Below are positions 1 through 64,000 of a stretch of 64,000 bases of DNA, piece after piece. The translations under genes and the position numbers were made by a program. The DNA is from an uncultured Candidatus Saccharibacteria bacterium. GTDB lineage: Bacteria; Patescibacteriota; Minisyncoccia; UBA6257; UBA9933. The number at the start of each line of letters is the position of its first letter. The stretch's first letter is position 1. The stretch spans positions 65,801 through 129,800 of the forward strand of contig CAZXNT010000002.1 in assembly GCA_964642155.1 (NCBI GenBank), read 5' to 3'. Under the pieces are notes generated by a model. That model had not been told where the DNA came from. It ran no database searches and was given only the letters and a program-made list of their open reading frames with translations.

Positions 1-555
1 CGCAATAAAATCATTCAGGCTGAACGAAAATTGTTTGATTCTGGGATGTTGCTTACTCCTTCCTGGGTGTTGAAAATTTTAAGCGAAAAGACAAAAAAAA
101 TATCAAAATCGGGGTTCGGCATTGTTTTTAGTGGCTCGCCAAGAACGCTTTACGAGGCCTTCGGCGATAAAAAAATAAAGGGATTAGTTGATGTTTTGGA
201 AAAGCATTATAATAAAAAAAATATTCTTATTTTTAAAATTGATGTTCCAGAAAGCGCTTCGGTCAAAAGAAACAGTAATCGTCTTATTTGTTCCGTTTGC
301 GGGACACAAGTATTGAGCAAACTTTTGAACTTTAAAACTTTTAAACTTTCTATGTGTCCTTTTTGCGGCGGGAAATTTTATCGCCGGACGCTTGATAATC
401 CGGAAACTATTAAAATCAGGCTCAAAGAATATAACGAGAGAACTTTGCCGACGATTAAAAAATTGGAAAAACGCGGATATAAAATTATTCGCATTAACGG
501 AAAATCCGTGCCGTCAAAAGTAAATAAATCAATTTTAAAATGGGTGTTAAAATAA
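1..555 (+). CDS. adk: adenylate kinase, 5'-truncated by the window edge; LID domain with a Cys4 zinc knuckle
   Basis: Frame 1 is open from base 1. The GIVFSGSPRT motif matches the Adk GFLLDGFPRT motif. CSVCG...CPFCGG is a zinc-binding LID. Position immediately upstream of map is the typical order. Confidence 0.8.
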   Translation, partial: RNKIIQAERKLFDSGMLLTPSWVLKILSEKTKKISKSGFGIVFSGSPRTLYEAFGDKKIKGLVDVLEKHYNKKNILIFKIDVPESASVKRNSNRLICSVCGTQVLSKLLNFKTFKLSMCPFCGGKFYRRTLDNPETIKIRLKEYNERTLPTIKKLEKRGYKIIRINGKSVPSKVNKSILKWVLK

Positions 556-1304
556 AAACTTCTTCGGAAATAAAATCTATTACCGCTTCGGGGGCGATTT
601 TGGCTAAAGTTTTTAAACAAGTGATTAAAGAAGCGAAAGAGGGAACGGTTTTGAAGGATTTGGATAAATTGGCTTTTAAGCTGATTGAAGAATCGGGGGC
701 TGAGCCGGCTTTTTTAAATTATCGTCCGAACGGCGCCTTAAAACCGTATCAGGCGACGATTTGCGCTTCAATTAATGATGTGATAGTGCATGGTTTGCCG
801 AATGATTACCGGTTGAAAAATGGAGATGTTTTGAAACTTGATTTCGGCGTTAAGTATCAAGGATTTTATTCGGATGCCGCCGTAACCGTCGGCATTGGAA
901 CAATTTCTCCGGAAGCTGGAAAATTAATAAAAGCGACAAAAATAGCATTGGAAGAAGCGATTAAAATCGCGCAACCCGGAAATTTTTTAGGGGACATCGG
1001 CTGGGTAATTGAAAAAATTGCCAAGAAATTCGGGGTAAAAACCATAAAAGAACTTACTGGACACGGTATTGGTCGCGAACTTCATGAAGACCCGATTATT
1101 TATAATTTTGGGAAAAGAGGCAAGGGGATTGAATTGAAATCCGGAATGGTTTTAGCGATTGAACCGATGTTTGCCGTTGGCACCGGAAAAATTATTCAAA
1201 AGAAGGACGAGAGCTGGGCAACGGCCGACGGTTCCTTGTCCGCTCATTTTGAACACACGGTCGCGATTATTGATAAGGGGTCGATAGTGTTGACGCAAAT
1301 GTAA
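540..1304 (+). CDS. map: methionine aminopeptidase type I
   Basis: 254 aa. Metal-binding motifs are conserved (DFGVKYQGFYSDAA, HGIGRELHEDP, AIEPM). Confidence 0.9.
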   Translation: MGVKIKTSSEIKSITASGAILAKVFKQVIKEAKEGTVLKDLDKLAFKLIEESGAEPAFLNYRPNGALKPYQATICASINDVIVHGLPNDYRLKNGDVLKLDFGVKYQGFYSDAAVTVGIGTISPEAGKLIKATKIALEEAIKIAQPGNFLGDIGWVIEKIAKKFGVKTIKELTGHGIGRELHEDPIIYNFGKRGKGIELKSGMVLAIEPMFAVGTGKIIQKKDESWATADGSLSAHFEHTVAIIDKGSIVLTQM

Positions 1305-1331
1305 AAGCCTGTAAAATAACAAAATACCCAA

Positions 1332-2057
1332 ATGATAAAACCATTTTTATCCGTCATAATTCCGGCTTATAACGAGGCCAAGCACTTGCCGCTCACTTTG
1401 ATTGATATTAATAAGCATTTAAAACGCGGCGATTTTTCTTATGAGATTATTGTAGTTGACAATAATTCCACTGATGCCACGCCGGAAATTGTTGAAAGAT
1501 TTATGCATTTGATTGATAATTTAAAATTAATAAAATGCAAAGTTCCCGGCAAAGGCGGAGCGGTAAAGTACGGAATGTTGGAAGCAAAGGGGCAAATCAG
1601 ATTATTTATGGATGCTGATAATTCTACTGCCATTGACCAATTTAACAAGATGACCCCTCATTTTAAAGAAGATTATGATATTGTGATTGGTTCGCGAGAT
1701 ATTGAAGGAGCTCAATTGGTGCCGCCTCAGCCGTGGTATAAAAGATTGGGCGGTAATATCGGTAATTTAATAATCCAATTTTTACTTTTGCCTGGTATTT
1801 GGGACACGCAATGCGGATTCAAGGCGTTTACCGAAGAAGCGGCCGAGAAAATTTTTCCATTATTAAAAACAAACCGTTGGGGATTTGACGTTGAAGTTTT
1901 ATCTTTGGCGAAAAAGTTCGGCTATAAAATAAAAGAAATTCCGGTTGTTTGGGTTAATAATCCTTTCTCAAAAGTAAAAGCCACAACTTATTTACAAGTT
2001 TTGTGGGAAGTAGTTAAAATACGGTATTGGTTGACGATGGGGAAATATAAAAATTAG
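1332..2057 (+). CDS. family 2 glycosyltransferase (dolichyl-phosphate mannose synthase-like)
   Basis: VIIPAYNE N-terminus and a DAD (DXD) motif. Fold is GT2-like. Confidence 0.75.
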   Translation: MIKPFLSVIIPAYNEAKHLPLTLIDINKHLKRGDFSYEIIVVDNNSTDATPEIVERFMHLIDNLKLIKCKVPGKGGAVKYGMLEAKGQIRLFMDADNSTAIDQFNKMTPHFKEDYDIVIGSRDIEGAQLVPPQPWYKRLGGNIGNLIIQFLLLPGIWDTQCGFKAFTEEAAEKIFPLLKTNRWGFDVEVLSLAKKFGYKIKEIPVVWVNNPFSKVKATTYLQVLWEVVKIRYWLTMGKYKN

Positions 2058-2068
2058 AAATTTATATT

Positions 2069-2521
2069 ATGCAATATCTTTCAAAAGATAAATACGAAGA
2101 ATTAAAAATAGAGTTGGAAAGGTTAAAAAAAGAAGCTCGCAAGGAAGTTGCCGAGCGTCTTAAACGCGCTAAAGAATACGGCGACCTTTCGGAAAATGCC
2201 GAGTATTCCGAAGCCAAGGAAGAACAAGCGCGCGTTGAAAGTCGGATTTTTGAATTGGAAAACGTTTTAAGGAACGCCAGTATTATTAAAAAAACTGGTG
2301 GAAAAGACATTATTCAAGTGGGTTCCACGATTGAAGTTAAAAAAGGAAGCAGGGAATTAAAATATACTATTGTCGGTTCCAATGAGGCGCGACCGGAAGC
2401 AAATTTGATTTCTAATGAATCTCCACTTGGGAAAGCTTTTTTGGGAAAGAAAAAAGGCGATGTCGTAAAAATAGAAACTCCTGGAGGAAAAGTTGAATAT
2501 AAAATAATGAAAATAGAGTAA
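2069..2521 (+). CDS. greA: transcription elongation factor GreA
   Basis: 150 aa. N-terminal coiled coil (LSKDKYEELKIELERLKK) and a C-terminal FKBP-like domain. Confidence 0.85.
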   Translation: MQYLSKDKYEELKIELERLKKEARKEVAERLKRAKEYGDLSENAEYSEAKEEQARVESRIFELENVLRNASIIKKTGGKDIIQVGSTIEVKKGSRELKYTIVGSNEARPEANLISNESPLGKAFLGKKKGDVVKIETPGGKVEYKIMKIE

Positions 2522-2523
2522 AT

Positions 2524-3900
2524 ATGCTTGAAGACATTATTCAAGAACGCAAAAAGAAGCTGGAAAATTTTATTAAAGCCGGAATTGACCCGTATCCGGA
2601 AAAATCAAAACGGACTCATAAAATTTCGGAAGCGCTGGCCAACTTTCCATTATTGTCAAAATCGCGCAAGAAAATTTTTATTTGCGGAAGGATTTTTGGG
2701 ATGCGCGTGATGGGCAATATCGCTTTTTACGATTTGCGCGACGAAAGCGGCAAAATTCAGGGCGTACTTAAAGCCGACGCGCTGGTCGGCTCCCCGACTC
2801 AACGTCGGGGAAAAGACAATCTAAAAAAAGAATTTACGTTATTCAAGGATAATTTAGATATTGGAGATTTTATTGAAGTCGGCGGAATTTTATTTAAAAC
2901 AAAAACCGGCGAGAAAAGCGTTGAAATTAAAAATTTTCGGCTCTTGGCAAAAAGTTTAAGGCCCTTGCCGTCGCAGTGGTACGGGTTAAAAGAAGTTGAA
3001 GAACGTTATCGCAAAAGATATTTGGATATTTTTTTAAATCCCGAAGTCAAAGAGATTATAAATAAGCGTTCTGAAATTATTCAAAACATAAGAAAAGATT
3101 TATTAATGACCGGTTTTAACGAGGTGGAAACACCGATGCTTCAGGCGCTGCCCGGCGGCGCTTTGGCAAGACCTTTTATTACCCATCACAATGCTCTGGA
3201 TGTTGATTTTTATTTGCGCATCGCTCCCGAGCTTTATCTTAAAAGATTATTAGTCGCAGGTTTTGAGAAAATTTTTGAAATCGGTAAGGTTTTCAGGAAT
3301 GAAGGAATTGACAGGGACCATAATCCCGAATTTACGATGCTTGAGCTTTATTGGGCTTATCAGGATTGGGAGGGATTAATGAAATTTACGAAAAAGCTTC
3401 TTAAAAAATTTATCGGCGGCACATGGTCTAAAATTAAATATGAAGAAGCGATTAAAAAATATGCCGGAAGAAATTTGAAAGATATGAAGATAGAAGAAAT
3501 TGACGAAATTTTTAAGAAAGAAGTGCGTCCGAAAATTATTAATCCGACCCTTATCACTCATTATCCGAAATCAATTTCACCGCTCGCGAAATCTTGTTCC
3601 GATAATCCGGCGCTGACGGAACGTTTTCAATTAATTGTTGACGGAATGGAAATCGTCAATGGATTTTCAGAATTAAACGACCCGAATGACCAGCGCGTCA
3701 GAATGGAAGAACAAGAACGAAATTATCGCAAAGGAGACGCGGAAGCTTCGCGGCTGGATGAGGATTTCTTGGAAGCTTTGGATTATGGGATGCCGCCGGC
3801 AGCCGGCTTAGGCATCGGCATTGACCGGCTTGTGTCTTTAATAACGAAAAAACACAATATAAAAGAAGTGATTATTTTTCCGACATTAAGGCCAAAGTGA
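2524..3900 (+). CDS. lysS: lysyl-tRNA synthetase, class II
   Basis: FRNEGIDRDHNPEFTMLELYWAY (motif 2) and GLGIGIDRL (motif 3). An N-terminal OB anticodon-binding domain is present. Confidence 0.9.
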   Translation: MLEDIIQERKKKLENFIKAGIDPYPEKSKRTHKISEALANFPLLSKSRKKIFICGRIFGMRVMGNIAFYDLRDESGKIQGVLKADALVGSPTQRRGKDNLKKEFTLFKDNLDIGDFIEVGGILFKTKTGEKSVEIKNFRLLAKSLRPLPSQWYGLKEVEERYRKRYLDIFLNPEVKEIINKRSEIIQNIRKDLLMTGFNEVETPMLQALPGGALARPFITHHNALDVDFYLRIAPELYLKRLLVAGFEKIFEIGKVFRNEGIDRDHNPEFTMLELYWAYQDWEGLMKFTKKLLKKFIGGTWSKIKYEEAIKKYAGRNLKDMKIEEIDEIFKKEVRPKIINPTLITHYPKSISPLAKSCSDNPALTERFQLIVDGMEIVNGFSELNDPNDQRVRMEEQERNYRKGDAEASRLDEDFLEALDYGMPPAAGLGIGIDRLVSLITKKHNIKEVIIFPTLRPK

Positions 3901-4439
3901 TTATTTCTTCTCATATAATTGCCGCTTCAGCGGTTGTGGCGCCATTATTAAGCCGACCTTTAAATTTTACGAACGCGGCGCTTATTTTTTTTGCGTCGCT
4001 TTTGAGCCACTTTGCGCTTGACGCTTTGCCGCATTGGGATTATAAAATGTTATCTTTCCCGAAAGAAAGCGGACTTGTCCGCCGTAGCCTTGACGAAGGC
4101 GGAGAAAGATTATTTGTTTTTAAGAAAAATTTTTTAACGAAAGATTTGCTTAAAAATTTATTGGACGGTGCAACTGGACTGGCGGGTGCGATTTTAATAA
4201 TCGGTTTTCCGAAAAATTTTTCAGGTTTTATTTTATTCGGCCTAATTGTTTTCGGCGCTATTTTGCCGGATATATTGGAAGCGTTGTTTGTGATCAAAAA
4301 ATGGCGCGTTTTGGAACCGCTGCATAAATTTCATCTTGCGATTCACGGCAAGCGCATTTTTCAAAATAGACCGTTTTGGGGCGTTATCTCGCAGATTTTA
4401 ATGATAACGCTGATTGTTTTTATTTTTGCCGGATTTTAA
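3897..4439 (+). CDS. membrane-bound metal-dependent hydrolase-like protein (YdjM/DUF457-like), tentative
   Basis: Multi-TM protein. The His/Asp pattern (SHIIAAS...SHFALDALPHWDY) resembles the DUF457 family. Start overlaps the lysS stop. Confidence 0.35.
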   Translation: MIISSHIIAASAVVAPLLSRPLNFTNAALIFFASLLSHFALDALPHWDYKMLSFPKESGLVRRSLDEGGERLFVFKKNFLTKDLLKNLLDGATGLAGAILIIGFPKNFSGFILFGLIVFGAILPDILEALFVIKKWRVLEPLHKFHLAIHGKRIFQNRPFWGVISQILMITLIVFIFAGF

Positions 4440-4522
4440 AAAATTTGACTTCATCTTGATTTTTTGTTTAAATTTATTCAGTTAGCATGTGGCTAAATTA
4501 AAAAATTAATAAGGGAGGCAAT

Positions 4523-4741
4523 ATGAAAGAGAACGACATAATAGATGAATCCGTATTAATAGAAGCAATATATAAAGAAAGAAAGAAGATAAAATGTCTG
4601 TGCGGCGAAATTATTTTAGTGCCCATAGATCCTTGTCCGTTTTATTGCGCTAAATGCAAGACGCGGTTTTTACACGACAAGAAGAACGAGGTTGTGAGAT
4701 TATTGGATAGTGGCGTAGAGCAAGTTGAGCTTGTTGAGTAA
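4523..4741 (+). CDS. small zinc-ribbon protein (two CxxC pairs), hypothetical
   Basis: 72 aa with CLCGE...CPFYCAKCK. Strong SD (AAGGGAGG) lies 7 nt upstream. Confidence 0.4.
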   Translation: MKENDIIDESVLIEAIYKERKKIKCLCGEIILVPIDPCPFYCAKCKTRFLHDKKNEVVRLLDSGVEQVELVE

Positions 4742-4773
4742 AGCAGATTAATTTTAAAAAGGAGGTGAGATAG

Positions 4774-5550
4774 ATGATAAGATTTTCCAATGGAAAGGAA
4801 TATTTATTCTTTATGTCTTCGGGGATGATGGGGTTTGACGGCAATGGAGCGACAGAAGCGCATAAAATTCTTTTTTATCTGTTATCTAAAATGGGGATAT
4901 ATGACCCGTCTTTGTTTGCCATTACCACGAAAACTATAACATTCCATCCTATGGTCGGATTGAAAAAAATAAGGCCGATAAGCCATGGTTGGTGGAACAA
5001 TTATGGCTTAAATAATCCTGGGTTCAATAAATTTATTTTGGATAATGGAAAAGAGATAAAAAAGAAAGATAATATTATAATCTCGTTTACCGGCAAGAAA
5101 AAATACGATTTACGGATAATGATTGGCGCCATGTTCGCAAAATTTCCAAATGTTCTGGCTTTTGAATACAATATTTCATGCCATCGCGAGGATGTTCGTA
5201 TGGGCGCAAATGAAGGTATTAGAAATATCGAATTTCTTAAAAAGAATTTCAGTGAAGTTGATTTTATTATGAAGGTGGGGAAGGGTAGTAATAATTATAA
5301 GTTTATTGCTAAAGAAACCGAAGGAATGGTAAAAGCTTTAAGGATAAACAGCGTTCCTGTAGAAGGAGGCGGCGCAATATCTGGGAAAGCGGCCCAGCCG
5401 ATAAATTGGCCGATAATGGAAGAGTTGCTTAATGCGTCAAAGACGCAGGTTATAGCCCCGAGTATTTGGGACTATGAAGACTTTGAAAGGGTTATAAAAA
5501 TGGGCGCGTCAGGGATAGATTGTGGTTCATTCTCTATGCCTCATTATTGA
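4774..5550 (+). CDS. dihydroorotate-dehydrogenase-like TIM-barrel protein; catalytic residues appear diverged
   Basis: Resembles class 1 DHOD blocks (MSSGMMGF, YGLNNPGFNKF, IIISFTG, EYNISCH, GASGIDCGS). Strong SD (AAAGGAGGTG) upstream. Confidence 0.45.
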   Translation: MIRFSNGKEYLFFMSSGMMGFDGNGATEAHKILFYLLSKMGIYDPSLFAITTKTITFHPMVGLKKIRPISHGWWNNYGLNNPGFNKFILDNGKEIKKKDNIIISFTGKKKYDLRIMIGAMFAKFPNVLAFEYNISCHREDVRMGANEGIRNIEFLKKNFSEVDFIMKVGKGSNNYKFIAKETEGMVKALRINSVPVEGGGAISGKAAQPINWPIMEELLNASKTQVIAPSIWDYEDFERVIKMGASGIDCGSFSMPHY

Positions 5551-5665
5551 AAGGCCATGGGGACCAATACTCCCGTCAATATGGGCGAAAAGATATATAA
5601 AAGAACAGTAGCAGCGCGATTCTTATTTAAAAAGCGCTGCGAGAATAAAATCAAGATAATTTTTA

Positions 5666-5700
5666 AATGGCAGGGAAGGAATTAACTCTCTGCCATTTTA
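5666..5700 (+). terminator. rho-independent terminator hairpin (AATGGCAGgg..CTGCCATT plus T-run)
   Basis: Perfect 8-bp GC-containing stem followed by TTTTAAATTTGTTTTT. A second hairpin (GCAGCGC..GCGCTGC) lies about 50 nt upstream. Confidence 0.6.
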
Positions 5701-5738
5701 AATTTGTTTTTCGGCGATTTTTGGGTTAAAATATTTGT

Positions 5739-6995
5739 ATGTTAGATATAAAATTCATTCGTGAAAATAAAGAAGCGGTTAAGCAAAATTGCGAAAACCG
5801 CAATTTTCAATGCGATGTTGAGCGGCTTTTGGAATTGGACGACAAGAGAAGGGAATTTATAATAAAAATTGACGAATTAAAATCCGAAAAAAATAAATTA
5901 AACGATATTTTAAAATCCGGCGGAAATAAAAATGAAATTATTGAAAAAGGAAAAATTATCAAAGAAAATTTAGAAAAATTGGAGCCGGAATTGGATAAAA
6001 CATTAAAAGAATGGAAAACGCTTTTAATGCAAATTCCCAATATGACGCATTCAGCGGCGCCGGTCAGCAAAGAAGAAACTAGAAGCAGAGAGATTGAAAA
6101 ATATGGCGAACCGCCAAAATTTGATTTTGAGCCGAAGGGGCACGAAGAATTAATGGAAAATCTTGATTTGGCTGATTTTGAAAGAGCGACAAAAGTGAGT
6201 GGTTCAAAATTTTATTATTTTAAAAATGAAGGCGTGTTGTTAGAATTAGCTTTAATCAGGTTCGCGCTTGATAAATTAATTGCCAAAGGGTTTGTTCCTT
6301 TTATTACTCCGGATTTGGCAAAAGACGCCATTTTAGAAGGAATTGGTTTTAATCCGCGCGGTCCGGAAACTCAAGTTTATTCAATTGAAAATTCGGATTT
6401 AAGCTTAGTGGGAACCGCGGAAATCACAATGGGCGGTTATCATATGAATGAAATAATTCCCGAAGAAAAATTGCCCTTGAAATACGCGGCATTGTCCCAT
6501 TGTTTTAGAACCGAAGCCGGCGGATACGGAAAACACAGCGCCGGTTTATATCGCGTGCACCAATTTTCAAAAGTGGAAATGTTTGCTTACGTTTTGCCCG
6601 AAGATTCGGAAAAAATACATACGGAATTTAAAAATATTGAAATAGAAATTTTTAAAGATTTAGGGGTGCCGTTTCGGGTAATTGATATTTGCACCGGCGA
6701 TTTGGGCGGGCCGGCTTATCGAAAATACGATTTGGAAGCGTGGATGGTTTCCAAAAACGGCTGGGGAGAAGTGACTTCAACTTCAGACACGACGACCTAC
6801 CAATCCCGCCGCCTTAATATCAAAGTTAAGCGTAAAAGCGGCGCTACGGAATTTTTACACATGCTTAATGGTACCGCTATCGCGGTTTCTCGGGCTATTG
6901 TTGCCATCCTTGAAAATTATCAGCAAAAAGACGGGAGCGTGATTATCCCCGAAGTTTTAAAGAAATATTTGGGATTTGATAAAATTTCGCAATAA
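5739..6995 (+). CDS. serS: seryl-tRNA synthetase
   Basis: 418 aa. N-terminal coiled-coil arm and class II motifs (FRTEAGGYGKHSAGLYRVHQF, GTAIAVSRAIVAILENYQ). Confidence 0.9.
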   Translation: MLDIKFIRENKEAVKQNCENRNFQCDVERLLELDDKRREFIIKIDELKSEKNKLNDILKSGGNKNEIIEKGKIIKENLEKLEPELDKTLKEWKTLLMQIPNMTHSAAPVSKEETRSREIEKYGEPPKFDFEPKGHEELMENLDLADFERATKVSGSKFYYFKNEGVLLELALIRFALDKLIAKGFVPFITPDLAKDAILEGIGFNPRGPETQVYSIENSDLSLVGTAEITMGGYHMNEIIPEEKLPLKYAALSHCFRTEAGGYGKHSAGLYRVHQFSKVEMFAYVLPEDSEKIHTEFKNIEIEIFKDLGVPFRVIDICTGDLGGPAYRKYDLEAWMVSKNGWGEVTSTSDTTTYQSRRLNIKVKRKSGATEFLHMLNGTAIAVSRAIVAILENYQQKDGSVIIPEVLKKYLGFDKISQ

Positions 6996-6997
6996 TT

Positions 6998-7843
6998 ATG
7001 GAATTTTATATTGATGAAAAACAAAGGAAAAAAAGTGGGCGGATTTTTAAAATAAAAATTTATATCGGATTGGCGGTTTTTCTATTATTATTGGCCGGAA
7101 TTTTTTACGCCGTTGTTTATTCGCCGTTATTTAAAATTACGAGAATTAATACGGATACAGATACAGAAGAACTCAAAAGTTTTTTTAATAGCCGTTCAAA
7201 ATTAGCGAAATTTTTGGGAGCGAATAATATATTGGTTTGGAACAATAATGTCGGGGATTTTTTAAAACAGAATCCGCAAATTATAAATTTATCAGTTGAA
7301 AAAAATTATTTTAACAGGGGAATTAAAATTAATTTTCAAAAAAGAGAGCGATTTGGCATTTGGTGTCTTCAAGCACTGACTAATACGGATTTAACACAGA
7401 CCAACGCAGAAAATAGTCAGTATAAGTCCGTGTTTAGTCCGCGTGAGTTCGTGTGCTGGTGGTTTGATAGAAACGGCGTGGCGTTTGAACATGCTCCCAA
7501 AACAGAAGGAGAAATGATTTATAAAGTGGATGATTTTTCCGGAAGGCAATTGATAATCGGCGATAAAGTCATTAAAGAAGATTTATTCGCTAATTTGTTG
7601 AAAATTTTCAATGTTCTTGAACAAAGCGATTTGAATGTTAGGACATTGCAGATAAAAGATTTGAGTTTGCAGGAAACGACAATTGAACCGGTGAACGCTT
7701 TGATGCCGAAAATTTATTTTAGCTTGAGATTTGATCCTGTGTTTAGCATGCCGGCAATTCAGGCGATTAAAGAATACGGATTAAATAAAATAGAATATGT
7801 CGATTTTCGAGTGGAAAACAGGGCATATTATAAAACAAAATGA
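6998..7843 (+). CDS. membrane protein with a single TM and POTRA-like region (FtsQ/DivIB-like?), tentative
   Basis: One N-terminal TM helix followed by a roughly 230-aa extracytoplasmic domain. Sits upstream of the pilin/PilM genes. Confidence 0.3.
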   Translation: MEFYIDEKQRKKSGRIFKIKIYIGLAVFLLLLAGIFYAVVYSPLFKITRINTDTDTEELKSFFNSRSKLAKFLGANNILVWNNNVGDFLKQNPQIINLSVEKNYFNRGIKINFQKRERFGIWCLQALTNTDLTQTNAENSQYKSVFSPREFVCWWFDRNGVAFEHAPKTEGEMIYKVDDFSGRQLIIGDKVIKEDLFANLLKIFNVLEQSDLNVRTLQIKDLSLQETTIEPVNALMPKIYFSLRFDPVFSMPAIQAIKEYGLNKIEYVDFRVENRAYYKTK

Positions 7844-8346
7844 AAAATTACAATAAGGGCATTTCACTTTTGGAGCTTATAATTTACGTCGCGATTTTTT
7901 CCGTTATTATTTTAGTGATGTCGGAAATATTTTTTGTTTCCATTAAGGGGAAAGATTTGGCAAGCGTCCGTTTTGAGGTATCGCAGAATATGCGTTTTGC
8001 GACGGAAAAAATCAGGCAAGCGGTTTTTGACGCCTCAGCAATTAGTGTTTCCGGAACATGTCCGCTTAATACTTTAAATGTCACCAGTACGATTAGCGTC
8101 GCCACTTCTTCTATTTTTATTGAATCGGGAATTTTGAAAATCAGCGGCGCGAACGGCGTAGAAAGCATTACTTCTGAAAGCGTGATTGCCACAACCACTC
8201 CGGCGGATTGCCTTTTTACAATTATTTCAAATCCGCAACCGGCTAAAGCGACTCTTCAAGCGAAATTAAAAATAGTTTATAATAGCCAAGGGAGGAGCGA
8301 TTTGGATGTCGCGGAATCTCAACAAATAACAGTTTCATTAAGATGA
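7840..8346 (+). CDS. type IV pilin-like / pseudopilin (class III signal peptide)
   Basis: N-terminus MKNYNKG|ISLLELIIYVAIFSVIIL has the prepilin cleavage motif, Glu at +5 and a hydrophobic helix. Confidence 0.6.
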   Translation: MKNYNKGISLLELIIYVAIFSVIILVMSEIFFVSIKGKDLASVRFEVSQNMRFATEKIRQAVFDASAISVSGTCPLNTLNVTSTISVATSSIFIESGILKISGANGVESITSESVIATTTPADCLFTIISNPQPAKATLQAKLKIVYNSQGRSDLDVAESQQITVSLR

Positions 8347-9788
8347 ATTTAAATAATATAAAACAAAGATTATCCGTTTTTTTGCGACGCGTAAAGCCGA
8401 TTGCCGGTTTGGCGATAACAGATGATGGCCTTTATGTGGCGGTTTTTAGCGGCGCGGCAAATACAACCGTTTTAAGCAAAAAATTCGCTTTTGACGAATT
8501 AACCGCGAGGAATATTTCCAAGGGGTTAAAAAAATTAAAAATTGAGCCCAAAATTGATTTTTCTTCCGTTATTGTTTCGCTTCCTTCGTCTGAGAGTTAT
8601 ACGGCTCTTTTTGAATTTCCGTTAATTGCCGAAAATCAACAAATTGAAGAAGCGATGAATTTAGCGACTTTTACGCTACCTATTTCCGAAGCGGAAATTT
8701 ATTCGGACTGGATGCCATTGGAAAATATAAAAACAAAAAAGAAAGAAGCGGTGTTGGGAATGGCAAAAAAAATTTCCATAGATTCTTATTTAAAAATATT
8801 TGATGAAAATAAAATCGCGCCTGTCGCAATTGAAACTTACGCGTGGAGTTTTGGGCAATTTTTGGAAGAAGGCGATGATATTGTGATGATGGCGATGGAA
8901 CAATTTGATTCTCTTATTTTTACCATTTATGACGGGAAAATTCCGTATTTTCATTTTAGTTTGCCTAAGGAAATTTTTAACAACGAAGAAGATTTTTTGA
9001 AATCGTCAGTCCATCACATCAAGCGGCTGATTCATTTTGTCTCATCGGAAAATAATCGTTCAAGGGAAATAAAATTTATTATTGTTTTAGGCAGCGAAGA
9101 ATTGAAGAAATTTTTCAAAGAAAATATTTCGGGCGTTGATTTTAAAGAAATCAAAGAAATGGGAGATTCCGGCGAACTTGGTCATTCCATAGCTTTGGGA
9201 GCCGCGAAAAGAGGGCTTATTCCTCGCCGCGAAGACGCGATTGTAAGCCTTATGCCGATTGGAACGGAACTTGCTTATGAACGGCATCGCTTGGTTTCTT
9301 TTTTGGATTTTTTCCAGAAGTTTTCCATAGGATTCGCTGGTTTTCTGGTTGTTTTATTTACCGGGGCTTTAGTAATGGTTAGGGCGCTTTCTTCAAATGT
9401 GGAAAAATCTTTGCAAAAAGAAATCGTTTTTCCCGTAGAGGTGGCGGAAATAAGAGAGAAAGCGAGATTTTTCAACGAAGCGGTTACTCAAATGTATAAA
9501 ATTCAATCAACTTCGCCTTTGTGGCAAAAAGTTTTTTCCGAGGTGGAAAAATACGCTAATGTTGGTATTTCCATCAGTCAAATCAGCGCCGATGAAAAAG
9601 GCGCGATTTCTTTTTCCGGCAACGCCGCCAGTAGGGACTCTCTTATTTTTTTAAAGAATCAAATTGCCAACTCCGCTGTTTTGGATGTCGAACAATTGCC
9701 TTTGTCGCTTTTTCTCAATAAAGAAAACATTAATTTTACAATAAGGGCAAAATTAAAAGATTCAAATTTTTTATACCAGCCGATATGA
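8343..9788 (+). CDS. type IV pilus assembly PilM-like actin-fold ATPase fused to a PilN-like TM plus periplasmic region
   Basis: N-terminal FtsA/PilM-like fold. Internal TM helix (FAGFLVVLFTGALVMV) is followed by a periplasmic domain. Start and stop are translationally coupled to neighbours. Confidence 0.55.
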   Translation: MNLNNIKQRLSVFLRRVKPIAGLAITDDGLYVAVFSGAANTTVLSKKFAFDELTARNISKGLKKLKIEPKIDFSSVIVSLPSSESYTALFEFPLIAENQQIEEAMNLATFTLPISEAEIYSDWMPLENIKTKKKEAVLGMAKKISIDSYLKIFDENKIAPVAIETYAWSFGQFLEEGDDIVMMAMEQFDSLIFTIYDGKIPYFHFSLPKEIFNNEEDFLKSSVHHIKRLIHFVSSENNRSREIKFIIVLGSEELKKFFKENISGVDFKEIKEMGDSGELGHSIALGAAKRGLIPRREDAIVSLMPIGTELAYERHRLVSFLDFFQKFSIGFAGFLVVLFTGALVMVRALSSNVEKSLQKEIVFPVEVAEIREKARFFNEAVTQMYKIQSTSPLWQKVFSEVEKYANVGISISQISADEKGAISFSGNAASRDSLIFLKNQIANSAVLDVEQLPLSLFLNKENINFTIRAKLKDSNFLYQPI

Positions 9789-10333
9789 CAACAATAGACA
9801 AAAAAAATTTCCAAAAGAAAATTTTATCAACTGTCGGAATCACTTTTGCCGTTTTGGCGGTCTTTTCAATGGTTATTTTTTTTCTTGCGGAATATCTTAA
9901 TAAAAGCATTGTTGAAATCGGTAAAAAACAGCGGCTTTTATCAATTGCCAAAGAAGAACGGCTTTCTTCTGTTTCCCTCCAAAATAATTTTAAAAAAATA
10001 GAAAGTTTCTTGTCCGTCTTGGAGGGAGTTTTCCCCAACGAAGATAATCTTTATAATTTTATCAGCCGATTGGAATCCTTGGCAACTAGAAACGGCAATA
10101 GAATCTCCATTCAAATAACCAGTTCTAAGGTTGCGGTTGATGACGCAACCGGAAGCAATTATGTTGCTTTTAACGCCACTGTGGGAGGCAATTACGAATC
10201 ATTTAAAAGATATTTGAAAGAATTGAACGCGGGCCGTTATTTTGTAAAAATAGATTCTTTTGGCATCAGCGGTAATCCCACTATTAATAATGAATCAACA
10301 ATGAGTTTAAGTGGGAAAATTTTTATTGAATAA
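9785..10333 (+). CDS. PilO-like membrane protein (N-terminal TM plus coiled coil)
   Basis: 182 aa. TM helix, then coiled coil, then a beta-rich C-terminus. Operon position after the PilM/N fusion. Confidence 0.4.
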   Translation: MTTIDKKNFQKKILSTVGITFAVLAVFSMVIFFLAEYLNKSIVEIGKKQRLLSIAKEERLSSVSLQNNFKKIESFLSVLEGVFPNEDNLYNFISRLESLATRNGNRISIQITSSKVAVDDATGSNYVAFNATVGGNYESFKRYLKELNAGRYFVKIDSFGISGNPTINNESTMSLSGKIFIE

Positions 10334-10724
10334 AATGGATATATCTTTTAAAAAAATTAAATCAATACCCAAAGAAAAGAAACGAGACGCTTTGTATATG
10401 GCGGCAACACTTGTTGTTATTATTTTAATAATCGGTATTTTTGTTTTTTCTTTAAATATCGTTATACGGGCGATTGACGCGGCTTTTGTAATCGGCGGAG
10501 AAGATGTCTCTTCGGAAATTTTATCGTTTAATTTGGACGATTTTGTTAAAATTGCTTTACGGTTAGGGATTAGTTTTAATCCGTCTGAAACACCTAAGGA
10601 AAACATTACTTCTGTTGTTCCGGTTGTTGAACAGCCGATTATTATTTCTCCGCCTCAGCCAACATTAACAGAGGAATCTGTTTCAACGTCAACTGAGGGT
10701 GTTTCCACCACTACGCCGATATAA
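10311..10724 (+). CDS. small membrane protein with Ser/Thr/Pro-rich C-terminus, hypothetical
   Basis: Likely real start is the MDISFKK methionine near 10335. One TM helix. Last gene of the pilus-like operon. Confidence 0.3.
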   Translation: MGKFLLNKMDISFKKIKSIPKEKKRDALYMAATLVVIILIIGIFVFSLNIVIRAIDAAFVIGGEDVSSEILSFNLDDFVKIALRLGISFNPSETPKENITSVVPVVEQPIIISPPQPTLTEESVSTSTEGVSTTTPI

Positions 10725-10795
10725 TTTTCGGGCTGCTGGGAATTGAACCCAGTCCTCGTCGCCTGCGGCGCCAGTGAATGCTTTTAGTATTCCCG

Positions 10796-10893
10796 TTTAA
10801 ATTCTTTTTCGGGACGCCGAGAATCGAACTCGGACTTCGTGTTCCCAAAACACGTATACTACCACTATATTACGTCCCGAAAAAGAATTTAAA
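10796..10893. repeat. perfect 14-nt inverted repeat (TTTAAATTCTTTTT / AAAAAGAATTTAAA) immediately flanking tRNA-Pro
   Basis: Arms at 10796-10809 and 10880-10893. The stem extends coaxially from the tRNA-Pro acceptor stem. Confidence 0.8.
10809..10879 (-). tRNA. tRNA-Pro (anticodon TGG)
   Basis: Cloverleaf on the minus strand. Acceptor CGGGACG/CGTCCCG. D-loop AGTGGTA. Anticodon stem CGTGT/ACACG with loop TTTGGGA. T-arm CCGAG-TTCGATT-CTCGG. No CCA encoded. Confidence 0.85.
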
Positions 10894-11010
10894 CCCTAAA
10901 ACACGTATACTGCCGGTATACTACAGCCCGTTAATAAAAAGTATTTTATCACCGCGTTTCTTTACTTACAAGGAGTTTTTTGGTTAAATATGCATTAGTA
11001 AAATAAATTT

Positions 11011-11082
11011 GCCCCCATAGCTCAATGGATAGAGCAGTGCTCTTCTAAGGCATTGATGTGGGTTCGATTCCTGCTGGGGGCA
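11011..11082 (+). tRNA. tRNA-Arg (anticodon TCT)
   Basis: Acceptor GCCCCCA/TGGGGGC. D-arm GCTC-AATGGAT-AGAGC. Anticodon loop CTTCTAA. T-arm GTGGG-TTCGATT-CCTGC. Confidence 0.85.
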
Positions 11083-11136
11083 TAATAAAGATTGAAAAAA
11101 ATATAAGTTTTGTTATGATATAAAAAATTTAATAAT

Positions 11137-11147
11137 GCCGCGGTAGC
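11137..11147 (+). pseudogene. 11-nt fragment identical to the 5' end of the downstream tRNA-Phe (GCCGCGGTAGC), abutting a hairpin repeat
   Basis: Exact match to the tRNA-Phe acceptor/D-stem start. The tRNA-like sequence is disrupted beyond that point. Confidence 0.3.
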
Positions 11148-11199
11148 CCCGACGCAAGGTCGGGGCTCCGACCTCCGACGTAAAGTCGGAGCGTCGGAG
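11147..11199. repeat. tandem GC hairpin repeat, family B (CCCCGAC-GCAAG-GTCGGGG then nested CTCCGAC..TCCGACGTAAAGTCGGA..GTCGGAG)
   Basis: Perfect palindromes. The same hairpin pair recurs at 16317-16355 and 41016-41054. Confidence 0.8.
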
Positions 11200-11230
11200 C
11201 TCAATGTAGTTAAGAATTCAAAATAACTAT

Positions 11231-11497
11231 ATGTCTTATGTTTATATTTTAGAAAGTATAAAAGATGGTAGATATTATATTGGGAGTACTATTGATTTAA
11301 AAAAACGATTTTTGCATCATAAAAGTGGCGGAACACCTTCTACTAAAAGATTTGGAGAAATAAAATTAATTTTTAGTCAAGAATTTAATACATTAAAAGA
11401 AGCAAGATATATTGAGAGACGATTAAAGAAATTTAAAAGAAAAGATTATTTAGAAAAGATAATAAACGACGGTTTTATAAAAATTAAATATAAATAA
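11231..11497 (+). CDS. GIY-YIG nuclease superfamily protein (small stand-alone, UPF0213/Slx1-like)
   Basis: YVYILES..DGRYYIGSTIDLKKRFLHH matches the GIY-(x10)-YIG motif with a conserved Arg. 88 aa. Confidence 0.7.
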   Translation: MSYVYILESIKDGRYYIGSTIDLKKRFLHHKSGGTPSTKRFGEIKLIFSQEFNTLKEARYIERRLKKFKRKDYLEKIINDGFIKIKYK

Positions 11498-11498
11498 C

Positions 11499-11570
11499 GC
11501 CGCGGTAGCTCAGTGGTGGAGCGCATCCCTGAAGAGGATGGCGTCGGGGGTTCGATTCCCTCCCGCGGCA
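11499..11570 (+). tRNA. tRNA-Phe (anticodon GAA)
   Basis: Acceptor GCCGCGG/CCGCGGC. D-arm AGCTCAGTGGTGGAGC. Anticodon stem CATCC/GGATG with loop CTGAAGA. T-arm GGGGG-TTCGATT-CCCTC. Confidence 0.9.
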
Positions 11571-11648
11571 CACGAACGAACCATATTTTAATTTTGCTTG
11601 CACTGAGCGAAGTCGAAGTGGGGGAAGAAAATTTTTTAACCACATAAT

Positions 11649-12650
11649 ATGAATACAAAGGGATTTATAAATATTATTTTAATTATCATTATAGCGGTTT
11701 TAATTAGTACGGCAGGTTATTTCATTTTTATTAGAAAATCAGAAGTCCCGATAGAAAAGAATATTATTCCTGATTCTTCTGATTTTTCTCCGGAAAATCC
11801 TCATTCTACTACAACTTCAGTTGTGGCTGATAGTTACGGAAAAGACGTCTTAATAGATGCGGGGGGTTTTAAATTTTCAATAAGAAAAGTCAGTCCTCCT
11901 AAATTTGGTCCGGAGTATACATTAGAAATTGAAACAATGGCTTCTTCTTCGGCCGACTATTTAAACAGAAAAGCATATATTGAATATTATGAGCGTGATT
12001 TAGGTATCAATTCGGATGGTAGGAATATAGTGGACATTGAAACATACCTTGTGTTTGAATATAAAACCGAGTACGGTATCTCAAAAGATTATTTTTACCT
12101 TCATGACAATTTTCCTAGATACATAAGTCGGCTTTTTTTTAGCCTCGATGGAAAAGATCTGTTTCTTACTTTAGATAGCAGTAAGCATAATTATTACGCA
12201 CAGAGCGTGATTCACTTTCAATTCACATCAGGGACCATTATACATGTATATAGTGAAATTTTATGTAGTACGGGTCTCGTCGAAGGCGAACTAATTGGTA
12301 ATATCGGAAAAAGCAATTTGGCGGTTTATATTGAAAAATCACAGGAATATAAAGATTTTCTAAAGACGAAGGATCTCGAATGCTACTATCCTTTTGATGA
12401 ATATGTCGCAGTAGATCCAATTGAAAATCGCGCCTGTCTAAATTCGCTTGAAAAATATTCTGACGATGGTGATTCCGTTTGGCTCTTAAACCTTCAGACA
12501 AGCGAAAGAAAGCAACTCTATAAAAATCTAGAGAACCCCAGTGAATTATGCAGAAATAAGAAACGGGTAGTTAAAAGTGCAGAATGGACAGACTCCGGTA
12601 AGATAAAAATTACAACAACGGATCGAGAATTTCTTGTTAGTCAATTTTAA
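11649..12650 (+). CDS. hypothetical membrane-anchored or secreted protein
   Basis: 333 aa. N-terminal TM or signal anchor. No recognisable domain. Confidence 0.4.
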   Translation: MNTKGFINIILIIIIAVLISTAGYFIFIRKSEVPIEKNIIPDSSDFSPENPHSTTTSVVADSYGKDVLIDAGGFKFSIRKVSPPKFGPEYTLEIETMASSSADYLNRKAYIEYYERDLGINSDGRNIVDIETYLVFEYKTEYGISKDYFYLHDNFPRYISRLFFSLDGKDLFLTLDSSKHNYYAQSVIHFQFTSGTIIHVYSEILCSTGLVEGELIGNIGKSNLAVYIEKSQEYKDFLKTKDLECYYPFDEYVAVDPIENRACLNSLEKYSDDGDSVWLLNLQTSERKQLYKNLENPSELCRNKKRVVKSAEWTDSGKIKITTTDREFLVSQF

Positions 12651-12748
12651 AACAATTATTATACATAATTCAACGCAAAAGACCCATTATTCTCTTCCTT
12701 TTTTAATTTAAAAATATCTTGCCGTCAAAGAAAAACTTGATTCGTTTT

Positions 12749-13273
12749 TTATATCTTCTTCGCCGATTCATCAAAAACTTTTTCCAGAATTTCCAAATCT
12801 TTTTTGCTGATTTTTTTTAATACAAAAGCTGACGCTTTTGCGCGCTGACTAACACGGACTTGACGCGGACTTATACGGACTGGTGGTCTAATGCCGATTC
12901 GCAAACGCCAGAAATTTTTGGTTTTAAGAGATTTTATTATTGATTCAACTCCGTTGTGTCCGGCTGAACCGCGACCGAAGGAAATTTTATATTTTCCGAT
13001 TTCAATATCCGAATCGTCATGGGCGATTAAAATTTCTTCCGGTTTTATGCCGCGTTTTTTTAATGTTTTGGCGACAAAGCCGCCGGATTCATTCATGTAA
13101 ACGTCGGTTTTTAATGGTTTTAAAATTGAAAATTGAAAATTGAAAATTTGAAGGTTTTTTATTAAATAGTCAATAAATAAAAAACCGACATTGTGATATG
13201 TCTTTTCATATTCTTTGCCCGGATTGCCTAAGCCGATAACAAGTTTGATATTTTGCGGGGCTTGATATTTCAT
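12749..13273 (-). CDS. pth: peptidyl-tRNA hydrolase
   Basis: N-terminal LVIGLGNPGKEYEKTYHNVGF and MNESGG motifs. Carries two in-frame repeat insertions (NLQIFNFQFSIL and RISPRQVRVS). Confidence 0.8.
   Translation of the reverse strand: MKYQAPQNIKLVIGLGNPGKEYEKTYHNVGFLFIDYLIKNLQIFNFQFSILKPLKTDVYMNESGGFVAKTLKKRGIKPEEILIAHDDSDIEIGKYKISFGRGSAGHNGVESIIKSLKTKNFWRLRIGIRPPVRISPRQVRVSQRAKASAFVLKKISKKDLEILEKVFDESAKKI
12852..12880. repeat. CGGACTT-unit repeat, family C, inside pth (encodes RISPRQVRVS on the minus strand)
   Basis: ACACGGACTTGACGCGGACTTATACGGA is near-identical to 50966-50993 inside murD. Confidence 0.8.
13122..13150. repeat. tandem heptamer AAATTGA x4, family D, inside pth
   Basis: Sequence AAATTGAAAATTGAAAATTGAAAATTTGA. 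Similar heptamer runs at 23423-23443 and 27343-27368. Confidence 0.7.
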
Positions 13274-13302
13274 AATTTAAATTATAAAATATAGCCACAA
13301 AA

Positions 13303-13851
13303 ATGAAAGCCTTTATTTATGCCATCTGGGAAATCGTTGAAGTGGCTGTTATCGCCATAGTTTCCGTATTGATAATCCGCAACTTTTTAGTTCAGCCCTT
13401 TTTAGTTAATGGCGCCAGTATGGAGCCGAATTTTCACAATAACGATTATTTAATTGTTGATGAAATTTCTTATCGTTTCAAAGAGCCACAGCGCGGGGAG
13501 GTGGTGGTTTTCAAATATCCGGGAGATGAAAGATATTTTTATATTAAAAGAATTATCGGGTTGTCGGGCGAAGAAGTTGAAATTAAAGACGGCAAAGTGA
13601 TTATTTTCAATAAAGAATTTCCCGAGGGTTTTATTTTAAGTGAACCATATCTCCCGAATAATTTGATAACTTCCGGAAATAAAAGAGTAAAAATAGACGA
13701 TGATAAATATTTTGTTTTGGGCGACAACAGGAATTTTAGTTTTGATTCAAGAGGTTGGGGATTACTTGATAGGAAAGAAATTGTCGGTATAACCCGTTTG
13801 CGCCTTTGGCCGCTTAATAAAGTAATGGCGTTTGAGAAACCGGCGTATTAA
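13303..13851 (+). CDS. lepB: signal peptidase I
   Basis: GASMEP (Ser box), KRIIGLSGE (Lys box) and GDNRNFSFDSRGWG box E. Confidence 0.85.
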   Translation: MKAFIYAIWEIVEVAVIAIVSVLIIRNFLVQPFLVNGASMEPNFHNNDYLIVDEISYRFKEPQRGEVVVFKYPGDERYFYIKRIIGLSGEEVEIKDGKVIIFNKEFPEGFILSEPYLPNNLITSGNKRVKIDDDKYFVLGDNRNFSFDSRGWGLLDRKEIVGITRLRLWPLNKVMAFEKPAY

Positions 13852-13881
13852 AAAAATCTAAAATTCAAAATCCTAAATAAT

Positions 13882-15204
13882 ATGCCAAAAATTAAAAAAC
13901 AGTCGAAAAAGAAAAAAGCGGTAAAATCAAAAAAAGAAAAAGTGATTTTACAGTCGCCGAAAGGCATGCGCGATATTTTACCGAATGACCAGCCGTTTTG
14001 GGAAAAAGCGCGAAAATCAGTGAATAAAATCGCCGACTCTTTTAATTTTTTAAGAATTGACACGCCGATTTTAGAAACAGCCGATATTTTTGAACGCACC
14101 GGCACGGGAACGGACATTGTTGAAAAACAAATGTATTTCGTCAAATCCAAAGGAGAAAATCGTTTGGTTTTGAGGCCGGAAGGAACCCCGTCCGTAATGA
14201 GAGCTTACATTCAACACGGTTTGTCAAAAATATCCCAACCGATAAAACTTTTTTATATTGGTCCGGTTTTCAGGCATGAACAGCCTCAATCCGGAAGATT
14301 CCGACAGCATCATCAGGTTGGCTTTGAAATTTTAGGAGGAAATTCCGACCCGATTTACGACGCGGTCGCGATTTTAATTCTTTTTCGGTTGCTTGAAGAA
14401 TTAAAAATAAAAAATTTAATCGTTCAAATTAACAGTATTGGCTGTAAATCGTGTCGTTCGGCTTATGTTAAAAAGCTTCAGGAATATTATAGAAACAAGC
14501 AAAGCAAAATTTGCAAAGATTGTCATCAGCGATTTCCGGTTCGCCCCCTGCGTCTTCTTGATTGCAAAAATGAAACTTGCGCTCAGATTAAAACCGGCGC
14601 ACCGCTCATTATAGACAGACTATGCAACAATTGTAAAAATAATTTAAAGGCGGTTTTGGAGCATTTGGACGAGCTTAAAGTTCCATATTCCATAAATCCT
14701 TATTTGGTGAGGGGATTGGATTATTACAACGGCCCGGTATTTGAAATTTTTACCGAACAATCTTCGGAAATCAATTTCGCTTTGGCAGGCGGCGGAAGAT
14801 ATGATTATTTGGCGGAAATGCTCGGCGGAACAAAGACATTCGCGGTTGGCGGCGGGATGGGAATGGAGCGCGCGATTGAAGTTATGAAATTTCAGCAATT
14901 AGCCGGTTTAGCTAAGAACGAATTAAAAGTTTTTTTGGTCCACATCGGGAACGAGGCGAAGAAAAAAAATCTTATTATTTTTGAAGAATTAAGAAAGGCC
15001 GGCATCAAGGTTTCCGAGTCGTTTGGCAAAGATTCTCTTAAATCCCAGCTTCGGGTGGCTAATAAAGCTAACGCGATATTAACTTTAATTCTTGGGCAGA
15101 AAGAAGTTTTTGAAGAAACAATCATAATCAGGAATATGAAAACCGGCGTTCAGGAAACCGTGCCGATTAGCAAAGTGGTGGAAGAAGTAAAAAAAAGACT
15201 ATAA
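13882..15204 (+). CDS. hisS: histidyl-tRNA synthetase with a Lys-rich N-terminal extension
   Basis: PKGMRDILP, RPEGT and a Cys-containing LNSIG-type insertion domain. Motif 3 is GGGRYD. Confidence 0.9.
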   Translation: MPKIKKQSKKKKAVKSKKEKVILQSPKGMRDILPNDQPFWEKARKSVNKIADSFNFLRIDTPILETADIFERTGTGTDIVEKQMYFVKSKGENRLVLRPEGTPSVMRAYIQHGLSKISQPIKLFYIGPVFRHEQPQSGRFRQHHQVGFEILGGNSDPIYDAVAILILFRLLEELKIKNLIVQINSIGCKSCRSAYVKKLQEYYRNKQSKICKDCHQRFPVRPLRLLDCKNETCAQIKTGAPLIIDRLCNNCKNNLKAVLEHLDELKVPYSINPYLVRGLDYYNGPVFEIFTEQSSEINFALAGGGRYDYLAEMLGGTKTFAVGGGMGMERAIEVMKFQQLAGLAKNELKVFLVHIGNEAKKKNLIIFEELRKAGIKVSESFGKDSLKSQLRVANKANAILTLILGQKEVFEETIIIRNMKTGVQETVPISKVVEEVKKRL

Positions 15205-15214
15205 AGCTTTGCTT

Positions 15215-15302
15215 TAATTCAGAATTAAGAATTAAGAAAAAAATTAAACCGCTAATTCTGAATTTATAATTCTGAATTTTGAATTAGCGAGCGAAGCGAG
15301 CT
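15215..15302. repeat. family A inverted-repeat element (GAATTMAGAATT units) ending exactly at the HIT gene ATG
   Basis: Sequence ..TTCAGAATTAAGAATTAAG..AATTCTGAATTTATAATTCTGAATTTTGAATTAGCGAGCGAAGCGAGCT-ATG. Its tail matches the one at 31611-31630. Confidence 0.75.
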
Positions 15303-15638
15303 ATGGATTGCTTATTTTGCAAAATCGCCAATAAAAATATAGCAACAGATTTCATTTTTGAAGATGACAGTATTATGGTTTTTAAAGATATTCATCCGTC
15401 AGCGCCTATCCATCACTTAATAGTTCCCAAAGAGCACATTCAGTCAATAAACCATTTGGAAAGCAATCATCAAGAAATTATTTCCAAAATGATTTTTATT
15501 GCCAAGAAAATGGCGGAGAATTTGGGATTAAAAGGATATAAATTAGTTTTTAACGTCGGCCGTGAAGGCGGGCAGGTGATTGACCACTTGCATTTACATC
15601 TCTTGGGCGGGTGGAAGAAATCCCCGGAAATTATTTAA
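15303..15638 (+). CDS. HIT family hydrolase
   Basis: Histidine triad HLHLHLLGG. N-terminus CLFCKI. Confidence 0.85.
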   Translation: MDCLFCKIANKNIATDFIFEDDSIMVFKDIHPSAPIHHLIVPKEHIQSINHLESNHQEIISKMIFIAKKMAENLGLKGYKLVFNVGREGGQVIDHLHLHLLGGWKKSPEII

Positions 15639-17503
15639 TCCAGCTTATAAATAAAGATTGATGTTCCAACGCGGTAATCCGGTTTATGCGGATTTTTTAT
15701 TTTTTGGAGCCATTGGTATTCGTCTTCGGGATTGCGTTGTTGTCCCGGATGAAGTTTTCCCGTAGCGTTTTGTAAAGTATTTATTGAAACGGCCAGCCAT
15801 TTTATATTTTCGTAAATCGGATTGTCTCGCGAAGATTGCCAGTATTCAACTTTATTGCCCAGATAATATTTGGGATTTCCTCCGCCGAAATAATCAATTG
15901 CAATTTTATCAATATTTTGGCCGGTCGGAGGATTATCAACAAACTTTTTGAGCTGTTTTAAATCCTGTCCCCAGTCATAATTTGAATCAACGGCATTTTT
16001 ATAGCCGTTCCAAATTCCGCCACCAAACTGATTGAAATAAGAAAGATAATGCGGGGTGGCGAATAAAGTTTCCAAAGCAAACCATAGAAGTAGCATGGCT
16101 AATAAACATTTGCGGATTGTTGATGAATTAACCATTTTTTTGGCTGCGGAGGCCGTTAGAATATAAATAAAAGGCATTGTCGGCAAAATATGGCGGATGC
16201 CGATATTAAGCGGACTTTTGATGCTATAGAGCCAGTAAAAAATCGCGAAAGACAGCATTGAAAATTCAGCAAAATGGAGAGCGAGATAGTCGTTTAAATT
16301 GGTTTGTAGTTTATAGCTCCGACGTAAAAGTCGGAGTCCCGACCTTGCGTCGGGATTTATAGTCCGTAGTTTTTTATAAATTAACCAAATACTAAATAGA
16401 AAAGTGAGTAAGATTAAAATTAAAGACGGAATAGGCTCTTTTAAGATGAATAAAATCGGAAAATAATACCACCAGCCGCTGGCCGAAACTTCTCCGAGAA
16501 AATATCCGGTATTGCCACCGGAAGAGCGTTGAATCACCATTAAAACGCCAAGCATATATTCGGCGAAGGGACGTAAAAATTTATTGCCGGACATCCAAAT
16601 ATTGGCGTCCGCCAGGCATCGCATCGGTTTGCAATTTTCGCCGGCTGGAGTCGGTTTTCCGGCAAAGGAAGTTAAAGTAATTTCCGTGTCGGATTTTTGT
16701 TTTTCTATTGGGTAGTTTATCGTAAATATGAAATAAACGGCGTAAACAACGGCATAGCCAATCAAAAAAATAACAAAAATGTTTTTTATGTATTGGAAAG
16801 CTTGAATAAAAAACTTTTTAGATATAGTTACTTCGCGGATATAAAAAACAATAATTAAAAAAATAAAAAAGGGGATAATTAAAACCGAGGAAAATTTAAG
16901 AAGTTGGGCAATACCAAATGAAACGCCGGCGAAAACGAGATATTTTTTTGATGGGGTTGAAAGAAATTTTACAAAAAAATATAAGGCGCAAAAAATTCCC
17001 AAAGCCGCGCCGATATCGGTTGTTACATAATGCCCGTGCGCTAATACGGTTGGCGATAGTCCGAATAAAAAAGCCGGCAACAAAGCCCACCAGCGGCCGA
17101 TAATTTCTTTTGACCAAATATAAATAAAAATTATTAAAATCAATGTTAATAGCATCGGTCCCAGCCGTGACCATTGGATTATTTTATCGGCGTCATTGCC
17201 TGATTCGTATAAAAATTGCGCGCCCGCGACCCATTGACCGTTAATGTCCATTTGCCATGAAGATTTATCAATTGGAAAGCCGAGATTTTGGAAAATTAAA
17301 GGAAAAGCCGCAATCGCTTTTACCAAGGGCGGATGTTCAGGGTTTAACCGATAATCAAGATATTTTACATATCCGTATCCAGCCGGAATATGCGCCAATT
17401 CGTCCATTGTAGCGGATTCTTGAAGCGAAGCGTTAAGCATTAAACCGAAAGAAATTAAAACAATCACGCCGAGCAATATCCAATTAAGATTATTTTTTAT
17501 CAT
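15635..17503 (-). CDS. GT-C family membrane glycosyltransferase (GT39/GT83, PMT/ArnT-like)
   Basis: 622 aa and polytopic. A DE motif in the first loop (SATMDELAH). Contains the in-frame family B hairpin pair. Confidence 0.7.
   Translation of the reverse strand: MIKNNLNWILLGVIVLISFGLMLNASLQESATMDELAHIPAGYGYVKYLDYRLNPEHPPLVKAIAAFPLIFQNLGFPIDKSSWQMDINGQWVAGAQFLYESGNDADKIIQWSRLGPMLLTLILIIFIYIWSKEIIGRWWALLPAFLFGLSPTVLAHGHYVTTDIGAALGIFCALYFFVKFLSTPSKKYLVFAGVSFGIAQLLKFSSVLIIPFFIFLIIVFYIREVTISKKFFIQAFQYIKNIFVIFLIGYAVVYAVYFIFTINYPIEKQKSDTEITLTSFAGKPTPAGENCKPMRCLADANIWMSGNKFLRPFAEYMLGVLMVIQRSSGGNTGYFLGEVSASGWWYYFPILFILKEPIPSLILILLTFLFSIWLIYKKLRTINPDARSGLRLLRRSYKLQTNLNDYLALHFAEFSMLSFAIFYWLYSIKSPLNIGIRHILPTMPFIYILTASAAKKMVNSSTIRKCLLAMLLLWFALETLFATPHYLSYFNQFGGGIWNGYKNAVDSNYDWGQDLKQLKKFVDNPPTGQNIDKIAIDYFGGGNPKYYLGNKVEYWQSSRDNPIYENIKWLAVSINTLQNATGKLHPGQQRNPEDEYQWLQKIKNPHKPDYRVGTSIFIYKLD
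16317..16355. repeat. family B hairpin pair (39 nt) inside the GT39 CDS, flanked by a 7-bp direct repeat TTTATAG
   Basis: CTCCGACGTAAAAGTCGGAG plus TCCCGACCTTGCGTCGGGA. TTTATAG at 16310-16316 and 16356-16362. Confidence 0.8.
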
Positions 17504-18363
17504 AATTCAAGTCCTTTTATGTATTTTTTTAATTCAGATTTGGTTTCTTTGTGTTGAAGGCCGGAATCAATAGTCGCTTTTAGAAAACCTATTTTTGTGC
17601 CACAGTCGTATCTCTTGCCTTCAAATTGGTAGCCATAAACCGCTCTTTTTTTGGCAACCGCAAGCAAAGCGTCTGTTAAAAATAATTCTCCTTTTGTTTT
17701 TATTTTTTTCAATTCCCTTATAACTTCCGGAGTTATTATGTATTTCCCGACTATTGCCAAATCAGACGGTTCTGTTCCAAGTTTGGGTTTTTCCACCAGA
17801 TTATTTATTTGAAAAGTTCTGGGCGCTATTTTAACGCCGTCAATAACTCCGTATTTATGAATTTCTTTTCGCGGTATTTTTTCAAGGGCGACAACCGGGT
17901 CTTGATATTTATTATACACTTCTATCAGTTGCAAAAGCGCGGGTTTTTTATTAAATACCAAATCGTCTCCGTAAAGTATTGCCACCGGCTCGTCTCCGAT
18001 TAAATGGCTCGCGCATAATATGGCGTCACCGGCTCCCTTGGGTTCTTTTTGTCGGACATAAGTGAATTTTGCCATATTAGAAATTTCCCTGATGGTTTTT
18101 AACAGTTCTTTTTTTCCGTTACTGTTTAATATTTGTTCCAATTCGTAAGCGTAATCAAAATGGTCTTCAATGGCTCGTTTGCCCCGGCCGGTAACAAAAA
18201 TAATTTCTTCAATACCCGAAGCAACGGCTTCTTCAACCAGATATTGGATAATCGGCTTATCAACAATCGGTAGCATTTCTTTTGGTTGGGCTTTTGTCGC
18301 CGGAAGGAATCTGGTGCCCATGCCGGCTACCGGAAGAATGGCTTTTTTAATTTTAGTAGTCAT
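17500..18363 (-). CDS. galU: UTP--glucose-1-phosphate uridylyltransferase
   Basis: AILPVAGMGTRFLPATK, EMLPIVDKP and VEKP motifs. Confidence 0.85.
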   Translation of the reverse strand: MTTKIKKAILPVAGMGTRFLPATKAQPKEMLPIVDKPIIQYLVEEAVASGIEEIIFVTGRGKRAIEDHFDYAYELEQILNSNGKKELLKTIREISNMAKFTYVRQKEPKGAGDAILCASHLIGDEPVAILYGDDLVFNKKPALLQLIEVYNKYQDPVVALEKIPRKEIHKYGVIDGVKIAPRTFQINNLVEKPKLGTEPSDLAIVGKYIITPEVIRELKKIKTKGELFLTDALLAVAKKRAVYGYQFEGKRYDCGTKIGFLKATIDSGLQHKETKSELKKYIKGLEL

Positions 18364-18774
18364 ATTATAAATTATATGTAAGAATAGTCAGCGTTATTTA
18401 CATCAAGCGTAAAATCTTTTTCCGCCGTATAAACAGCAAACACAAAATCATTTCTTTAACCCGCTCACGCCCCGCTTTGCGGGACTGCGCTTCCGTTAAG
18501 GTTTCAGAAATAATTTTATGTTTGCTGTTTTCTCCTACCCCGACATGCTGGCTTGAAAAAGATTTTACGTCTGATTCTATCTTTATATCTCGGACAAATT
18601 GTTTTTCAGAACATCCCGCAGGGCTGGTGGGCTTGGTCTCGGAGCGAAGCGGAGAGCCGCCAGCCCGAGGGCGAAGAAAATTTTGCCGCTGGAGCAAAAT
18701 TATTCTGCTTCTGAAAAATAATTTGTCCGAGAATATTGTAAGTAACGCTATAAAATCTTACAATTATATTATAA

Positions 18775-19089
18775 ATGGTTATTTTGCGAAAATCAAAAAA
18801 AATTTTTTGGACAAATCACGCCAAGGATAAAATGCGGTTTTATAAATTATCCGAACAGCGGATTTTGAGAATTTTAAATTCGCCGAGCCGCGTTGAAGAA
18901 GGCATCGCGCCGAATACTATCGCGATGATGCAGTCTGCCGGAAGCGCGAAACATCCCCATGAAATCTGGATGATGATCCAAGAGACAAAAGTCCGCAGAA
19001 AAATCATTTCCACATGGAAATATCCGGGCAAAACCAAGCCGGGAGAACCGCTACCGGAAGAGATTTTAAGGGAATTAAAGATGGCTTAG
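18775..19089 (+). CDS. DUF4258-like small protein (possible toxin-like), hypothetical
   Basis: 104 aa. WTNHAKDKMRFYKLSEQRILRIL resembles the DUF4258 family N-terminus. Confidence 0.35.
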   Translation: MVILRKSKKIFWTNHAKDKMRFYKLSEQRILRILNSPSRVEEGIAPNTIAMMQSAGSAKHPHEIWMMIQETKVRRKIISTWKYPGKTKPGEPLPEEILRELKMA

Positions 19090-19094
19090 GGGGG

Positions 19095-19122
19095 TTGACA
19101 AGATTTTTAACGCGCCTATAAT
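19095..19122 (+). promoter_or_regulatory. near-consensus sigma70 promoter upstream of the 23S-5S rRNA genes
   Basis: TTGACA (19095-19100), 16-nt spacer, TATAAT (19117-19122). About 260 nt upstream of the 23S 5' end. Confidence 0.6.
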
Positions 19123-19544
19123 TGAAAGATTATTAATAAAATGACAATGCTAAAAAACATATCAAGCGGATGAAGACTTCGGCAAGTTTTTTTATTGTCT
19201 TCACCCCGCTTTCAAGCGGGATTTTTATTTTTTATGTCAACTAAAGCTTTGTTTTTTGAAAAAGTTTCAGTTGGTGTGAAAATCAGAATTTGTTGGTTGG
19301 TTAGTTTTTTAAAAATTGAATACAGGAAAATAAAAATAAAAGTAAAGTTATCCAACTTCTTGAATTCTGAATTTCAAGAAGATTTATTTAAGGGCGTATG
19401 GTGGATGCCTTGACATCAAACAGCGATGAAGGACGTGGCGTGGCTGCGATAAGCTTCGGGGAGGCGCTTAGCAACCTTTGATCCGAAGATTTCCGAATGG
19501 GGAAACCCTGCGCTGAAAACCAGCGTAAGCGCTGCTTTTCAGCG

Positions 19545-19628
19545 AATTTAGGATTACAAATTAAGAATTTAGAATTACGGAAAAATTATTTTTTAATTCT
19601 GCATTCTGCATTCTGAATTTTGAATTCG
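19545..19628. repeat. family A inverted-repeat element inserted in a 23S rRNA 5'-domain helix tip
   Basis: AGCGAATTTAGGATTACAAATTAAGAATTTAGAATTACGG..AATTCTGCATTCTGCATTCTGAATTTTGAATTCGCT. Perfect terminal inverted repeat AGCGAATT/AATTCGCT. Confidence 0.75.
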
Positions 19629-20029
19629 CTGCAAAGCAGCGTGGCTTACCCGCTGAAGTGAAACATCTCATTAAGCGGAGGAACAGAGAATAATAATTTA
19701 TTCCCCTAGTAGCGGCGAGTGAAAAGGGAGGAGCCTAAACTTATAAAAAAATTCGCAAGAAAATTTTTATAAGGGTTGCAAGACAGAGACGCTCTTTTGC
19801 TTTTCGCGAAGTCCTGAACTTATTGAAGGATTTCGCGATTTGTGAAAGGTGGAAGAGTTACAAATTCTTTGGTTAGCCAAATTAGCTGGAAAGCTGAACC
19901 ATAGCGGGTGATAGTCCCGTAGGCGAAAACCGAAGAACTCTTTAGTTTTTGATCTTAAGTACCTCGATGACAGGATGCTTCGAGGGAATCATCCGGCACT
20001 ATCCGGAAAGGCTAAATATGTTTGATGAT

Positions 20030-20066
<37 letters not shown>

Positions 20067-22004
20067 CAGGCCGGCGAGGCCGATGAAATAGTATCTGAAA
20101 CCATATGTCTACAAGGAACGGAAGTCCGCAAGGACGACCGTGTGCCTATTGAAGAATGAGCCAACGAGTTTATTTTACTCCTTTGTCTAAGCTTTACGGA
20201 GCGGAGGCATAGGGAAACCGAGTCTTAATAGGGCTACTATTAAGGGGTGGAATAAGACCCGAAGCCAAGCGAGCTTGCCCTGATCAGGATGAAGCGGAGG
20301 TAAAACTCTGTGGAGGTCCGAACCGGTTGGTTGTGCAAAACCTTCGGATGAATTAGGGTAAGAAGTGAAAAGCTAATCGAGCTTGGTAATAGCTGGTTCT
20401 CTCCGAAATAGCTTTAGGGCTAGCGTCGGGCAAAAATATATCTGGGGTAGAGCTACTGGTTGAGAAGTAATGGGGGAAACCTCGGCTTCTTAGTCAAACT
20501 CCGAATACGGATATAAATCGGTCCGGCAGTTAGAATGTGGGGGCTAAGCTCCATATTCAAAAGGGAAACAGCCCAAATCGTCGTCTAAGGTCCCTAAATA
20601 TTTGCTAAGTGTTAAAGGTAGTGATTCGCCATAGACAGATAGGAGGTTGGCTTAGAAGTAGCCATCCTTTAAAGAGTGTGTAACAACTCACTATTCGACG
20701 GCGAATTGCGCCGAAAATTTACCGGGGCTAAGCAAGTTACCGAAGACACGAATTTCGCCGCAAGGCGAAGTGGTAGGAGAGCATTTCAAACGCACTGAAG
20801 CCGGACTCGCGAGAGCCGGTGGAGTGTTTGGAAGAGAGAATGTTGGCATGAGTAACCACAATCCCAATGAGAATTTGGGACTCCGAAAATCCAAGGGTTC
20901 CTCCGTAACGGAAATCGACGGAGGGTTAGGCGATCCTAAGGCAATGGCGAAAGCCGCAGCTGATGGGAAGCTGGTTAATATTCCAGCCCCTCTGTATAGT
21001 TCGATGTGGTGACGAAGAAAATAAGATTGAGCGTCTTAATGGTTTGACGTTGTTTGTTTCCAGAATTTTTCGACAGGCAAATCCGTCGGAATGCTTTTAA
21101 CGGCAAAATTCGGAAACCGAAAAAATTCGCTTACGGGCGGAAATTCAATCGAAGAGTCTTCCGAGAAAAACCTCTAAGAATAGCTATATAGAGATCGTAC
21201 CGTAAACCGACACAGGTGGGTGAGGCGAGAAGCCTAAGGAGAACGAGTGAGTCTTCGTTAAGGAACTCGGCAAAAAAGCGGCCGTAAGTTCGCAATAAGG
21301 CCTGCCCGCAGCAATGCGGGCCGCAGCGAAAGTATCTCTAGCGACTGTTTAACAAAAACACAGCTCCCTGCGAACTCGCAAGAGGATGTATAGGGGGTGA
21401 TGCCTGACCGATGCGAGAAGGTCAAGCTTGGCGGTGCTTTGCAGCAATGTGGAGTGCTGACTGGGTTAAGCCCTCGTCAATGTCAGCGATAACTATAATC
21501 GTTCTAAGGTAGCGCAATTCCTTTTCGGGTAAGTTCCGAAGCGCACGAATGGTATAACGACTGGAGAACTGTCTCAACGAAGAGCTCGGTGAAAATGCGA
21601 TTCCCGTGAAGACGCGGGATACCTGCAACGGGACGAAAAGACCCCGGGAGCTTTACTGCAGCTTGATATTGTTTTTAGAATTTTGATGCGTAGCGTAGTG
21701 GGGAGCCTTTGAAGCTTCGCTTTCGGGCGGAGTGGAGGCGTCAATGAAACACCCATCTTTAAAATTTTAAAGACTAACCTTGGCGGCAAAAACGTCAGGG
21801 AACAGTGTCTGGCGGGCAGTTTAAATGGGGCGTTTTCCTCCTAAAAAGTAACGGAGGAGTTTATTAAGGTCGGCTAGGAGCGGATGGAAATCGCTCTCGT
21901 CGTGTAAACGCACAAGCCGGCTTAACTGCAAGGCCTACAAGCCGCGCAGACGCGAAAGCGGAAGTTAGTGACCCGACAATTCTTTATAGAAAGGTTGGAG
22001 ACAC

Positions 22005-22038
<34 letters not shown>

Positions 22039-22233
22039 GTTGCCCGAGAGTCCTTATCGACGGCAACGCTCGGCACCTCGATGTCGGCTCATCACAGCGC
22101 GGGGGTGAAGAAGCTCCCAAGCGTTTGGCTGTTCGCCAATTAAAGTGATACGTGAGCTGGGTTCAAACCGTCGTGAGACAGGTTGGTCTCTATCTGTTGC
22201 AGGCGTTGATATTTGAGGGAAGTTGACCCTAGT

Positions 22234-22957
22234 AAGAAATTGCTACTTCGCGGAGTAATCCGCGATGACAATTTGGCTAATAACGGTGAAGTCTTAATAT
22301 TTGATTATCATAATCGGTCTGAATGATAATTTACTTGAGGACCAAGAAATGTTAAGATAATACCGTGGGAAGTCAATCTAAAATAAATTTAGCATATATC
22401 GCTGGTTTTCTTGATGGCGATGGAAGTCTGATGCTCCAAATTAAAAAACGGAAAGATAGCAATAAATCGTATAGATTTATGGCTACTATTTGTTTTTATC
22501 AGGATTCGCGGCATGAAAAACCGCTTTTCTGGATACAAAAAGTTTTAAACATCGGATATTTATCTAAAAGAAAAGATGGCATAAGTGAATTAAGAATCAA
22601 TGGTTTTAAACAAATCGAAAAAATTCTTAATAATTTATCACCATTTATTAAATTTAAGAAAATTCAAGCGAAAATTCTTTTAAAGTCTGTAATTTTTCTT
22701 CAAAAATCTGATTTAAAAGAAAAAGATTTGAGGATATTAGTAAATAATATTATTCAAATTCAATCTGAGAATTATGTTTCTAAGAAAAAGCGGACAAAAG
22801 AAGAATTGTTTAAAATTTTAGGTTTGACCCCGTAACGACTGAGTCTAAAAAAGACAAGATAGGAATTTTAAAATTTCTATAATATGCCGATATCCAATCC
22901 CGCCATGGCGGGAGGATAAAGATATAGTCTACACACATAGTGATATGTGATTATGTG
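22234..22957 (+). mobile_element. intron in 23S rRNA (group I-type inferred) carrying a LAGLIDADG homing endonuclease ORF
   Basis: Exon junction rebuilds the conserved CCUAGU|ACGAGAGGACC. 5' exon ends in U and the insert ends in G. The HE ORF is internal. Confidence 0.7.
22365..22835 (+). CDS. LAGLIDADG homing endonuclease (single-motif, homodimer type)
   Basis: LAYIAGFLDGDGSL motif near the N-terminus. 156 aa, I-CreI-like size. Confidence 0.85.
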   Translation: MGSQSKINLAYIAGFLDGDGSLMLQIKKRKDSNKSYRFMATICFYQDSRHEKPLFWIQKVLNIGYLSKRKDGISELRINGFKQIEKILNNLSPFIKFKKIQAKILLKSVIFLQKSDLKEKDLRILVNNIIQIQSENYVSKKKRTKEELFKILGLTP

Positions 22958-23089
22958 ACGAGAGGACCGGGTTGAACAAACCTCTGGTCTACCGGCTTTG
23001 CCACCAGGTGAAGCGCCGGGTAGCTATGTTTGGCAGGGATAAGCGCTGAAAGCATATAAGCGCGAAGCCTTCCCCAAGATTAGATATCA

Positions 23090-23121
<32 letters not shown>

Positions 23122-23233
23122 TTAGGTGTAAGCACAGCAATGTGTTTAGCCAAGAAGTACTAATAAGTCGGATTTTCTTCTAAAAAATTCAGGATTCAAC
23201 AAGTTGGACAACAAACGCGCCAAGATTTTTATT

Positions 23234-23350
23234 TGCTGGTGTTTTACTTATACATGAACCACTCCTTCCCATTCCGAACAGGACAGTGAAAGTGTGTAAG
23301 ACTAATGATACTTTTCGCCTCGGCGGATGGGAAAGTAGGCTATGCCAGCA
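23234..23350 (+). rRNA. rrf: 5S ribosomal RNA
   Basis: TGCTGGTG..CCAGCA terminal helix. Internal CCCATTCCGAACAGGACAGTGAAAG matches the 5S loop B/C consensus. Confidence 0.8.
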
Positions 23351-23447
23351 TATAAAAGTTTTGGCGTTTTTTTATTTGTAAGGTATAATATTTATAATTA
23401 ATTAACGAGTTATTATTCATTGGAAATTGTAAATTGTAAATTAAAAC

Positions 23448-24242
23448 ATGGGCAAGCGTTTAATTAAACAAATAATTTATGGCTCCGGTTTTTCGGCAAT
23501 CGTTTTTTTGATTTTAATGGCGATTTATTTTATTTGGCTGAAGCCAGAGCCGACTTGTTCCGACGGACGTCGGAATCAAAGCGAAACCGGCGTTGATTGC
23601 GGCGGGCCGTGCGCGGCTTGTGAAATAAAAACATTATTGCCGTTTCAAACAATTTGGCAGACTAAGTTTTCAATAAACGGCAAAGCGGCTCTTGCGGCGC
23701 AGATAAAAAATTCCAATTCAACTTACGGCGCGAATCGCTTCTCTTATTCTTTTGAAATTTATGGGAAAAGCGGCAATAAAATCAAAACCATTTCCGGGAA
23801 TTCTTTTATTTACGCTTCGGAAATTAAATATATTTTTGAGCCGACCGAAATAAATTATTCGGATATCGGCGAAATTAAAATTTTTACTTCGGTCGTTCAA
23901 TGGAAAAAGAACGAAGAATTTTTAAAACCGAAAACCCAAATTAGGGAAAAATTGACTAAAATAAGCGATAGTGGAAAAGGGGTTGAGGTGAGCGGATACA
24001 TCGTCAACGACAACCCCTATCCTTTAAAAAAGGTAAGGTTTGTCGGATTTTTAGCGACGTCAAATAATATTAAAATCAGTGTTTCCAAAACGGAATTGGA
24101 TAATTTAAAAGCTTTTGAAGAAAGATATTTTAAAATAATTTTTCCGAAAGATATCGATTTGCTTTATTCGGGCGCGTCTTCGGAATTAAGTTTTATTTTA
24201 GCCGACCCAAACAGAACGGAAATATATGTTGAAGCAATTTGA
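23448..24242 (+). CDS. hypothetical membrane-anchored protein with a CxxC pair
   Basis: 264 aa. N-terminal TM. CSDG..CGGPCAAC. No recognised domain. Confidence 0.4.
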   Translation: MGKRLIKQIIYGSGFSAIVFLILMAIYFIWLKPEPTCSDGRRNQSETGVDCGGPCAACEIKTLLPFQTIWQTKFSINGKAALAAQIKNSNSTYGANRFSYSFEIYGKSGNKIKTISGNSFIYASEIKYIFEPTEINYSDIGEIKIFTSVVQWKKNEEFLKPKTQIREKLTKISDSGKGVEVSGYIVNDNPYPLKKVRFVGFLATSNNIKISVSKTELDNLKAFEERYFKIIFPKDIDLLYSGASSELSFILADPNRTEIYVEAI

Positions 24243-26271
24243 TAAGCCCTATAATCCTCAAGAGGTTGAAGAAAAAATTTATAAGCTTTGGGAAGAAAGC
24301 GGGTTTTTTAATCCGGATAATTTATTAGGAGCTGATAAAGGGTCGTTTGTTATTTGTATTCCTCCGCCCAATGTAACCGGCAGTTTGCATTTAGGACATG
24401 CGTTAAACGCCACTATTCAAGATATTTTAATTCGTAAGAAAAGAATGGAGGGTTATAAGGCGCTTTGGATTCCGGGTACTGACCACGCCGGCATTGCTAC
24501 TCAAAATGTCGTTGAAAAAATGTTAAAAAAAGAGGGTATTAGCCGCCATCAGCTTGGAAAAGAAAAATTTCTTGAAAAAGTTTGGGAATGGAAAGAAAAA
24601 TACGGCGGAATTATTTTAGGACAGCTCAAAAAGATCGGTGCTTCTTGTGATTGGTCAAGAACCGCTTTTACAATGGATGAAAATTACAGCAAGGCGGTTC
24701 AAGAAGCGTTCAAGCATTACCACAATAAGGGGTGGATTTATCAAGGAGAAAAAATTGTCAATTGGTGTTCAAGATGCGGAACCAGTTTGTCTGATTTGGA
24801 ATTGGAATACGTTGAAGAAAAAGGAAAGCTTTATTATATAAAATATCCAATAAAAAAATCATCAAATTTTATTGTTGTTGCCACCACTCGGCCGGAAACT
24901 ATGCTGGGCGATTCTGCCGTTGCCGTTAATCCCAAGGATGAAAGATATAAAGAATTAATTGGACAGAATGTTTTATTGCCGATACAAAACAGGGGAATTC
25001 CGATTATTGCGGATGATTTAGTGGAAAAAGAATTTGGTACCGGAGCGGTAAAAGTCACTCCGGCTCATGATTTTAATGACGCTCAAATAGGGGAAAGAAA
25101 TAATTTGCCGATTTATAAAATAATTGATGAAAGGGGTAAAATGACTGAACTATCGGGTTCTATTTGCGAAGGATTGAAAATTTTGGAATGTCGCGACAAA
25201 GTAATTGAAAAATTAAAAGAATTAAATTTATTGGAAAAAGAAGAAGATTATACTCATAGTATTGCCAAATGTTATCGTTGTAATGGCACAGTGGAACCGT
25301 TGCCGTCTCTTCAGTGGTTTGTGAAAATGAGCGAGTTAGCTAAACTTGCCATTAAAGCGGTGGAAAGCGGAGAAATAAAATTTCATCCGGAAAAATGGGA
25401 AAAAGTTTATTTAAATTGGCTTAAAAATATAAAAGATTGGTGCATATCTCGGCAGATTTGGTGGGGGCATAAAATTCCCTTAGAGGGTGTGGAAGATGTT
25501 TTAGATACTTGGTTTTCTGCGGCATTATGGCCGTTTGCGACTCTTGGTTGGCCAAATAAATCTAAAGATTTAAAAGAATTTTATCCAACACAAGTTTTAC
25601 CAACAGCCAGAGATATTATTAATCTTTGGGTGGCGAGAATGATATTTTCCGGAATAGAATTTATGGGCAAAGCTCCGTTTAGCGATGTTATAATCCACGC
25701 CACTATTCTAACAAAAGAAGGAAAAAGAATGTCTAAATCGCTTGGTACCGGAGTTGACCCAATAGGTTTAATTGAAAAATACGGAGCTGATGCGACTCGT
25801 TTCGGTTTGATTTGGCAATCAATGGGCGGACAGGATATTCATTGGGCGGAAGAGCACGTTGTCGCCGGAAAAAAATTCGCTAATAAATTATGGAATATTG
25901 CTAAATTCGTGTTATTAAAAACAGGTGATGATTTCTCATTAATTTCATCGGAAAATATAAAAGATAAAGAAAATATAGATATTTTAAAGAAATTTGATTT
26001 AATCAAAAGCCAAGTGGAAAAAAATATAGAAGAATATGATTTTGGTCAGGCATTACATGCGCTTTATGATTTTATTTGGCATGATTTTGCGGATAAATAC
26101 ATTGAGTATTCAAAACAAAATGATTCAAATGAAACCCGTTATGTTTTATATTCTATACTTTATGATATTCTAAAACTTCTCCACCCCTTTATGCCGTTTA
26201 TCACGGAAGAAATTTATCAGAATTTACCAAGTAAAAATGCGGAGTTTTTGATGGTTGACAGATGGAATTAG
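24226..26271 (+). CDS. valS: valyl-tRNA synthetase (short form lacking the C-terminal coiled coil)
   Basis: PPPNVTGSLHLGHA (HIGH) and KMSKSLGTG (KMSKS). WIPGTDHAGIATQ is ValS-specific. Confidence 0.85.
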   Translation: MLKQFDKPYNPQEVEEKIYKLWEESGFFNPDNLLGADKGSFVICIPPPNVTGSLHLGHALNATIQDILIRKKRMEGYKALWIPGTDHAGIATQNVVEKMLKKEGISRHQLGKEKFLEKVWEWKEKYGGIILGQLKKIGASCDWSRTAFTMDENYSKAVQEAFKHYHNKGWIYQGEKIVNWCSRCGTSLSDLELEYVEEKGKLYYIKYPIKKSSNFIVVATTRPETMLGDSAVAVNPKDERYKELIGQNVLLPIQNRGIPIIADDLVEKEFGTGAVKVTPAHDFNDAQIGERNNLPIYKIIDERGKMTELSGSICEGLKILECRDKVIEKLKELNLLEKEEDYTHSIAKCYRCNGTVEPLPSLQWFVKMSELAKLAIKAVESGEIKFHPEKWEKVYLNWLKNIKDWCISRQIWWGHKIPLEGVEDVLDTWFSAALWPFATLGWPNKSKDLKEFYPTQVLPTARDIINLWVARMIFSGIEFMGKAPFSDVIIHATILTKEGKRMSKSLGTGVDPIGLIEKYGADATRFGLIWQSMGGQDIHWAEEHVVAGKKFANKLWNIAKFVLLKTGDDFSLISSENIKDKENIDILKKFDLIKSQVEKNIEEYDFGQALHALYDFIWHDFADKYIEYSKQNDSNETRYVLYSILYDILKLLHPFMPFITEEIYQNLPSKNAEFLMVDRWN

Positions 26272-26370
26272 ATATGATATAATTTTAACAGAAATTTGGA
26301 AAATTTAATATGTAAGATTTGAGCAAAGTGTTTTGAAAAAACTTTTAATAACTCGTGAAAGGAGGAGATT

Positions 26371-26730
26371 ATGTATCTCGCAGGGATTCTAAGAAAGCTT
26401 ACCGAGGTGGGATTTATTCAGTGGCGTAACTACAGGGGTGAGGGAGTGTACGGTGCGTCAATTGGAGTTTTTAGCGTTTTTGTGTACATGGAAGAAGAAA
26501 AAGTCCCCGGCTTCTTTGGCAAGAAGAGGAAAATCTATTATATTCTTAAAGTTCATAATAAAGGAAATGAACAAAAAGAATATAAAGAAGATTTTGAAGA
26601 AATCTGCTCGCCGGCTAACATCATGAACCTTTTCTACGCCGCAAAACGTTCTGCTGAGGAGATTCCAACAGATGATGTCGCAAAAGCGCTCGTTCAAGAA
26701 ATGAGCAAGGAATTTGGTCTCAGATTATAG
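26371..26730 (+). CDS. hypothetical protein
   Basis: 119 aa. Strong SD (GAAAGGAGGAG). No recognised domain. Confidence 0.35.
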   Translation: MYLAGILRKLTEVGFIQWRNYRGEGVYGASIGVFSVFVYMEEEKVPGFFGKKRKIYYILKVHNKGNEQKEYKEDFEEICSPANIMNLFYAAKRSAEEIPTDDVAKALVQEMSKEFGLRL

Positions 26731-26831
26731 CCGAAAAATGAGATCAAGTTTCACAATATAGGATACCTGCTTTCTTTATGGCAAGGGCCCTTTTTCTTTT
26801 ATAAAAATAAATTTTAAAGTATAATCTTTTA

Positions 26832-27512
26832 ATGGTAATTCTTGTGATTTTACTCGGCGTTTTACCGTCATTAATCTGGCTGGTTTTCTTTTTAAAAGAG
26901 GACCCCCATCCGGAGCCGAAAGGCATATTGGCGCGAATTTTTATTTACGGTTCTTTTGCCGCTTTAATGGCGGTTGTTTTCCAATATTTTTTTCAGGACA
27001 TTTTGGATTTTTTTAGAATAGGCGAATATGCTTTTATTTCTTTTTTTATTTTAGCCGCCGTTGAAGAAATTTTAAAATTTACGGTTGTTTATATAACCGT
27101 CAATAAAAAAAGTTTTTTTGACGAACCGGTTGACGCGATGATTTATATGATAACCGCGGCTTTGGGGTTCGCGGCTTTGGAAAATATATTTATTGCTTCC
27201 AACGGTTTATTAACAGGCAGTTTTAAAAACGGGGAAGTTTTTAGTATTTTAACAATTCGTTTTGTCGGCGCCACTCTTTTTCACGCTTTAGGAGCGGGTA
27301 TCGTCGGGTATTATTGGGCAAAAGGATTTTTTAAAATTGGAAATTGGAAATTGAAAATTATAAAAGGCCTTATTATAGCGACCTTCTTGCATGCTGTTTT
27401 TAATTATTCTATAATTATGTTTAAGGACGCGAATATCTTGATTTATCCGTTGATTTTTTTAATAATTATCGCACTGGTTGTTTTTAAGGATTTTGAGAGA
27501 GTAAAAATATGA
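26832..27512 (+). CDS. PrsW-family intramembrane metalloprotease-like protein
   Basis: Polytopic. EEILKF (EExxK), FHALGAG and HAVFN (HxxxN) motifs. Contains a GAAATTG x3 in-frame tandem repeat. Confidence 0.5.
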   Translation: MVILVILLGVLPSLIWLVFFLKEDPHPEPKGILARIFIYGSFAALMAVVFQYFFQDILDFFRIGEYAFISFFILAAVEEILKFTVVYITVNKKSFFDEPVDAMIYMITAALGFAALENIFIASNGLLTGSFKNGEVFSILTIRFVGATLFHALGAGIVGYYWAKGFFKIGNWKLKIIKGLIIATFLHAVFNYSIIMFKDANILIYPLIFLIIIALVVFKDFERVKI

Positions 27513-27617
27513 ACCCCCACACCATAACGAATTGTGGTATGGGGAAATTATAAAAATATAAACGAACGAAAATTCATTCTATAAATTATTATAGAGCAAG
27601 ATATAAATTCGTTTGGT

Positions 27618-28199
27618 GTGGGGGTGAACGAGAAAGATTTTTTTTCAAAATTAGCCGGCGTTGGACCGGATGGTAAATTTTCTGATTTTTCAAATGGTCG
27701 GCAAAGTTCCGATTCTAATTTGCCTGCGCAGGCAAACGGAACAAGGGAAAATTTTTATAAACAAGAAAATGGCAATAATAAAAACGGAACAAATTCAAAA
27801 ATGGAAAACAAAGATTCAAAAATAAACAATAACGATAAAGAAGAAGAATTGGATAATACCGCCGAAGAAGAAGGACAGTTAGCGGTTGACGTTTATTCTA
27901 CGGAAACAAGTTTTGTCATAGAGTCGGCGATTGCCGGCGTAAAAGGCGAAGACATAGACGTTTCCATCACTATTGATTCAGTTACAATCAAGGGCAAGCG
28001 TTCAAAAGAAGATAAGGATTCAGATAAAGAATATCTTTACCAAGAATGTTTCTGGGGGAGATTTAGTCGCGCCGTTATTCTGCCTCAGGAAATTGACGCC
28101 GATAGATCAATTGCTTCTTTTAAAAACGGAATTTTAAAAATAATTCTTCCGAAAATTATCCGCGATAAGCCCAAAAAATTAAGAGTAAGATTTGATTAA
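27618..28199 (+). CDS. Hsp20/alpha-crystallin small heat-shock protein with a low-complexity N-terminal extension
   Basis: C-terminal alpha-crystallin domain (AVDVYSTETSFVIESAIAGV..GRFSRAVILPQ..FKNGILKIILPK). Confidence 0.75.
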   Translation: MGVNEKDFFSKLAGVGPDGKFSDFSNGRQSSDSNLPAQANGTRENFYKQENGNNKNGTNSKMENKDSKINNNDKEEELDNTAEEEGQLAVDVYSTETSFVIESAIAGVKGEDIDVSITIDSVTIKGKRSKEDKDSDKEYLYQECFWGRFSRAVILPQEIDADRSIASFKNGILKIILPKIIRDKPKKLRVRFD

Positions 28200-28656
28200 A
28201 ACAACTTCATCTATCCAGACTAAAAAAATAGCGAAATTATTAGCGCGGGAAATTTTGTATTCAAAAGCTTCACAAATAGGCATATCTAAAAACGCCTTTG
28301 TTTTACTTTTAAGCGGGGATTTAGGAGCGGGCAAAACGACATTTATTCAAGGTTTTTTGCGTGGCTTGGGGATTGGTAAAAAAATTACCAGCCCCACATT
28401 TGTTTTAATTAAAACTTATAAACTTAAGAATTTAAAAACTTACAAACTAATCCATCATATTGATTGTTATCGCATTCATAAACCGAAAGATATTAAGGGC
28501 ATTAGCATAAAAGAAATTTTAAAAAATCCTCAAAATATTGTTTTAATAGAATGGCCGGAAAGAATAAGGCGCATATTGCCGAAAAACGTTATAATGATAA
28601 AATTAAAGTACGGTAAAAAAGAAAACGAGAGGATTATGAGTATAAAATTTGAATGA
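28192..28656 (+). CDS. tsaE: tRNA threonylcarbamoyladenosine biosynthesis ATPase TsaE (YjeE)
   Basis: P-loop GDLGAGKTTF at the typical position. About 150 aa. Confidence 0.7.
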   Translation: MIKTTSSIQTKKIAKLLAREILYSKASQIGISKNAFVLLLSGDLGAGKTTFIQGFLRGLGIGKKITSPTFVLIKTYKLKNLKTYKLIHHIDCYRIHKPKDIKGISIKEILKNPQNIVLIEWPERIRRILPKNVIMIKLKYGKKENERIMSIKFE

Positions 28657-28722
28657 TAATCGCTTGTTTTCAAAGCGAATTTTTGGTAAAATAATAATAC
28701 CCCAAGCGGGTATTTTATTGTT

Positions 28723-30708
28723 ATGATAAAGAAAACCATAAAAAAATCTGCCCTTGCTAAGACTTCGGCGGACAAGGAGGAAAAAAAGCAGAATGACGGC
28801 GTTTCTTATGCCGCCAAAGATATTTATGTTTTAGAGGGTTTAGAGCCGGTAAGAAAGCGGCCGGGAATGTATATCGGTTCAACTGGAACCGACGGCTTGC
28901 ACCATTTGATTTGGGAAGTCGTGGATAATTCCTTAGATGAGGCAATGGGCGGATATGCGAAAAATATCAGAGTTGAATTGTTGGAAAAAAACAGGATAGC
29001 GGTGCAGGACGATGGCCGTGGCATTCCTGTTGATATTCATTTGCAGACAAAAAAATCGGCTTTAGAAACGGTAATGTGTACTTTGCATGCTGGCGGAAAA
29101 TTCGGAGGCGAATCGTATAAAATATCCGGCGGTTTACACGGCGTCGGCGTTTCTGTGGTCAACGCTTTGTCAAAATGGGTGAGGGTTGAAGTTTGTAAAG
29201 AAGGTGGATTGTACGTTCAAGAATATAAACAAGGTAAGCCGCAATATAATGTTAAAAAAATTGGTAAGTGTGAAAAAAACGGCACGAAAGTTATTTTTGA
29301 AGCAGACGAGGAAATTTTTGAAGAAGGAATTAAATTTGACAGAAAAAAAATTATTGACCATCTTCGTCAGCAGGCGTTTTTAACAAAAGGAGTAAGAATA
29401 GAAATTATTGACAAAAGAGACGCCAAAGCCGCGCCACTTTACCACTCTTTTTATTTTGAAGGTGGATTGCTTTCTTTTATTAATTATCTTAATCGTTTCA
29501 GAAAACCAATACAAAAAGAAAATTTTTATACTCATAAGGATTATGATAATATTGAAGTTGAAGTATCATTTATTTACAATCAAGAAATAGAAACTTCAGA
29601 ATTAAGTTTTGCCAATAATATTTACACTCCTGATGGCGGAATGCATTTAACCGGATTTCGTTCGGCGTTGACCAAGGTTTTAAACGATTACGCCAGAAAT
29701 AATAATTATCTCAAAGAAAAAGACGAAAATTTTACCGGTGATGATGTAAGAGAGGGATTGGCAGCGATTATTTCCGTAAAATTGCCGGAGCCGCAATTTG
29801 AAGGTCAGACTAAGGCAAGGCTTGGAAATCCGCCGGCGCGCACAGCCGTTGAATCGGTTATTGGTGAAACATTAAAAGAATTTTTAGAAAAGAATTCAAT
29901 AGACGGCCGCGCGATTGTTGAAAAGTGCATGCTGGCGCAAAAAGCAAGAAAAGCCGCTAAGGCCGCCAAGGAAATGGTCTTGAGAAAAGGCGCGTTGGAA
30001 GGAATGACTTTGCCGGGTAAATTGGCTGATTGTTCAAGCAGGAAAGCCGAAGAATCGGAATTGTTCATAGTGGAAGGCGACAGCGCCGGAGGCAGCGCGA
30101 AATCGGCGCGCGACCGGAGAACACAGGCGATTTTACCGCTTCGCGGGAAAATTTTAAACGTTGAAAAAAGCCGCATTGACAAAATGCTGGCGAACAATGA
30201 AATTAAATCTTTGGTTATCGCCATGGGAACCTCTATCGCTGATAATCTTGACGTCTCAAAAATCCGTTACCATAAAATTATTATAATGACCGATGCGGAT
30301 GTTGACGGCGCCCACATTAGAACTTTATTATTAACTCTTTTTTACCGTTATTTCCGGCCGATTATTGAAAACGGACATTTGTTTATTGCTCAGCCGCCGT
30401 TGTATAAAATCCAAAAAGGCAAAGATGTTCAATATGCTTATAACGACGCTGAAAAAGAAAAAATCGTGAAAACTTTTGGCGGAGCGTCTGGAATAAACAT
30501 TCAAAGATATAAAGGTCTTGGAGAAATGAATCCCTCTCAATTATGGGAAACAACGATGAATTTTGACAATAGAATTTTGAGATTAGTGACCATTGAAGAT
30601 GCCACTTCAGCCGACAGGTTATTTGATATTTTAATGGGCGAAAACGTTGAGCCGCGCAAGGCTTTTATTTCAAATCAGGCGGCAATGGTGAAAAATCTTG
30701 ACATATAG
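28723..30708 (+). CDS. gyrB: DNA gyrase subunit B
   Basis: GHKL ATPase motifs (GGLHGVGVSVVNALS), Toprim EGDSAGGSAK and the PLRGKILNVEK motif. Confidence 0.9.
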   Translation: MIKKTIKKSALAKTSADKEEKKQNDGVSYAAKDIYVLEGLEPVRKRPGMYIGSTGTDGLHHLIWEVVDNSLDEAMGGYAKNIRVELLEKNRIAVQDDGRGIPVDIHLQTKKSALETVMCTLHAGGKFGGESYKISGGLHGVGVSVVNALSKWVRVEVCKEGGLYVQEYKQGKPQYNVKKIGKCEKNGTKVIFEADEEIFEEGIKFDRKKIIDHLRQQAFLTKGVRIEIIDKRDAKAAPLYHSFYFEGGLLSFINYLNRFRKPIQKENFYTHKDYDNIEVEVSFIYNQEIETSELSFANNIYTPDGGMHLTGFRSALTKVLNDYARNNNYLKEKDENFTGDDVREGLAAIISVKLPEPQFEGQTKARLGNPPARTAVESVIGETLKEFLEKNSIDGRAIVEKCMLAQKARKAAKAAKEMVLRKGALEGMTLPGKLADCSSRKAEESELFIVEGDSAGGSAKSARDRRTQAILPLRGKILNVEKSRIDKMLANNEIKSLVIAMGTSIADNLDVSKIRYHKIIIMTDADVDGAHIRTLLLTLFYRYFRPIIENGHLFIAQPPLYKIQKGKDVQYAYNDAEKEKIVKTFGGASGINIQRYKGLGEMNPSQLWETTMNFDNRILRLVTIEDATSADRLFDILMGENVEPRKAFISNQAAMVKNLDI

Positions 30709-30734
30709 CCGTTTTGTTTATAAAGTTATAAATC

Positions 30735-30920
30735 ATGTTTTCAAAGATTAAATCTTACATTATTGAATCCAAACAGGAATTTAAAAGAGTTAATTGGCCG
30801 ACAAAACAGGAAACCGGCCGGATGACTTTAGTTGTTGTTATTTTATCTCTGGCAACAGCTCTATTTTTAGGCACCTTGGATTTTATATTCAGATATTTAT
30901 TGGGTAAATTTATATTATAA
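30735..30920 (+). CDS. secE: preprotein translocase subunit SecE
   Basis: 61 aa with a single TM. FKRVNWP motif. Located immediately upstream of nusG. Confidence 0.7.
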   Translation: MFSKIKSYIIESKQEFKRVNWPTKQETGRMTLVVVILSLATALFLGTLDFIFRYLLGKFIL

Positions 30921-30927
30921 AAAAAAT

Positions 30928-31509
30928 ATGGCTAATCAAGTTGCGCAAGAAAAATCAAAATCTTCAACAAGAGAAAATAACGGCGAACGTCATTGGTACG
31001 CCGTCCATACTTATTCCGGCTACGAAGACGCGGTGGCGCGTTATTTGAAGCAGAGGATTGATTCTTTGGAAATGAATGATAAGATTTTTAACATTATTGT
31101 TCCGAAAGAAAAAAAGATTAAGATAAAAAACGGCAAAAGAAGAGAGGTGGAAGAAAAAATATACCCGGGATACGTTTTAGTTAATATGGTAATGAGCGAT
31201 GATTCGTGGTATGTTGTGAGAAATACTCCGCGCGTTGCGGGTTTTGTCGGCGCAAACTCCACCGAACCGACTCCGCTTTCCAAAAAAGAAGTTGACGCTT
31301 TGTTGTCGCGAATGGGCGATAATGAGCCTAAATTTAAAGTGGAATTTAATACGGGCGAAACGGTTAAAATCACTGACGGACCGTTTAAAGACAGCGAGGG
31401 CAAAATCAGCGAGGTTGACGAAGAACATGGAAGATTAAAAGTAATGGTTCCGATTTTCGGCAGAGAAACTGCGGTAGAATTGGATTCGTTGCAAGTACAG
31501 AAAATTTAA
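30928..31509 (+). CDS. nusG: transcription termination/antitermination factor NusG
   Basis: NGN domain (HWYAVHTYSGYE) and a C-terminal KOW domain. Confidence 0.85.
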   Translation: MANQVAQEKSKSSTRENNGERHWYAVHTYSGYEDAVARYLKQRIDSLEMNDKIFNIIVPKEKKIKIKNGKRREVEEKIYPGYVLVNMVMSDDSWYVVRNTPRVAGFVGANSTEPTPLSKKEVDALLSRMGDNEPKFKVEFNTGETVKITDGPFKDSEGKISEVDEEHGRLKVMVPIFGRETAVELDSLQVQKI

Positions 31510-31540
31510 TAAATTTTTATTATTAAAATTTATTAAATCT

Positions 31541-31630
31541 TAATTTAGAATTAAGAATGCAGAATTAAGAATTAAATATAAAATTCTTAATTCTTAATTT
31601 GTAATTCTGAATTAGCGAGTGAAACGAGCT
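31541..31630. repeat. family A inverted-repeat element in the rplK leader; its tail supplies an in-frame GTG and ends at the rplK ATG
   Basis: GAATTAAGAATGCAGAATTAAGAATT-AAATATAAA-ATTCTTAATTCTTAATT..AATTCTGAATTAGCGAGTGAAACGAGCT-ATG. The tail matches 15278-15302. Confidence 0.75.
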
Positions 31631-32050
31631 ATGAAGGAAATCAAAACAACATTAAAACTTCAAATTCCGGCGGGCGCGGCCAATCCGGCGCCACCGATTG
31701 GTCCGGCCTTAGGACAGCACGGCATAAATATTGCTCAATTTTGTCAGCAATTTAATGAAGCCACAAAAGAAATGGTTGGCAGTATTATTCCCGCGGAAAT
31801 CACGATTTTTGTTGATAGGACTTTTGAATTTAAACTTAAAACTTCACCGGCTTCGGATTTATTGAGAAAAGCGGCCGGCATTGAAAAAGGCGCGGGCAAT
31901 CCTTTAAAAAATAAGGTTGGCAAAGTGAGTAAGGCGCAAATTCGCGAAATTGCCGAGAAAAAAATGGTTGATTTGAACGCTAATGACGTTGAAGCGGCAA
32001 TGAAAATCATTGAAGGAAGCGCGCGAAGCATGGGAATTGAGATAGTTTAG
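31631..32050 (+). CDS. rplK: 50S ribosomal protein L11
   Basis: [33 protein letters not shown] matches the L11 N-terminus. The track ORF starts at a GTG 12 nt upstream, inside the repeat tail. Confidence 0.9.
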
Positions 32051-32120
32051 TTTTTAAAAGGGGGTGGCGAAAGCCGCCTCTTTTTTTGCGTTTGCGCGTA
32101 AAAATTTATATAATTATGGC

Positions 32121-33548
32121 ATGTATAAACCTACAATTGGTTTGGAAATACATACGGAATTGAAAACGCAAACAAAGATGTTTTGCGGGTGTTTAAATGA
32201 GCCGCATAATGCCGAGCCGAATACGAATGTTTGTCCGATTTGTTTGGCGCATCCTGGGACTTTGCCGGTAGCGAATAAAAAAGCCATTGAAGCGGTTCTG
32301 AAATTGGGCATGGCTTTAAATTCAAAAATTCCTGAAACGTCAAAATTTGACCGCAAAAATTATTTTTATCCGGATTTGCCGAAAGGATATCAGATTTCCC
32401 AATATGACCAACCATTGGTTATGGGAGGTGAACTTAAGGGAGTAAAATTAACGAGAGTGCATTTAGAAGAAGACACGGCGCGACTGCTTCATGAAGGCAA
32501 AAATAGTTTGGTTGACTTTAACCGCGCGGGCGTGCCTTTGATGGAATTGGTGACTGAACCGGATATTAAAACGGGCGAACAGGCCGTGAATTTTGCTAAA
32601 GAGTTGCAAATGATTTTGCGTTATTTGGGAATTTCCGACGCGGATATGGAAAAGGGGCAGATGCGCGTTGAAGCGAACATCAGCGTTTCCAAAAATTCAG
32701 AAATGGGAACGAAAGTGGAAGTTAAAAATCTTAATTCTTTCCGAGCTGTTCAAGACGCGGTTGATTATGAAATAAAAAGGCAGGAAGAAATTTTAGAAAA
32801 AGGAGAAAAAGTGATTCATGAAACGCGCGGTTGGGATGAGAAGAAGGGGATTACCGTAAGTCAGCGTGCCAAAGAAGAAGCGCATGATTATCGTTATTTT
32901 CCGGAGCCGGATTTGCCGATAATGGATATTTCTAAATTTGATTTAGGCGGATTAAGGGCGGAAATTCCGGAGTTGCCTCAACAAAAACGCGAAAGATTTA
33001 TCAAAGAATATGGATTAAAATCGGATCAAATAGAGATTTTTATTCAAGACCATGATTTGGCAAATTATTTTGAAGAATCGGTTTCAGAGTTGGGCGAGGA
33101 ATTGGGTGGCGCAAATAAAAAAGGGGAAGCAATTAATACATTATTTAATTATTTAACTAGTGATATTAAGGGATTGACAAATGAGCTTGAAATTGGTATA
33201 AATTTATTAAATATTGCTCCGGAAAATTTCGCGGATTTAATTGTTTTAATTATTAAAGGCGAGATTTCCAGCCGCATTGCCAAAGATTTAATAAGAGAAA
33301 TGCATAAAAGCGGCGTTGACCCGCGGCAGATTATTAAAGAAAAGGTCTGGAATCAAGTTTTTGACGAAGCGGAAATTGAAAAAATCATCCAGGAAGTGAT
33401 TAATGAAAATCCTTCAGCTGTTGAAGATTATAAAAAAGGTAAACAAAATATCATTCAATTTTTAATCGGTAAAGCAATGGCAAAATTAAAAGGCCGCGGT
33501 AATCCGGAAAAATTAAAAGAGCTATTGGAAATAAAGCTTGTTTCTTAA
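32121..33548 (+). CDS. gatB: Asp-tRNA(Asn)/Glu-tRNA(Gln) amidotransferase subunit B
   Basis: MYKPTIGLEIHTELKTQTKMFCGC N-terminus and a C-terminal YqeY-like domain. The track ORF starts upstream at 32064, which is less likely. Confidence 0.9.
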   Translation: MYKPTIGLEIHTELKTQTKMFCGCLNEPHNAEPNTNVCPICLAHPGTLPVANKKAIEAVLKLGMALNSKIPETSKFDRKNYFYPDLPKGYQISQYDQPLVMGGELKGVKLTRVHLEEDTARLLHEGKNSLVDFNRAGVPLMELVTEPDIKTGEQAVNFAKELQMILRYLGISDADMEKGQMRVEANISVSKNSEMGTKVEVKNLNSFRAVQDAVDYEIKRQEEILEKGEKVIHETRGWDEKKGITVSQRAKEEAHDYRYFPEPDLPIMDISKFDLGGLRAEIPELPQQKRERFIKEYGLKSDQIEIFIQDHDLANYFEESVSELGEELGGANKKGEAINTLFNYLTSDIKGLTNELEIGINLLNIAPENFADLIVLIIKGEISSRIAKDLIREMHKSGVDPRQIIKEKVWNQVFDEAEIEKIIQEVINENPSAVEDYKKGKQNIIQFLIGKAMAKLKGRGNPEKLKELLEIKLVS

Positions 33549-33563
33549 TTTACTATCAATTAT

Positions 33564-34322
33564 TTAAATATCAATATCTTTATTTTCACTCATTTCTTTT
33601 ACGGCGTCTTGAAAAATTTTCATTATATCTGATGAATAGCCGTACTTTGATAAAATTCTTTCCTTTAATTCAGACGTTATTGTTTGAAAAATTTTTCGTT
33701 TTTCGCTTATTAGCCAATCTCCCCTTGATAATCTAATATCCTCAATATTTTCTAAATTTTTAAATTCTTTGATCAAGTATCCTTTTAAAATACTTTTAAT
33801 ATAGTTTTTTAAATATTTTTTTTGTCTGTCGTCCATTTTTTCTTTTAAACGACCAATTTCATTTTGGAGAAATCCCCAAATATTATCTATAGTTTCTTTA
33901 ACCTCTTCGCCTTTCTTTTTTTTCAATTCCTGTTTTGGGATTATTTTTTCCACCTTTATTGAAGGTTTATTAAAAAGACCACTTATGAGACCATCTATTT
34001 CTTCGTCTGTAATTTTATGTCCTTGAGATGGCTCTTCTACCACTTTTTTTGTCTCTCTTTTTTCTTTTTTTTGTTCCACTTGCGGTTTAATTTTCTCTTG
34101 CCAGATTTCTTCTGAACTATCATATTGTTTCTTTTTTTCTTTAAACCATTCTTCGTCAGAAATAGGCTTTTCTTCTAAGGCTTTTCTTTTTTCTATTTCT
34201 TTTCCGCCTTTTTTTGAATTTTCAAGTGATTTTGGACAGTTTGGATGATGAGATGGATAAGGGAAACTGCAAAAAGAGCAGAATGGCTCTTTGATTTCTG
34301 ATGATTGTTTTATATTTTCCAT
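33564..34322 (-). CDS. hypothetical Lys/Glu-rich protein with an N-terminal Cys cluster
   Basis: 252 aa. CSFCSF..HHPNC. Highly charged coiled-coil-like remainder. Confidence 0.35.
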   Translation of the reverse strand: MENIKQSSEIKEPFCSFCSFPYPSHHPNCPKSLENSKKGGKEIEKRKALEEKPISDEEWFKEKKKQYDSSEEIWQEKIKPQVEQKKEKRETKKVVEEPSQGHKITDEEIDGLISGLFNKPSIKVEKIIPKQELKKKKGEEVKETIDNIWGFLQNEIGRLKEKMDDRQKKYLKNYIKSILKGYLIKEFKNLENIEDIRLSRGDWLISEKRKIFQTITSELKERILSKYGYSSDIMKIFQDAVKEMSENKDIDI

Positions 34323-34397
34323 AATATAATTATACCATTTCTATATTTATTTGCAATGGGCGAGAATAGGTAATATTTATCAGCTTTTCACCCCTTT

Positions 34398-35351
34398 TTA
34401 TTTTAAAAATTTACGCGTTAATTTTTGCGCTTCGTCATAATTATCAATCCAATGAATTTCTTCATCTTTTTTTCCGCCCGAGGCGGATCCGCCTTTGGCG
34501 GAAAACCATGTCATTTGGCGCTTGGCGTATTGATAAATTTCTTTTTCCAAACTTTTAATCATCTTATCCTTTGAAATTAAACCGCGCAGATAACGTGAAA
34601 CATAGCGGTATTCAAGTCCCAAATTATCAAGCCGTTGCCATGATAATCCTTGCTTGCCCTGAGCGGAGTCGAAGGGTTTATAGAGATTCTCCACTTCTTT
34701 AATTATTCTATTGAGGCGTTTTATTAACCGTTTTCCAATTAAATATTTTAATTCTTCGGGGGATTTTTTAATGCCTATTTTTAAAAAATCGTAAGACGAT
34801 TTTTTATCCTGAGCCTGTCGAAGGACACCCACGGGTTTTTTAGTTGTTATTATGATTTCTAGCGCTCTGATTAACCGGCGGCGGTTAAAGCGGTCTATGT
34901 TTTTTGCGCGTCGCGGGTCCAGTTTTTTAAGCTGTTCAAAAAGTTCTTCGGTTGATTTTTTCTCCAATTGTTTTCTTAATTTCGGCTGGGGCGGAACATT
35001 TGGGAAATTATAATCATAAATCAAGGCGTCAATATATAATCCGGTGCCGCCGCAAACAATCGGAATTTTGTTACGTTTAATAATATTGGCAAGCGCTTTT
35101 TTGGCGAGTTTTTGGTATTGGGTAACGGTAAAGGTTCTTTTTGGATTGACGACATCTAAAAGATGATGGGGGACACCGCGCATTTCTTTTTTGGTGATTT
35201 TACCGGAACCGATATTTAAGCCCTTATAAACTTGTCGCGAATCCGCGGAAATAATTTCGCCGTTGAATTTTTTGGCGATTTTAACAGCCAATTCTGATTT
35301 GCCGCTTGCGGTCGGCCCAAGAATGACAATAATTTTAGAAAGGATTGACAT
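34398..35351 (-). CDS. miaA: tRNA dimethylallyltransferase
   Basis: P-loop ILGPTASGKSELA. DSRQVYKGLNIGSGK. Confidence 0.85.
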   Translation of the reverse strand: MSILSKIIVILGPTASGKSELAVKIAKKFNGEIISADSRQVYKGLNIGSGKITKKEMRGVPHHLLDVVNPKRTFTVTQYQKLAKKALANIIKRNKIPIVCGGTGLYIDALIYDYNFPNVPPQPKLRKQLEKKSTEELFEQLKKLDPRRAKNIDRFNRRRLIRALEIIITTKKPVGVLRQAQDKKSSYDFLKIGIKKSPEELKYLIGKRLIKRLNRIIKEVENLYKPFDSAQGKQGLSWQRLDNLGLEYRYVSRYLRGLISKDKMIKSLEKEIYQYAKRQMTWFSAKGGSASGGKKDEEIHWIDNYDEAQKLTRKFLK

Positions 35352-35413
35352 ATTCTATAAAAATATATTATTATATTTACAGTATAAAATCAAAATATAA
35401 GGAGGAAAAGATT

Positions 35414-35509
35414 ATGAAGAGGCGGTTTGAAGATAAGATAAAAAAATATCTAATAATAAGTCTATTCCTTTTTACTTTTCTTTATTTACTGGTTTTTATT
35501 AATAATTAA
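35414..35509 (+). CDS. candidate small hydrophobic peptide (31 aa, MKRRFEDKIKKYLIISLFLFTFLYLLVFINN), unannotated sORF
   Basis: Perfect SD AAGGAGG 8 nt upstream and a TTGACA-type promoter at about 35345. Followed by a second 10-codon sORF (35552-35584, SD AAGGAGGTG) and a terminator. Confidence 0.3.
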   Translation: MKRRFEDKIKKYLIISLFLFTFLYLLVFINN

Positions 35510-35607
35510 CAAGATTAAAAAGTTATTTTATAAAAGAAAGGAGGTGATGTTATGAGAGCAATGGTAGCTTTTGTATTTATATAGACTGGAAAGAACGCAG
35601 TGCAGTA

Positions 35608-35642
35608 CCTGCCATGGCAACCCCATGGCAGGTTTTATTTTT
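35608..35642 (+). terminator. rho-independent terminator (CCTGCCATGG-CAACC-CCATGGCAGG plus T-run)
   Basis: 10-bp perfect stem followed by TTTTATTTTT on the plus strand. Confidence 0.6.
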
Positions 35643-35655
35643 AATAGTTAAAAAG

Positions 35656-37404
35656 TTAAATAACTTTATCTTTAATTTCTTTTTTGATTTTTTCAATAAA
35701 GTTTTTTAGATCTGAAATTTCTTGATTGCCGTTGCGGGGGCGAATTGCAACAGTATTTGCAGTTTGTTCTTTTTCGCCAACGACCAAAATATACGGAATT
35801 TTTTGCATTTCCGCTTCACGGATGCGTTTACCGAGTGTTTCATCGCTTGGAGCGAGTTCGGCGTCAATGCCGTTATCTTTTAATTCTTTTAAAATTTTTT
35901 CAGCGTAATCATTTTGTTTTTCGCTTATTGCCAGAATTTTAACTTGAACAGGCGCGAGCCATAATGGCAAAGCACCGCAGGTTTTTTCTATCAGAAAAGC
36001 AAAAAATCTATCAAACGAACCGAAAATAGCGCGGTGAATGACAATCGCCGGTTTTTCTTTTCCGTCTTGAGCAATATAAGAGAGATTGAATTTCGGAGCG
36101 GAATAATAATCAACCTGAATGGTGGCGATAGTGTCTTCTTTGCCGTATAAATCTTTCATTTGGATGTCTATTTTGGGCCCGTAAAACGTCGCTTCGCCGA
36201 TTGCTTCCGTGAATTTGTATCCGAGATTTTTGAGGGATTTTTTGAGAATTGAGGCTCCGGTTTCCCATATTTTGCGGTTTTTCACATCGCCGAATTTTTC
36301 CTTATTCTTGAAATCCGGCAAAGACAAGCGATACCAATAATCTTTTATATTGAAATCGTCAAAAACTTTTTTATGCAAATCCAAAATGGAAATAATTTCT
36401 TTTTCCAAATTTTCCTCTGTGGCGTAAATATGAGCGTCGTTTTGGGTAAAGCCTCTTACTCGAATAAGTCCGGAAAGCACGCCCGAGCGTTCATAGCGGT
36501 AGACAGTCCCGAATTCGGCGATTCTCAAGGGCAGTTCGCGATAGCTTCGTTTGCCATGTTTGTAAATTGAATGATGATGCGGGCAATTCATCGGCCTTAA
36601 ATAATATCTTTCATTGTCAATTGTTATCGGCGCGTACATATCGTCTTTATAATGCGCTAAGTGTCCGGATTTTTTATAAAGTTCTTCTTTGGCGATTTGC
36701 GGAGTGAGAACGTGCAAATAGCCGTTTTCTTTTTCAATTTCGTAAATATAATCTTCCAGTTTTTTGCGGATGGCGTATCCTTTGGGCAACCACAAGGGAA
36801 GTCCCTTGCCGATTTGTTCGTCAATCATAAATAAACCGAGTCTTTCGCCGATATTGCGGTGGTCGCATTTTTCCGCTAATTCCATTTTCTTTAAATATTC
36901 ATCCAATTCTTTTTTAGTTTCAAACGCTATGCCGTAAACGCGGGTGAGCATCTGATTTTTTTCATCGCCGTGCCAGTACGCGCCGGCGATTTTCGTCAGT
37001 TTAAAAGCATCGGGATTAATTTCTTTGGCGGATTTTATATGAGGACCGGCGCAGAGGTCAGTAAAATTATTACCGGTTTTGTAAATTAAAATCGGCTTTT
37101 TTGTTTTTTGAATATCTTTTATAAGTTCCAGTTTGTACGGTTGATTTTTAAATAATTTTTTAGCCGCGACAGGGGAGATAACTTCTTTTTTGAATTGAAG
37201 ATTTTGTTTTATCAATTCGCGGATTTGTTTTTCCAGTTTTGGCAAATCTTCTAAAGATAAGGAAATTCCGTCAAAATCATAATAAAAGCCGTTTTCAATC
37301 GTCGGCCCGATGCCCAGTTTCGCCTTCGGAAATTTTTCCAAAACCGCCATTGCCATTAAATGGGCGAGAGAGTGGCGATTTTTTTCAATATTTTTATTGT
37401 CCAT
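35656..37404 (-). CDS. thrS: threonyl-tRNA synthetase (short form without the N-terminal TGS domain)
   Basis: Class II core (RPMNCPHH, FRYERSGVLSGLIRVRGFTQNDAH) and a C-terminal anticodon-binding domain. Confidence 0.9.
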   Translation of the reverse strand: MDNKNIEKNRHSLAHLMAMAVLEKFPKAKLGIGPTIENGFYYDFDGISLSLEDLPKLEKQIRELIKQNLQFKKEVISPVAAKKLFKNQPYKLELIKDIQKTKKPILIYKTGNNFTDLCAGPHIKSAKEINPDAFKLTKIAGAYWHGDEKNQMLTRVYGIAFETKKELDEYLKKMELAEKCDHRNIGERLGLFMIDEQIGKGLPLWLPKGYAIRKKLEDYIYEIEKENGYLHVLTPQIAKEELYKKSGHLAHYKDDMYAPITIDNERYYLRPMNCPHHHSIYKHGKRSYRELPLRIAEFGTVYRYERSGVLSGLIRVRGFTQNDAHIYATEENLEKEIISILDLHKKVFDDFNIKDYWYRLSLPDFKNKEKFGDVKNRKIWETGASILKKSLKNLGYKFTEAIGEATFYGPKIDIQMKDLYGKEDTIATIQVDYYSAPKFNLSYIAQDGKEKPAIVIHRAIFGSFDRFFAFLIEKTCGALPLWLAPVQVKILAISEKQNDYAEKILKELKDNGIDAELAPSDETLGKRIREAEMQKIPYILVVGEKEQTANTVAIRPRNGNQEISDLKNFIEKIKKEIKDKVI

Positions 37405-37437
37405 AATTAAAATAATAATATCATATCTTTGCTTAAT

Positions 37438-40400
37438 TTATAACTCTACCGCGCTTTGGGCGATAAGTTTCGGTTCATTATCTTTTTGTGAAAGTCGTCC
37501 CTCAATAATTAAAACGTTATTTTCTTGCCAGAGTTCTGGATTTTTTACAAGCGTATCGTTGAAAATAACTATTTCCACATTGTCGTTCAAGTCTTCAATC
37601 TTGGCGAAAATCATTGGCTGGCCGTTTTTAGTGGTTATTTTTTTAATGCTCGTCAAAACGCCGGCAATTCTATATAAGCCATTGCCGTTTTTATTATTGG
37701 AAATTTTTATGGTTTTTAATTCTTTAATCGGTTTTACTTTATTCATTAACAGTTTTCGTTCATGCCTATTTAATGGATGTTCGGAAATATAAAGACCAAC
37801 CAATTCTTTTTCCCATTGAAGTTTTTCTTTGGTTGAAGCGGAAGTTGCGGGTTTTAATTGTAAAACGCCGTTTGACGAATAATCCGAGCCGAAAAGGCTG
37901 TTTTGCGACAAGGTTTGCGATTTTTTAAGATTTTGGCTGAATGACAATATCTCGTCTATATTCGCCAAAAGTTGGCCGCGTTCGGAATTTAAAGAATCAA
38001 AAACACCCGCCTTAATCAAACTTTCAAGAGATTTTTTATTCAAATCTTTATGAAGGACGCAGTTTATAAAATCGGAAAAATTTTGGAATGGTCCGGATTT
38101 AAATCTTTCTTGGATAATCGCTTCAACGACATTGGCGCCGACGTTTTTAATGCTTAGCAATCCAAAACGAATGGCGGATTTTCCTTCCGGAGCGAAATCA
38201 ACAAAACTGGCGTTGATGTCCGGCGGAAGCACTGAGACGTTCATTTTTTTCGCTTCATTAATAAGAAACGCGATTCTTTCCACGTCGCCGCTGTCGGCGT
38301 TGAATAACGCCGTGGTGAATTCAATCGTATAATGGGCTTTCAAATAAGCGGTTCTATAGCCGATTAAAGCGTAGCAAGCGGCATGGCTTCGATTGAATCC
38401 ATACTTGGCGAAAGGCGGGAAAAGTTCCCAGATAGCTTCGGCGGTTTTTTGTTCAATGTCGTTATTTTTCATTCCTTCAATTAGTTTTTCTTTTTGGATA
38501 TCAAGCAGGAATTTTATTTTTTTCCCGATGGCTTTTCTTAATATGTCCGCTTCCGCCAAACTGAATCCCGCCAAATCTCTGGCAATTCTCATCATTTGTT
38601 CCTGATAAACTCCGATGCCGTAAGTATTTTTTAAAATCGGTTCAAGTTTCGAGTGAAGATATTTAACTTCTTCAAGCTTATGTTTTCTCTTGATATAGCT
38701 CGGAATAAGTTCTATCGGCCCCGGCCGGTAAAGCGCGTTCATGGCAATAATGTCTTCAAATTCTGTTGGTTTTAATTCTTTTAAATATCGGCGCATGCCG
38801 TCGGATTCAAGCTGAAATACGGAAGAGGTTTCGCCTTTTTGTAAAAGCTCAAAAGTTTTTTTGTCGTTGAGCGGAAGTTCGGAAATTTCTATTTTTTCAT
38901 CTCGTATTTCTTTGACGAGTTTGATTGTTTCTTCAATAATCGTCAGATTTTTTAATCCGAGAAAATCCATTTTTAACAATCCTATGGCTTCAACGCTATT
39001 CATGTCAAATTGGGTAATAATAACATCGGTGGTTTGCGGCGCGTATTGTAAGGGAACGTAATTGGTGAGGGATTCTTTACTGATAACGACTCCGCAAGCG
39101 TGAACCGAAGCGTGTCGCGCCACGCCTTCAAGATGTTTTGCCGCTCCAATGATTTTTTGGGCGTCGGGATTCATATCGCAGAAATTTCTTAATTCTTGAG
39201 ACGCTTCCAGCGCTTCTTCTATGCCTAGGCCGAAGGGCATAAGTTTGGCGATTTGGTCGCCTAAAATATAGGGGAATCCGAGCGCCCGCGTGCTGTCGCG
39301 AACAGCTCCTCTTGCCGCCATTGTTCCAAATGTGATTATTTGCGCCACCTTGTCATCGCCGTATTTTTGTTTGACGTACGCCAGAATTTCATCGCGTCGT
39401 TTATCCGCGAAATCAATGTCAATATCCGGCATGGAAATTCTTTCCGGATTTAAAAATCTTTCAAAAAGCAAATCGTATTTTAGGGGGTCAATGTCGGTGA
39501 TGCCCAGAATATAAGAAATAACGCTGCCGGCCGCCGAACCTCTGCCCGGGCCGACGGCAATGCCGTGATTTTTCGCCCAATTGACGAAATCTTGAACAAT
39601 CAAAAAGTAATCAGCAAATTTCATTTTTTTAATAACTTCAATTTCATAATTAATCCGTTCCATTATTTTTACGTCGGGTTTCGGATAACGATTATGGATT
39701 TTTTCATTTATTATTTTTTCTAGTTCTTCATTAGCGGTGAGGCCGTTTTCCAACGGAAAAGACGGTAAAAGAATTTGACCGAGATTTAATTCCACATTGC
39801 AGCGTTCGGCGATTTTTACCGTATTGGCGACCGCTTCCGGAAAATCTTTAAAAAATTCTTCCGCTTGTTCTTGGGAAAACATTGAAAAGTCATCTGATTT
39901 TATTGAGAGCCTGCCCTCGTCGCTTATTTTATTTCCGGTTTGAACCGCCAGAAGAATATCTTGATAGTCGGCGTCTTCGGGATTGAGATAGTGAATGTCT
40001 TGGGTGGCGACAAGCGGGATGCCGGTTTTTTCATGAATTTTAATTATGCCTTCCTGTGATTTAACAACTTCCTTAATGTGCGGATGGTGCCCGATTTCCA
40101 GAAAAAAATTTCCTTTGCCGAAAATTTCTTCATATTCCAAAGCCATTTTTTCCGCCGCTTCAAAATTATTATTAATGATTAGTTGCGGTATTTCGCCCTT
40201 GGGACAACCAGATAAAGCGATAATGCCTTCGCCGTATTGGCGGAGAAGTTCTTTATCCACTCTTGGTTTGTAATAAAATCCTTCCAAGCTCGCCTTGGTT
40301 GCCAATTTTATTAAATTTTGCCAGCCGATGTTATTTTTCGCCAATAAAGTGAGGTGAAAATATCTATCGTCATTCTTGCCAACGGTTTTTTCAAATCGGC

Positions 40401-40617
40401 TTTTAGGGGCGACATATGTTTCAATCCCCAAAATCGGTTTGATTTCCGCTTTTTTGGCTTTTTGGTAAAATTCAACGGCGCCGTAAAGATTGCCGTGGTC
40501 TGTTATGGCGAGCGCTTTCATTCCTAATTCTTTGGCGCGATTGATAAGTCCGTCGATTTTAGCAAGACCGTCTAAAAGAGAATAATGCGAATGAGTATGG
40601 AGGTGAACAAATTTCAT
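37438..40617 (-). CDS. dnaE: DNA polymerase III alpha subunit
   Basis: PHP N-terminus MKFVHLHTHSHYSLLDG, polymerase core and a C-terminal OB domain. 1059 aa. Confidence 0.9.
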   Translation of the reverse strand: MKFVHLHTHSHYSLLDGLAKIDGLINRAKELGMKALAITDHGNLYGAVEFYQKAKKAEIKPILGIETYVAPKSRFEKTVGKNDDRYFHLTLLAKNNIGWQNLIKLATKASLEGFYYKPRVDKELLRQYGEGIIALSGCPKGEIPQLIINNNFEAAEKMALEYEEIFGKGNFFLEIGHHPHIKEVVKSQEGIIKIHEKTGIPLVATQDIHYLNPEDADYQDILLAVQTGNKISDEGRLSIKSDDFSMFSQEQAEEFFKDFPEAVANTVKIAERCNVELNLGQILLPSFPLENGLTANEELEKIINEKIHNRYPKPDVKIMERINYEIEVIKKMKFADYFLIVQDFVNWAKNHGIAVGPGRGSAAGSVISYILGITDIDPLKYDLLFERFLNPERISMPDIDIDFADKRRDEILAYVKQKYGDDKVAQIITFGTMAARGAVRDSTRALGFPYILGDQIAKLMPFGLGIEEALEASQELRNFCDMNPDAQKIIGAAKHLEGVARHASVHACGVVISKESLTNYVPLQYAPQTTDVIITQFDMNSVEAIGLLKMDFLGLKNLTIIEETIKLVKEIRDEKIEISELPLNDKKTFELLQKGETSSVFQLESDGMRRYLKELKPTEFEDIIAMNALYRPGPIELIPSYIKRKHKLEEVKYLHSKLEPILKNTYGIGVYQEQMMRIARDLAGFSLAEADILRKAIGKKIKFLLDIQKEKLIEGMKNNDIEQKTAEAIWELFPPFAKYGFNRSHAACYALIGYRTAYLKAHYTIEFTTALFNADSGDVERIAFLINEAKKMNVSVLPPDINASFVDFAPEGKSAIRFGLLSIKNVGANVVEAIIQERFKSGPFQNFSDFINCVLHKDLNKKSLESLIKAGVFDSLNSERGQLLANIDEILSFSQNLKKSQTLSQNSLFGSDYSSNGVLQLKPATSASTKEKLQWEKELVGLYISEHPLNRHERKLLMNKVKPIKELKTIKISNNKNGNGLYRIAGVLTSIKKITTKNGQPMIFAKIEDLNDNVEIVIFNDTLVKNPELWQENNVLIIEGRLSQKDNEPKLIAQSAVEL

Positions 40618-40637
40618 AATGGTATTATAATCAGATT

Positions 40638-41348
40638 ATGCGTAAAAGAAAATTAAGTCAAAAATTTATTATCGGCATAGATGAGGTGGGGCGGGGAGCG
40701 CTGGCGGGTCCGGTAACCGTGGCAGCCTTAGTATTGCCACAGAATTTTCATAAAATTATCCGCGTTAATCCGCTTCTAAAAAAAGAAAAATTCCTGCCTG
40801 CCGGTAAGCAGACGCGTCAATTCGCTTCTATAATAAGGGATTCTAAAAAATTAACTTCGCGGCAAAGAGAGATTTGGTTTTCTTATATTAAAAAATTATC
40901 GCTATCCTATAGGATAGCATCCGTGTCACCGAAAATTATTGATAAAATTAATGTTTCTCAAGCGGCAAATTTAGCCGCTACCCGCGCAATCAAAAAATTA
41001 ATTGAAAACTATAAGTCCCGACGTAAAGTCGGGACCCCGACCAAAGCGTCGGGGTTAAAAACTAAAAACTGCAAAATATTTCTCGACGGCGGATTATTTC
41101 TTAATTCTAAATTCTGCATTCTGAATTCCACCACAGTGGTAAGGGGCGATGAAAAAATCCCCGCAATCTCCTTAGCCTCCATTGTCGCCAAAGTTCATCG
41201 TGACAAATTAATGAAACGGCTTCATAAAAAATATCCGCGCTACGATTTTATCAATAATGTCGGTTATGGCACGAAAAAGCACATTAAGGCGTTGCGCAAA
41301 TTCGGCCATTCGCCAATCCATCGCAAAACTTTTCACGGCGTTGTATAA
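40638..41348 (+). CDS. rnhB: ribonuclease HII
   Basis: IGIDEVGRGALAGPV and DSK motifs. Carries two in-frame repeat insertions (family B at 41016-41054, family A at 41098-41130). Confidence 0.85.
   Translation: MRKRKLSQKFIIGIDEVGRGALAGPVTVAALVLPQNFHKIIRVNPLLKKEKFLPAGKQTRQFASIIRDSKKLTSRQREIWFSYIKKLSLSYRIASVSPKIIDKINVSQAANLAATRAIKKLIENYKSRRKVGTPTKASGLKTKNCKIFLDGGLFLNSKFCILNSTTVVRGDEKIPAISLASIVAKVHRDKLMKRLHKKYPRYDFINNVGYGTKKHIKALRKFGHSPIHRKTFHGVV
41016..41054. repeat. family B hairpin pair (39 nt) in frame inside rnhB
   Basis: TCCCGACGTAAAGTCGGGA plus CCCCGACCAAAGCGTCGGGG. Confidence 0.8.
41098..41130. repeat. family A repeat (TTCTTAATTCTAAATTCTGCATTCTGAATTCC) in frame inside rnhB
   Basis: Encodes LNSKFCILNST. 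Confidence 0.75.
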
Positions 41349-41360
41349 TAAATAATCTTT

Positions 41361-44886
<3,526 letters not shown>

Positions 44887-44901
44887 TGTAATCTATATAT
44901 T

Positions 44902-45903
44902 ATGCCAATTACAAAAAATAAAGTTGTTTTTTCAGCTGCCGCACCAAGCGGGGTTCTTCATATCGGCAATTATTTAGGCGCCATAAAACAATGGGTTGAA
45001 TTACAGGATAAGTACAATTGCGTATTTTCAGTGGCTGATTATCACGCAATGACGATTTATCAAGAACCGGAAAAAATCAGAGAAAAGATTATAGAAACCG
45101 CGATGATTTATTTGGCGGCTGGCATAGATTCTCAAAAATTAACCATTTTTGTTCAATCAGATATCGCGGAGCATACGGAATTAGCTTGGATTTTAAACAC
45201 AATCGCGAAAATTCCGGAATTAGAATTGATGACGCAGTTTAAAGACAAAGCAAAAAGATTTCGCAGTAAAATCAATGTCGGGCTTTTTGATTATCCGGTT
45301 TTGATGGCAGCCGATATTTTGCTTTATAAGACCGATTTGGTTCCGGTGGGCGAAGACCAAAAACAACACATTGAATTTACCAGAACTATCGCCAGGAGAT
45401 TTAATAATTTATACGGCGAAACATTTATTATTCCGCAGACAGTTGTTAGAAAAGAAGGGGCGCGCATCATGGGGTTAGACGACCCTCTCAAAAAAATGTC
45501 AAAAAGCGCGGAAAATTCTTACAATTATCTCGCCTTGACGGATGAGCCGGATTTGATAAAAGAAAAAATAAAAAGAGCGGTTACGGATTCCGGGAAAGAA
45601 ATAATTTATGACAAAAAGAAAAAACCGGGCGTTTCCAATCTTTTGGAAATTTATTCGTTGCTTTCTGAAAAACCGGTTAAAAAATTGGAAAAAGAATATC
45701 AAGGCAGGAATTACGGCGAGTTTAAAAATGATTTGGCAAACGTTGTCATTGGATTTCTTTTGCCGTTTCAAAAAGAATTTAAAAAATTAAAAGAAAACCC
45801 GGAAAAAGTCAGAAAAATCTTAAAAGACGGCGCTGAAAAAGCCGATATAATCGCCGAAAAAACTCTCAAAGAAGTAAAAAATAGAATCGGGCTTAACTAT
45901 TAA
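44902..45903 (+). CDS. trpS: tryptophanyl-tRNA synthetase
   Basis: KMSKS (KKMSKSAENS). The HIGH-region equivalent is GVLHIGNYLG. Confidence 0.9.
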   Translation: MPITKNKVVFSAAAPSGVLHIGNYLGAIKQWVELQDKYNCVFSVADYHAMTIYQEPEKIREKIIETAMIYLAAGIDSQKLTIFVQSDIAEHTELAWILNTIAKIPELELMTQFKDKAKRFRSKINVGLFDYPVLMAADILLYKTDLVPVGEDQKQHIEFTRTIARRFNNLYGETFIIPQTVVRKEGARIMGLDDPLKKMSKSAENSYNYLALTDEPDLIKEKIKRAVTDSGKEIIYDKKKKPGVSNLLEIYSLLSEKPVKKLEKEYQGRNYGEFKNDLANVVIGFLLPFQKEFKKLKENPEKVRKILKDGAEKADIIAEKTLKEVKNRIGLNY

Positions 45904-45907
45904 AAAT

Positions 45908-47644
45908 ATGTCTCAAGAATTTGATTTAATCATCTCTAAAATTAAAAACAGGAGAAAACTTTATTTTGGCATTTCAGCGGCGCTGATTTCCGCCGGCATT
46001 GCCGCGACTATCCCGTATATTTACGGCCGGCTTATTGATATTGCGATTGCGTCGAATTCAGAAATTAAAATAATTTTTCTGCTTATACTTTTATGGTTAG
46101 TTTTATCTCTTATTAATAATGGATTAAGCCGTTTTGTTGATAAAAAGGCGTATGAAATATATATTGATATTTTTAACGGCCTTTTTATAGATTTTTTTCA
46201 CCAACTTATTTTGCTTCCGATAAAATTCCACAAAAAGCATAAAATGGGCAAAATAATGAAAAGGATAGACCACGGGATAGAAACTCTTTGTAATATGATT
46301 GAAAGAACGATTTTTAAATTCGTTCCGAATCTAATTTCTTTTTTTATTGCCTTGATAATTCTTTTATTCGTTGAATGGCGTTTAAGTTTGATATTGATAA
46401 TTTCCGCCATATTGTATGTTTTAGTAACAATATATTTTACGAAAGGAATTGTTAAAAAACAAAAAATAATGCATCGCGCGTGGGATAAGGCGTTCGGCGA
46501 TCTCTGGGATTCTGTTTTAAATGTGGAAGCGGTTAAGGCGTCAACCAATGAAGAATTTGAAAGAAAAAGGAATATAAAAAATCATAATCGCGCCGGAGAG
46601 ATATGGGGAAATTGGCGATTGATTTGGATAAATATGGGTTTTTGGCAGGGAATAATTTTTGCCATAAGTATTGTAAGTATTGTAAGTATTGGAGCGTTTA
46701 TGCTCCGCAACGGAACATTAACTCCCGGACAACTCATAATGTTTATCGGATATACCAGCTTACTTACGGTTCCGCTGTCCCAATTGGCTGACCAATACCG
46801 TTTAGTAAGAACAGCTATTGTAAGTTTTAGCCGCGCGATGAAATATTATAAAATGCCACCGGAAAAAGATTTGCCTTTTTCAAAAGACATTAAAGATTTG
46901 AAAGGGGAAATAATTTTTAAAAACGTGGATTTCGGCTATAAAAAAGACAAATTAATAGCGGAAAATATTTCTTTTGAAGCTAAGGCTGGAGAAAATATCG
47001 CTTTGGTTGGCGAATCCGGAGTCGGTAAAAGCACGCTTGTGAGCTTAATAAGCCGCTATTATCTGCCGTTAAAAGGAAAAATTTTTATCGACGGCATTGA
47101 TATTAAAAAAATTACTCTTAGGTCGCTAAGAGAAAAAATCGCCATTGTTCCGCAGGAAGTTTTATTATTCAACGACACGGTAAAAAATAATATTCGTTAT
47201 GGAAAACCCGATGCTACGGATAAAGAAATTATTGAATCCGCCAAAGCCGCCAATGCCCACGAATTTATAGAAAGTTTTTCTAAAAAATACGACACTTTGG
47301 TTGGCGAGCGAGGGATAAAACTTTCTACCGGTCAAAAACAAAGAATCGCCATTGCCCGCGCCATTTTACGAAATCCGAGAATTTTGATTTTAGACGAAGC
47401 GACATCCGCGCTTGATTCGGTTTCGGAAAAACTGGTTCAAGAAGCTTTGAGCCGGCTTATTAAAAATCGGACGACTTTTATAATCGCCCATCGTTTAAGC
47501 ACGATTCAGCATGCCGATAAAATTATTGTTTTAGAAAAAGGCAAAATTGTGGAAATAGGCAATCACGAAGAACTGATGAAAAACTTAGAAGGAATTTACC
47601 GTAATTTCTGGGAATTGCAAACAGCCATAGAAAGGGTAAGATAA
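45908..47644 (+). CDS. ABC transporter, fused permease/ATPase (exporter type)
   Basis: 6-TM N-terminal domain. Walker A GESGVGKST, signature LSTGQKQR, Walker B ILILDEATS. Confidence 0.85.
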   Translation: MSQEFDLIISKIKNRRKLYFGISAALISAGIAATIPYIYGRLIDIAIASNSEIKIIFLLILLWLVLSLINNGLSRFVDKKAYEIYIDIFNGLFIDFFHQLILLPIKFHKKHKMGKIMKRIDHGIETLCNMIERTIFKFVPNLISFFIALIILLFVEWRLSLILIISAILYVLVTIYFTKGIVKKQKIMHRAWDKAFGDLWDSVLNVEAVKASTNEEFERKRNIKNHNRAGEIWGNWRLIWINMGFWQGIIFAISIVSIVSIGAFMLRNGTLTPGQLIMFIGYTSLLTVPLSQLADQYRLVRTAIVSFSRAMKYYKMPPEKDLPFSKDIKDLKGEIIFKNVDFGYKKDKLIAENISFEAKAGENIALVGESGVGKSTLVSLISRYYLPLKGKIFIDGIDIKKITLRSLREKIAIVPQEVLLFNDTVKNNIRYGKPDATDKEIIESAKAANAHEFIESFSKKYDTLVGERGIKLSTGQKQRIAIARAILRNPRILILDEATSALDSVSEKLVQEALSRLIKNRTTFIIAHRLSTIQHADKIIVLEKGKIVEIGNHEELMKNLEGIYRNFWELQTAIERVR

Positions 47645-47648
47645 ATAT

Positions 47649-48050
47649 ATGTTGCATAAAATTTCCAAATATTTTGACAAATTGGAAGATAAAGTAAGGA
47701 GTAAATTAAGCCATTATCCGATAATTTACGCTTTGGTCGGCGGCGTCGGCATCGTGCTTTTTTGGCGCGGCGTTTGGCATGTGGCGGATGATATATCTTT
47801 GGGTTCTTGGGCTTCCCTAATAATTAGCCTTATTTTGCTTTTAATGACCGGACTTTTTGTTTCGTTTTTTATCGGCCATTACATTATTTTTTCAGGTCTT
47901 AAGCAGGAGAAAAAAATTGAAGAAAAAGAAGAAGAAGAAATTAAAATGGAATTGGATTTGCAACGGGCTCAAATGAATATTTTGATTGAAATTAAGAAAA
48001 GAATTGAAAATATAGAAAAAGAAATAAGAGAAATTAAAAATAATGGATGA
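47649..48050 (+). CDS. hypothetical membrane protein with a C-terminal coiled coil
   Basis: 133 aa. Two TM helices. Confidence 0.35.
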   Translation: MLHKISKYFDKLEDKVRSKLSHYPIIYALVGGVGIVLFWRGVWHVADDISLGSWASLIISLILLLMTGLFVSFFIGHYIIFSGLKQEKKIEEKEEEEIKMELDLQRAQMNILIEIKKRIENIEKEIREIKNNG

Positions 48051-48354
48051 AATAATTAATAAACAAACATTGGAAAAATTGGCGGAATTGGCGCGGATAG
48101 AAATCAGCGGCGATAAAGAAGAAAAACTTTTAAGCGATTTAAAAGCGATTTTGGGGCATTTTGAAGAATTAAAAGAGGTTGATGTTTCGGGGGTTATTAG
48201 TCCCGCTAAGCGAGACGCCGTTGAATTAACGAATATTTTTCGCGAAGACGAGCCGGTTGAAAGTGAAACTACGGCGATTGATTTAATTGAATCTTTTCCG
48301 GAAAAAGAAGGGAGATTTTTGAAAGTTCCTCCAATTTTTATGAATAATGAATAA
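48043..48354 (+). CDS. gatC: Asp-tRNA(Asn)/Glu-tRNA(Gln) amidotransferase subunit C
   Basis: About 100 aa. LAELARIEISGDKEEKLLSDL is GatC-like. Translationally coupled to gatA. Confidence 0.75.
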   Translation: MDEIINKQTLEKLAELARIEISGDKEEKLLSDLKAILGHFEELKEVDVSGVISPAKRDAVELTNIFREDEPVESETTAIDLIESFPEKEGRFLKVPPIFMNNE

Positions 48355-49804
48355 TGAATTAGGAATTATGGATATTCGCGGACTAACTATTAAAAAATTT
48401 CATCAAGGGCTGGTTGGCAAGGAGTTTTCCGCTTTTGAAATTGCGAAAGTGTTTTTTGATTTAATTAAGTCGCGCGATAAAGAAATCGGAGCGTATTTGC
48501 GATTAAGTGAAGACGCGGCTTTGGAGCGAGCAAAAATTGTTGACGCGGAATTAAATAGCGGCAGCAAACTTGGTATTTTAGCGGGCGCGCCCTTGGCGAT
48601 TAAAGACATTATTTTAATTAAGGGGGAAAAAACGACCGCGGCTTCAAAAATTTTGGAAAATTACACGGCGAGTTATGACGCTACGGTTATTAAAAAATTG
48701 AAAAACAGCGGCGCGGTTTTTCTTGGTAAAACCAATATGGATGAATTTGCCATGGGTTCTTCAACGGAAAATTCCGCTTTCCAAAAAACAAAAAATCCGC
48801 GCGATTTAGAGAGAGTGCCGGGAGGTTCTTCAGGTGGTTCTGTGGCGGCGGTGGCGGCTGATATGGCGGTGGCGGCTTTAGGTTCGGATACAGGAGGTTC
48901 AATCCGCCATCCAGCTAATTTTTGCGGCGTAGTCGGGTTAAAGCCGACTTACGGCGCGGTTTCCCGTTATGGCTTAATCACTATGGCCTCTAGTTTAGAC
49001 CAAATCGGGCCCATAACAAAAACAGTGGAAGACGCGGCGATTTTATTTAAAGAAATCAGCGGACGCGATAAATTTGATGCCACGAGTGTTAACTATAAAT
49101 ATAATGACGAGCTTTTGAAACCGGATTTTGAAAAAATAAAAAAATTAAAAATTGGATTGCCGAAAGAATATTTTATTTCCGGCTTATCAAAAGAAACGGA
49201 AAACGCGATTAATGAAACCATTAAACAATTAAAAAATCTAGGATTTGAGTTTAAAAAAATCAGTTTACCGCACACAAAATACGCTTTGTCTTGTTATTAC
49301 ATTATTATGCCGGCAGAAGTGAGCGCAAATTTGGCGCGTTTTGACGGCATACGCTATTCGCGAATTCAAAATTCAAAATTCAGAATTCAGAATTTAAAAG
49401 ATATTTATTTAAAAACTCGAGGAGAGGGTTTTGGTGATGAAGTTAAACGAAGAATAATCTTGGGAACTTTCGTTTTATCATCCGGTTATTATGACGCTTA
49501 TTATTCCAAGGCGCAGAAGGTCAGGCAGTTGATTAAACAGGATTTTGATAATGCTTTTGGGGAAGTGGATGTGATTTTGACTCCGGTTTCGCCAACTCCG
49601 GCTTTTAAAATCGGCGAAAAAACAAGCGACCCATTACAGATGTATCTGGAAGATATTTTTACCATTCCCGTTAATTTGGCGGGCTTGCCGGCGATTTCCA
49701 TTCCAACGCGGACAAAAGGATTGCCAATCGGATTTCAGCTCATTGGCAAACATTTTCGCGAAGCGGACATTTTGGGGATAGGGCAGTGGTATGAGAGAAA
49801 TTAA
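48347..49804 (+). CDS. gatA: Asp-tRNA(Asn)/Glu-tRNA(Gln) amidotransferase subunit A
   Basis: Amidase signature (GGSSGGSVAAVAA..GSDTGGSIR). Family A repeat in frame (RIQNSKFRIQNLKDIY). Confidence 0.9.
   Translation: MNNELGIMDIRGLTIKKFHQGLVGKEFSAFEIAKVFFDLIKSRDKEIGAYLRLSEDAALERAKIVDAELNSGSKLGILAGAPLAIKDIILIKGEKTTAASKILENYTASYDATVIKKLKNSGAVFLGKTNMDEFAMGSSTENSAFQKTKNPRDLERVPGGSSGGSVAAVAADMAVAALGSDTGGSIRHPANFCGVVGLKPTYGAVSRYGLITMASSLDQIGPITKTVEDAAILFKEISGRDKFDATSVNYKYNDELLKPDFEKIKKLKIGLPKEYFISGLSKETENAINETIKQLKNLGFEFKKISLPHTKYALSCYYIIMPAEVSANLARFDGIRYSRIQNSKFRIQNLKDIYLKTRGEGFGDEVKRRIILGTFVLSSGYYDAYYSKAQKVRQLIKQDFDNAFGEVDVILTPVSPTPAFKIGEKTSDPLQMYLEDIFTIPVNLAGLPAISIPTRTKGLPIGFQLIGKHFREADILGIGQWYERN
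49360..49396. repeat. family A repeat (GAATTCAAAATTCAAAATTCAGAATTCAGAATTTAAAAG) in frame inside gatA
   Basis: Inserted where GatA homologues run ARYDG..EGFG without this segment. Confidence 0.75.
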
Positions 49805-49813
49805 AAATTTTTG

Positions 49814-49887
49814 CGCGGGTGACCGGATTTGAACCGGCGATCCCTACCGTGACAGGGTAGTGCTTTAGACCGCTAAGCTACACCCGC
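49814..49887 (-). tRNA. tRNA-Asp (anticodon GTC)
   Basis: Minus strand GCGGGTG-TA-GCTTAGCGGTCTAAAGC.. Anticodon stem CTACC/GGTAG with loop CTGTCAC. T-arm CCGGTTCAAATCCGG. Confidence 0.85.
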
Positions 49888-49918
49888 AATGTCAAATATA
49901 TTATCATTTAATCGGCAT

Positions 49919-51289
49919 TTATTTCAACCCCTTTACAATTTCTTTAAATTTTTCTCCTCTGTCTTTATAGTCCTTAAACATATCAAAACTGGCGGTGGCG
50001 GGGGAGAATATAATATGAATTATGAAGTATGAATTATAAGTCAAGGATTTTGCGGTTTGATAAGCTAAATTGACGGCTGATTGTAGATTTTTAACTTCCA
50101 TAATTCTTAATTCTTTATTCTTAATTCCAAAAATCGCTTTTGCGATTTTTTTCTTGTTTTCGCCGAATAAAATAACCATTTTCGTGTTAGAATTTTTTAG
50201 CGCTTTGGCAAGGGGAGTGTAATCAAGATTTTTATCTTTGCCGCCGCAGATTAAAATTTTCGGCTGGTTCGGAAAAGCGCGAACCGCCGCCGCGGCGGTG
50301 TAAGGATTAGTAGAGGCGGAATCATTATAAAAGTTAATTCCAATATTCTTGAGAATATTGGAATTAACCAGTTCTAGGCGATGTTCCATACCGCTATAAT
50401 TTTTAACGACTTTTTTGATAATTTTCGGATTAATGCCGAGAGATTGCGCCACAGCTACGGCCATAGCGACATTTTTTAAATTATGTTCGCCAACGATTTT
50501 TATATCTTTTAGGTAAAGTTTATTCTCAAATTCTTGAGAATATTGGAATAAAGAAATTGGGATTTTTGCGGCTTTGCTTTTTTGCGCTATCCATCTGCTC
50601 CATTTATTGCTCGCGTCGTAGAAAATTTTATCGGATTTTTTCTGCCATTTAGCGATCTTGGTTTTAGCGTTTACGTATTCGTTAAAATTTTTATGGCTGT
50701 CTAGGTGGTCTTCAAAAACATTCAAAACAACGGCAATATTCGGTCCGCCAGTTGGCGGATTAAAATCCTGTAATTGAAAACTGGAAAGTTCTAAAACCAC
50801 AATGGATTTTTTATCTAATTTCGGCAAAATTTCAATCGCCGGTTTGCCGATATTGCCCGCCAAAAATACATTTTTACCGGCCGTTTTTAATATTTTATAA
50901 AGCAAAGTGGATGTTGTGCCCTTGCCTTTTGTGCCGGTAATGCCGATAATTAGCGGTCGCGGACTTACACGGACTTGACGCGGACTTATACGGATTGTCT
51001 GCATTAGTCCGTGTTTTGTCTGTATTGGTCTGCGTATTATATCAAAAAACAAATTCGTGGCGCTGGAAAATTTAACGCCTTTTTTAATGGCGTTTTGTAT
51101 TTCGGGGAGGTTATAGGGGATGCCGGGCGAACGAAAAACAATGTCAAATTGAGCAAGATTTTTAAGATAATTCTTGTCCATTTTTTTGTCTAAAATAGAA
51201 ATCTCCGCGTTTTTATATTGAACTGATTTTTTGAGAAATCTTAAAACCGCTTTGCCTTCGTGGCCAAACCCCAAGATTGCAATTTTCAT
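49919..51289 (-). CDS. murD: UDP-N-acetylmuramoylalanine--D-glutamate ligase
   Basis: N-terminal Rossmann MKIAILGFGHEGKAV and P-loop GITGTKGKGTT. Contains family C and family A repeat insertions in frame. Confidence 0.8.
   Translation of the reverse strand: MKIAILGFGHEGKAVLRFLKKSVQYKNAEISILDKKMDKNYLKNLAQFDIVFRSPGIPYNLPEIQNAIKKGVKFSSATNLFFDIIRRPIQTKHGLMQTIRISPRQVRVSPRPLIIGITGTKGKGTTSTLLYKILKTAGKNVFLAGNIGKPAIEILPKLDKKSIVVLELSSFQLQDFNPPTGGPNIAVVLNVFEDHLDSHKNFNEYVNAKTKIAKWQKKSDKIFYDASNKWSRWIAQKSKAAKIPISLFQYSQEFENKLYLKDIKIVGEHNLKNVAMAVAVAQSLGINPKIIKKVVKNYSGMEHRLELVNSNILKNIGINFYNDSASTNPYTAAAAVRAFPNQPKILICGGKDKNLDYTPLAKALKNSNTKMVILFGENKKKIAKAIFGIKNKELRIMEVKNLQSAVNLAYQTAKSLTYNSYFIIHIIFSPATASFDMFKDYKDRGEKFKEIVKGLK
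50013..50128. repeat. family A inverted pair (ATGAATTATGAAGTATGAATTATAAG ... TAATTCTTAATTCTTTATTCTTAATTCC) inside the murD 3' region
   Basis: The two arms are inverted relative to each other and encode ..KNKELRIME.. on the minus strand. Confidence 0.7.
50959..51040. repeat. family C CGGACTT-unit repeat (CGGACTTACACGGACTTGACGCGGACTTATACGGATTGTCTGCATTAGTCCGTG..) in frame inside murD
   Basis: Encodes RISPRQVRVSPRP upstream of the P-loop. Matches 12852-12880 in pth. Confidence 0.8.
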
Positions 51290-51369
51290 GTTGAAATTAT
51301 ATACTATTTTTTAGCGAAAAGTAAAAATTAAACCCCGTATAAAAACAAAGTTTTATACGGGGCAAGTAT

Positions 51370-51444
51370 TCCGCAGTAGCTCAGTGGTAGAGCGGTCGCC
51401 TGTTAAGCGATTGGTCGTAGGTTCGAATCCTACCTGCGGAGCCA
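51370..51444 (+). tRNA. tRNA-Asn (anticodon GTT), CCA encoded
   Basis: TCCGCAG-TA-GCTCAGTGGTAGAGC.. Anticodon loop CTGTTAA. T-arm GTAGGTTCGAATCCTAC. Ends CTGCGGAGCCA. Confidence 0.9.
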
Positions 51445-51702
51445 AATTTTTAGCTATATTTTGTAATGGCTATTTTTCCTACTTTAGTAGAAGCTTGGAT
51501 CAATGTAATCATCTACTTTATTATTACCTAAGCCAATTCGCAAATTTCCAAATTGTCTTTGAGCACCTTGGCTAATACTAATATTATTTGTTATTACTCT
51601 TTACAGGATAGAGGGAATAAGATTAGAATATAATAACGGTGTGGGATTATTGCATTTATAATATATATTAGCTTAACTATAAACAATATTTAGTATAAAT
51701 TT

Positions 51703-52425
51703 ATGTCAATTAAACAATCATCTTTAGAAAAGAAGTCGTTATATAGGATTGCAAAAATATTTTTTTTACTGCTTCCATGGTTAGTTTTAGCCGTTGTTTT
51801 TTTAGGGGGGTATATAATTATTCCTGAAATAACACAACAACATATTATTGCAGCTTACATAGTGGGAGGATTAATTTTATATTATTTATTTTTAAATTTA
51901 ACATGGAGAGGTTTTCTTTACATTGTATTCGGAGGATTAGAAAATGACACAAAAAAACCAATTACTGCGAGGGTACAACCTGTTAGTCCAATTACTCAAC
52001 CAGTTCAAAAACCAAATCAAGCTGCCCCTGTTTTTGGCATTCTCGTGTTTGTAATTATTCTCGTTATTATTGCAACGTACTCATCAAAAAATACATACGG
52101 TACTAACTGTTCTAACGAAGGTGAAAAGGGTTTATATGGAACAGATGGGGGTTGCTACACATGTACCATCGGTGATGTTGCTGGTACTAGTCCTGCAAAT
52201 AATTGTTCTGTTGGCACGGCTGGGGTTTATTGTTGTAATAATTCTAGTGGAAATAATGGAGTAACTGGCAATAGTAAATGTGTTGCTCCTTGTGGTAAAT
52301 TATGGGATTGCGGGGGAACGTATTATCCACCATCAGGAGTACGGACAGACGTTAGTGGCTGTTTTACTATAAATCAGTCCTATCTTCACAACTGGAATGG
52401 TACTTGCATTAAACGATGTAATTAG
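51703..52425 (+). CDS. membrane protein with 3 TM helices and a C-terminal extracytoplasmic Cys-rich (12 Cys) Gly/Asn/Thr-rich domain, hypothetical
   Basis: No recognised family. Cys spacing CSNEG..CYTC..CSVG..CC..C..C..C..C..C. Confidence 0.5.
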   Translation: MSIKQSSLEKKSLYRIAKIFFLLLPWLVLAVVFLGGYIIIPEITQQHIIAAYIVGGLILYYLFLNLTWRGFLYIVFGGLENDTKKPITARVQPVSPITQPVQKPNQAAPVFGILVFVIILVIIATYSSKNTYGTNCSNEGEKGLYGTDGGCYTCTIGDVAGTSPANNCSVGTAGVYCCNNSSGNNGVTGNSKCVAPCGKLWDCGGTYYPPSGVRTDVSGCFTINQSYLHNWNGTCIKRCN

Positions 52426-52485
52426 TTTGTATTCTTGATGTCAATACTTATTTGAACATCGTCCCATGTTCGGAGCACATATAAA

Positions 52486-52515
52486 AAACAGGTCAAATAT
52501 AAACCTGTTTTTTTA
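52486..52515 (+). terminator. rho-independent terminator (AACAGGT-CAAATATA-AACCTGTT plus T-run), copy 1
   Basis: Sequence is near-identical (one mismatch) to 57458-57487. Confidence 0.6.
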
Positions 52516-52758
52516 TTTGGCTCCCGATAAAAAAACAATAATCCTGAAATCTTGCACTGAGCTTGTCGAAGTGCTCCGCGCTAACGCGCGGGTGGCGGAC
52601 TTTCCGGACACGGCTCGCGGGCAAAAAGTTTCCTCCCTTTCAGTTTTTCACGACTTTCAGCCGCGTTCCGCACGGTTAGAGATTGAAGAATTGACACAAA
52701 GTGGCACCTGTTATAATGTGGTATTATATTTAGAAGCGCATAAAACGATATTTAAAAT

Positions 52759-55173
52759 ATGAAATCTGTAAAAATATTTTCATTTTTTCTAATAGGTCTT
52801 GTTATGGCCGGTGCTTTATCATCGGCAAGGCCGGCGTTTGCGCAAGAAGTGGCTCAGGATGTCAAAGTCTATGCCGAGAACATGAAAAACGACGCTGGGG
52901 CAATTGGCGCCGTTACGGAACTGTTCGGCAAGGACGCGCCAATAGTGAAGAAATTTCAGTTGGGCGTTAAGCTTGGGGAATTCATCACGCGCGTAAGTCA
53001 GGGCGACGTACTCGATGCGGCAATAGATTTAGCAAAATATGAATTAGAACAAGTGATAGATACTATAAAAGGGAAATTATTCGGTCCTTTCGCCGCCGCG
53101 GCTGATTTAGGAAAATGGCTTGGTGAAAAAGGTAGAAATATGCACTTCGTCTCGGTTTTTAATGCTGGATATGAGATTTACAAAAGAGAGAACGGTCAGG
53201 GCGAATTTTACATTTCTGAAATAGCCGGATGGTGGGATATAGGAGGAAAAAAGTTTGAGAAAGAAAAAGGCGATTTGCCGGCATGGAAAAAGGTATTTAA
53301 AAATCTTTATGAAGCGGAAAAGTTGGCGGCCGGAATTAAGCAAGAGGATATTCAGAAAGTTGAACAGGTAAAAAAAGAGGTTAAAAAAGAAGTATTTATC
53401 ACTTTTTTCAAAACCAAATACATAGGCATGCCCGCTGACATTGCTGAAGAGCTTGCCGAGCTCATAGTCAATAAAGCCAGTAATGTGGAGATTGAGAAAT
53501 TTATTGACAAACACAAAAACACTCTTAATAATCTTTCTATTGCGAAACCCGCGAATCAGGAAGGAGCGGCTTCGGGAAGTGGCATTTGCGAAACGATAAA
53601 AGACAAAGACTCTCAAGACTTTCAAGATTTCAGAAAAAATTGCGAAGAAATTTTGGCGGAAATCGTGGATATGAAAAACCAAGTTTTTTCCAATAAGATA
53701 ACTTACTATGATTATTCTAGGCGGACTAATGGCCGTCAAATTGCTTACCTCGATGGTATTGGCAAGGAAAACTTTACCAAATTTAAAAAAAGCCAAGAAA
53801 ATATTATTGCTTCTGCCTACGAATTTCAGTTTGGGCAAGAAATACGAGCGATAAATGATTCCTTGGCTACAAACAAAGACAGATTTCAAGGCCTAAAGAG
53901 CGATTATAAAAATCTTCCAAAGCAAGGAGATCATTGGAACGCGCCATCCTATAAGGTTTCCGTAAATAAGAGTTTTACGCGTGTTTTCAACAATGTTTAT
54001 AATATGGTTTTCAATTACGGGAGTTTTAGTTATGAAGATTTTAAGAACGGAGACGCTCAAAAAAGTTATCAGCCATATTTTGACAATGAAACTAAGGCGA
54101 ATATTGCGGATGACGCAAGAACAAGATATTTAAAAGCGCATCTCAACAGATTAAATGGCTTGGTTCGCGATTTTACTATTTTACAAAACAGGATAAACTC
54201 TCTTATCTCGTCAGCTGAATCAGCCAATGGAGTATTCAGCTATGGGCAAATAAGAATAGATGATTTAAAGAAAATGGTTTCGGAAATTGAGGAATTGAGA
54301 GAAGACATCCAATCCGGAGAAAGGCCTTGGTGGATGGTCTGGAGACAGCGCGACCCGTGGAGTATTAATTCTGTGTTAGAAGCTATTAAGGGAATGGAAA
54401 GTTATAAAAAAACACGCGGGGAGGAAAATGAACAACTAAAAAAAGATTATGCTTCGGCTTTTAAAATTTATGAAAAGGAAGAGAAACTGCTGGAATTGGA
54501 AAAACAGAAACAAGCTGAAGAAGAAAAAAAGGCCGCCGCGGAAGAAAAAGCGCAGGCTCTGAAAAAACAAAAGGCAGAAGAGGATGCCGTTAAACAGGAG
54601 CGAGCGGGATGGGAGGCAGAAAAACAAGCGGCCGCCGAAAAAGCTGACCCGAAGACAAAAAGCACTGACGCATTTAATGTTCCATTCGGAGAAAGTCAAA
54701 AAACAACGCTGAGTAAATCAGTACCAACGATCGAAACAACTAAACCCGCTACAATACAAACAAAACCAGTTCCCCCTCCAGCACAACCCTCTACACAATT
54801 CTCCGCGCAAAAAAAACCAACTCGCCCAACTGGAAAGAGCTTTATACCACATTATTACAAAAGAATAGCGGGTTTTTCTTTTATCAATCAAAGTGAAGCC
54901 GATATGATGGTATCCGACTTTTCCTGGAATGATGATGGAATTAATGCACTTGGTGCCGGAATATTAAAACTAGGGGCTAAATCTATAGATGATGTCTTTT
55001 CTGTTCCAACCTCGGGATATGAGGACGGTCCCTATCAGCCGGAGGTAGGTCACGTTTATGTCATTAAAACTAAAGGCGATAAATATGGCGTTATTGAAAT
55101 AACACTTATTGAAACAGATTATCTATATTTTTATTGGAGATATCAGAATTCAGACGGCTCTTCTTCTTTTTAG
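52759..55173 (+). CDS. large secreted protein (804 aa) with signal peptide, central coiled coil and Pro/Thr/Gln-rich linker, hypothetical
   Basis: Signal peptide MKSVKIFSFFLIGLVMAGALSSARPAFAQE. Lys/Glu/Ala-rich coiled coil at about 590-660. C-terminal beta-rich domain. A TTGACA..TATAAT promoter lies at 52691-52720. Confidence 0.55.
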   Translation: MKSVKIFSFFLIGLVMAGALSSARPAFAQEVAQDVKVYAENMKNDAGAIGAVTELFGKDAPIVKKFQLGVKLGEFITRVSQGDVLDAAIDLAKYELEQVIDTIKGKLFGPFAAAADLGKWLGEKGRNMHFVSVFNAGYEIYKRENGQGEFYISEIAGWWDIGGKKFEKEKGDLPAWKKVFKNLYEAEKLAAGIKQEDIQKVEQVKKEVKKEVFITFFKTKYIGMPADIAEELAELIVNKASNVEIEKFIDKHKNTLNNLSIAKPANQEGAASGSGICETIKDKDSQDFQDFRKNCEEILAEIVDMKNQVFSNKITYYDYSRRTNGRQIAYLDGIGKENFTKFKKSQENIIASAYEFQFGQEIRAINDSLATNKDRFQGLKSDYKNLPKQGDHWNAPSYKVSVNKSFTRVFNNVYNMVFNYGSFSYEDFKNGDAQKSYQPYFDNETKANIADDARTRYLKAHLNRLNGLVRDFTILQNRINSLISSAESANGVFSYGQIRIDDLKKMVSEIEELREDIQSGERPWWMVWRQRDPWSINSVLEAIKGMESYKKTRGEENEQLKKDYASAFKIYEKEEKLLELEKQKQAEEEKKAAAEEKAQALKKQKAEEDAVKQERAGWEAEKQAAAEKADPKTKSTDAFNVPFGESQKTTLSKSVPTIETTKPATIQTKPVPPPAQPSTQFSAQKKPTRPTGKSFIPHYYKRIAGFSFINQSEADMMVSDFSWNDDGINALGAGILKLGAKSIDDVFSVPTSGYEDGPYQPEVGHVYVIKTKGDKYGVIEITLIETDYLYFYWRYQNSDGSSSF

Positions 55174-55787
55174 TAATTATGGCATTCATAGGAGTTTTAT
55201 TTTCAATCTTTGGTTTAATCGCGGTTGGCGCGGCAATCTTGGTAATGCTTTGGGGCATGGGATTTTTTCAGTATTTGGGCGGAAAGAAAAAAACTCCTTC
55301 GGCCATTGGCAAAGAAGCGTTGAAAGAAAAAATTCTTGCTCTCAATTCACCGGAACTTCCTTACCAAATAACGCCTGCTAAAGAAACAGATTTTTTGCTT
55401 GAATGGAAAATTGTTGATGCCAAATGGTACGGAATTTTTTCCAAAGAAAGAGTGGAAAAAACTTACCATGCCTTAATCCTATTGGACGATAACCGCAAAA
55501 CAGCGCGTTATTACGAGGAATTAGGAAGTGTTGAGTGGCATATCGGCACAGACGGCATTTCAAAACCAAGTGTTCTCTATAGAAAGGAATTTTTTAAGGG
55601 CAGGATATTGTTTAAAAAATCGTGGGGGGTTCAGTATGGAATAAAAGAGAGCGGTGAGTTCGGCAAAGTGTACAAATATAAGTTTGATATTGGCTATGCG
55701 CGCGATCCTCTTAAAAAAATCGTCCTGGAAAGCGGTTGGGAATTTGTGCCGGTCGTCAGAAAGAAATACACGCTTCGCAAAAACTAA
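55134..55787 (+). CDS. hypothetical membrane protein (2 TM) with a cytoplasmic domain
   Basis: Overlaps the end of the preceding gene by 40 nt, so the two are probably co-transcribed. Confidence 0.4.
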   Translation: MEISEFRRLFFFLVIMAFIGVLFSIFGLIAVGAAILVMLWGMGFFQYLGGKKKTPSAIGKEALKEKILALNSPELPYQITPAKETDFLLEWKIVDAKWYGIFSKERVEKTYHALILLDDNRKTARYYEELGSVEWHIGTDGISKPSVLYRKEFFKGRILFKKSWGVQYGIKESGEFGKVYKYKFDIGYARDPLKKIVLESGWEFVPVVRKKYTLRKN

Positions 55788-55851
55788 GTTTGTTGCGATT
55801 TTCCATCGGGAGCCAAGAATGACTACTTGCTAATTCTAGTACTAAATTAAT

Positions 55852-57438
55852 ATGTCACTCCTTACAAAAACAGATTTTATTTTATATCGAGAGTGCCCAA
55901 ACAACGTTTGGGTAAAAAGACATAAGCCCGCGGAATATGCAAAGTTTGAGATTTCGGAGTTTGAACAATCTCTTGCGGTAATGGGTAACGAAGTAGAAAA
56001 GTTGGCGCGAGGAATGTTCCCCGCAGGCTTTCTTATTGAACGACGCAGTGAAAGAGCGCAAGAGCTAACGAAGAAACTTATTACAGAGCGCGCGCCAGTC
56101 ATTTTTCAGGCGGTTTTTGCAACTGATAAATATCTGACTGCCGCTGACGTTCTAAAATGGAATGAATCGGCGCAAAAATATGACATATACGAAATAAAAA
56201 TGTCTTCAACAGAGGAAGACGATGATGAAGAGGAAGAAGGAAAACCTAAAAGAGTCAACAAAAAAAGAGAACTTCAATATGAGTATGACATCGCTTTTCA
56301 AACCAATGTCATAGAAGGCTGTGGAATACCGCTGAACAAAAAGTATTTAGTCCGTCTCAATAGAAAATACGTTAGGATGGGAGAGCTTAATTTCATACCA
56401 GGAGAACTTTTTATTGTAGAAGATAAGACGGAAGTAATAGACCGTCTAAGTCCCACTGTTGCAATAGAAATGTCACAAGCACAAACTTATCTTTCCACTA
56501 CAAAAATACCAGTAGCGCCGTGCCCTTGTTACTACAAAGGGCGCAGTTCCCACTGCACCGCATTTACCTACATAAACCCACACGTGCCTGCATACAGCGT
56601 TCACGACTTGAATAGAATTGGAAACAGTAAAAAGTATCTCAAGGAGCTTTTAGATGAAGGTATTTTGGAGATTAGCGATGTACCGATAGACGACAGGCTC
56701 AAACCAAAGCCGCCGAAAGCTGGCGCAAAACCCGGTAAGCCGAGGAAGCTAAATCAAATTCTAGTCCATAAGTCCCAAGAGCCTCTGGTGAATCTTGAGA
56801 CTCTCAAAGCTGAACTTGATTCACTTACTTTTCCTCTTTATTTTCTTGACTACGAGACATATCCGACAGCAATTCCTCCTTACAACGGGTATTATCCATA
56901 TCAGCAAATTGTCTTTCAGTATTCACTGCACGTCTTAAAAGATAAAAATTCGGAACCAATTCATTTTGAGCGTTTAATACTAGATGGAGAACCATCTGAA
57001 CGTATAGCGGAAAGTTTGCGAAAGAATATTGGCGACACGGGAACAGTTATCTCTTGGTTCAAGACTTTTGAAAACTCCCGAAATAAGGAATTAGCGGGGT
57101 TTCTACCAATCCATAAGAATTTTTTTCTCGGTATTATTGGTCGCACTTATGACTTAATGGACATTGTAGATGGTCAACATTATGTGCACCCTGGATTTAA
57201 GGGAAGAGCATCAATCAAAAAAGTCTTACCAGTCTTGGCTCCACATCTTTCTTATAAAACGCTTGGTGTCCAAAGTGGTACAGATGCTATTGAGGCTTAT
57301 CGAAAAATTACCGCAGGAGAGATAAGTGGAGAGGCGCTAAAAGATAAGGAACGCGAGATGCTTAAATACTGCAAACTTGATACTTATGCGATGTACGTAT
57401 TATGGAGATTTTTTAGCAATGAAATAAAAAAAATATAA
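55852..57438 (+). CDS. DUF2779-type protein: N-terminal PD-(D/E)xK (RecB/Cas4-like) nuclease fused to a C-terminal DEDD/RNase-H-like exonuclease domain
   Basis: D..EIK nuclease motif (AADVL..YDIYEIKMS). FLDYETY and YCKLDTYAM are DnaQ-like Exo I/Exo III motifs. Acidic linker DDDEEEEG. Confidence 0.6.
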   Translation: MSLLTKTDFILYRECPNNVWVKRHKPAEYAKFEISEFEQSLAVMGNEVEKLARGMFPAGFLIERRSERAQELTKKLITERAPVIFQAVFATDKYLTAADVLKWNESAQKYDIYEIKMSSTEEDDDEEEEGKPKRVNKKRELQYEYDIAFQTNVIEGCGIPLNKKYLVRLNRKYVRMGELNFIPGELFIVEDKTEVIDRLSPTVAIEMSQAQTYLSTTKIPVAPCPCYYKGRSSHCTAFTYINPHVPAYSVHDLNRIGNSKKYLKELLDEGILEISDVPIDDRLKPKPPKAGAKPGKPRKLNQILVHKSQEPLVNLETLKAELDSLTFPLYFLDYETYPTAIPPYNGYYPYQQIVFQYSLHVLKDKNSEPIHFERLILDGEPSERIAESLRKNIGDTGTVISWFKTFENSRNKELAGFLPIHKNFFLGIIGRTYDLMDIVDGQHYVHPGFKGRASIKKVLPVLAPHLSYKTLGVQSGTDAIEAYRKITAGEISGEALKDKEREMLKYCKLDTYAMYVLWRFFSNEIKKI

Positions 57439-57457
57439 TTATGATGTATTTAATAAA

Positions 57458-57487
57458 AAACAGGTCAAATATAGACCTGTTTTTTTA
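57458..57487 (+). terminator. rho-independent terminator (AACAGGT-CAAATATA-GACCTGTT plus T-run), copy 2
   Basis: See 52486-52515. Confidence 0.6.
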
Positions 57488-57534
57488 AAAGAGCAAATGG
57501 TAAAATATGATTGATAATTTAATGAAATAGCGAT

Positions 57535-58518
57535 ATGAAAAAAGATAATTTTCAAAAAGGCGAAATAGTGATTTACCAAGCGTCATCAGGCACCATTGAA
57601 TTTCGCGGCGATTGGGAAAAAGAAACGATTTGGGCAACACAGGCAGAAATAGCTCGGGCTTTTGATGTTACGCCACAAAACATTACGATTCATCTGCACA
57701 ATATATTTAAAGACGACGAACTTAATAAGGGGTCAACTTGTAAAGAATCCTTACAAGTTCAGAAAGAAGGCAAAAGGGAAATTGGGCGAAAGATGAAGCT
57801 GTATAATCTTGATGTCATTATTGCCATTGGTTATCGTATTAATTCCGTTGTTGGTACAAAATTTCGTCAATGGGCCACAAAGACCTTACGTGAGCATATT
57901 ACTAAGGGCTATACCATAAATCGCAAACGCATTGCGCAAAATTATAACGCGTTTATGAAAGCAGTCGCCGATATTCAGACGCTCCTGCCGAAACATATTA
58001 CTCTTGATCCAAAGACAGTTCTTGAACTCATTAAAGAATTCGCCAGCACTTGGGTTTCGCTTGACGCTTACGATAAAGAAACGCTTGAGGTTGTCGGAAC
58101 AACTAAGAAAGCGGTCAAGTTAATTGGGAAAGAACTGACCGGCGCGATAGAGAACCTTCGAGCCGAACTGATTAAAAAAAGCGAGGCAACGGAATTGTTC
58201 GCCCAAGAAAGACAATTTGGAAATATCGAAGATATTGCGGGGAATGTTATGCAATCATTCGGAGGCAAACCGCTTTATCCGAGCGTGGAAGAAAAAGCTG
58301 CGCATCTTTTGTATTTTATGGTGAAGAATCATCCCTTCACTGACGGCAATAAACGCTCCGGCGCTTTTGCCTTTGTTTGGTTTCTACGTAAATATCGCGC
58401 TAAAGAAAACCGCAATATTAATCCAGCGAGTTTAACCGCCCTTACACTTCTTATCGCCGAAAGTAATCCCCAAAAAAAAGAACAAATGGTAGCGTTGGTA
58501 ACGCAATTACTTAAATAA
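57535..58518 (+). CDS. RhuM-family protein with a C-terminal Doc/Fic-type domain
   Basis: N-terminal RhuM-like region (IEFRGDWEKETIWATQAEIARAF). C-terminal HPFTDGNKRSGAF, a Doc-type HxFx(D)GNKR motif. Confidence 0.7.
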   Translation: MKKDNFQKGEIVIYQASSGTIEFRGDWEKETIWATQAEIARAFDVTPQNITIHLHNIFKDDELNKGSTCKESLQVQKEGKREIGRKMKLYNLDVIIAIGYRINSVVGTKFRQWATKTLREHITKGYTINRKRIAQNYNAFMKAVADIQTLLPKHITLDPKTVLELIKEFASTWVSLDAYDKETLEVVGTTKKAVKLIGKELTGAIENLRAELIKKSEATELFAQERQFGNIEDIAGNVMQSFGGKPLYPSVEEKAAHLLYFMVKNHPFTDGNKRSGAFAFVWFLRKYRAKENRNINPASLTALTLLIAESNPQKKEQMVALVTQLLK

Positions 58519-58591
58519 TAATTACACTAACCCAATCCCGCGAAGCAAAAATCATCTATCAAAAACTGTTGAAAATTGATAAAATAAAACT

Positions 58592-59428
58592 ATGAACAAT
58601 AAAAAACAAATTTCAATTTTTGAAGGCAAACAAATCCGTCGTCACTGGGACGAGGAAAAAGAATTATGGCATTTTGCCGTTATGGATGTGGTGGAAATCT
58701 TGGCGCAAACCGATAGACCAAGAAAATATTGGAATGATTTAAAAACCAAGTTAAAAGCGGAGGGCAGCGAGGTGTCCGAAAAAATCGGACAACTGAAAAT
58801 GCGAGCTTCTGACGGCAAATTTTACCTTACCGATACGGCAGACACGGAAACGATGTTTCGTATTATTCAATCCATTCCTTCGCCTAAAGCCGAACCGTTT
58901 AAGCTCTGGCTGGCTCGGGTGGGTTATGAGAGAGTGGAGGAAACCGAAGATCCGGAAAAAGCCATCCAAAGAGCGTTGGCGACTTATCTCAAAAAAGGAT
59001 ATTCTAAAAATTGGGTTGACCTGCGACTAAAAAGCATTGAAATCAGAAAAGATTTAACCAATGAATGGGACGAGCGAGGCGTAAAAACAAATAATGAATT
59101 CGCCATTTTGACTGACGATATTTCTTTCGCTTGGGCGGGATTAAAAACCAAGGACTACAAAAAGCATAAAGATTTGAAAAAAGAAAATCTGCGGGACAAT
59201 ATGAATAACCTTGAATTAGTTTTGAATATGCTGGCGGAAACGGCAACCACGGAAATTTCCAAAAAACGGGAACCAAAAACTTTTCCGGAGAATAGAAAAG
59301 TAGCGCGCGAAGGCGGAGGCATTGCCGGCAACGCCAGAAAACAAATTGAGGCAAAAATAGGAAAACCGGTTATCAGTAAATTGAGTTTTAAAAAAATACA
59401 GGAGCAGAAAAAGCTAAACGAAAAATAA
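58592..59428 (+). CDS. DinD-like (DNA-damage-inducible protein D) with an N-terminal Bro-N domain
   Basis: ISIFEGKQIRRHWDEEKELWHFAVMDVVEIL is a Bro-N signature. Length and C-terminus are DinD-like. Confidence 0.7.
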   Translation: MNNKKQISIFEGKQIRRHWDEEKELWHFAVMDVVEILAQTDRPRKYWNDLKTKLKAEGSEVSEKIGQLKMRASDGKFYLTDTADTETMFRIIQSIPSPKAEPFKLWLARVGYERVEETEDPEKAIQRALATYLKKGYSKNWVDLRLKSIEIRKDLTNEWDERGVKTNNEFAILTDDISFAWAGLKTKDYKKHKDLKKENLRDNMNNLELVLNMLAETATTEISKKREPKTFPENRKVAREGGGIAGNARKQIEAKIGKPVISKLSFKKIQEQKKLNEK

Positions 59429-59432
59429 ATTT

Positions 59433-60116
59433 ATGACCAAATCATTTACTATTCACGATTTACCTAATGAAGAACGCCCGCGCGAACGATTAGTTAAATT
59501 TGGAGAACAAGCGCTCTCGGCCCAAGAATTATTACAACTTATTTTGGGGAGGGGAATTGCCGGTGAATCAGTGGTAATTACGGCGCAAAAATTATTATCG
59601 CAATTTGGCAGTCTTCAAAAATTATCCGAAGCAAGTATTGAGGAATTATCCTCAATTAAAGGAATTGGGCTGGCAAAAGCCACTCAAATAAAAGCCGCGT
59701 TTGAAATCGGCCGTCGGCTTTCCACACAGACCGCGCCATATAAAAGCAAAGAACTTACCGAACCCAAAAAGGTGTATCAATTAATAAAAAGCAAGCTCAA
59801 AGATTATCATAAAGAGCATTTTTATGTTATTGCTCTTAACAGCAGAAATCACTCCATCGCGGAAATTTCGGTCGGCTCTCTTAATGCCAGTATTGTTCAT
59901 CCGCGCGAAGTATTCGCGGAAGCCATCAAAAACAAAGCCGCCTCAGTTATATTCGTTCATAACCATCCATCAGGCGACTCCGAACCATCAGAAGACGATT
60001 TAATAATTACTAAAAAATTAGTTGAGTCCGGCAAGATTTTGGGGATTGAAATAGTTGACCATATTATTGTCGTTAAAGACAGTTTTTTTAGCTTTAAAGA
60101 TAAAGGATTAATATAA
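59433..60116 (+). CDS. radC: RadC-like JAB/MPN domain protein
   Basis: N-terminal HhH (ELSSIKGIGLAKATQI). JAMM motif HNHPSGDSEPSEDD. Confidence 0.8.
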   Translation: MTKSFTIHDLPNEERPRERLVKFGEQALSAQELLQLILGRGIAGESVVITAQKLLSQFGSLQKLSEASIEELSSIKGIGLAKATQIKAAFEIGRRLSTQTAPYKSKELTEPKKVYQLIKSKLKDYHKEHFYVIALNSRNHSIAEISVGSLNASIVHPREVFAEAIKNKAASVIFVHNHPSGDSEPSEDDLIITKKLVESGKILGIEIVDHIIVVKDSFFSFKDKGLI

Positions 60117-60188
60117 AATTATTTTATTTAAGAAGTATAATTAGAAATTTGACAATTATACATTAAGGCTATAAAGTATAATTACAGT

Positions 60189-61325
60189 ATGGAAAAGTCA
60201 ATATTTACAACAAATGCCGCGGGGAAAGTAATAAAAACCGAAAAGGGTTATTTTGCTTTTGCGCCTAATCCACTCCCGCCATTGTTGGAATTTAATAATG
60301 ATTTAGTTAACGCGCTTTCGCAGGCGGATATTGCGTTGGGGAAACTTGCGGGAGCCGCAAAACGTTTGCCTAACCCGCATCTTTTAATTCAGCCCTATTT
60401 AAAAAAAGAAGCGGTTTTAAGTTCAAAAATAGAAGGAACGCAGGCATCATTGTCTGATTTATTTGAGGCGGAAATTGGCGCCGTCGAAAAAACCGATGAC
60501 ATTAAAGAAGTAAATCAATATGTGAAAGCAATGGAATACGGATTGAAACGTATTAAAGATTTTCCTTTGAGCCTTCGTTTTGTTCGCGAACTCCATAAAA
60601 TTTTGATGGAGGGGGTTCGAGGCAAACACGCTGCGCCGGGAGAATTTAGAGTAAGTCAAAATTGGATTGGCAATCCCGGCTGTACATTGGAAGAAGCAAC
60701 TTTCGTCCCTCCCTCTGTCGCCACAATGAATGAATCTCTTAATGACTGGGAAAAATATTTGCATCAAGACAAAAAACTTCCGACTCTTATAGATTCTGCC
60801 TTAATTCATTATCAATTTGAGGCTATTCATCCGTTTCTTGATGGCAATGGAAGAATAGGGAGATTGTTTATAACTCTTCTTTTGGTGAATAAGGAAATTT
60901 TACCACTGCCTCTTTTATATTTAAGCGCCTTTTTTGAAAAATACAGAAGCGAGTATTACGAATACCTTATGCAGGTAAGCACAAAGGGATTGTGGAATGA
61001 TTGGTTGATTTTTTTCTTGCGCGGCGTGCGCGAACAAGCGACAGAAGCGTTGGCAAATGCTGATAAAATTTTGGCCCTACAAGAAGAATACGACAGAATT
61101 ATAAAAGAAAATCATTTGAGCGCCACAGTGAGCAGGGTGCTTGATTTATTGTTTCAAAATCCGTATATTACGATTCCTCGGGCCGCTTCCTTATTAAAAA
61201 CTACTTTTGTCACTGCCAAACGGTCGGTGCTCCACCTCGAAAAACTCGGTATTGTAAAAGAAATAAGCGGTAAAGAAAAAGGAAGAGTTTTTCTTGCCTC
61301 AAAATTATTAGATATTTTAAACTAA
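60189..61325 (+). CDS. Fic family protein with a C-terminal winged-helix domain
   Basis: Canonical Fic motif HPFLDGNGRIGRL. Inhibitory-helix-like SKIEGTQASL is present upstream. Confidence 0.8.
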   Translation: MEKSIFTTNAAGKVIKTEKGYFAFAPNPLPPLLEFNNDLVNALSQADIALGKLAGAAKRLPNPHLLIQPYLKKEAVLSSKIEGTQASLSDLFEAEIGAVEKTDDIKEVNQYVKAMEYGLKRIKDFPLSLRFVRELHKILMEGVRGKHAAPGEFRVSQNWIGNPGCTLEEATFVPPSVATMNESLNDWEKYLHQDKKLPTLIDSALIHYQFEAIHPFLDGNGRIGRLFITLLLVNKEILPLPLLYLSAFFEKYRSEYYEYLMQVSTKGLWNDWLIFFLRGVREQATEALANADKILALQEEYDRIIKENHLSATVSRVLDLLFQNPYITIPRAASLLKTTFVTAKRSVLHLEKLGIVKEISGKEKGRVFLASKLLDILN

Positions 61326-61366
61326 AAGATTTTAAGTTTTAAAAGAAAAATGTTAATATAAAAGAT

Positions 61367-63250
61367 ATGGTTCAATATAAAAAACTCAAAGAAGAAATTA
61401 TTACAGAACCAGAAAAAGGCAAATCAGGATTTGTTAAAGATGCTATTTCTAATGAGTGGATTAAAAAAACGCCCGAAGAAGAAGTGCGTCAAATTTATCT
61501 TCAAAAATTAATTAAAGAATATAAATATCCCAAAAGCCATATTAAAACTGAAGTAAAAATTCAATCCGGTCAAACTGAAACAAAAAAACGAGCCGATATT
61601 GTTGTTTTTAGGAATGATAAAAATTTTAGGCCCGAAGAAAACGCTTATATTATCGTTGAACTTAAAAAGCGAGACAGAAAAGACGGCGAAGAACAATTAA
61701 AAAGTTATATAAATAGCACTACCGCCGAATTTGCCGTTTGGTTTAATGGACAAGACATAGGTCATTTCCAGTACTCAAAAGATCCGAGAAAACATTTGGA
61801 AATTCCGGATATTCCCAAGTATGGCGAATCATTAAAAGATATCGGACTTTATAAAAAGAAGGATTTAGTGTTGGCAAGCGAATTGAAAACGGTTTTCGAA
61901 ACAATTCATAATCATATTTACGCCAATGAGGGCTATTTGAAAGATAAAGTTTTTAACGAGGTTTTAAAATTGATTTTTATTAAAATGGTTGATGAAAAAT
62001 CCGCAAGCGCTGATTGCGATTTTCGCATAACCGTTAAAGAAAAAGAAGAAATAGAAAACGACGACGGAACCAATTTCCGCAAAAGAATTGAAGATTTGTT
62101 TGAAAAAGTTAAAAAAGATTTTAGCGATATTTTTGATAGCACGGATAAATTAATTTTAAGAACTCAAACCTTGGCTTTTGCCGTTGGCCAACTTCAAAAA
62201 TATTCATTGATAAAAACAGAAGCCGATATAAAAGGTGTTGCTTTTCAAACTTTTGTTCATGCTCACTCAAGAGGCGAAAGAGGAGAATTTTTTACTCCTT
62301 ATCCAATTTTAAAAATGGCGGTAGAAATGTTATCGCCAAAAGATAATGAATCAATTTTAGACCCTGCCTGTGGCTCTGGCGGTTTTTTGGTTCAAACATT
62401 GAATTATATAAGGTGTATGTTTGAAAAAAATCGTCCCGATTTATCGGATTTGGAAATTATTAGGAATTTAACGTCTTACGCCATAAATTATATTCGTGGA
62501 ATTGATTTTAATCCCGATTTGGCGCGCGTGGCAAAAATGTATATGGTTTTATATGATGACGGCCACACCGGCATATTTGCGCATAATTCTTTAAATAGTT
62601 TCCAAAAAATTTACGATATTTCTAATCATAAAATTAAAGAAGAATCATTTGATATTATAATAACCAATCCGCCATTTGGCACAAAAGGAAAAGTGACGGA
62701 TAAAAATATTTTAGATGATTTTGAAATGGGCCATAAATGGAAAAAAGACGAAGATAAATGGAAAAAATTATCAAAAATTGCGGCTGAAGACGGAAAAGGT
62801 GGCCAAGTGCCGGACATTCTTTTTATTAAACGTTGCTTGCAGTTTTTAAAAGATGGCGGAAGAATGGCAATTGTTTTACCGGATGGAGATTTAACAAATT
62901 CTTCGCTTGGCTATGTTCGGCAATGGCTCAAAGATAATGCCAGAATTTTAGCGGTTGTTTCTTTGCCGTCGGAAACTTTTATTCCTTATGGTGCTGGTGT
63001 TAAAGCATCGGTTTTGTTTTTACAAAAATTACCGAAAAAAGAGCTGGAAGCGTTAAAGAAAAAAGACTACCCGATTTTTATGGGAATTATTGAAAAAATC
63101 GGATATGACATTCGCGGCCGAGCGATTTATAAACGTAACGAAAAAGGCGAGATTATCAAAAAAGACGATAAACCAACAATTGATGAAGATGTAAGTTTAA
63201 TAATAGAAGAATTTAAAAAATTTAAAGAGAAATATAAGTTGGAGTTTTAG
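61367..63250 (+). CDS. fused PD-(D/E)xK nuclease (HsdR_N-like) plus gamma-class N6-adenine DNA methyltransferase; BcgI-A-like (Type IIB/IIG) restriction-modification subunit candidate
   Basis: N-terminal ADIVVF..IIVELKK (D..ExK). Motif I LDPACGSGGFL and motif IV IITNPPFG. 627 aa. Stop is 3 nt before the next ATG. Confidence 0.75.
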   Translation: MVQYKKLKEEIITEPEKGKSGFVKDAISNEWIKKTPEEEVRQIYLQKLIKEYKYPKSHIKTEVKIQSGQTETKKRADIVVFRNDKNFRPEENAYIIVELKKRDRKDGEEQLKSYINSTTAEFAVWFNGQDIGHFQYSKDPRKHLEIPDIPKYGESLKDIGLYKKKDLVLASELKTVFETIHNHIYANEGYLKDKVFNEVLKLIFIKMVDEKSASADCDFRITVKEKEEIENDDGTNFRKRIEDLFEKVKKDFSDIFDSTDKLILRTQTLAFAVGQLQKYSLIKTEADIKGVAFQTFVHAHSRGERGEFFTPYPILKMAVEMLSPKDNESILDPACGSGGFLVQTLNYIRCMFEKNRPDLSDLEIIRNLTSYAINYIRGIDFNPDLARVAKMYMVLYDDGHTGIFAHNSLNSFQKIYDISNHKIKEESFDIIITNPPFGTKGKVTDKNILDDFEMGHKWKKDEDKWKKLSKIAAEDGKGGQVPDILFIKRCLQFLKDGGRMAIVLPDGDLTNSSLGYVRQWLKDNARILAVVSLPSETFIPYGAGVKASVLFLQKLPKKELEALKKKDYPIFMGIIEKIGYDIRGRAIYKRNEKGEIIKKDDKPTIDEDVSLIIEEFKKFKEKYKLEF

Positions 63251-63253
63251 AAT

Positions 63254-64000
63254 ATGAATTTTCCAAAAATTTTAGAGACCGCACGGAATAAGCCAAGGCT
63301 TATAAAAAAAGACACAAGACAGTGGACAAGCGGCCGTGTTAGCTTTGCCGTGATTGGCATACCTAAACATCCTGAAACAAATTATATTCTTTGGGAAAAA
63401 GATTTTTTCGGTCGCTCTAAACAACAACCACAAAGATTTATTCTCCATTCTCATGATTGGCAAAATCTTAAAAGATTGATTGATGGAGATTTAATAAAGG
63501 AAACAAAATGGACGCAACCACAGATTCTAACAGAGGTGATGTTGCAAAAAATAATATTAGAAAATCCAGATTTTATTGAAACAATTTTAAAAGTACCAAA
63601 TATTACTAAATTGTCTCAGGTAAGTTTAGAAGCTCTTGATAGATTAGCAATTAGGATATTCGAGATTAAAAGAGAAAACATAGATTTAATTTTAAAAAGA
63701 CTTGCAGAAAGTAAAAGTCAGGAATTAATAACTTTTGCATCTTTATTAAGAGATTTAAAACTAAATCAAGTTTCTATGTTGAGTAGTTTGGTTTATCAAA
63801 AACTTAAAATTATCGATTTACTTGAAAATCTTACTTGTAATAAAGAAACAAATGAGAGTAAAGTTCATGAATTATTTGAAAGCAACATCTGGTTATCTGG
63901 GAAAAATTTTGAGATAGTACAAAGCGATAAATCATTAAGTAAGTATCTTGATGAAAATATTTCTAAAGAAGCGGGGATGAAACTAAGGCCAGATTTAATT
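63254..64000 (+). CDS. hypothetical protein, 3'-truncated by the window end; co-transcribed partner of the nuclease-methyltransferase (possible specificity or accessory subunit)
   Basis: Open frame from the ATG at 63254 to the window end (at least 249 aa). Not in the ORF track because no stop is reached. No recognised motif. Confidence 0.4.
   Translation, partial: MNFPKILETARNKPRLIKKDTRQWTSGRVSFAVIGIPKHPETNYILWEKDFFGRSKQQPQRFILHSHDWQNLKRLIDGDLIKETKWTQPQILTEVMLQKIILENPDFIETILKVPNITKLSQVSLEALDRLAIRIFEIKRENIDLILKRLAESKSQELITFASLLRDLKLNQVSMLSSLVYQKLKIIDLLENLTCNKETNESKVHELFESNIWLSGKNFEIVQSDKSLSKYLDENISKEAGMKLRPDLI

Follow-up and report, generated by a model that had tools for sequence, protein, structure and literature searches.

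Within the window, by which we mean the whole 64,000-nucleotide stretch of DNA that was analyzed, part of a small genome of the candidate-phyla-radiation type, the neighboring genes ORF2 and ORF3 form a conserved unit that appears to be a two-gene operon. The same adjacency was found in eight distinct loci of relatives besides the window. The reading that we prefer, and to which we give even chances, is that a lineage-specific surface protein (ORF2) is coupled to a conserved membrane partner on the cytoplasmic face (ORF3), a function that we infer. The genes and non-coding elements of the region are as follows.

51370–51444, + strand: tRNA-Asn (gtt), found with ARAGORN; Rfam tRNA match of 75.3 bits
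51703–52425, + strand: ORF1, 240 aa, with three hydrophobic/transmembrane segments and a 12-Cys tail
52481–52515, + strand: 35-nt hairpin, copy 1 (AAAAAACAGGTC...ACCTGTTTTTT), downstream of ORF1
52591–52628, + strand: GC-rich non-coding block (GGTGGCGGACTTTCCGGACACGGCTCGCGGGCAAAAAG), from alignment and motif search
52652–52758, + strand: conserved ORF2 promoter and leader, from sequence reading and comparison with locus L096
52759–55173, + strand: ORF2, 804 aa, with a signal peptide and no later transmembrane segment
55179–55787, + strand: ORF3, 202 aa from ATG 55179; an alternative TTG start at 55134 would give 217 aa
55852–57438: DUF2779 gene, with a nuclease-like N-terminus by inspection
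57453–57487, + strand: 35-nt hairpin, copy 2, directly 3' of the DUF2779 gene

As had been claimed, none of the three proteins belongs to a known family: ORF1, ORF2 and ORF3 had no match in Pfam, NCBIfam, PADLOC or PHROGs, and PDB sequence searches with ORF2, the ORF3 family and the ORF1 family returned nothing significant.

Conserved adjacency of ORF2 and ORF3

In the loci where an ORF3 gene lies beside an ORF2 homologue (L008/L009, L010, L011, L094, L095, L098 and L100), the gaps between the two range from −1 to +5 nt according to the database gene calls, and this spacing is kept down to 25% ORF2 identity. For example, the L094 homologue of ORF2 is 25% identical over the N-domain and 48% over the C-domain, and an ORF3 with 66% identity follows directly. 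ORF3 was always far more conserved than ORF2 in the same locus pairs (77–82% versus 50–53% identity). Two ORF2 relatives, L097 and L093 (most distant), have no ORF3 nearby.

In the window, the likely start of ORF3 as judged from sequence comparison is ATG 55179, 5 nt past the ORF2 stop codon, because most homologues are about 200 aa long and have the hydrophobic helix at their very start. A 217-aa form overlapping ORF2 is less likely, as it needs the TTG start and the homologue lengths favor the ATG. With the likely start, the overlap of the two genes that had been reported disappears, and the two transmembrane segments ascribed to ORF3 become one long helix.

The pair had also been credited with a strong promoter of its own. 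A TTGACA −35 element (52691–52696) and a perfect extended −10, TGTTATAAT (TGT-TATAAT, 52709–52717), are present upstream of ORF2, but the 15-nt spacer between them is non-optimal; a consensus promoter scan missed this promoter. The stretch from 52630 to 52770, which includes the promoter and leader, is 84% identical at the nucleotide level to the sequence preceding the L096 orthologue, and the N-terminal 142 aa of the two proteins are only 45% identical. The GC-rich block is also conserved in L008/L009, ahead of the ORF2 orthologue; it matched no Rfam family, and its folding is unexceptional (z = −1.44).

ORF1 and the region downstream of tRNA-Asn

The three genes are positioned where housekeeping genes (MetRS, LigA, a TyrRS/TrpRS-type synthetase, an ABC transporter, a GatA-like amidase, tRNA-Asp and a MurD-like gene) give way to defense- or mobile-type genes (DUF2779, RhuM-Fic, Bro-N, RadC, Fic and a restriction-modification methylase). 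The tRNA-Asn gene, correctly recognized in the original prediction, is the border between the housekeeping genes and this variable region. The block was said to begin immediately 3' of the tRNA, which is loose wording: it does lie downstream, but 258 nt intervene before ORF1.

The earlier description of ORF1 as a three-transmembrane protein with a 12-Cys, Gly/Asn/Thr-rich ectodomain agrees with our counts of three hydrophobic segments and exactly 12 Cys, all within the C-terminal 105 residues (Cys at 136–239). The N-terminal module, which is conserved, contains two of the transmembrane segments; the third segment and a variable tail follow, and the tail carries the Cys residues and is predicted to face outward. 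The family comprises 21 proteins, and conservation is mostly confined to residues 1–85. Homologues of ORF1 were found in unrelated gene contexts, and no ORF2 or ORF3 homologue adjoined them at the loci examined. ORF1 is therefore an independent gene, an unrelated neighbor of the ORF2–ORF3 unit, and the proposal that all three genes form one module is not supported. ORF1 also has a terminator-like hairpin of its own, copy 1 of the 35-nt element, which is probably its terminator. The second copy is identical to it at 34 of 35 positions. Exactly two copies occur in the 64 kb, with a chance expectation of 0, and they bracket 4972 bp.

The original prediction saw in the three genes an accessory island integrated at tRNA-Asn and encoding an apparatus with which an episymbiont would attach to its host, an interpretation that we now consider improbable. 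Adjacency to a tRNA gene at the switch from core to defense- and mobile-type genes does resemble tRNA-linked islands, and surface exposure is predicted for both ORF1 and ORF2. The flanks of the ORF2–ORF3 loci also vary among relatives (L008, L094, L095/L098, L096 and L100), with one locus lying about 190 nt after a tRNA-Leu and the ORF1 homologues found elsewhere; block synteny is thus not conserved, and the accessory reading is not refuted by that criterion. However, ORF1 homologues are never linked to those of ORF2 or ORF3, and the pair occupies non-tRNA sites without ORF1 in L008, L095, L098 and L100. Unlike tRNA-linked islands, the region between 51445 and 63250 contains no integrase or recombinase gene (Pfam on annotated ORFs), and no repeat of at least 14 nt from the tRNA and its 3' flank (51370–51480) occurs elsewhere in the window, where the sole tRNA-derived repeat is a generic tRNA 13-mer at 11505. 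Such an island could reach past the ends of the window. The GC content of the block (0.32–0.42) is similar to that of the remaining window. Codon usage gives a mixed picture: measured against a window median distance of 0.166, ORF2 (0.115) and ORF3 (0.195) are typical and look native, whereas ORF1 (0.41; GC3 of 0.216) and the DUF2779 gene (0.335) deviate. An adhesin-type domain was not detected. Moreover, many members of the ORF3 family come from free-living bacteria and archaea (see below), which argues against an apparatus specific to episymbiosis. Island status, a host-attachment role and a function of tRNA-Asn as an integration site are hypothetical.

Given the surrounding genes, ORF2 and ORF3 might also be a conflict module within a defense island. 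They would then be a secreted toxin or bacteriocin and the membrane protein that confers immunity to it, or else a pair acting in surface exclusion or abortive infection. The downstream neighbors would suit such a module, among them the RhuM-Fic gene (57535–58518), which matches the PADLOC candidate PDC-S23, as would the reverse transcriptase, Fic, NYN and IS200-type transposase genes near other ORF2 loci, the order of a large secreted protein gene and then a small gene, and the very narrow taxonomic range of ORF2. We nevertheless give this idea little credence. No PADLOC-DB 2.0 family was matched by ORF1, ORF2 or ORF3 at E ≤ 1, PHROG and toxin-domain matches were likewise absent, no relatives were found in IMG/VR viral contigs or GenBank phages, and codon usage is native. 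Furthermore, the would-be immunity protein is 66–82% identical where the would-be toxin is 25–53% identical, and it pairs with unrelated proteins, which is the opposite of toxin–immunity co-variation.

Domain layout of ORF2

ORF2 had been described as an 804-aa protein with a signal peptide, a Lys/Glu/Ala coiled coil, a linker and a beta-rich C-terminus, and both the sequence and an AlphaFold2 model bear this out. The model has a mean pLDDT of 66.9 (moderate confidence), and its layout agrees with the domain order read from the sequence:

52759–52842, aa 1–28: Sec-type signal peptide, MKSVKIFSFFLIGLVMAGALSSARPAFA followed by QE
52843–54363, aa 29–535: helical domain (helical region 31–520 in the model)
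54364–54642, aa 536–628: long Glu/Lys/Ala helix of 93 residues
54643–54915, aa 629–719: disordered Pro/Thr/Lys/Ser linker
54916–55170, aa 720–804: C-terminal beta domain (beta 720–797 in the model)

By inspection, the protein has the positive n-region, hydrophobic h-region and AxA site of a Sec substrate, and the signal peptide (with QE after it) is conserved across the family. Export through Sec, with cleavage after AFA, is therefore predicted, and prediction likewise supports the earlier view of ORF1 and ORF2 as surface or exported proteins. ORF2 would thus be a lineage-specific extracellular or cell-surface protein of four parts. Its head would be the roughly 500-residue helical domain with one conserved Cys pair (Cys277/Cys295, nearly invariant in the family); its stalk a coiled-coil type helix of about 90 residues (E 23%, K 20%, A 17%), followed by a flexible Pro/Thr-rich spacer; and its last part a small beta-sandwich, probably a module for binding or anchoring. 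A word-index search recovered 17 family members, and an exhaustive profile search recovered 18 cluster representatives among 1.84 billion; as far as these sequence searches reach, the family is an orphan restricted to a tiny clade.

Gram-positive fibrillar surface proteins, such as the streptococcal M-like proteins, possess a signal peptide, a coiled-coil stalk and a Pro/Thr-rich wall-spanning spacer. ORF2 resembles them in having a signal peptide, a long Glu/Lys/Ala helix, a flexible Pro/Thr-rich region and a globular end domain, but it shares no sequence homology with them and its domains are ordered differently: the large helical head comes first, and the small beta module closes the protein at its very C-terminus. 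It also lacks known anchoring motifs: Pfam and NCBIfam detected no SLH, LPXTG, CWB, LysM or PGF-CTERM module, and the C-terminus (...QNSDGSSSF) has no transmembrane segment or sorting motif.

The C-terminal beta domain weakly resembles HmuY (PF14064), a family that comprises the heme-binding lipoprotein of Porphyromonas gingivalis and non-heme relatives. Foldseek matched the domain to 6eu8, a Tannerella HmuY analogue, with a probability of 0.84, and a domain profile searched against the PDB gave 3h8t (HmuY; E = 0.044), 8b6a (a lipoprotein; E = 0.049, spanning the whole domain) and 6r2h (HmuY; E = 0.23). Sub-threshold Pfam HmuY matches were obtained with P0159 and 3 of 13 C-terminal domain sequences. 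The best-scoring relative, P0159, reached 20.1 bits (E = 7e-4) against a gathering score of 27 bits, and ORF2 itself had no match to PF14064 at E ≤ 1. All of these scores fall short of the curated or significance thresholds, and by gathering score the domain falls outside PF14064. There are also differences. The domain is about 100 aa long versus about 190 aa for HmuY, and it ends a large secreted protein, whereas HmuY is a lipoprotein. In P. gingivalis HmuY, heme is ligated by two conserved residues, a His pair; the domain alignment of the ORF2 family has one semi-conserved His (in GHVY), which is replaced in some members.

The ORF3 family and the possible role of the pair

ORF3 consists of a long Gly-rich transmembrane helix, a GGKKK motif and an alpha/beta domain of about 165 aa that contains all three family motifs (EWKIVDAxWY, GRILFxKS and GWEFVPVV). 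Only a very short, uncharged segment precedes the helix, and the GGKKK motif comes after it; we infer that the domain is on the cytoplasmic side. With ORF2 cleaved and devoid of a membrane segment, and ORF3 exposing nearly nothing outside the cell, direct contact between the two proteins is hard to picture, an observation that weighs against coupling.

The ORF3-type family is large, unnamed and common to bacteria and archaea, with at least 187 proteins at E ≤ 1e-3 and 275 confirmed matches, each from a different species, in a one-genome-per-species collection. Many of these species are free-living (Rhizobium, Caulobacter, Chloroflexi, Methanoperedens), and the idea that ORF3 is a lineage-specific accessory protein was discarded on the breadth of the family. 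Fold and family searches gave no match offering a biochemical handle. In some homologues the domain is fused to a zinc ribbon at its C-terminal end, and homologues of Alphaproteobacteria and Actinomycetota are soluble, having neither a transmembrane helix nor a signal peptide; both features also favor a cytoplasmic domain. The soluble homologues occur in unrelated settings, among them a position beside a gene identified only from sequence as GGDEF/EAL-type signaling.

The membrane-anchored forms usually come after unrelated envelope or zinc-ribbon membrane proteins. The commonest neighbors of this subfamily are double-zinc-ribbon (DZR) proteins, with 16 occurrences, and others include PEGA/DZR membrane proteins, archaeal surface proteins and DUF6159. 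In a hand tally over non-redundant contexts of the subfamily, roughly 10 of the 14 closely spaced upstream genes on the same strand code for proteins containing a transmembrane or signal segment, versus a background of 36% (binomial p ~0.008). ORF3-type genes recur beside the DZR (PF12773) and PEGA (PF08308) membrane proteins whose gene clusters in Chloroflexi and archaea are themselves uncharacterized. The window differs from these clusters in having no zinc-ribbon or PEGA gene; the upstream position is held by ORF2, which is not homologous.

Alternatively, the adjacency could mean nothing mechanistically: ORF3 would be a general housekeeping or stress factor, associated with the membrane and tending to be placed last in operons, and ORF2 would be an orphan protein of surface or S-layer type with no relation to it. 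Because the upstream partners of ORF3 are not homologous to one another (hhalign probability <1%), the adjacency could stem from where such genes tend to lie and not from a mechanism in common. The 50–60% identity between the membrane-anchored forms of these bacteria and those of Methanoperedens archaea, whatever the partner, the soluble homologues located between rbfA and truB (infB-rbfA-truB operon) or after serS, and the absence of ORF3 beside the ORF2 relatives of L097 and L093 all fit this alternative. On the other hand, an arrangement devoid of mechanistic meaning sits poorly with the pair being kept at near-zero gaps through the divergence of ORF2 and with the enrichment of envelope and zinc-ribbon neighbors around the anchored subfamily. 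We regard it as a serious but distinctly less probable reading.

According to the surface protein and membrane partner reading, ORF3 would be translated from the ORF2 message and held in the membrane by its single N-terminal helix, with its highly conserved domain toward the cytoplasm. Elsewhere in bacteria and archaea, genes of this type come last in operons that encode unrelated envelope proteins and zinc-ribbon membrane proteins. ORF3 may thus be a generic cytoplasmic-face partner of variable surface proteins, acting in their assembly, anchoring, quality control or signaling, and ORF2 would be the fast-evolving, outward-facing component in its clade.

Gene layout and the separate status of ORF1

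The original prediction grouped three genes lying 3′ of tRNA-Asn into a single module, with the third gene overlapping the second and encoding a protein with two transmembrane helices. The layout of these genes is as follows.

Features at the tRNA-Asn locus
51370-51444, tRNA-Asn(gtt)
51703-52425, ORF1, same strand as ORF2 and ORF3, 240 aa
52759-55173, ORF2, same strand as ORF1 and ORF3, 804 aa
55134/55179-55787, ORF3, same strand as ORF1 and ORF2, 217/202 aa depending on the start

The ATG at 55179, 5 nt 3′ of the ORF2 stop codon, is the likely start of ORF3 because most homologues are ~200 aa long and begin at the hydrophobic helix. With this start there is no overlap with ORF2, and the protein would have one long Gly-rich transmembrane helix, not two. 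The public call for ORF3 (database protein P0018, 176 aa) begins at an internal Met at 55257, omitting this conserved and homologue-supported helix, and is probably N-terminally truncated. Database protein P0001 (789 aa) begins 15 residues into the ORF2 signal peptide. A 98-aa ORF at 52466-52762 was considered and read as spurious; it has no family match and overlaps conserved non-coding blocks.

ORF1 is separate from ORF2 and ORF3. The protein itself is much as originally described, with three hydrophobic segments and 12 Cys residues, all within its last 105 residues. A three-gene host-attachment island that would include ORF1 is a rival reading, but the ORF1 gene is followed by its own hairpin and T-run (52481-52515), and its codon-usage distance (0.41 vs a median of 0.166; GC3 0.216) is exceeded by that of only one other window gene. 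Moreover, its 21 homologues lie in unrelated neighbourhoods that contain no ORF2 or ORF3 relative. Within the ORF1 family, the N-terminal part with its two transmembrane segments is conserved and the Cys-rich tail is variable. The corrected ORF3 start and the recognition of a two-gene unit in place of a three-gene module thus avert a false "host-attachment island" label.

The ORF2-ORF3 pair and its genomic setting

ORF2 and ORF3 are a conserved pair. According to database gene calls, they are adjacent, with gaps of -1 to +5 nt, in loci of relatives designated L008/L009, L010, L011, L094, L095, L098 and L100; the exceptions are L097 and L093 (the most distant relative). In L094, for example, the N- and C-domains of ORF2 are down to 25% and 48% identity, and ORF3 follows directly at 66%. 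What flanks the pair differs from relative to relative, so that the block is not syntenic in all of them, as expected from the original prediction. The flanking genes include those for an IS200-type transposase, NYN and Laminin_G proteins; a reverse transcriptase, MerR and Fic; and an L,D-transpeptidase and a C39-like peptidase. In the related locus L096, a tRNA-Leu gene lies ~190 nt upstream.

The promoter of ORF2 (TTGACA, 15 nt, TGT-TATAAT; 52691-52717) was originally called strong, and its extended -10 element is indeed perfect, but the 15-nt spacing is non-optimal. The 130 nt upstream of ORF2 share 84% nucleotide identity with the corresponding DNA of L096, where the proteins are only 45% identical (window 52630-52770 vs L096 1430-1580, including a ~50-nt block, GACTTTCARCCGCGTTCCGCACGGTTAGAGATTRAAGAATTRACA), and a GC-rich block is common to the window and L008/L009 (52591-52628 vs L008 ~3620-3660). 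This conserved DNA may act as an operator or encode a leader RNA, and a promoter and leader more conserved than the coding sequence would suggest dedicated regulation. The GC-rich intergenic region was rejected as a known RNA: no Rfam family matched it, and its folding z-score was just -1.44.

A 35-nt hairpin, ATAAAAAACAGGTCAAATATA[A/G]ACCTGTTTTTTTA, has exactly two copies in the 64 kb (52481-52515 and 57453-57487), which match at 34/35 positions. They bracket a stretch of 4972 bp that comprises the ORF2 leader, ORF2, ORF3 and the gene for a DUF2779 protein, and are most simply read as a duplicated bidirectional terminator delimiting one transcription unit. They could alternatively be a recombination scar; the hairpin is absent from IMG/VR and from those loci that were compared. 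A 12-nt inverted repeat flanking ORF2-ORF3 (TTGGCTCCCGAT / ATCGGGAGCCAA) was rejected as a pair of terminal inverted repeats because L008/L009 retain the upstream copy alone.

The tRNA-Asn gene marks a boundary between core and variable regions, because the genes upstream of it are housekeeping genes and those downstream are of defence or mobile type.

Features downstream of ORF3
55852-57438, DUF2779 protein, 528 aa, NCBIfam UU173-like, below cutoff
57535-63250, defence- or mobile-type run: RhuM+Fic/Doc (PADLOC candidate PDC-S23, E = 2.6e-109), Bro-N, RadC, Fic_N+Fic, and a restriction-modification methylase (HSDR_N plus N6-methylase protein)

By inspection, the DUF2779 protein has a Cas4/PD-(D/E)XK-like Cys pattern in its N-terminal half and a DxE motif in its C-terminal half, and the codon usage of its gene is atypical (0.335). 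Given such neighbours, a conflict or toxin-immunity module is a rival reading of the pair itself; neither ORF2 nor ORF3, nor ORF1, has a match in PADLOC, or in Pfam, NCBIfam or PHROGs, which also bears out the original statement that the three proteins match no known family. The idea of an island inserted at tRNA-Asn holds as far as the core/variable boundary is concerned, but no integrase was found among the window genes scanned, no att-type repeat of the tRNA-Asn end was found in the window, and GC content is ordinary. The codon usage of ORF2 and ORF3 is native. The region as a whole may plausibly be an island, but island status for ORF2-ORF3 themselves is unproven. A phage or plasmid origin was rejected: IMG/VR and GenBank phages contained no viral relatives, and the plasmid matches are distant rhizobial and Streptomyces "hypothetical proteins".

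Elsewhere in the window, 23S and 5S rRNA genes lie at 19378-23351 with an ORF (22365-22835) between them, and an Rfam scan across the 64 kb gave no SSU match for a 16S rRNA gene. Unlinked rRNA genes are common in candidate-phyla-radiation genomes.

The ORF3 family

ORF1, ORF2 and ORF3 belong to no described family, and ORF3 represents an unnamed domain family. The protein consists of the transmembrane helix, the sequence GGKKK, and an alpha/beta domain of ~165 aa. Its AlphaFold2 model has a mean pLDDT of 77.5, with residues 152-182 poorly defined, and Foldseek returned no fold match in PDB or BFVD at E <= 0.001. For both the ORF3 and the ORF1 family, no PDB entry was matched below E = 0.1 by sequence or profile search, and no curated family was found for ORF3, distant members included. 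The family comprises at least 187 clusters, and a one-genome-per-species GTDB collection yielded 275 confirmed matches to it. It ranges over Patescibacteria, Chloroflexi/Dehalococcoidia, Methanoperedens, Bathyarchaeia, Thaumarchaeota, Methanomicrobiales, Actinomycetota and many Alphaproteobacteria, and its cultivable carriers include Rhizobium, Ensifer, Phyllobacterium, Caulobacter and Streptomyces. Copies on RefSeq plasmids are annotated as "hypothetical protein" in every case.

Two subfamilies were distinguished: membrane-anchored proteins scoring more than 230 bits, and soluble proteins of ~170 aa scoring ~110-150 bits with an N-terminus like MGLFDKLKG. Among soluble homologues such as those at loci L045, L043, L083 and L066, the N-termini read MGLFDKLKG, MGLMDALKG or MGLLDWISG, which we take to resemble the amphipathic membrane-binding helix that opens PspA/Vipp1-type proteins. 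If this likeness is real, the "soluble" forms would also be membrane-associated. The ORF3 domain is predicted to be cytoplasmic because of the soluble forms, C-terminal zinc-ribbon fusions (L027, L028, L040) and a positive-inside pattern.

Similarity within the family is out of step with taxonomy. Across the family loci L001-L089, membrane-anchored members from candidate-phyla-radiation bacteria, Chloroflexi, and archaea (Methanoperedens or Thaumarchaeota) share 50-60% identity with one another; mean identity to Methanoperedens is 55% for candidate-phyla-radiation bacteria and 54% for Chloroflexi, whereas it is only 51% inside Chloroflexi. Because similarity ignores taxonomy, these sequence comparisons suggest transfer of the family between two domains of life under strong constraint.

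Membrane-anchored members are typically last in a same-strand operon, and the genes preceding them encode unrelated envelope proteins.

Partners preceding membrane-anchored ORF3
ORF2, in the window's clade
569-598-aa membrane protein, in Azambacteria-like genomes
~700-aa archaeal surface proteins that by inspection carry a PGF motif, a transmembrane segment and a basic tail at the C-terminus
PEGA/DZR proteins, small zinc-ribbon membrane proteins and DUF6159

DZR proteins form the commonest neighbour cluster (16 occurrences). By a hand tally of non-redundant ORF3 contexts, the upstream protein has a transmembrane or signal segment in ~10/14, vs a 36% background (p ~0.008). No homology was found among the partner families by hhalign or hmmsearch; shared ancestry of ORF2 with the Azambacteria 569-aa family or with large membrane proteins of Chloroflexi/Methanoperedens was rejected (hhalign probability below 1%, nothing with hmmsearch). 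Soluble-type genes occur between rbfA and truB in the nusA-infB-rbfA-truB operon of Hyphomicrobiales/Devosia (L054, L056, L057, L059; IF-2, RbfA and TruB verified with Pfam) and directly 3′ of serS in L071 and L082.

Membrane proteins of 700-1000 aa adjoin ORF3-type genes in Chloroflexi and Methanoperedens (L003/L020 9813-12224; L024 10445-13429 and 13439-15748; L029 17-2110; L015 1332-4064). They have in common a large, conserved cytoplasmic domain (…FIKQTGTHARPGNPGWN…SDFDHTV…NVYGxGTSSxGAYTGGAxKFVENYNQTxGSD…) for which no Pfam model was found, and some contain PEGA domains. A literature search on DUF6159 and Patescibacteria surface proteins found nothing relevant.

ORF2 and a possible membrane system

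The layout originally described for ORF2 was recovered in the sequence and the AlphaFold2 model (mean pLDDT 66.9, from a 17-sequence alignment): a Sec-type signal peptide (…SSARPAFA|QE), a helical region (residues 31-520), a single 93-residue helix (536-628; E/K/A = 60%), a Pro/Thr/Lys/Ser linker modelled as disordered (629-719) and, last, a beta domain (720-797). This general architecture is like that of fibrillar surface proteins already described; ORF2 carries no anchoring motif. A word-index search found 17 family members, of which the only named one is from Candidatus Niyogibacteria, suggesting a Parcubacteria-type genome as the origin of the window. A helical N-domain profile, made from members without the coiled coil and run exhaustively, found 18 representatives among 1.84 billion cluster representatives. 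All members have a signal peptide, a helical head and, at the very C-terminus, a beta domain whose last residues read …W(K/R)YQxxGxxxF, the most distant ones (940-1145 aa) included. Cys277 and Cys295 are nearly invariant and fit an extracytoplasmic disulfide. The beta domain gave convergent HmuY signals, every one sub-threshold; PDB searches yielded nothing below E = 0.1 for the N-domain family (sequence and profile) and no Foldseek match to the model at E <= 0.001.

The best-supported reading is that ORF2 would be an exported, fast-evolving surface protein co-expressed with ORF3, a conserved cytoplasm-facing membrane partner that would serve different envelope proteins in different lineages; in kind, we rate the pair as a surface-protein operon. 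Physical coupling of the two is nonetheless puzzling, since ORF2, once mature, lacks a membrane-spanning segment, and hardly any of ORF3 is exposed on the outer side. A rival reading is that their adjacency has no functional meaning, against which stands its persistence as ORF2 diverges to 25% identity. We also regard it as possible, though on balance doubtful, that ORF3 is the conserved core of a membrane system, so far undescribed, that Bacteria and Archaea have exchanged. Its cytoplasmic-face module, anchored via a transmembrane or amphipathic helix, would have been recruited repeatedly to unrelated partners, both fast-evolving surface proteins and zinc-ribbon membrane proteins, the orphan 804-aa stalk protein ORF2 being the client in this candidate-phyla-radiation clade.

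ORF2 is an example of the extreme lineage restriction of surface proteins in ultrasmall bacteria and a candidate for what the cells of its clade display outside. The chief interest is the ORF3 family and not the island idea: this sizeable and strongly conserved family, without a Pfam or NCBIfam model or a solved structure and annotated solely as "hypothetical protein", merits a name, and its cultivable hosts make a genetic test feasible.

Follow-up and report, generated by a model that had tools for sequence, protein, structure and literature searches.

Does the run of seven consecutive same-strand (+) ORFs that begins at position 55852 and continues to the window end at 64000 (the window being the whole stretch of 64,000 nucleotides analysed here) encode one multi-component defence machine, as originally predicted, or genes that act on their own? 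The cluster is a mosaic of defence genes that stand on their own rather than a single new multi-part machine, and its novelty is modest. The region as a whole is probably an ordinary bacterial anti-phage defence island, belonging to a Patescibacteria-like genome and arranged around a two-gene Type IIB-like restriction-modification (RM) system with an inserted Shedu-like nuclease gene and accompanied by independent defence genes. Its features are the following:

55852..57438, + strand: DUF2779-domain protein, 528 aa (Pfam DUF2779)
57453..57487, + strand: terminator-like hairpin followed by a U-run (repeat search, RNA fold)
57535..58518, + strand: RhuM-Doc fusion, 327 aa (Pfam Virulence_RhuM and Fic; PADLOC PDC-S23)
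58592..59428, + strand: Bro-N/DinD-like protein, 278 aa (Pfam Bro-N; PADLOC PDC-S13)
59433..60116, + strand: RadC (HhH and JAB domain), 227 aa (NCBIfam, Pfam)
60189..61325, + strand: SoFic-like Fic AMPylase, 378 aa (PADLOC SoFic; Pfam Fic_N and Fic)
61367..63250, + strand: RM subunit, hereafter M, 627 aa (Pfam HSDR_N_2 and N6_Mtase)
63254..64000 (window end), + strand: ORF X, predicted Shedu-like nuclease, 249 codons in the window, 349 aa in full

The coordinates and strand of all seven ORFs are exactly those of the original prediction, Pfam matched its domain calls (DUF2779, RhuM-Doc, Bro-N, RadC, Fic and nuclease-methyltransferase), and Phd-like antitoxins are, as it had stated, absent from the cluster. 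That this is a cluster of defence genes is borne out by full-length matches to the PADLOC models SoFic (1.4e-122), PDC-S23 (2.6e-109), PDC-S13 (4e-127) and MTase_II (2e-120).

The subunit M comprises an N-terminal PD-ExK endonuclease (HSDR_N_2, 1.9e-25), a helical connector and a gamma-class N6-adenine methyltransferase (N6_Mtase, 3e-36) with the motif NPPF at residues 434-437; an HsdM_N domain is absent from M. Its closest relative in the PDB is RM.BsaXI (8w0p, 1.6e-51, compared with ~1e-20 for Type I HsdM proteins), and all four catalytic nuclease residues of BsaXI, E73/D90/E105/K107 (PMC11997821), have aligned counterparts in M, E62/D77/E98/K100, in an N-terminal alignment that is weak when taken alone (7 bits). 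D77, E98, K100 and NPPF do not vary across 26 homologues. The BcgI-like Type IIB architecture proposed earlier for this protein is thereby upheld.

The predicted partner of M lies just past the window end. A contig that extends the window (L001; 4938 nt overlap, 0 mismatches) carries, directly after X, a gene for a 444-aa two-TRD HsdS protein with two Methylase_S stretches (PADLOC Specificity_I, 1.9e-60), the presumable S subunit. M, X and S are encoded on the same strand with intergenic gaps of 3 nt (M-X) and 6 nt (X-S), and ~0.7 kb of sequence is visible downstream of S in this genome. Because the true S subunit is the gene after X, the methyltransferase is not an orphan, a case that the original prediction had allowed for. 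The most likely assembly of M and S is the BsaXI-type (RM)2S: S would read a bipartite site, the methyltransferase would mark host DNA, and the N-terminal PD-ExK domains of M would cut unmodified DNA near the site, an HsdR motor not being needed. Among 68 loci with nuclease-bearing M relatives, S is directly adjacent to M in 25 and fused to it in 23, one to three unrelated genes lie between the two in six, no S was seen in five and nine are cut by a contig end; a conserved HsdR was not seen among these loci, and a Klebsiella plasmid carries M and S without HsdR.

In the original prediction, the translationally coupled X was the candidate for the S-like partner of M and had no recognisable family. 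The tight packing stands: only 3 nt separate the stop codon of M from the start of X, whose ATG is preceded by a GGAG at a distance of 10 nt. The two genes do not overlap. The windowed 249-codon part indeed gave no match in Pfam, PADLOC or NCBIfam, whereas the full-length protein (349 aa, recovered from L001 4192-5241; the window covers residues 1-249, and the nuclease core, residues 245-346, is beyond its end) appears Shedu-like. The role of specificity subunit had to be abandoned: X matches neither Methylase_S nor any specificity subunit and carries PD-(D/E)xK motifs, and its homologues (46-68% identity) mostly stand alone: in 19 of 21 other loci neither M nor S lies within 10 kb of them, and they neighbour an integrase, a serine recombinase or housekeeping genes.

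X begins with a Whirly/PUR-like domain, which a helical linker joins to a nuclease domain of the PD-(D/E)xK type, and all four catalytic motifs are invariant (E201, RPD247, E263-x-K265 and Q278), paralleling E204/D249/E264,K266/Q295 of Bacillus cereus Shedu (bioRxiv 10.1101/2023.08.10.552793). In the AF2 model, the N-terminal domain resembles PUR-alpha/Whirly, with fold matches to PURA, Whirly and Sub1; for the nuclease-domain model (pLDDT 86), the top PDB fold match among 350,542 chains is B. cereus Shedu 8ti9, a weak match in Foldseek (E 2e-3, TM 0.37). Pfam SduA_C was matched weakly in 28 of the 34 X-family members, X itself scoring 18 bits against a cutoff of 27; the PADLOC SduA models gave no match to X, and its hhalign comparison with one canonical Shedu was not significant. 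X is best read as a Shedu-like nuclease, carried as cargo between the RM and S genes; it may belong to a sister family of Shedu rather than to Shedu proper. X would be an autonomous single-gene nuclease of Type-1A Shedu layout, its gene sitting precisely in the interval from the stop codon of RM to the start codon of S; the Whirly/PUR-like domain would probably sense nucleic acid, the nuclease presumably being auto-inhibited normally, and X probably works on its own as a second barrier to invading DNA.

The cargo slot between M and S is precise. In the relative L103, where the M protein is 95% identical, an unrelated 243-aa gene occupies the slot taken by X here, and nucleotide similarity to the present locus breaks off at the stop codon of M, returning with the start codon of S. 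In other relatives the slot is filled by YhcG/PDC-S02, a CARF/PDDEXK-like gene, or a GIY-YIG or pPIWI-nuclease-like gene. The order M-X-S was found in two loci, the window and L019; given this and the tight packing of X, some functional link between X and the RM enzyme may exist.

Upstream of M, RadC (NCBIfam RadC equivalog, 248 bits, over the cutoff of 180; Pfam RadC, 1.2e-41, plus UPF0758_N) is the only gene that recurs beside M relatives: in 10 of 52 related loci it is found upstream of M, no more than three genes away; it is also seen in L019, L044 and L106, and abuts M directly in L019, L023 and L106. The SoFic-like gene, which stands between RadC and M in the window, is inserted there; its product contains HPFLDGNGRIGR and SSKIEG, matches Pfam Fic_N and Fic (6e-20) and bears its own inhibitory helix. 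The RhuM-Doc fusion (Virulence_RhuM, 2.7e-24; Fic, 4e-12; PHROG Doc-like toxin, 5e-14), with the Doc-type motif HPFTDGNKR, and the Bro-N/DinD-like protein (Bro-N, 5.7e-8; phrog_15286, 3e-112) are each candidates for single-gene defence; in the earlier label of the latter, Bro-N holds, and DinD corresponds to a weak partial NCBIfam match (29 bits, cutoff 242). SoFic (a self-inhibited AMPylase), RhuM-Doc (with its Doc-type kinase motif) and the Bro-N/DinD-like gene would be independent single-gene defences, or candidates for such, with putative anti-phage activity, that have accumulated at one spot.

At the 5' end of the cluster, the DUF2779 domain occupies residues 330-454 (2.3e-34) of a protein whose NCBIfam UU173 family match is far under the cutoff and which gave no match in PADLOC, PHROGs or the PDB. 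The "DUF2779 dual nuclease" of the original prediction is retained in its DUF2779 part only; an N-terminal nuclease was recognised by no tool, the N-terminal half displaying a Cas4/RecB-like pattern (C15, DIYEIK, CxC..C) that was read by eye. Between this gene and the RhuM-Doc gene stands the hairpin (RNA fold -16 kcal/mol, z = -4.3), which belongs to a 35-nt direct repeat whose second copy, 97% identical, lies at 52481-52515. The DUF2779 gene is probably outside the defence operon, a bystander behind what would be its own terminator.

That the seven genes together form one new multi-component abortive-infection module, as first proposed, is very improbable. They share a strand and short spacers, and four of the seven match PADLOC defence or candidate-defence models; however, each component matches a stand-alone single-gene model, the neighbours differ among the close relatives L019, L103, L104 and L106, and the expected co-localisation in related genomes failed to appear, since among at least 80 loci with M relatives only RadC recurs, SoFic was met once, and RhuM-Doc, Bro-N and DUF2779 are never near M relatives. 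The terminator-like hairpin directly 3' of the DUF2779 gene also sets that gene apart.

It is also unlikely that X is a dedicated third subunit of the restriction enzyme, for instance an additional nuclease that finishes the double-strand cut or that the RM-S complex activates, in a three-component M-X-S system. The tight packing of the three genes, the recurrence of their order in L019, the extra essential genes mad3 and mad4 between M and S in MADS (bioRxiv 10.1101/2023.03.30.534895) and the question, left open for BsaXI, of how one nuclease domain manages to cleave both strands (PMC11997821) would fit such a role, but the lone X homologues, the relatives with adjacent (n=25) or fused (n=23) S, the replacement of X in L103 and the lack of any match of X to mad3 or mad4 models at E<=1 do not. 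Low odds likewise attach to the M-S pair being a Type I or MADS-type system (MADS, methylation-associated defence system, mad1-8) whose HsdR or mad6-8 lies farther downstream, although the NCBIfam models that score best are MAD2 for M (498 bits) and MAD5 for S (196 bits), PADLOC MTase_I models also match M, the M and S genes of MADS are parted by other genes as here, distant M relatives (~34% identity; L090, L091, L100 and L102) are followed by very large genes (960-1370 aa), and the view 3' of S is short. Both scores are far under their cutoffs (720 and 400), the close relatives whose flanks are long (L024, L025 and L106) showed none of the mandatory, MADS-defining genes mad6-8, and M, which has no HsdM_N domain, is fused to a nuclease with intact catalytic residues and has a Type IIB enzyme as its nearest solved relative. 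A two-gene Type IIB-like system with an inserted Shedu-like gene is the preferred reading.

Among known systems, BsaXI and BcgI share with this locus the single chain of PD-ExK domain, connector and methyltransferase, the separate two-TRD S subunit encoded alongside and the absence of HsdR. BsaXI is longer (916 aa) and has a C-terminal "paddle" that M does not have, strong sequence likeness is confined to the connector and methyltransferase, and, unlike in BsaXI/BcgI, an unrelated nuclease gene lies between the RM and S genes; "Type IIB-like", two-sided cleavage included, is here a reading of the sequence. With Type 1A Shedu (SduA; sPC4/Whirly N-terminal domain, linker and DUF4263 nuclease), X has in common the three-part architecture and motifs I-IV at nearly the same positions, whereas it falls short of the Pfam, PADLOC and profile matches of canonical Shedu; EndoMS- and Shedu-like folds are its best structural matches. 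X is likewise single-gene, mobile and sometimes embedded in RM loci, and its wider superfamily swaps N-terminal domains; of 5,499 Shedu genes, 602 are reported to lie inside RM loci (bioRxiv 10.1101/2023.08.10.552793). The SoFic-like protein has the canonical motif and the N-terminal (S/T)xxxE(G/N) inhibitory motif of SoFic (the Shewanella Fic AMPylase; a defence gene in Millman et al. 2022), while remaining under the NCBIfam equivalog cutoff (195 versus 550 bits). The locus also resembles RM/BREX/DISARM loci that harbour embedded defence genes (PADLOC PDC candidates; "guilt-by-embedding", Payne et al. 2024 preprint): the cargo between RM subunits is likewise variable, and this module is surrounded by PDC-S23, PDC-S13 and, in relatives, by PDC-S02 and HEC-05. 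It differs in that the cargo sits in a two-gene Type IIB-like module instead of a classical Type I system and in that the X family is absent from PADLOC models.

Seven consecutive open reading frames on the + strand were found where the original prediction had placed them, the last of which leaves the window after 249 codons, and all domains named there are recognised by Pfam: DUF2779, Virulence_RhuM with Fic/Doc, Bro-N, UPF0758_N/HhH with the RadC JAB domain, Fic_N with Fic, and HSDR_N_2 (PD-(D/E)xK) with N6_Mtase. A PADLOC search gave full-length matches for four of the genes (PDC-S23, PDC-S13, SoFic and MTase_II); the MTase_II match (2.1e-120) is the 627-aa nuclease-methyltransferase, hereafter M, whose NPPF motif occupies residues 434-437. 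Two labels were not sustained: the NCBIfam match behind "DinD" is weak and partial, and the N-terminal nuclease domain implied by "dual nuclease" for the DUF2779 protein was confirmed by none of the tools. An exact-sequence look-up of M recovered a 7.3-kb Logan contig (L001), which over its first 4,938 nt reproduces window 59063-64000 without a single mismatch. This contig completes the truncated last reading frame (X, 349 aa) and contains, after a gap of 6 nt, the gene of a specificity subunit (S), followed downstream by a 119-aa orphan ORF; no tRNA was found in the L001 extension. The features of the region are:

Window 52481-52515: second copy, at 97% identity, of a palindromic 35-nt element resembling a terminator, 3' of the gene of a 240-aa membrane protein
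Window 57453-57487: hairpin and U-run, 35 nt, 3' of the DUF2779 gene
Window 59433-60116, + strand: RadC, canonical HhH-JAB, upstream of M
Window 61367-63250, + strand: M
Window from 63254, + strand: X
L001 5248-6582: S, 444 aa, two Methylase_S stretches (8.6e-26) and PADLOC Specificity_I (1.9e-60)

M combines an endonuclease and an N6-adenine methyltransferase in one polypeptide (Pfam HSDR_N_2, residues 36-150, 1.9e-25; N6_Mtase, residues 300-557, 3e-36). When M is searched as a profile (alignment A2, 26 homologues), its best solved relative is the Type IIB enzyme RM.BsaXI (8w0p, E 1.6e-51), to which it is closer than to the Type I HsdM proteins at about 1e-20 (best 2.6e-22). BsaXI is a heterotrimer, (RM)2S, that lacks a motor subunit, and its residues E73, D90, E105 and K107 are essential by mutagenesis and kept in all Type IIB enzymes (PMC11997821). 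In a pairwise alignment, E62, D77, E98 and K100 of M fall on these four positions, in a stretch that is weak when taken alone (7 bits); none of the 26 homologues departs from D77, E98, K100 or the NPPF motif, and conservation of E62 reaches at least 90%. With RM.BsaXI as the best solved relative and the catalytic residues matched, the BcgI-A architecture proposed for M is supported, and M and S would together form a Type IIB-like enzyme: a separate HsdS-like subunit with two target-recognition domains (TRDs) is encoded in the same locus, one gene downstream. Because this subunit follows just after X, the methyltransferase is not an orphan.

Eighty metagenomic loci with relatives of M were fetched and their genes called and labelled anew. 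Among the 68 that keep the nuclease region, S lies directly downstream of M in 25, is fused to it in a single chain of 760-890 aa in 23 (for example P0208, a fused protein with PF01420) and is separated from it by one to three other genes in 6; five show no S, and nine are truncated where the contig stops. The close relatives of M have no conserved HsdR-like gene beside them, and an HsdR helicase-nuclease was seen neither in L001 (0.7 kb after S) nor in the close relatives for which long flanks are available (L024, L025, L103 and L106). A Klebsiella conjugative plasmid likewise has an "N-6 DNA methylase" and a "restriction endonuclease subunit S" and lacks HsdR. The S genes of L001, L103, L104 and L019 share a 5' end of 75 nt (L001 5247-5321) and the 3' half (L001 5773-6579); in the first TRD, which lies between them (approximately L001 5322-5772), the relatives show no similarity at the nucleotide level, a sign that TRDs have been swapped and that the recognition half-sites differ.

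The original prediction had taken the coupled reading frame X for the S-like partner of M, an attractive reading that has to be corrected: full-length X matches neither Methylase_S nor PADLOC Specificity models at E<=1 and thus offers no TRD signal, its motifs are those of a nuclease, and the true S gene is the next one along. X therefore does not supply a new system with its missing specificity subunit. Its 119 homologues (43-100% identity) are all labelled hypothetical; the few with source names come from Patescibacteria lineages, Dormibacteraceae and Omnitrophica, and some of the loci carrying them belong to Acidobacteriota MAGs. Invariant in an alignment of 34 sequences (A1) are E201, R245-P246-D247, E263-x-K265 and G277-Q278, of which E201, D247, E263/K265 and Q278 are also kept in 71 remote relatives. 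These motifs I-IV make up a complete PD-(D/E)xK set, and their positions are closely paralleled by those of B. cereus Shedu (E204, D249, E264/K266 and Q295; bioRxiv 10.1101/2023.08.10.552793).

In the AF2 model of X (pLDDT 75), a beta4-alpha domain at the N-terminus is joined through a helical middle to a C-terminal alpha/beta domain; in Foldseek searches, the N-terminal domain matches PUR-alpha (PURA), Whirly (WHY2) and Sub1/PC4 (prob up to 1.0, E 0.02 or worse) and the C-terminal one matches restriction endonucleases and EndoMS. Type 1A Shedu proteins are composed of an sPC4/Whirly domain, a linker and a DUF4263 nuclease whose closest fold is EndoMS (bioRxiv 10.1101/2023.08.10.552793), a three-part layout that the model of X fits. 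When the full-length model was compared with the PDB, Shedu was absent from the top 50; with a model of the nuclease domain only (pLDDT 86), B. cereus Shedu (8ti9_C) came out at the top of 350,542 chains, in a match that is itself weak (prob 0.98, E 2.2e-3, TM 0.37, rmsd 13 Å). Sequence comparisons gave the following: (i) full-length X matches no PADLOC model, the SduA models included, and no NCBIfam model; (ii) against Pfam SduA_C (DUF4263) it scores 18.2 bits, below the curated cutoff of 27; (iii) its profile finds spurious matches alone among PDB sequences (E ~1.6); and (iv) hhalign of its nuclease profile with the canonical Shedu of locus L106 is not significant, although the motifs align. 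Across the family, weak SduA_C matches occur in 28 of the 34 members (best 1.5e-5) and weak HSDR_N_2 matches in 24. Since no curated threshold is reached, the PADLOC SduA models stay blank and hhalign is not significant, X is named Shedu-like rather than an established Shedu.

When 1.84 billion representative proteins were searched with a profile, 1,041 relatives of X emerged. In these, the linker-plus-nuclease part stands behind other N-terminal domains, among them GHKL ATPase, receiver and Roc-COR domains; a nuclease core that stays constant while its sensor domains are exchanged is what has been reported of Shedu (bioRxiv 10.1101/2023.08.10.552793). Several entries of ~600 aa labelled "ATP-binding protein" (P0249, P0253, P0259 and others) are fusions of a GHKL ATPase (HATPase_c_3) to an X-type linker-plus-nuclease, and such fusions are carried by conjugative plasmids from Rhizobiales and from Phaeobacter (H1-H10) and occur in a phage protein family, phrog_6203.

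The position of X between M and S could suggest that it is a partner of the restriction-modification (RM) system; for the most part it is not. Of 21 other loci with X homologues, inspected by tblastn and gene tables, 19 have neither M nor S within 10 kb, and the solitary homologues neighbour a serine recombinase and an HTH gene, an integrase, or ribosomal protein S2. The remaining two are L018, a partial match, and L019, which repeats the M-X-S order with X 83% and M 56% identical to those of the window; nucleotide similarity in L019 spans the 3' third of M, X and the 5' end of S, suggesting that the cassette moved with its flanks by recombination. The reverse case is L103, where M is 95% identical as a protein and 90% at the nucleotide level and the slot holds an unrelated 243-aa gene: similarity stops at the stop codon of M and returns at the start codon of S. 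Other occupants of the slot are YhcG/DUF1016, which is PDC-S02 (L027), two unknown genes (L099), and a CARF/PDDEXK-like gene with GIY-YIG and a pPIWI-nuclease-like gene (L104). Within the M-S cargo of L104 (4569-4643) and L105 (4619-4693) lies a duplicated fragment of the first 25 residues of S (76% identity), probably a recombination footprint of cassette insertion. Bona fide Shedu genes, too, gather near this RM family: another RadC-M-S module, in L106, is followed ~7.6 kb downstream by a short canonical Shedu (11543-12343; SduA_C; PADLOC SduA 5e-27).

RadC recurs upstream of M: it lies immediately or at most three genes upstream of an M relative in 10 of the 52 loci with enough upstream sequence, with L019, L044 and L106 as further cases. 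The loci concerned (L019, L023, L028, L030, L037, L042, L043, L044, L075, L104, L105 and L106) are related loci from unrelated metagenomes, and the linkage is far above chance for a single-copy gene, which suggests a conserved RadC-RM-S module. Some relatives carry GmrSD/HEC-05, Phd-ParE or DUF5655 genes between RadC and M. No published explanation was found for this strong RadC-RM linkage, which is a lead cheap to follow.

The other upstream genes behave differently. Among at least 80 loci, SoFic occurs near M relatives once (L099), and RhuM-Doc, Bro-N and DUF2779 never do. SoFic matches its PADLOC model over residues 20-377 (1.4e-122), a full-length match, and remains below the NCBIfam equivalog cutoff; it has the canonical HPFLDGNGRIGR Fic active-site motif and an N-terminal SSKIEG, which matches the Fic inhibitory motif (S/T)xxxE(G/N). 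Because it carries this internal inhibitor, SoFic has no separate antitoxin gene. RhuM-Doc matches PDC-S23 (2.6e-109, residues 8-327 of 327) and the Bro-N protein PDC-S13 (4e-127, residues 1-274 of 278); the former carries a Doc-type HPFTDGNKR, a motif read as that of a kinase from what is established for P1 Doc. The hairpin and U-run indicate that the DUF2779 gene is probably a separate transcription unit. The two 35-nt copies lie 4,972 nt apart, each after a gene end, and could be either a terminator that occurs twice or a small REP-like element. A promoter consensus scan performed no better than on shuffled sequence, so that promoter and terminator scans are uninformative on operon structure.

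As an island attachment site, tRNA-Asn (51370-51444) was discarded: its 3' end is not repeated, and 51.3-64 kb contains no integrase. Between this tRNA and the defence genes, window 52759-55173 encodes an 804-aa predicted secreted protein in which a long stretch rich in Lys, Glu and Ala resembles a coiled coil and a linker is rich in Pro and Thr. Further upstream, the 23S (19378-22298) and 5S (23234-23351) rRNA genes are ~935 nt apart and no 16S rRNA gene was found in the 64 kb of the window; the rRNA genes seem not to be linked, an arrangement frequently described for Patescibacteria.

Domain content, catalytic residues, gene order and cassette variability are matters of observation. The region is quite probably a defence island of mosaic composition, built on a two-gene Type IIB-like RM system with which RadC is associated, with X inserted between RM and S, SoFic between RadC and RM, and two PADLOC candidates beside the system. 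Independent single-gene defence elements would have invaded the RM system at precise junctions, and the individual parts may work as their homologues do. A further-reaching reading appears unlikely: the RM-S junction of this Type IIB-like family would be a dedicated, recombination-driven docking site for nuclease cargo, X would cooperate with the enzyme, for example triggered by DNA ends or short Type IIB excision fragments, RadC would be a true third partner, and X would found a sister family of Shedu (~1,000 representative clusters, including the GHKL-ATPase fusions) overlooked by current defence finders. For the mosaic island, novelty is limited and confined to the divergent Shedu-like family, the cargo slot of the RM family and the RadC linkage, and current concepts of bacterial immunity are unchanged. 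The region nevertheless provides a clean case of cassette exchange with base-pair-precise boundaries in a two-gene restriction system of the little-studied Patescibacteria, and the Shedu-like nuclease family, which escapes Pfam thresholds and PADLOC, is likewise a lead cheap to follow.

Among known systems, MADS is similar in that MAD2 and MAD5 are the best NCBIfam models for M and S, but the scores stay below the cutoffs (498 bits versus 720 and 196 versus 400). The mandatory, MADS-defining genes are mad6-8 (bioRxiv 10.1101/2023.03.30.534895), and no genes resembling them were seen in the M relatives; X as mad3 or mad4 was rejected, no PADLOC or NCBIfam model matching it. The variable genes at the junctions, X between M and S included, are a case of the "embedded defence gene" phenomenon known for RM, BREX and DISARM loci (bioRxiv 10.1101/2024.01.29.577857). 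This agrees with the reported location of 602 of 5,499 Shedu genes within RM loci (bioRxiv 10.1101/2023.08.10.552793).
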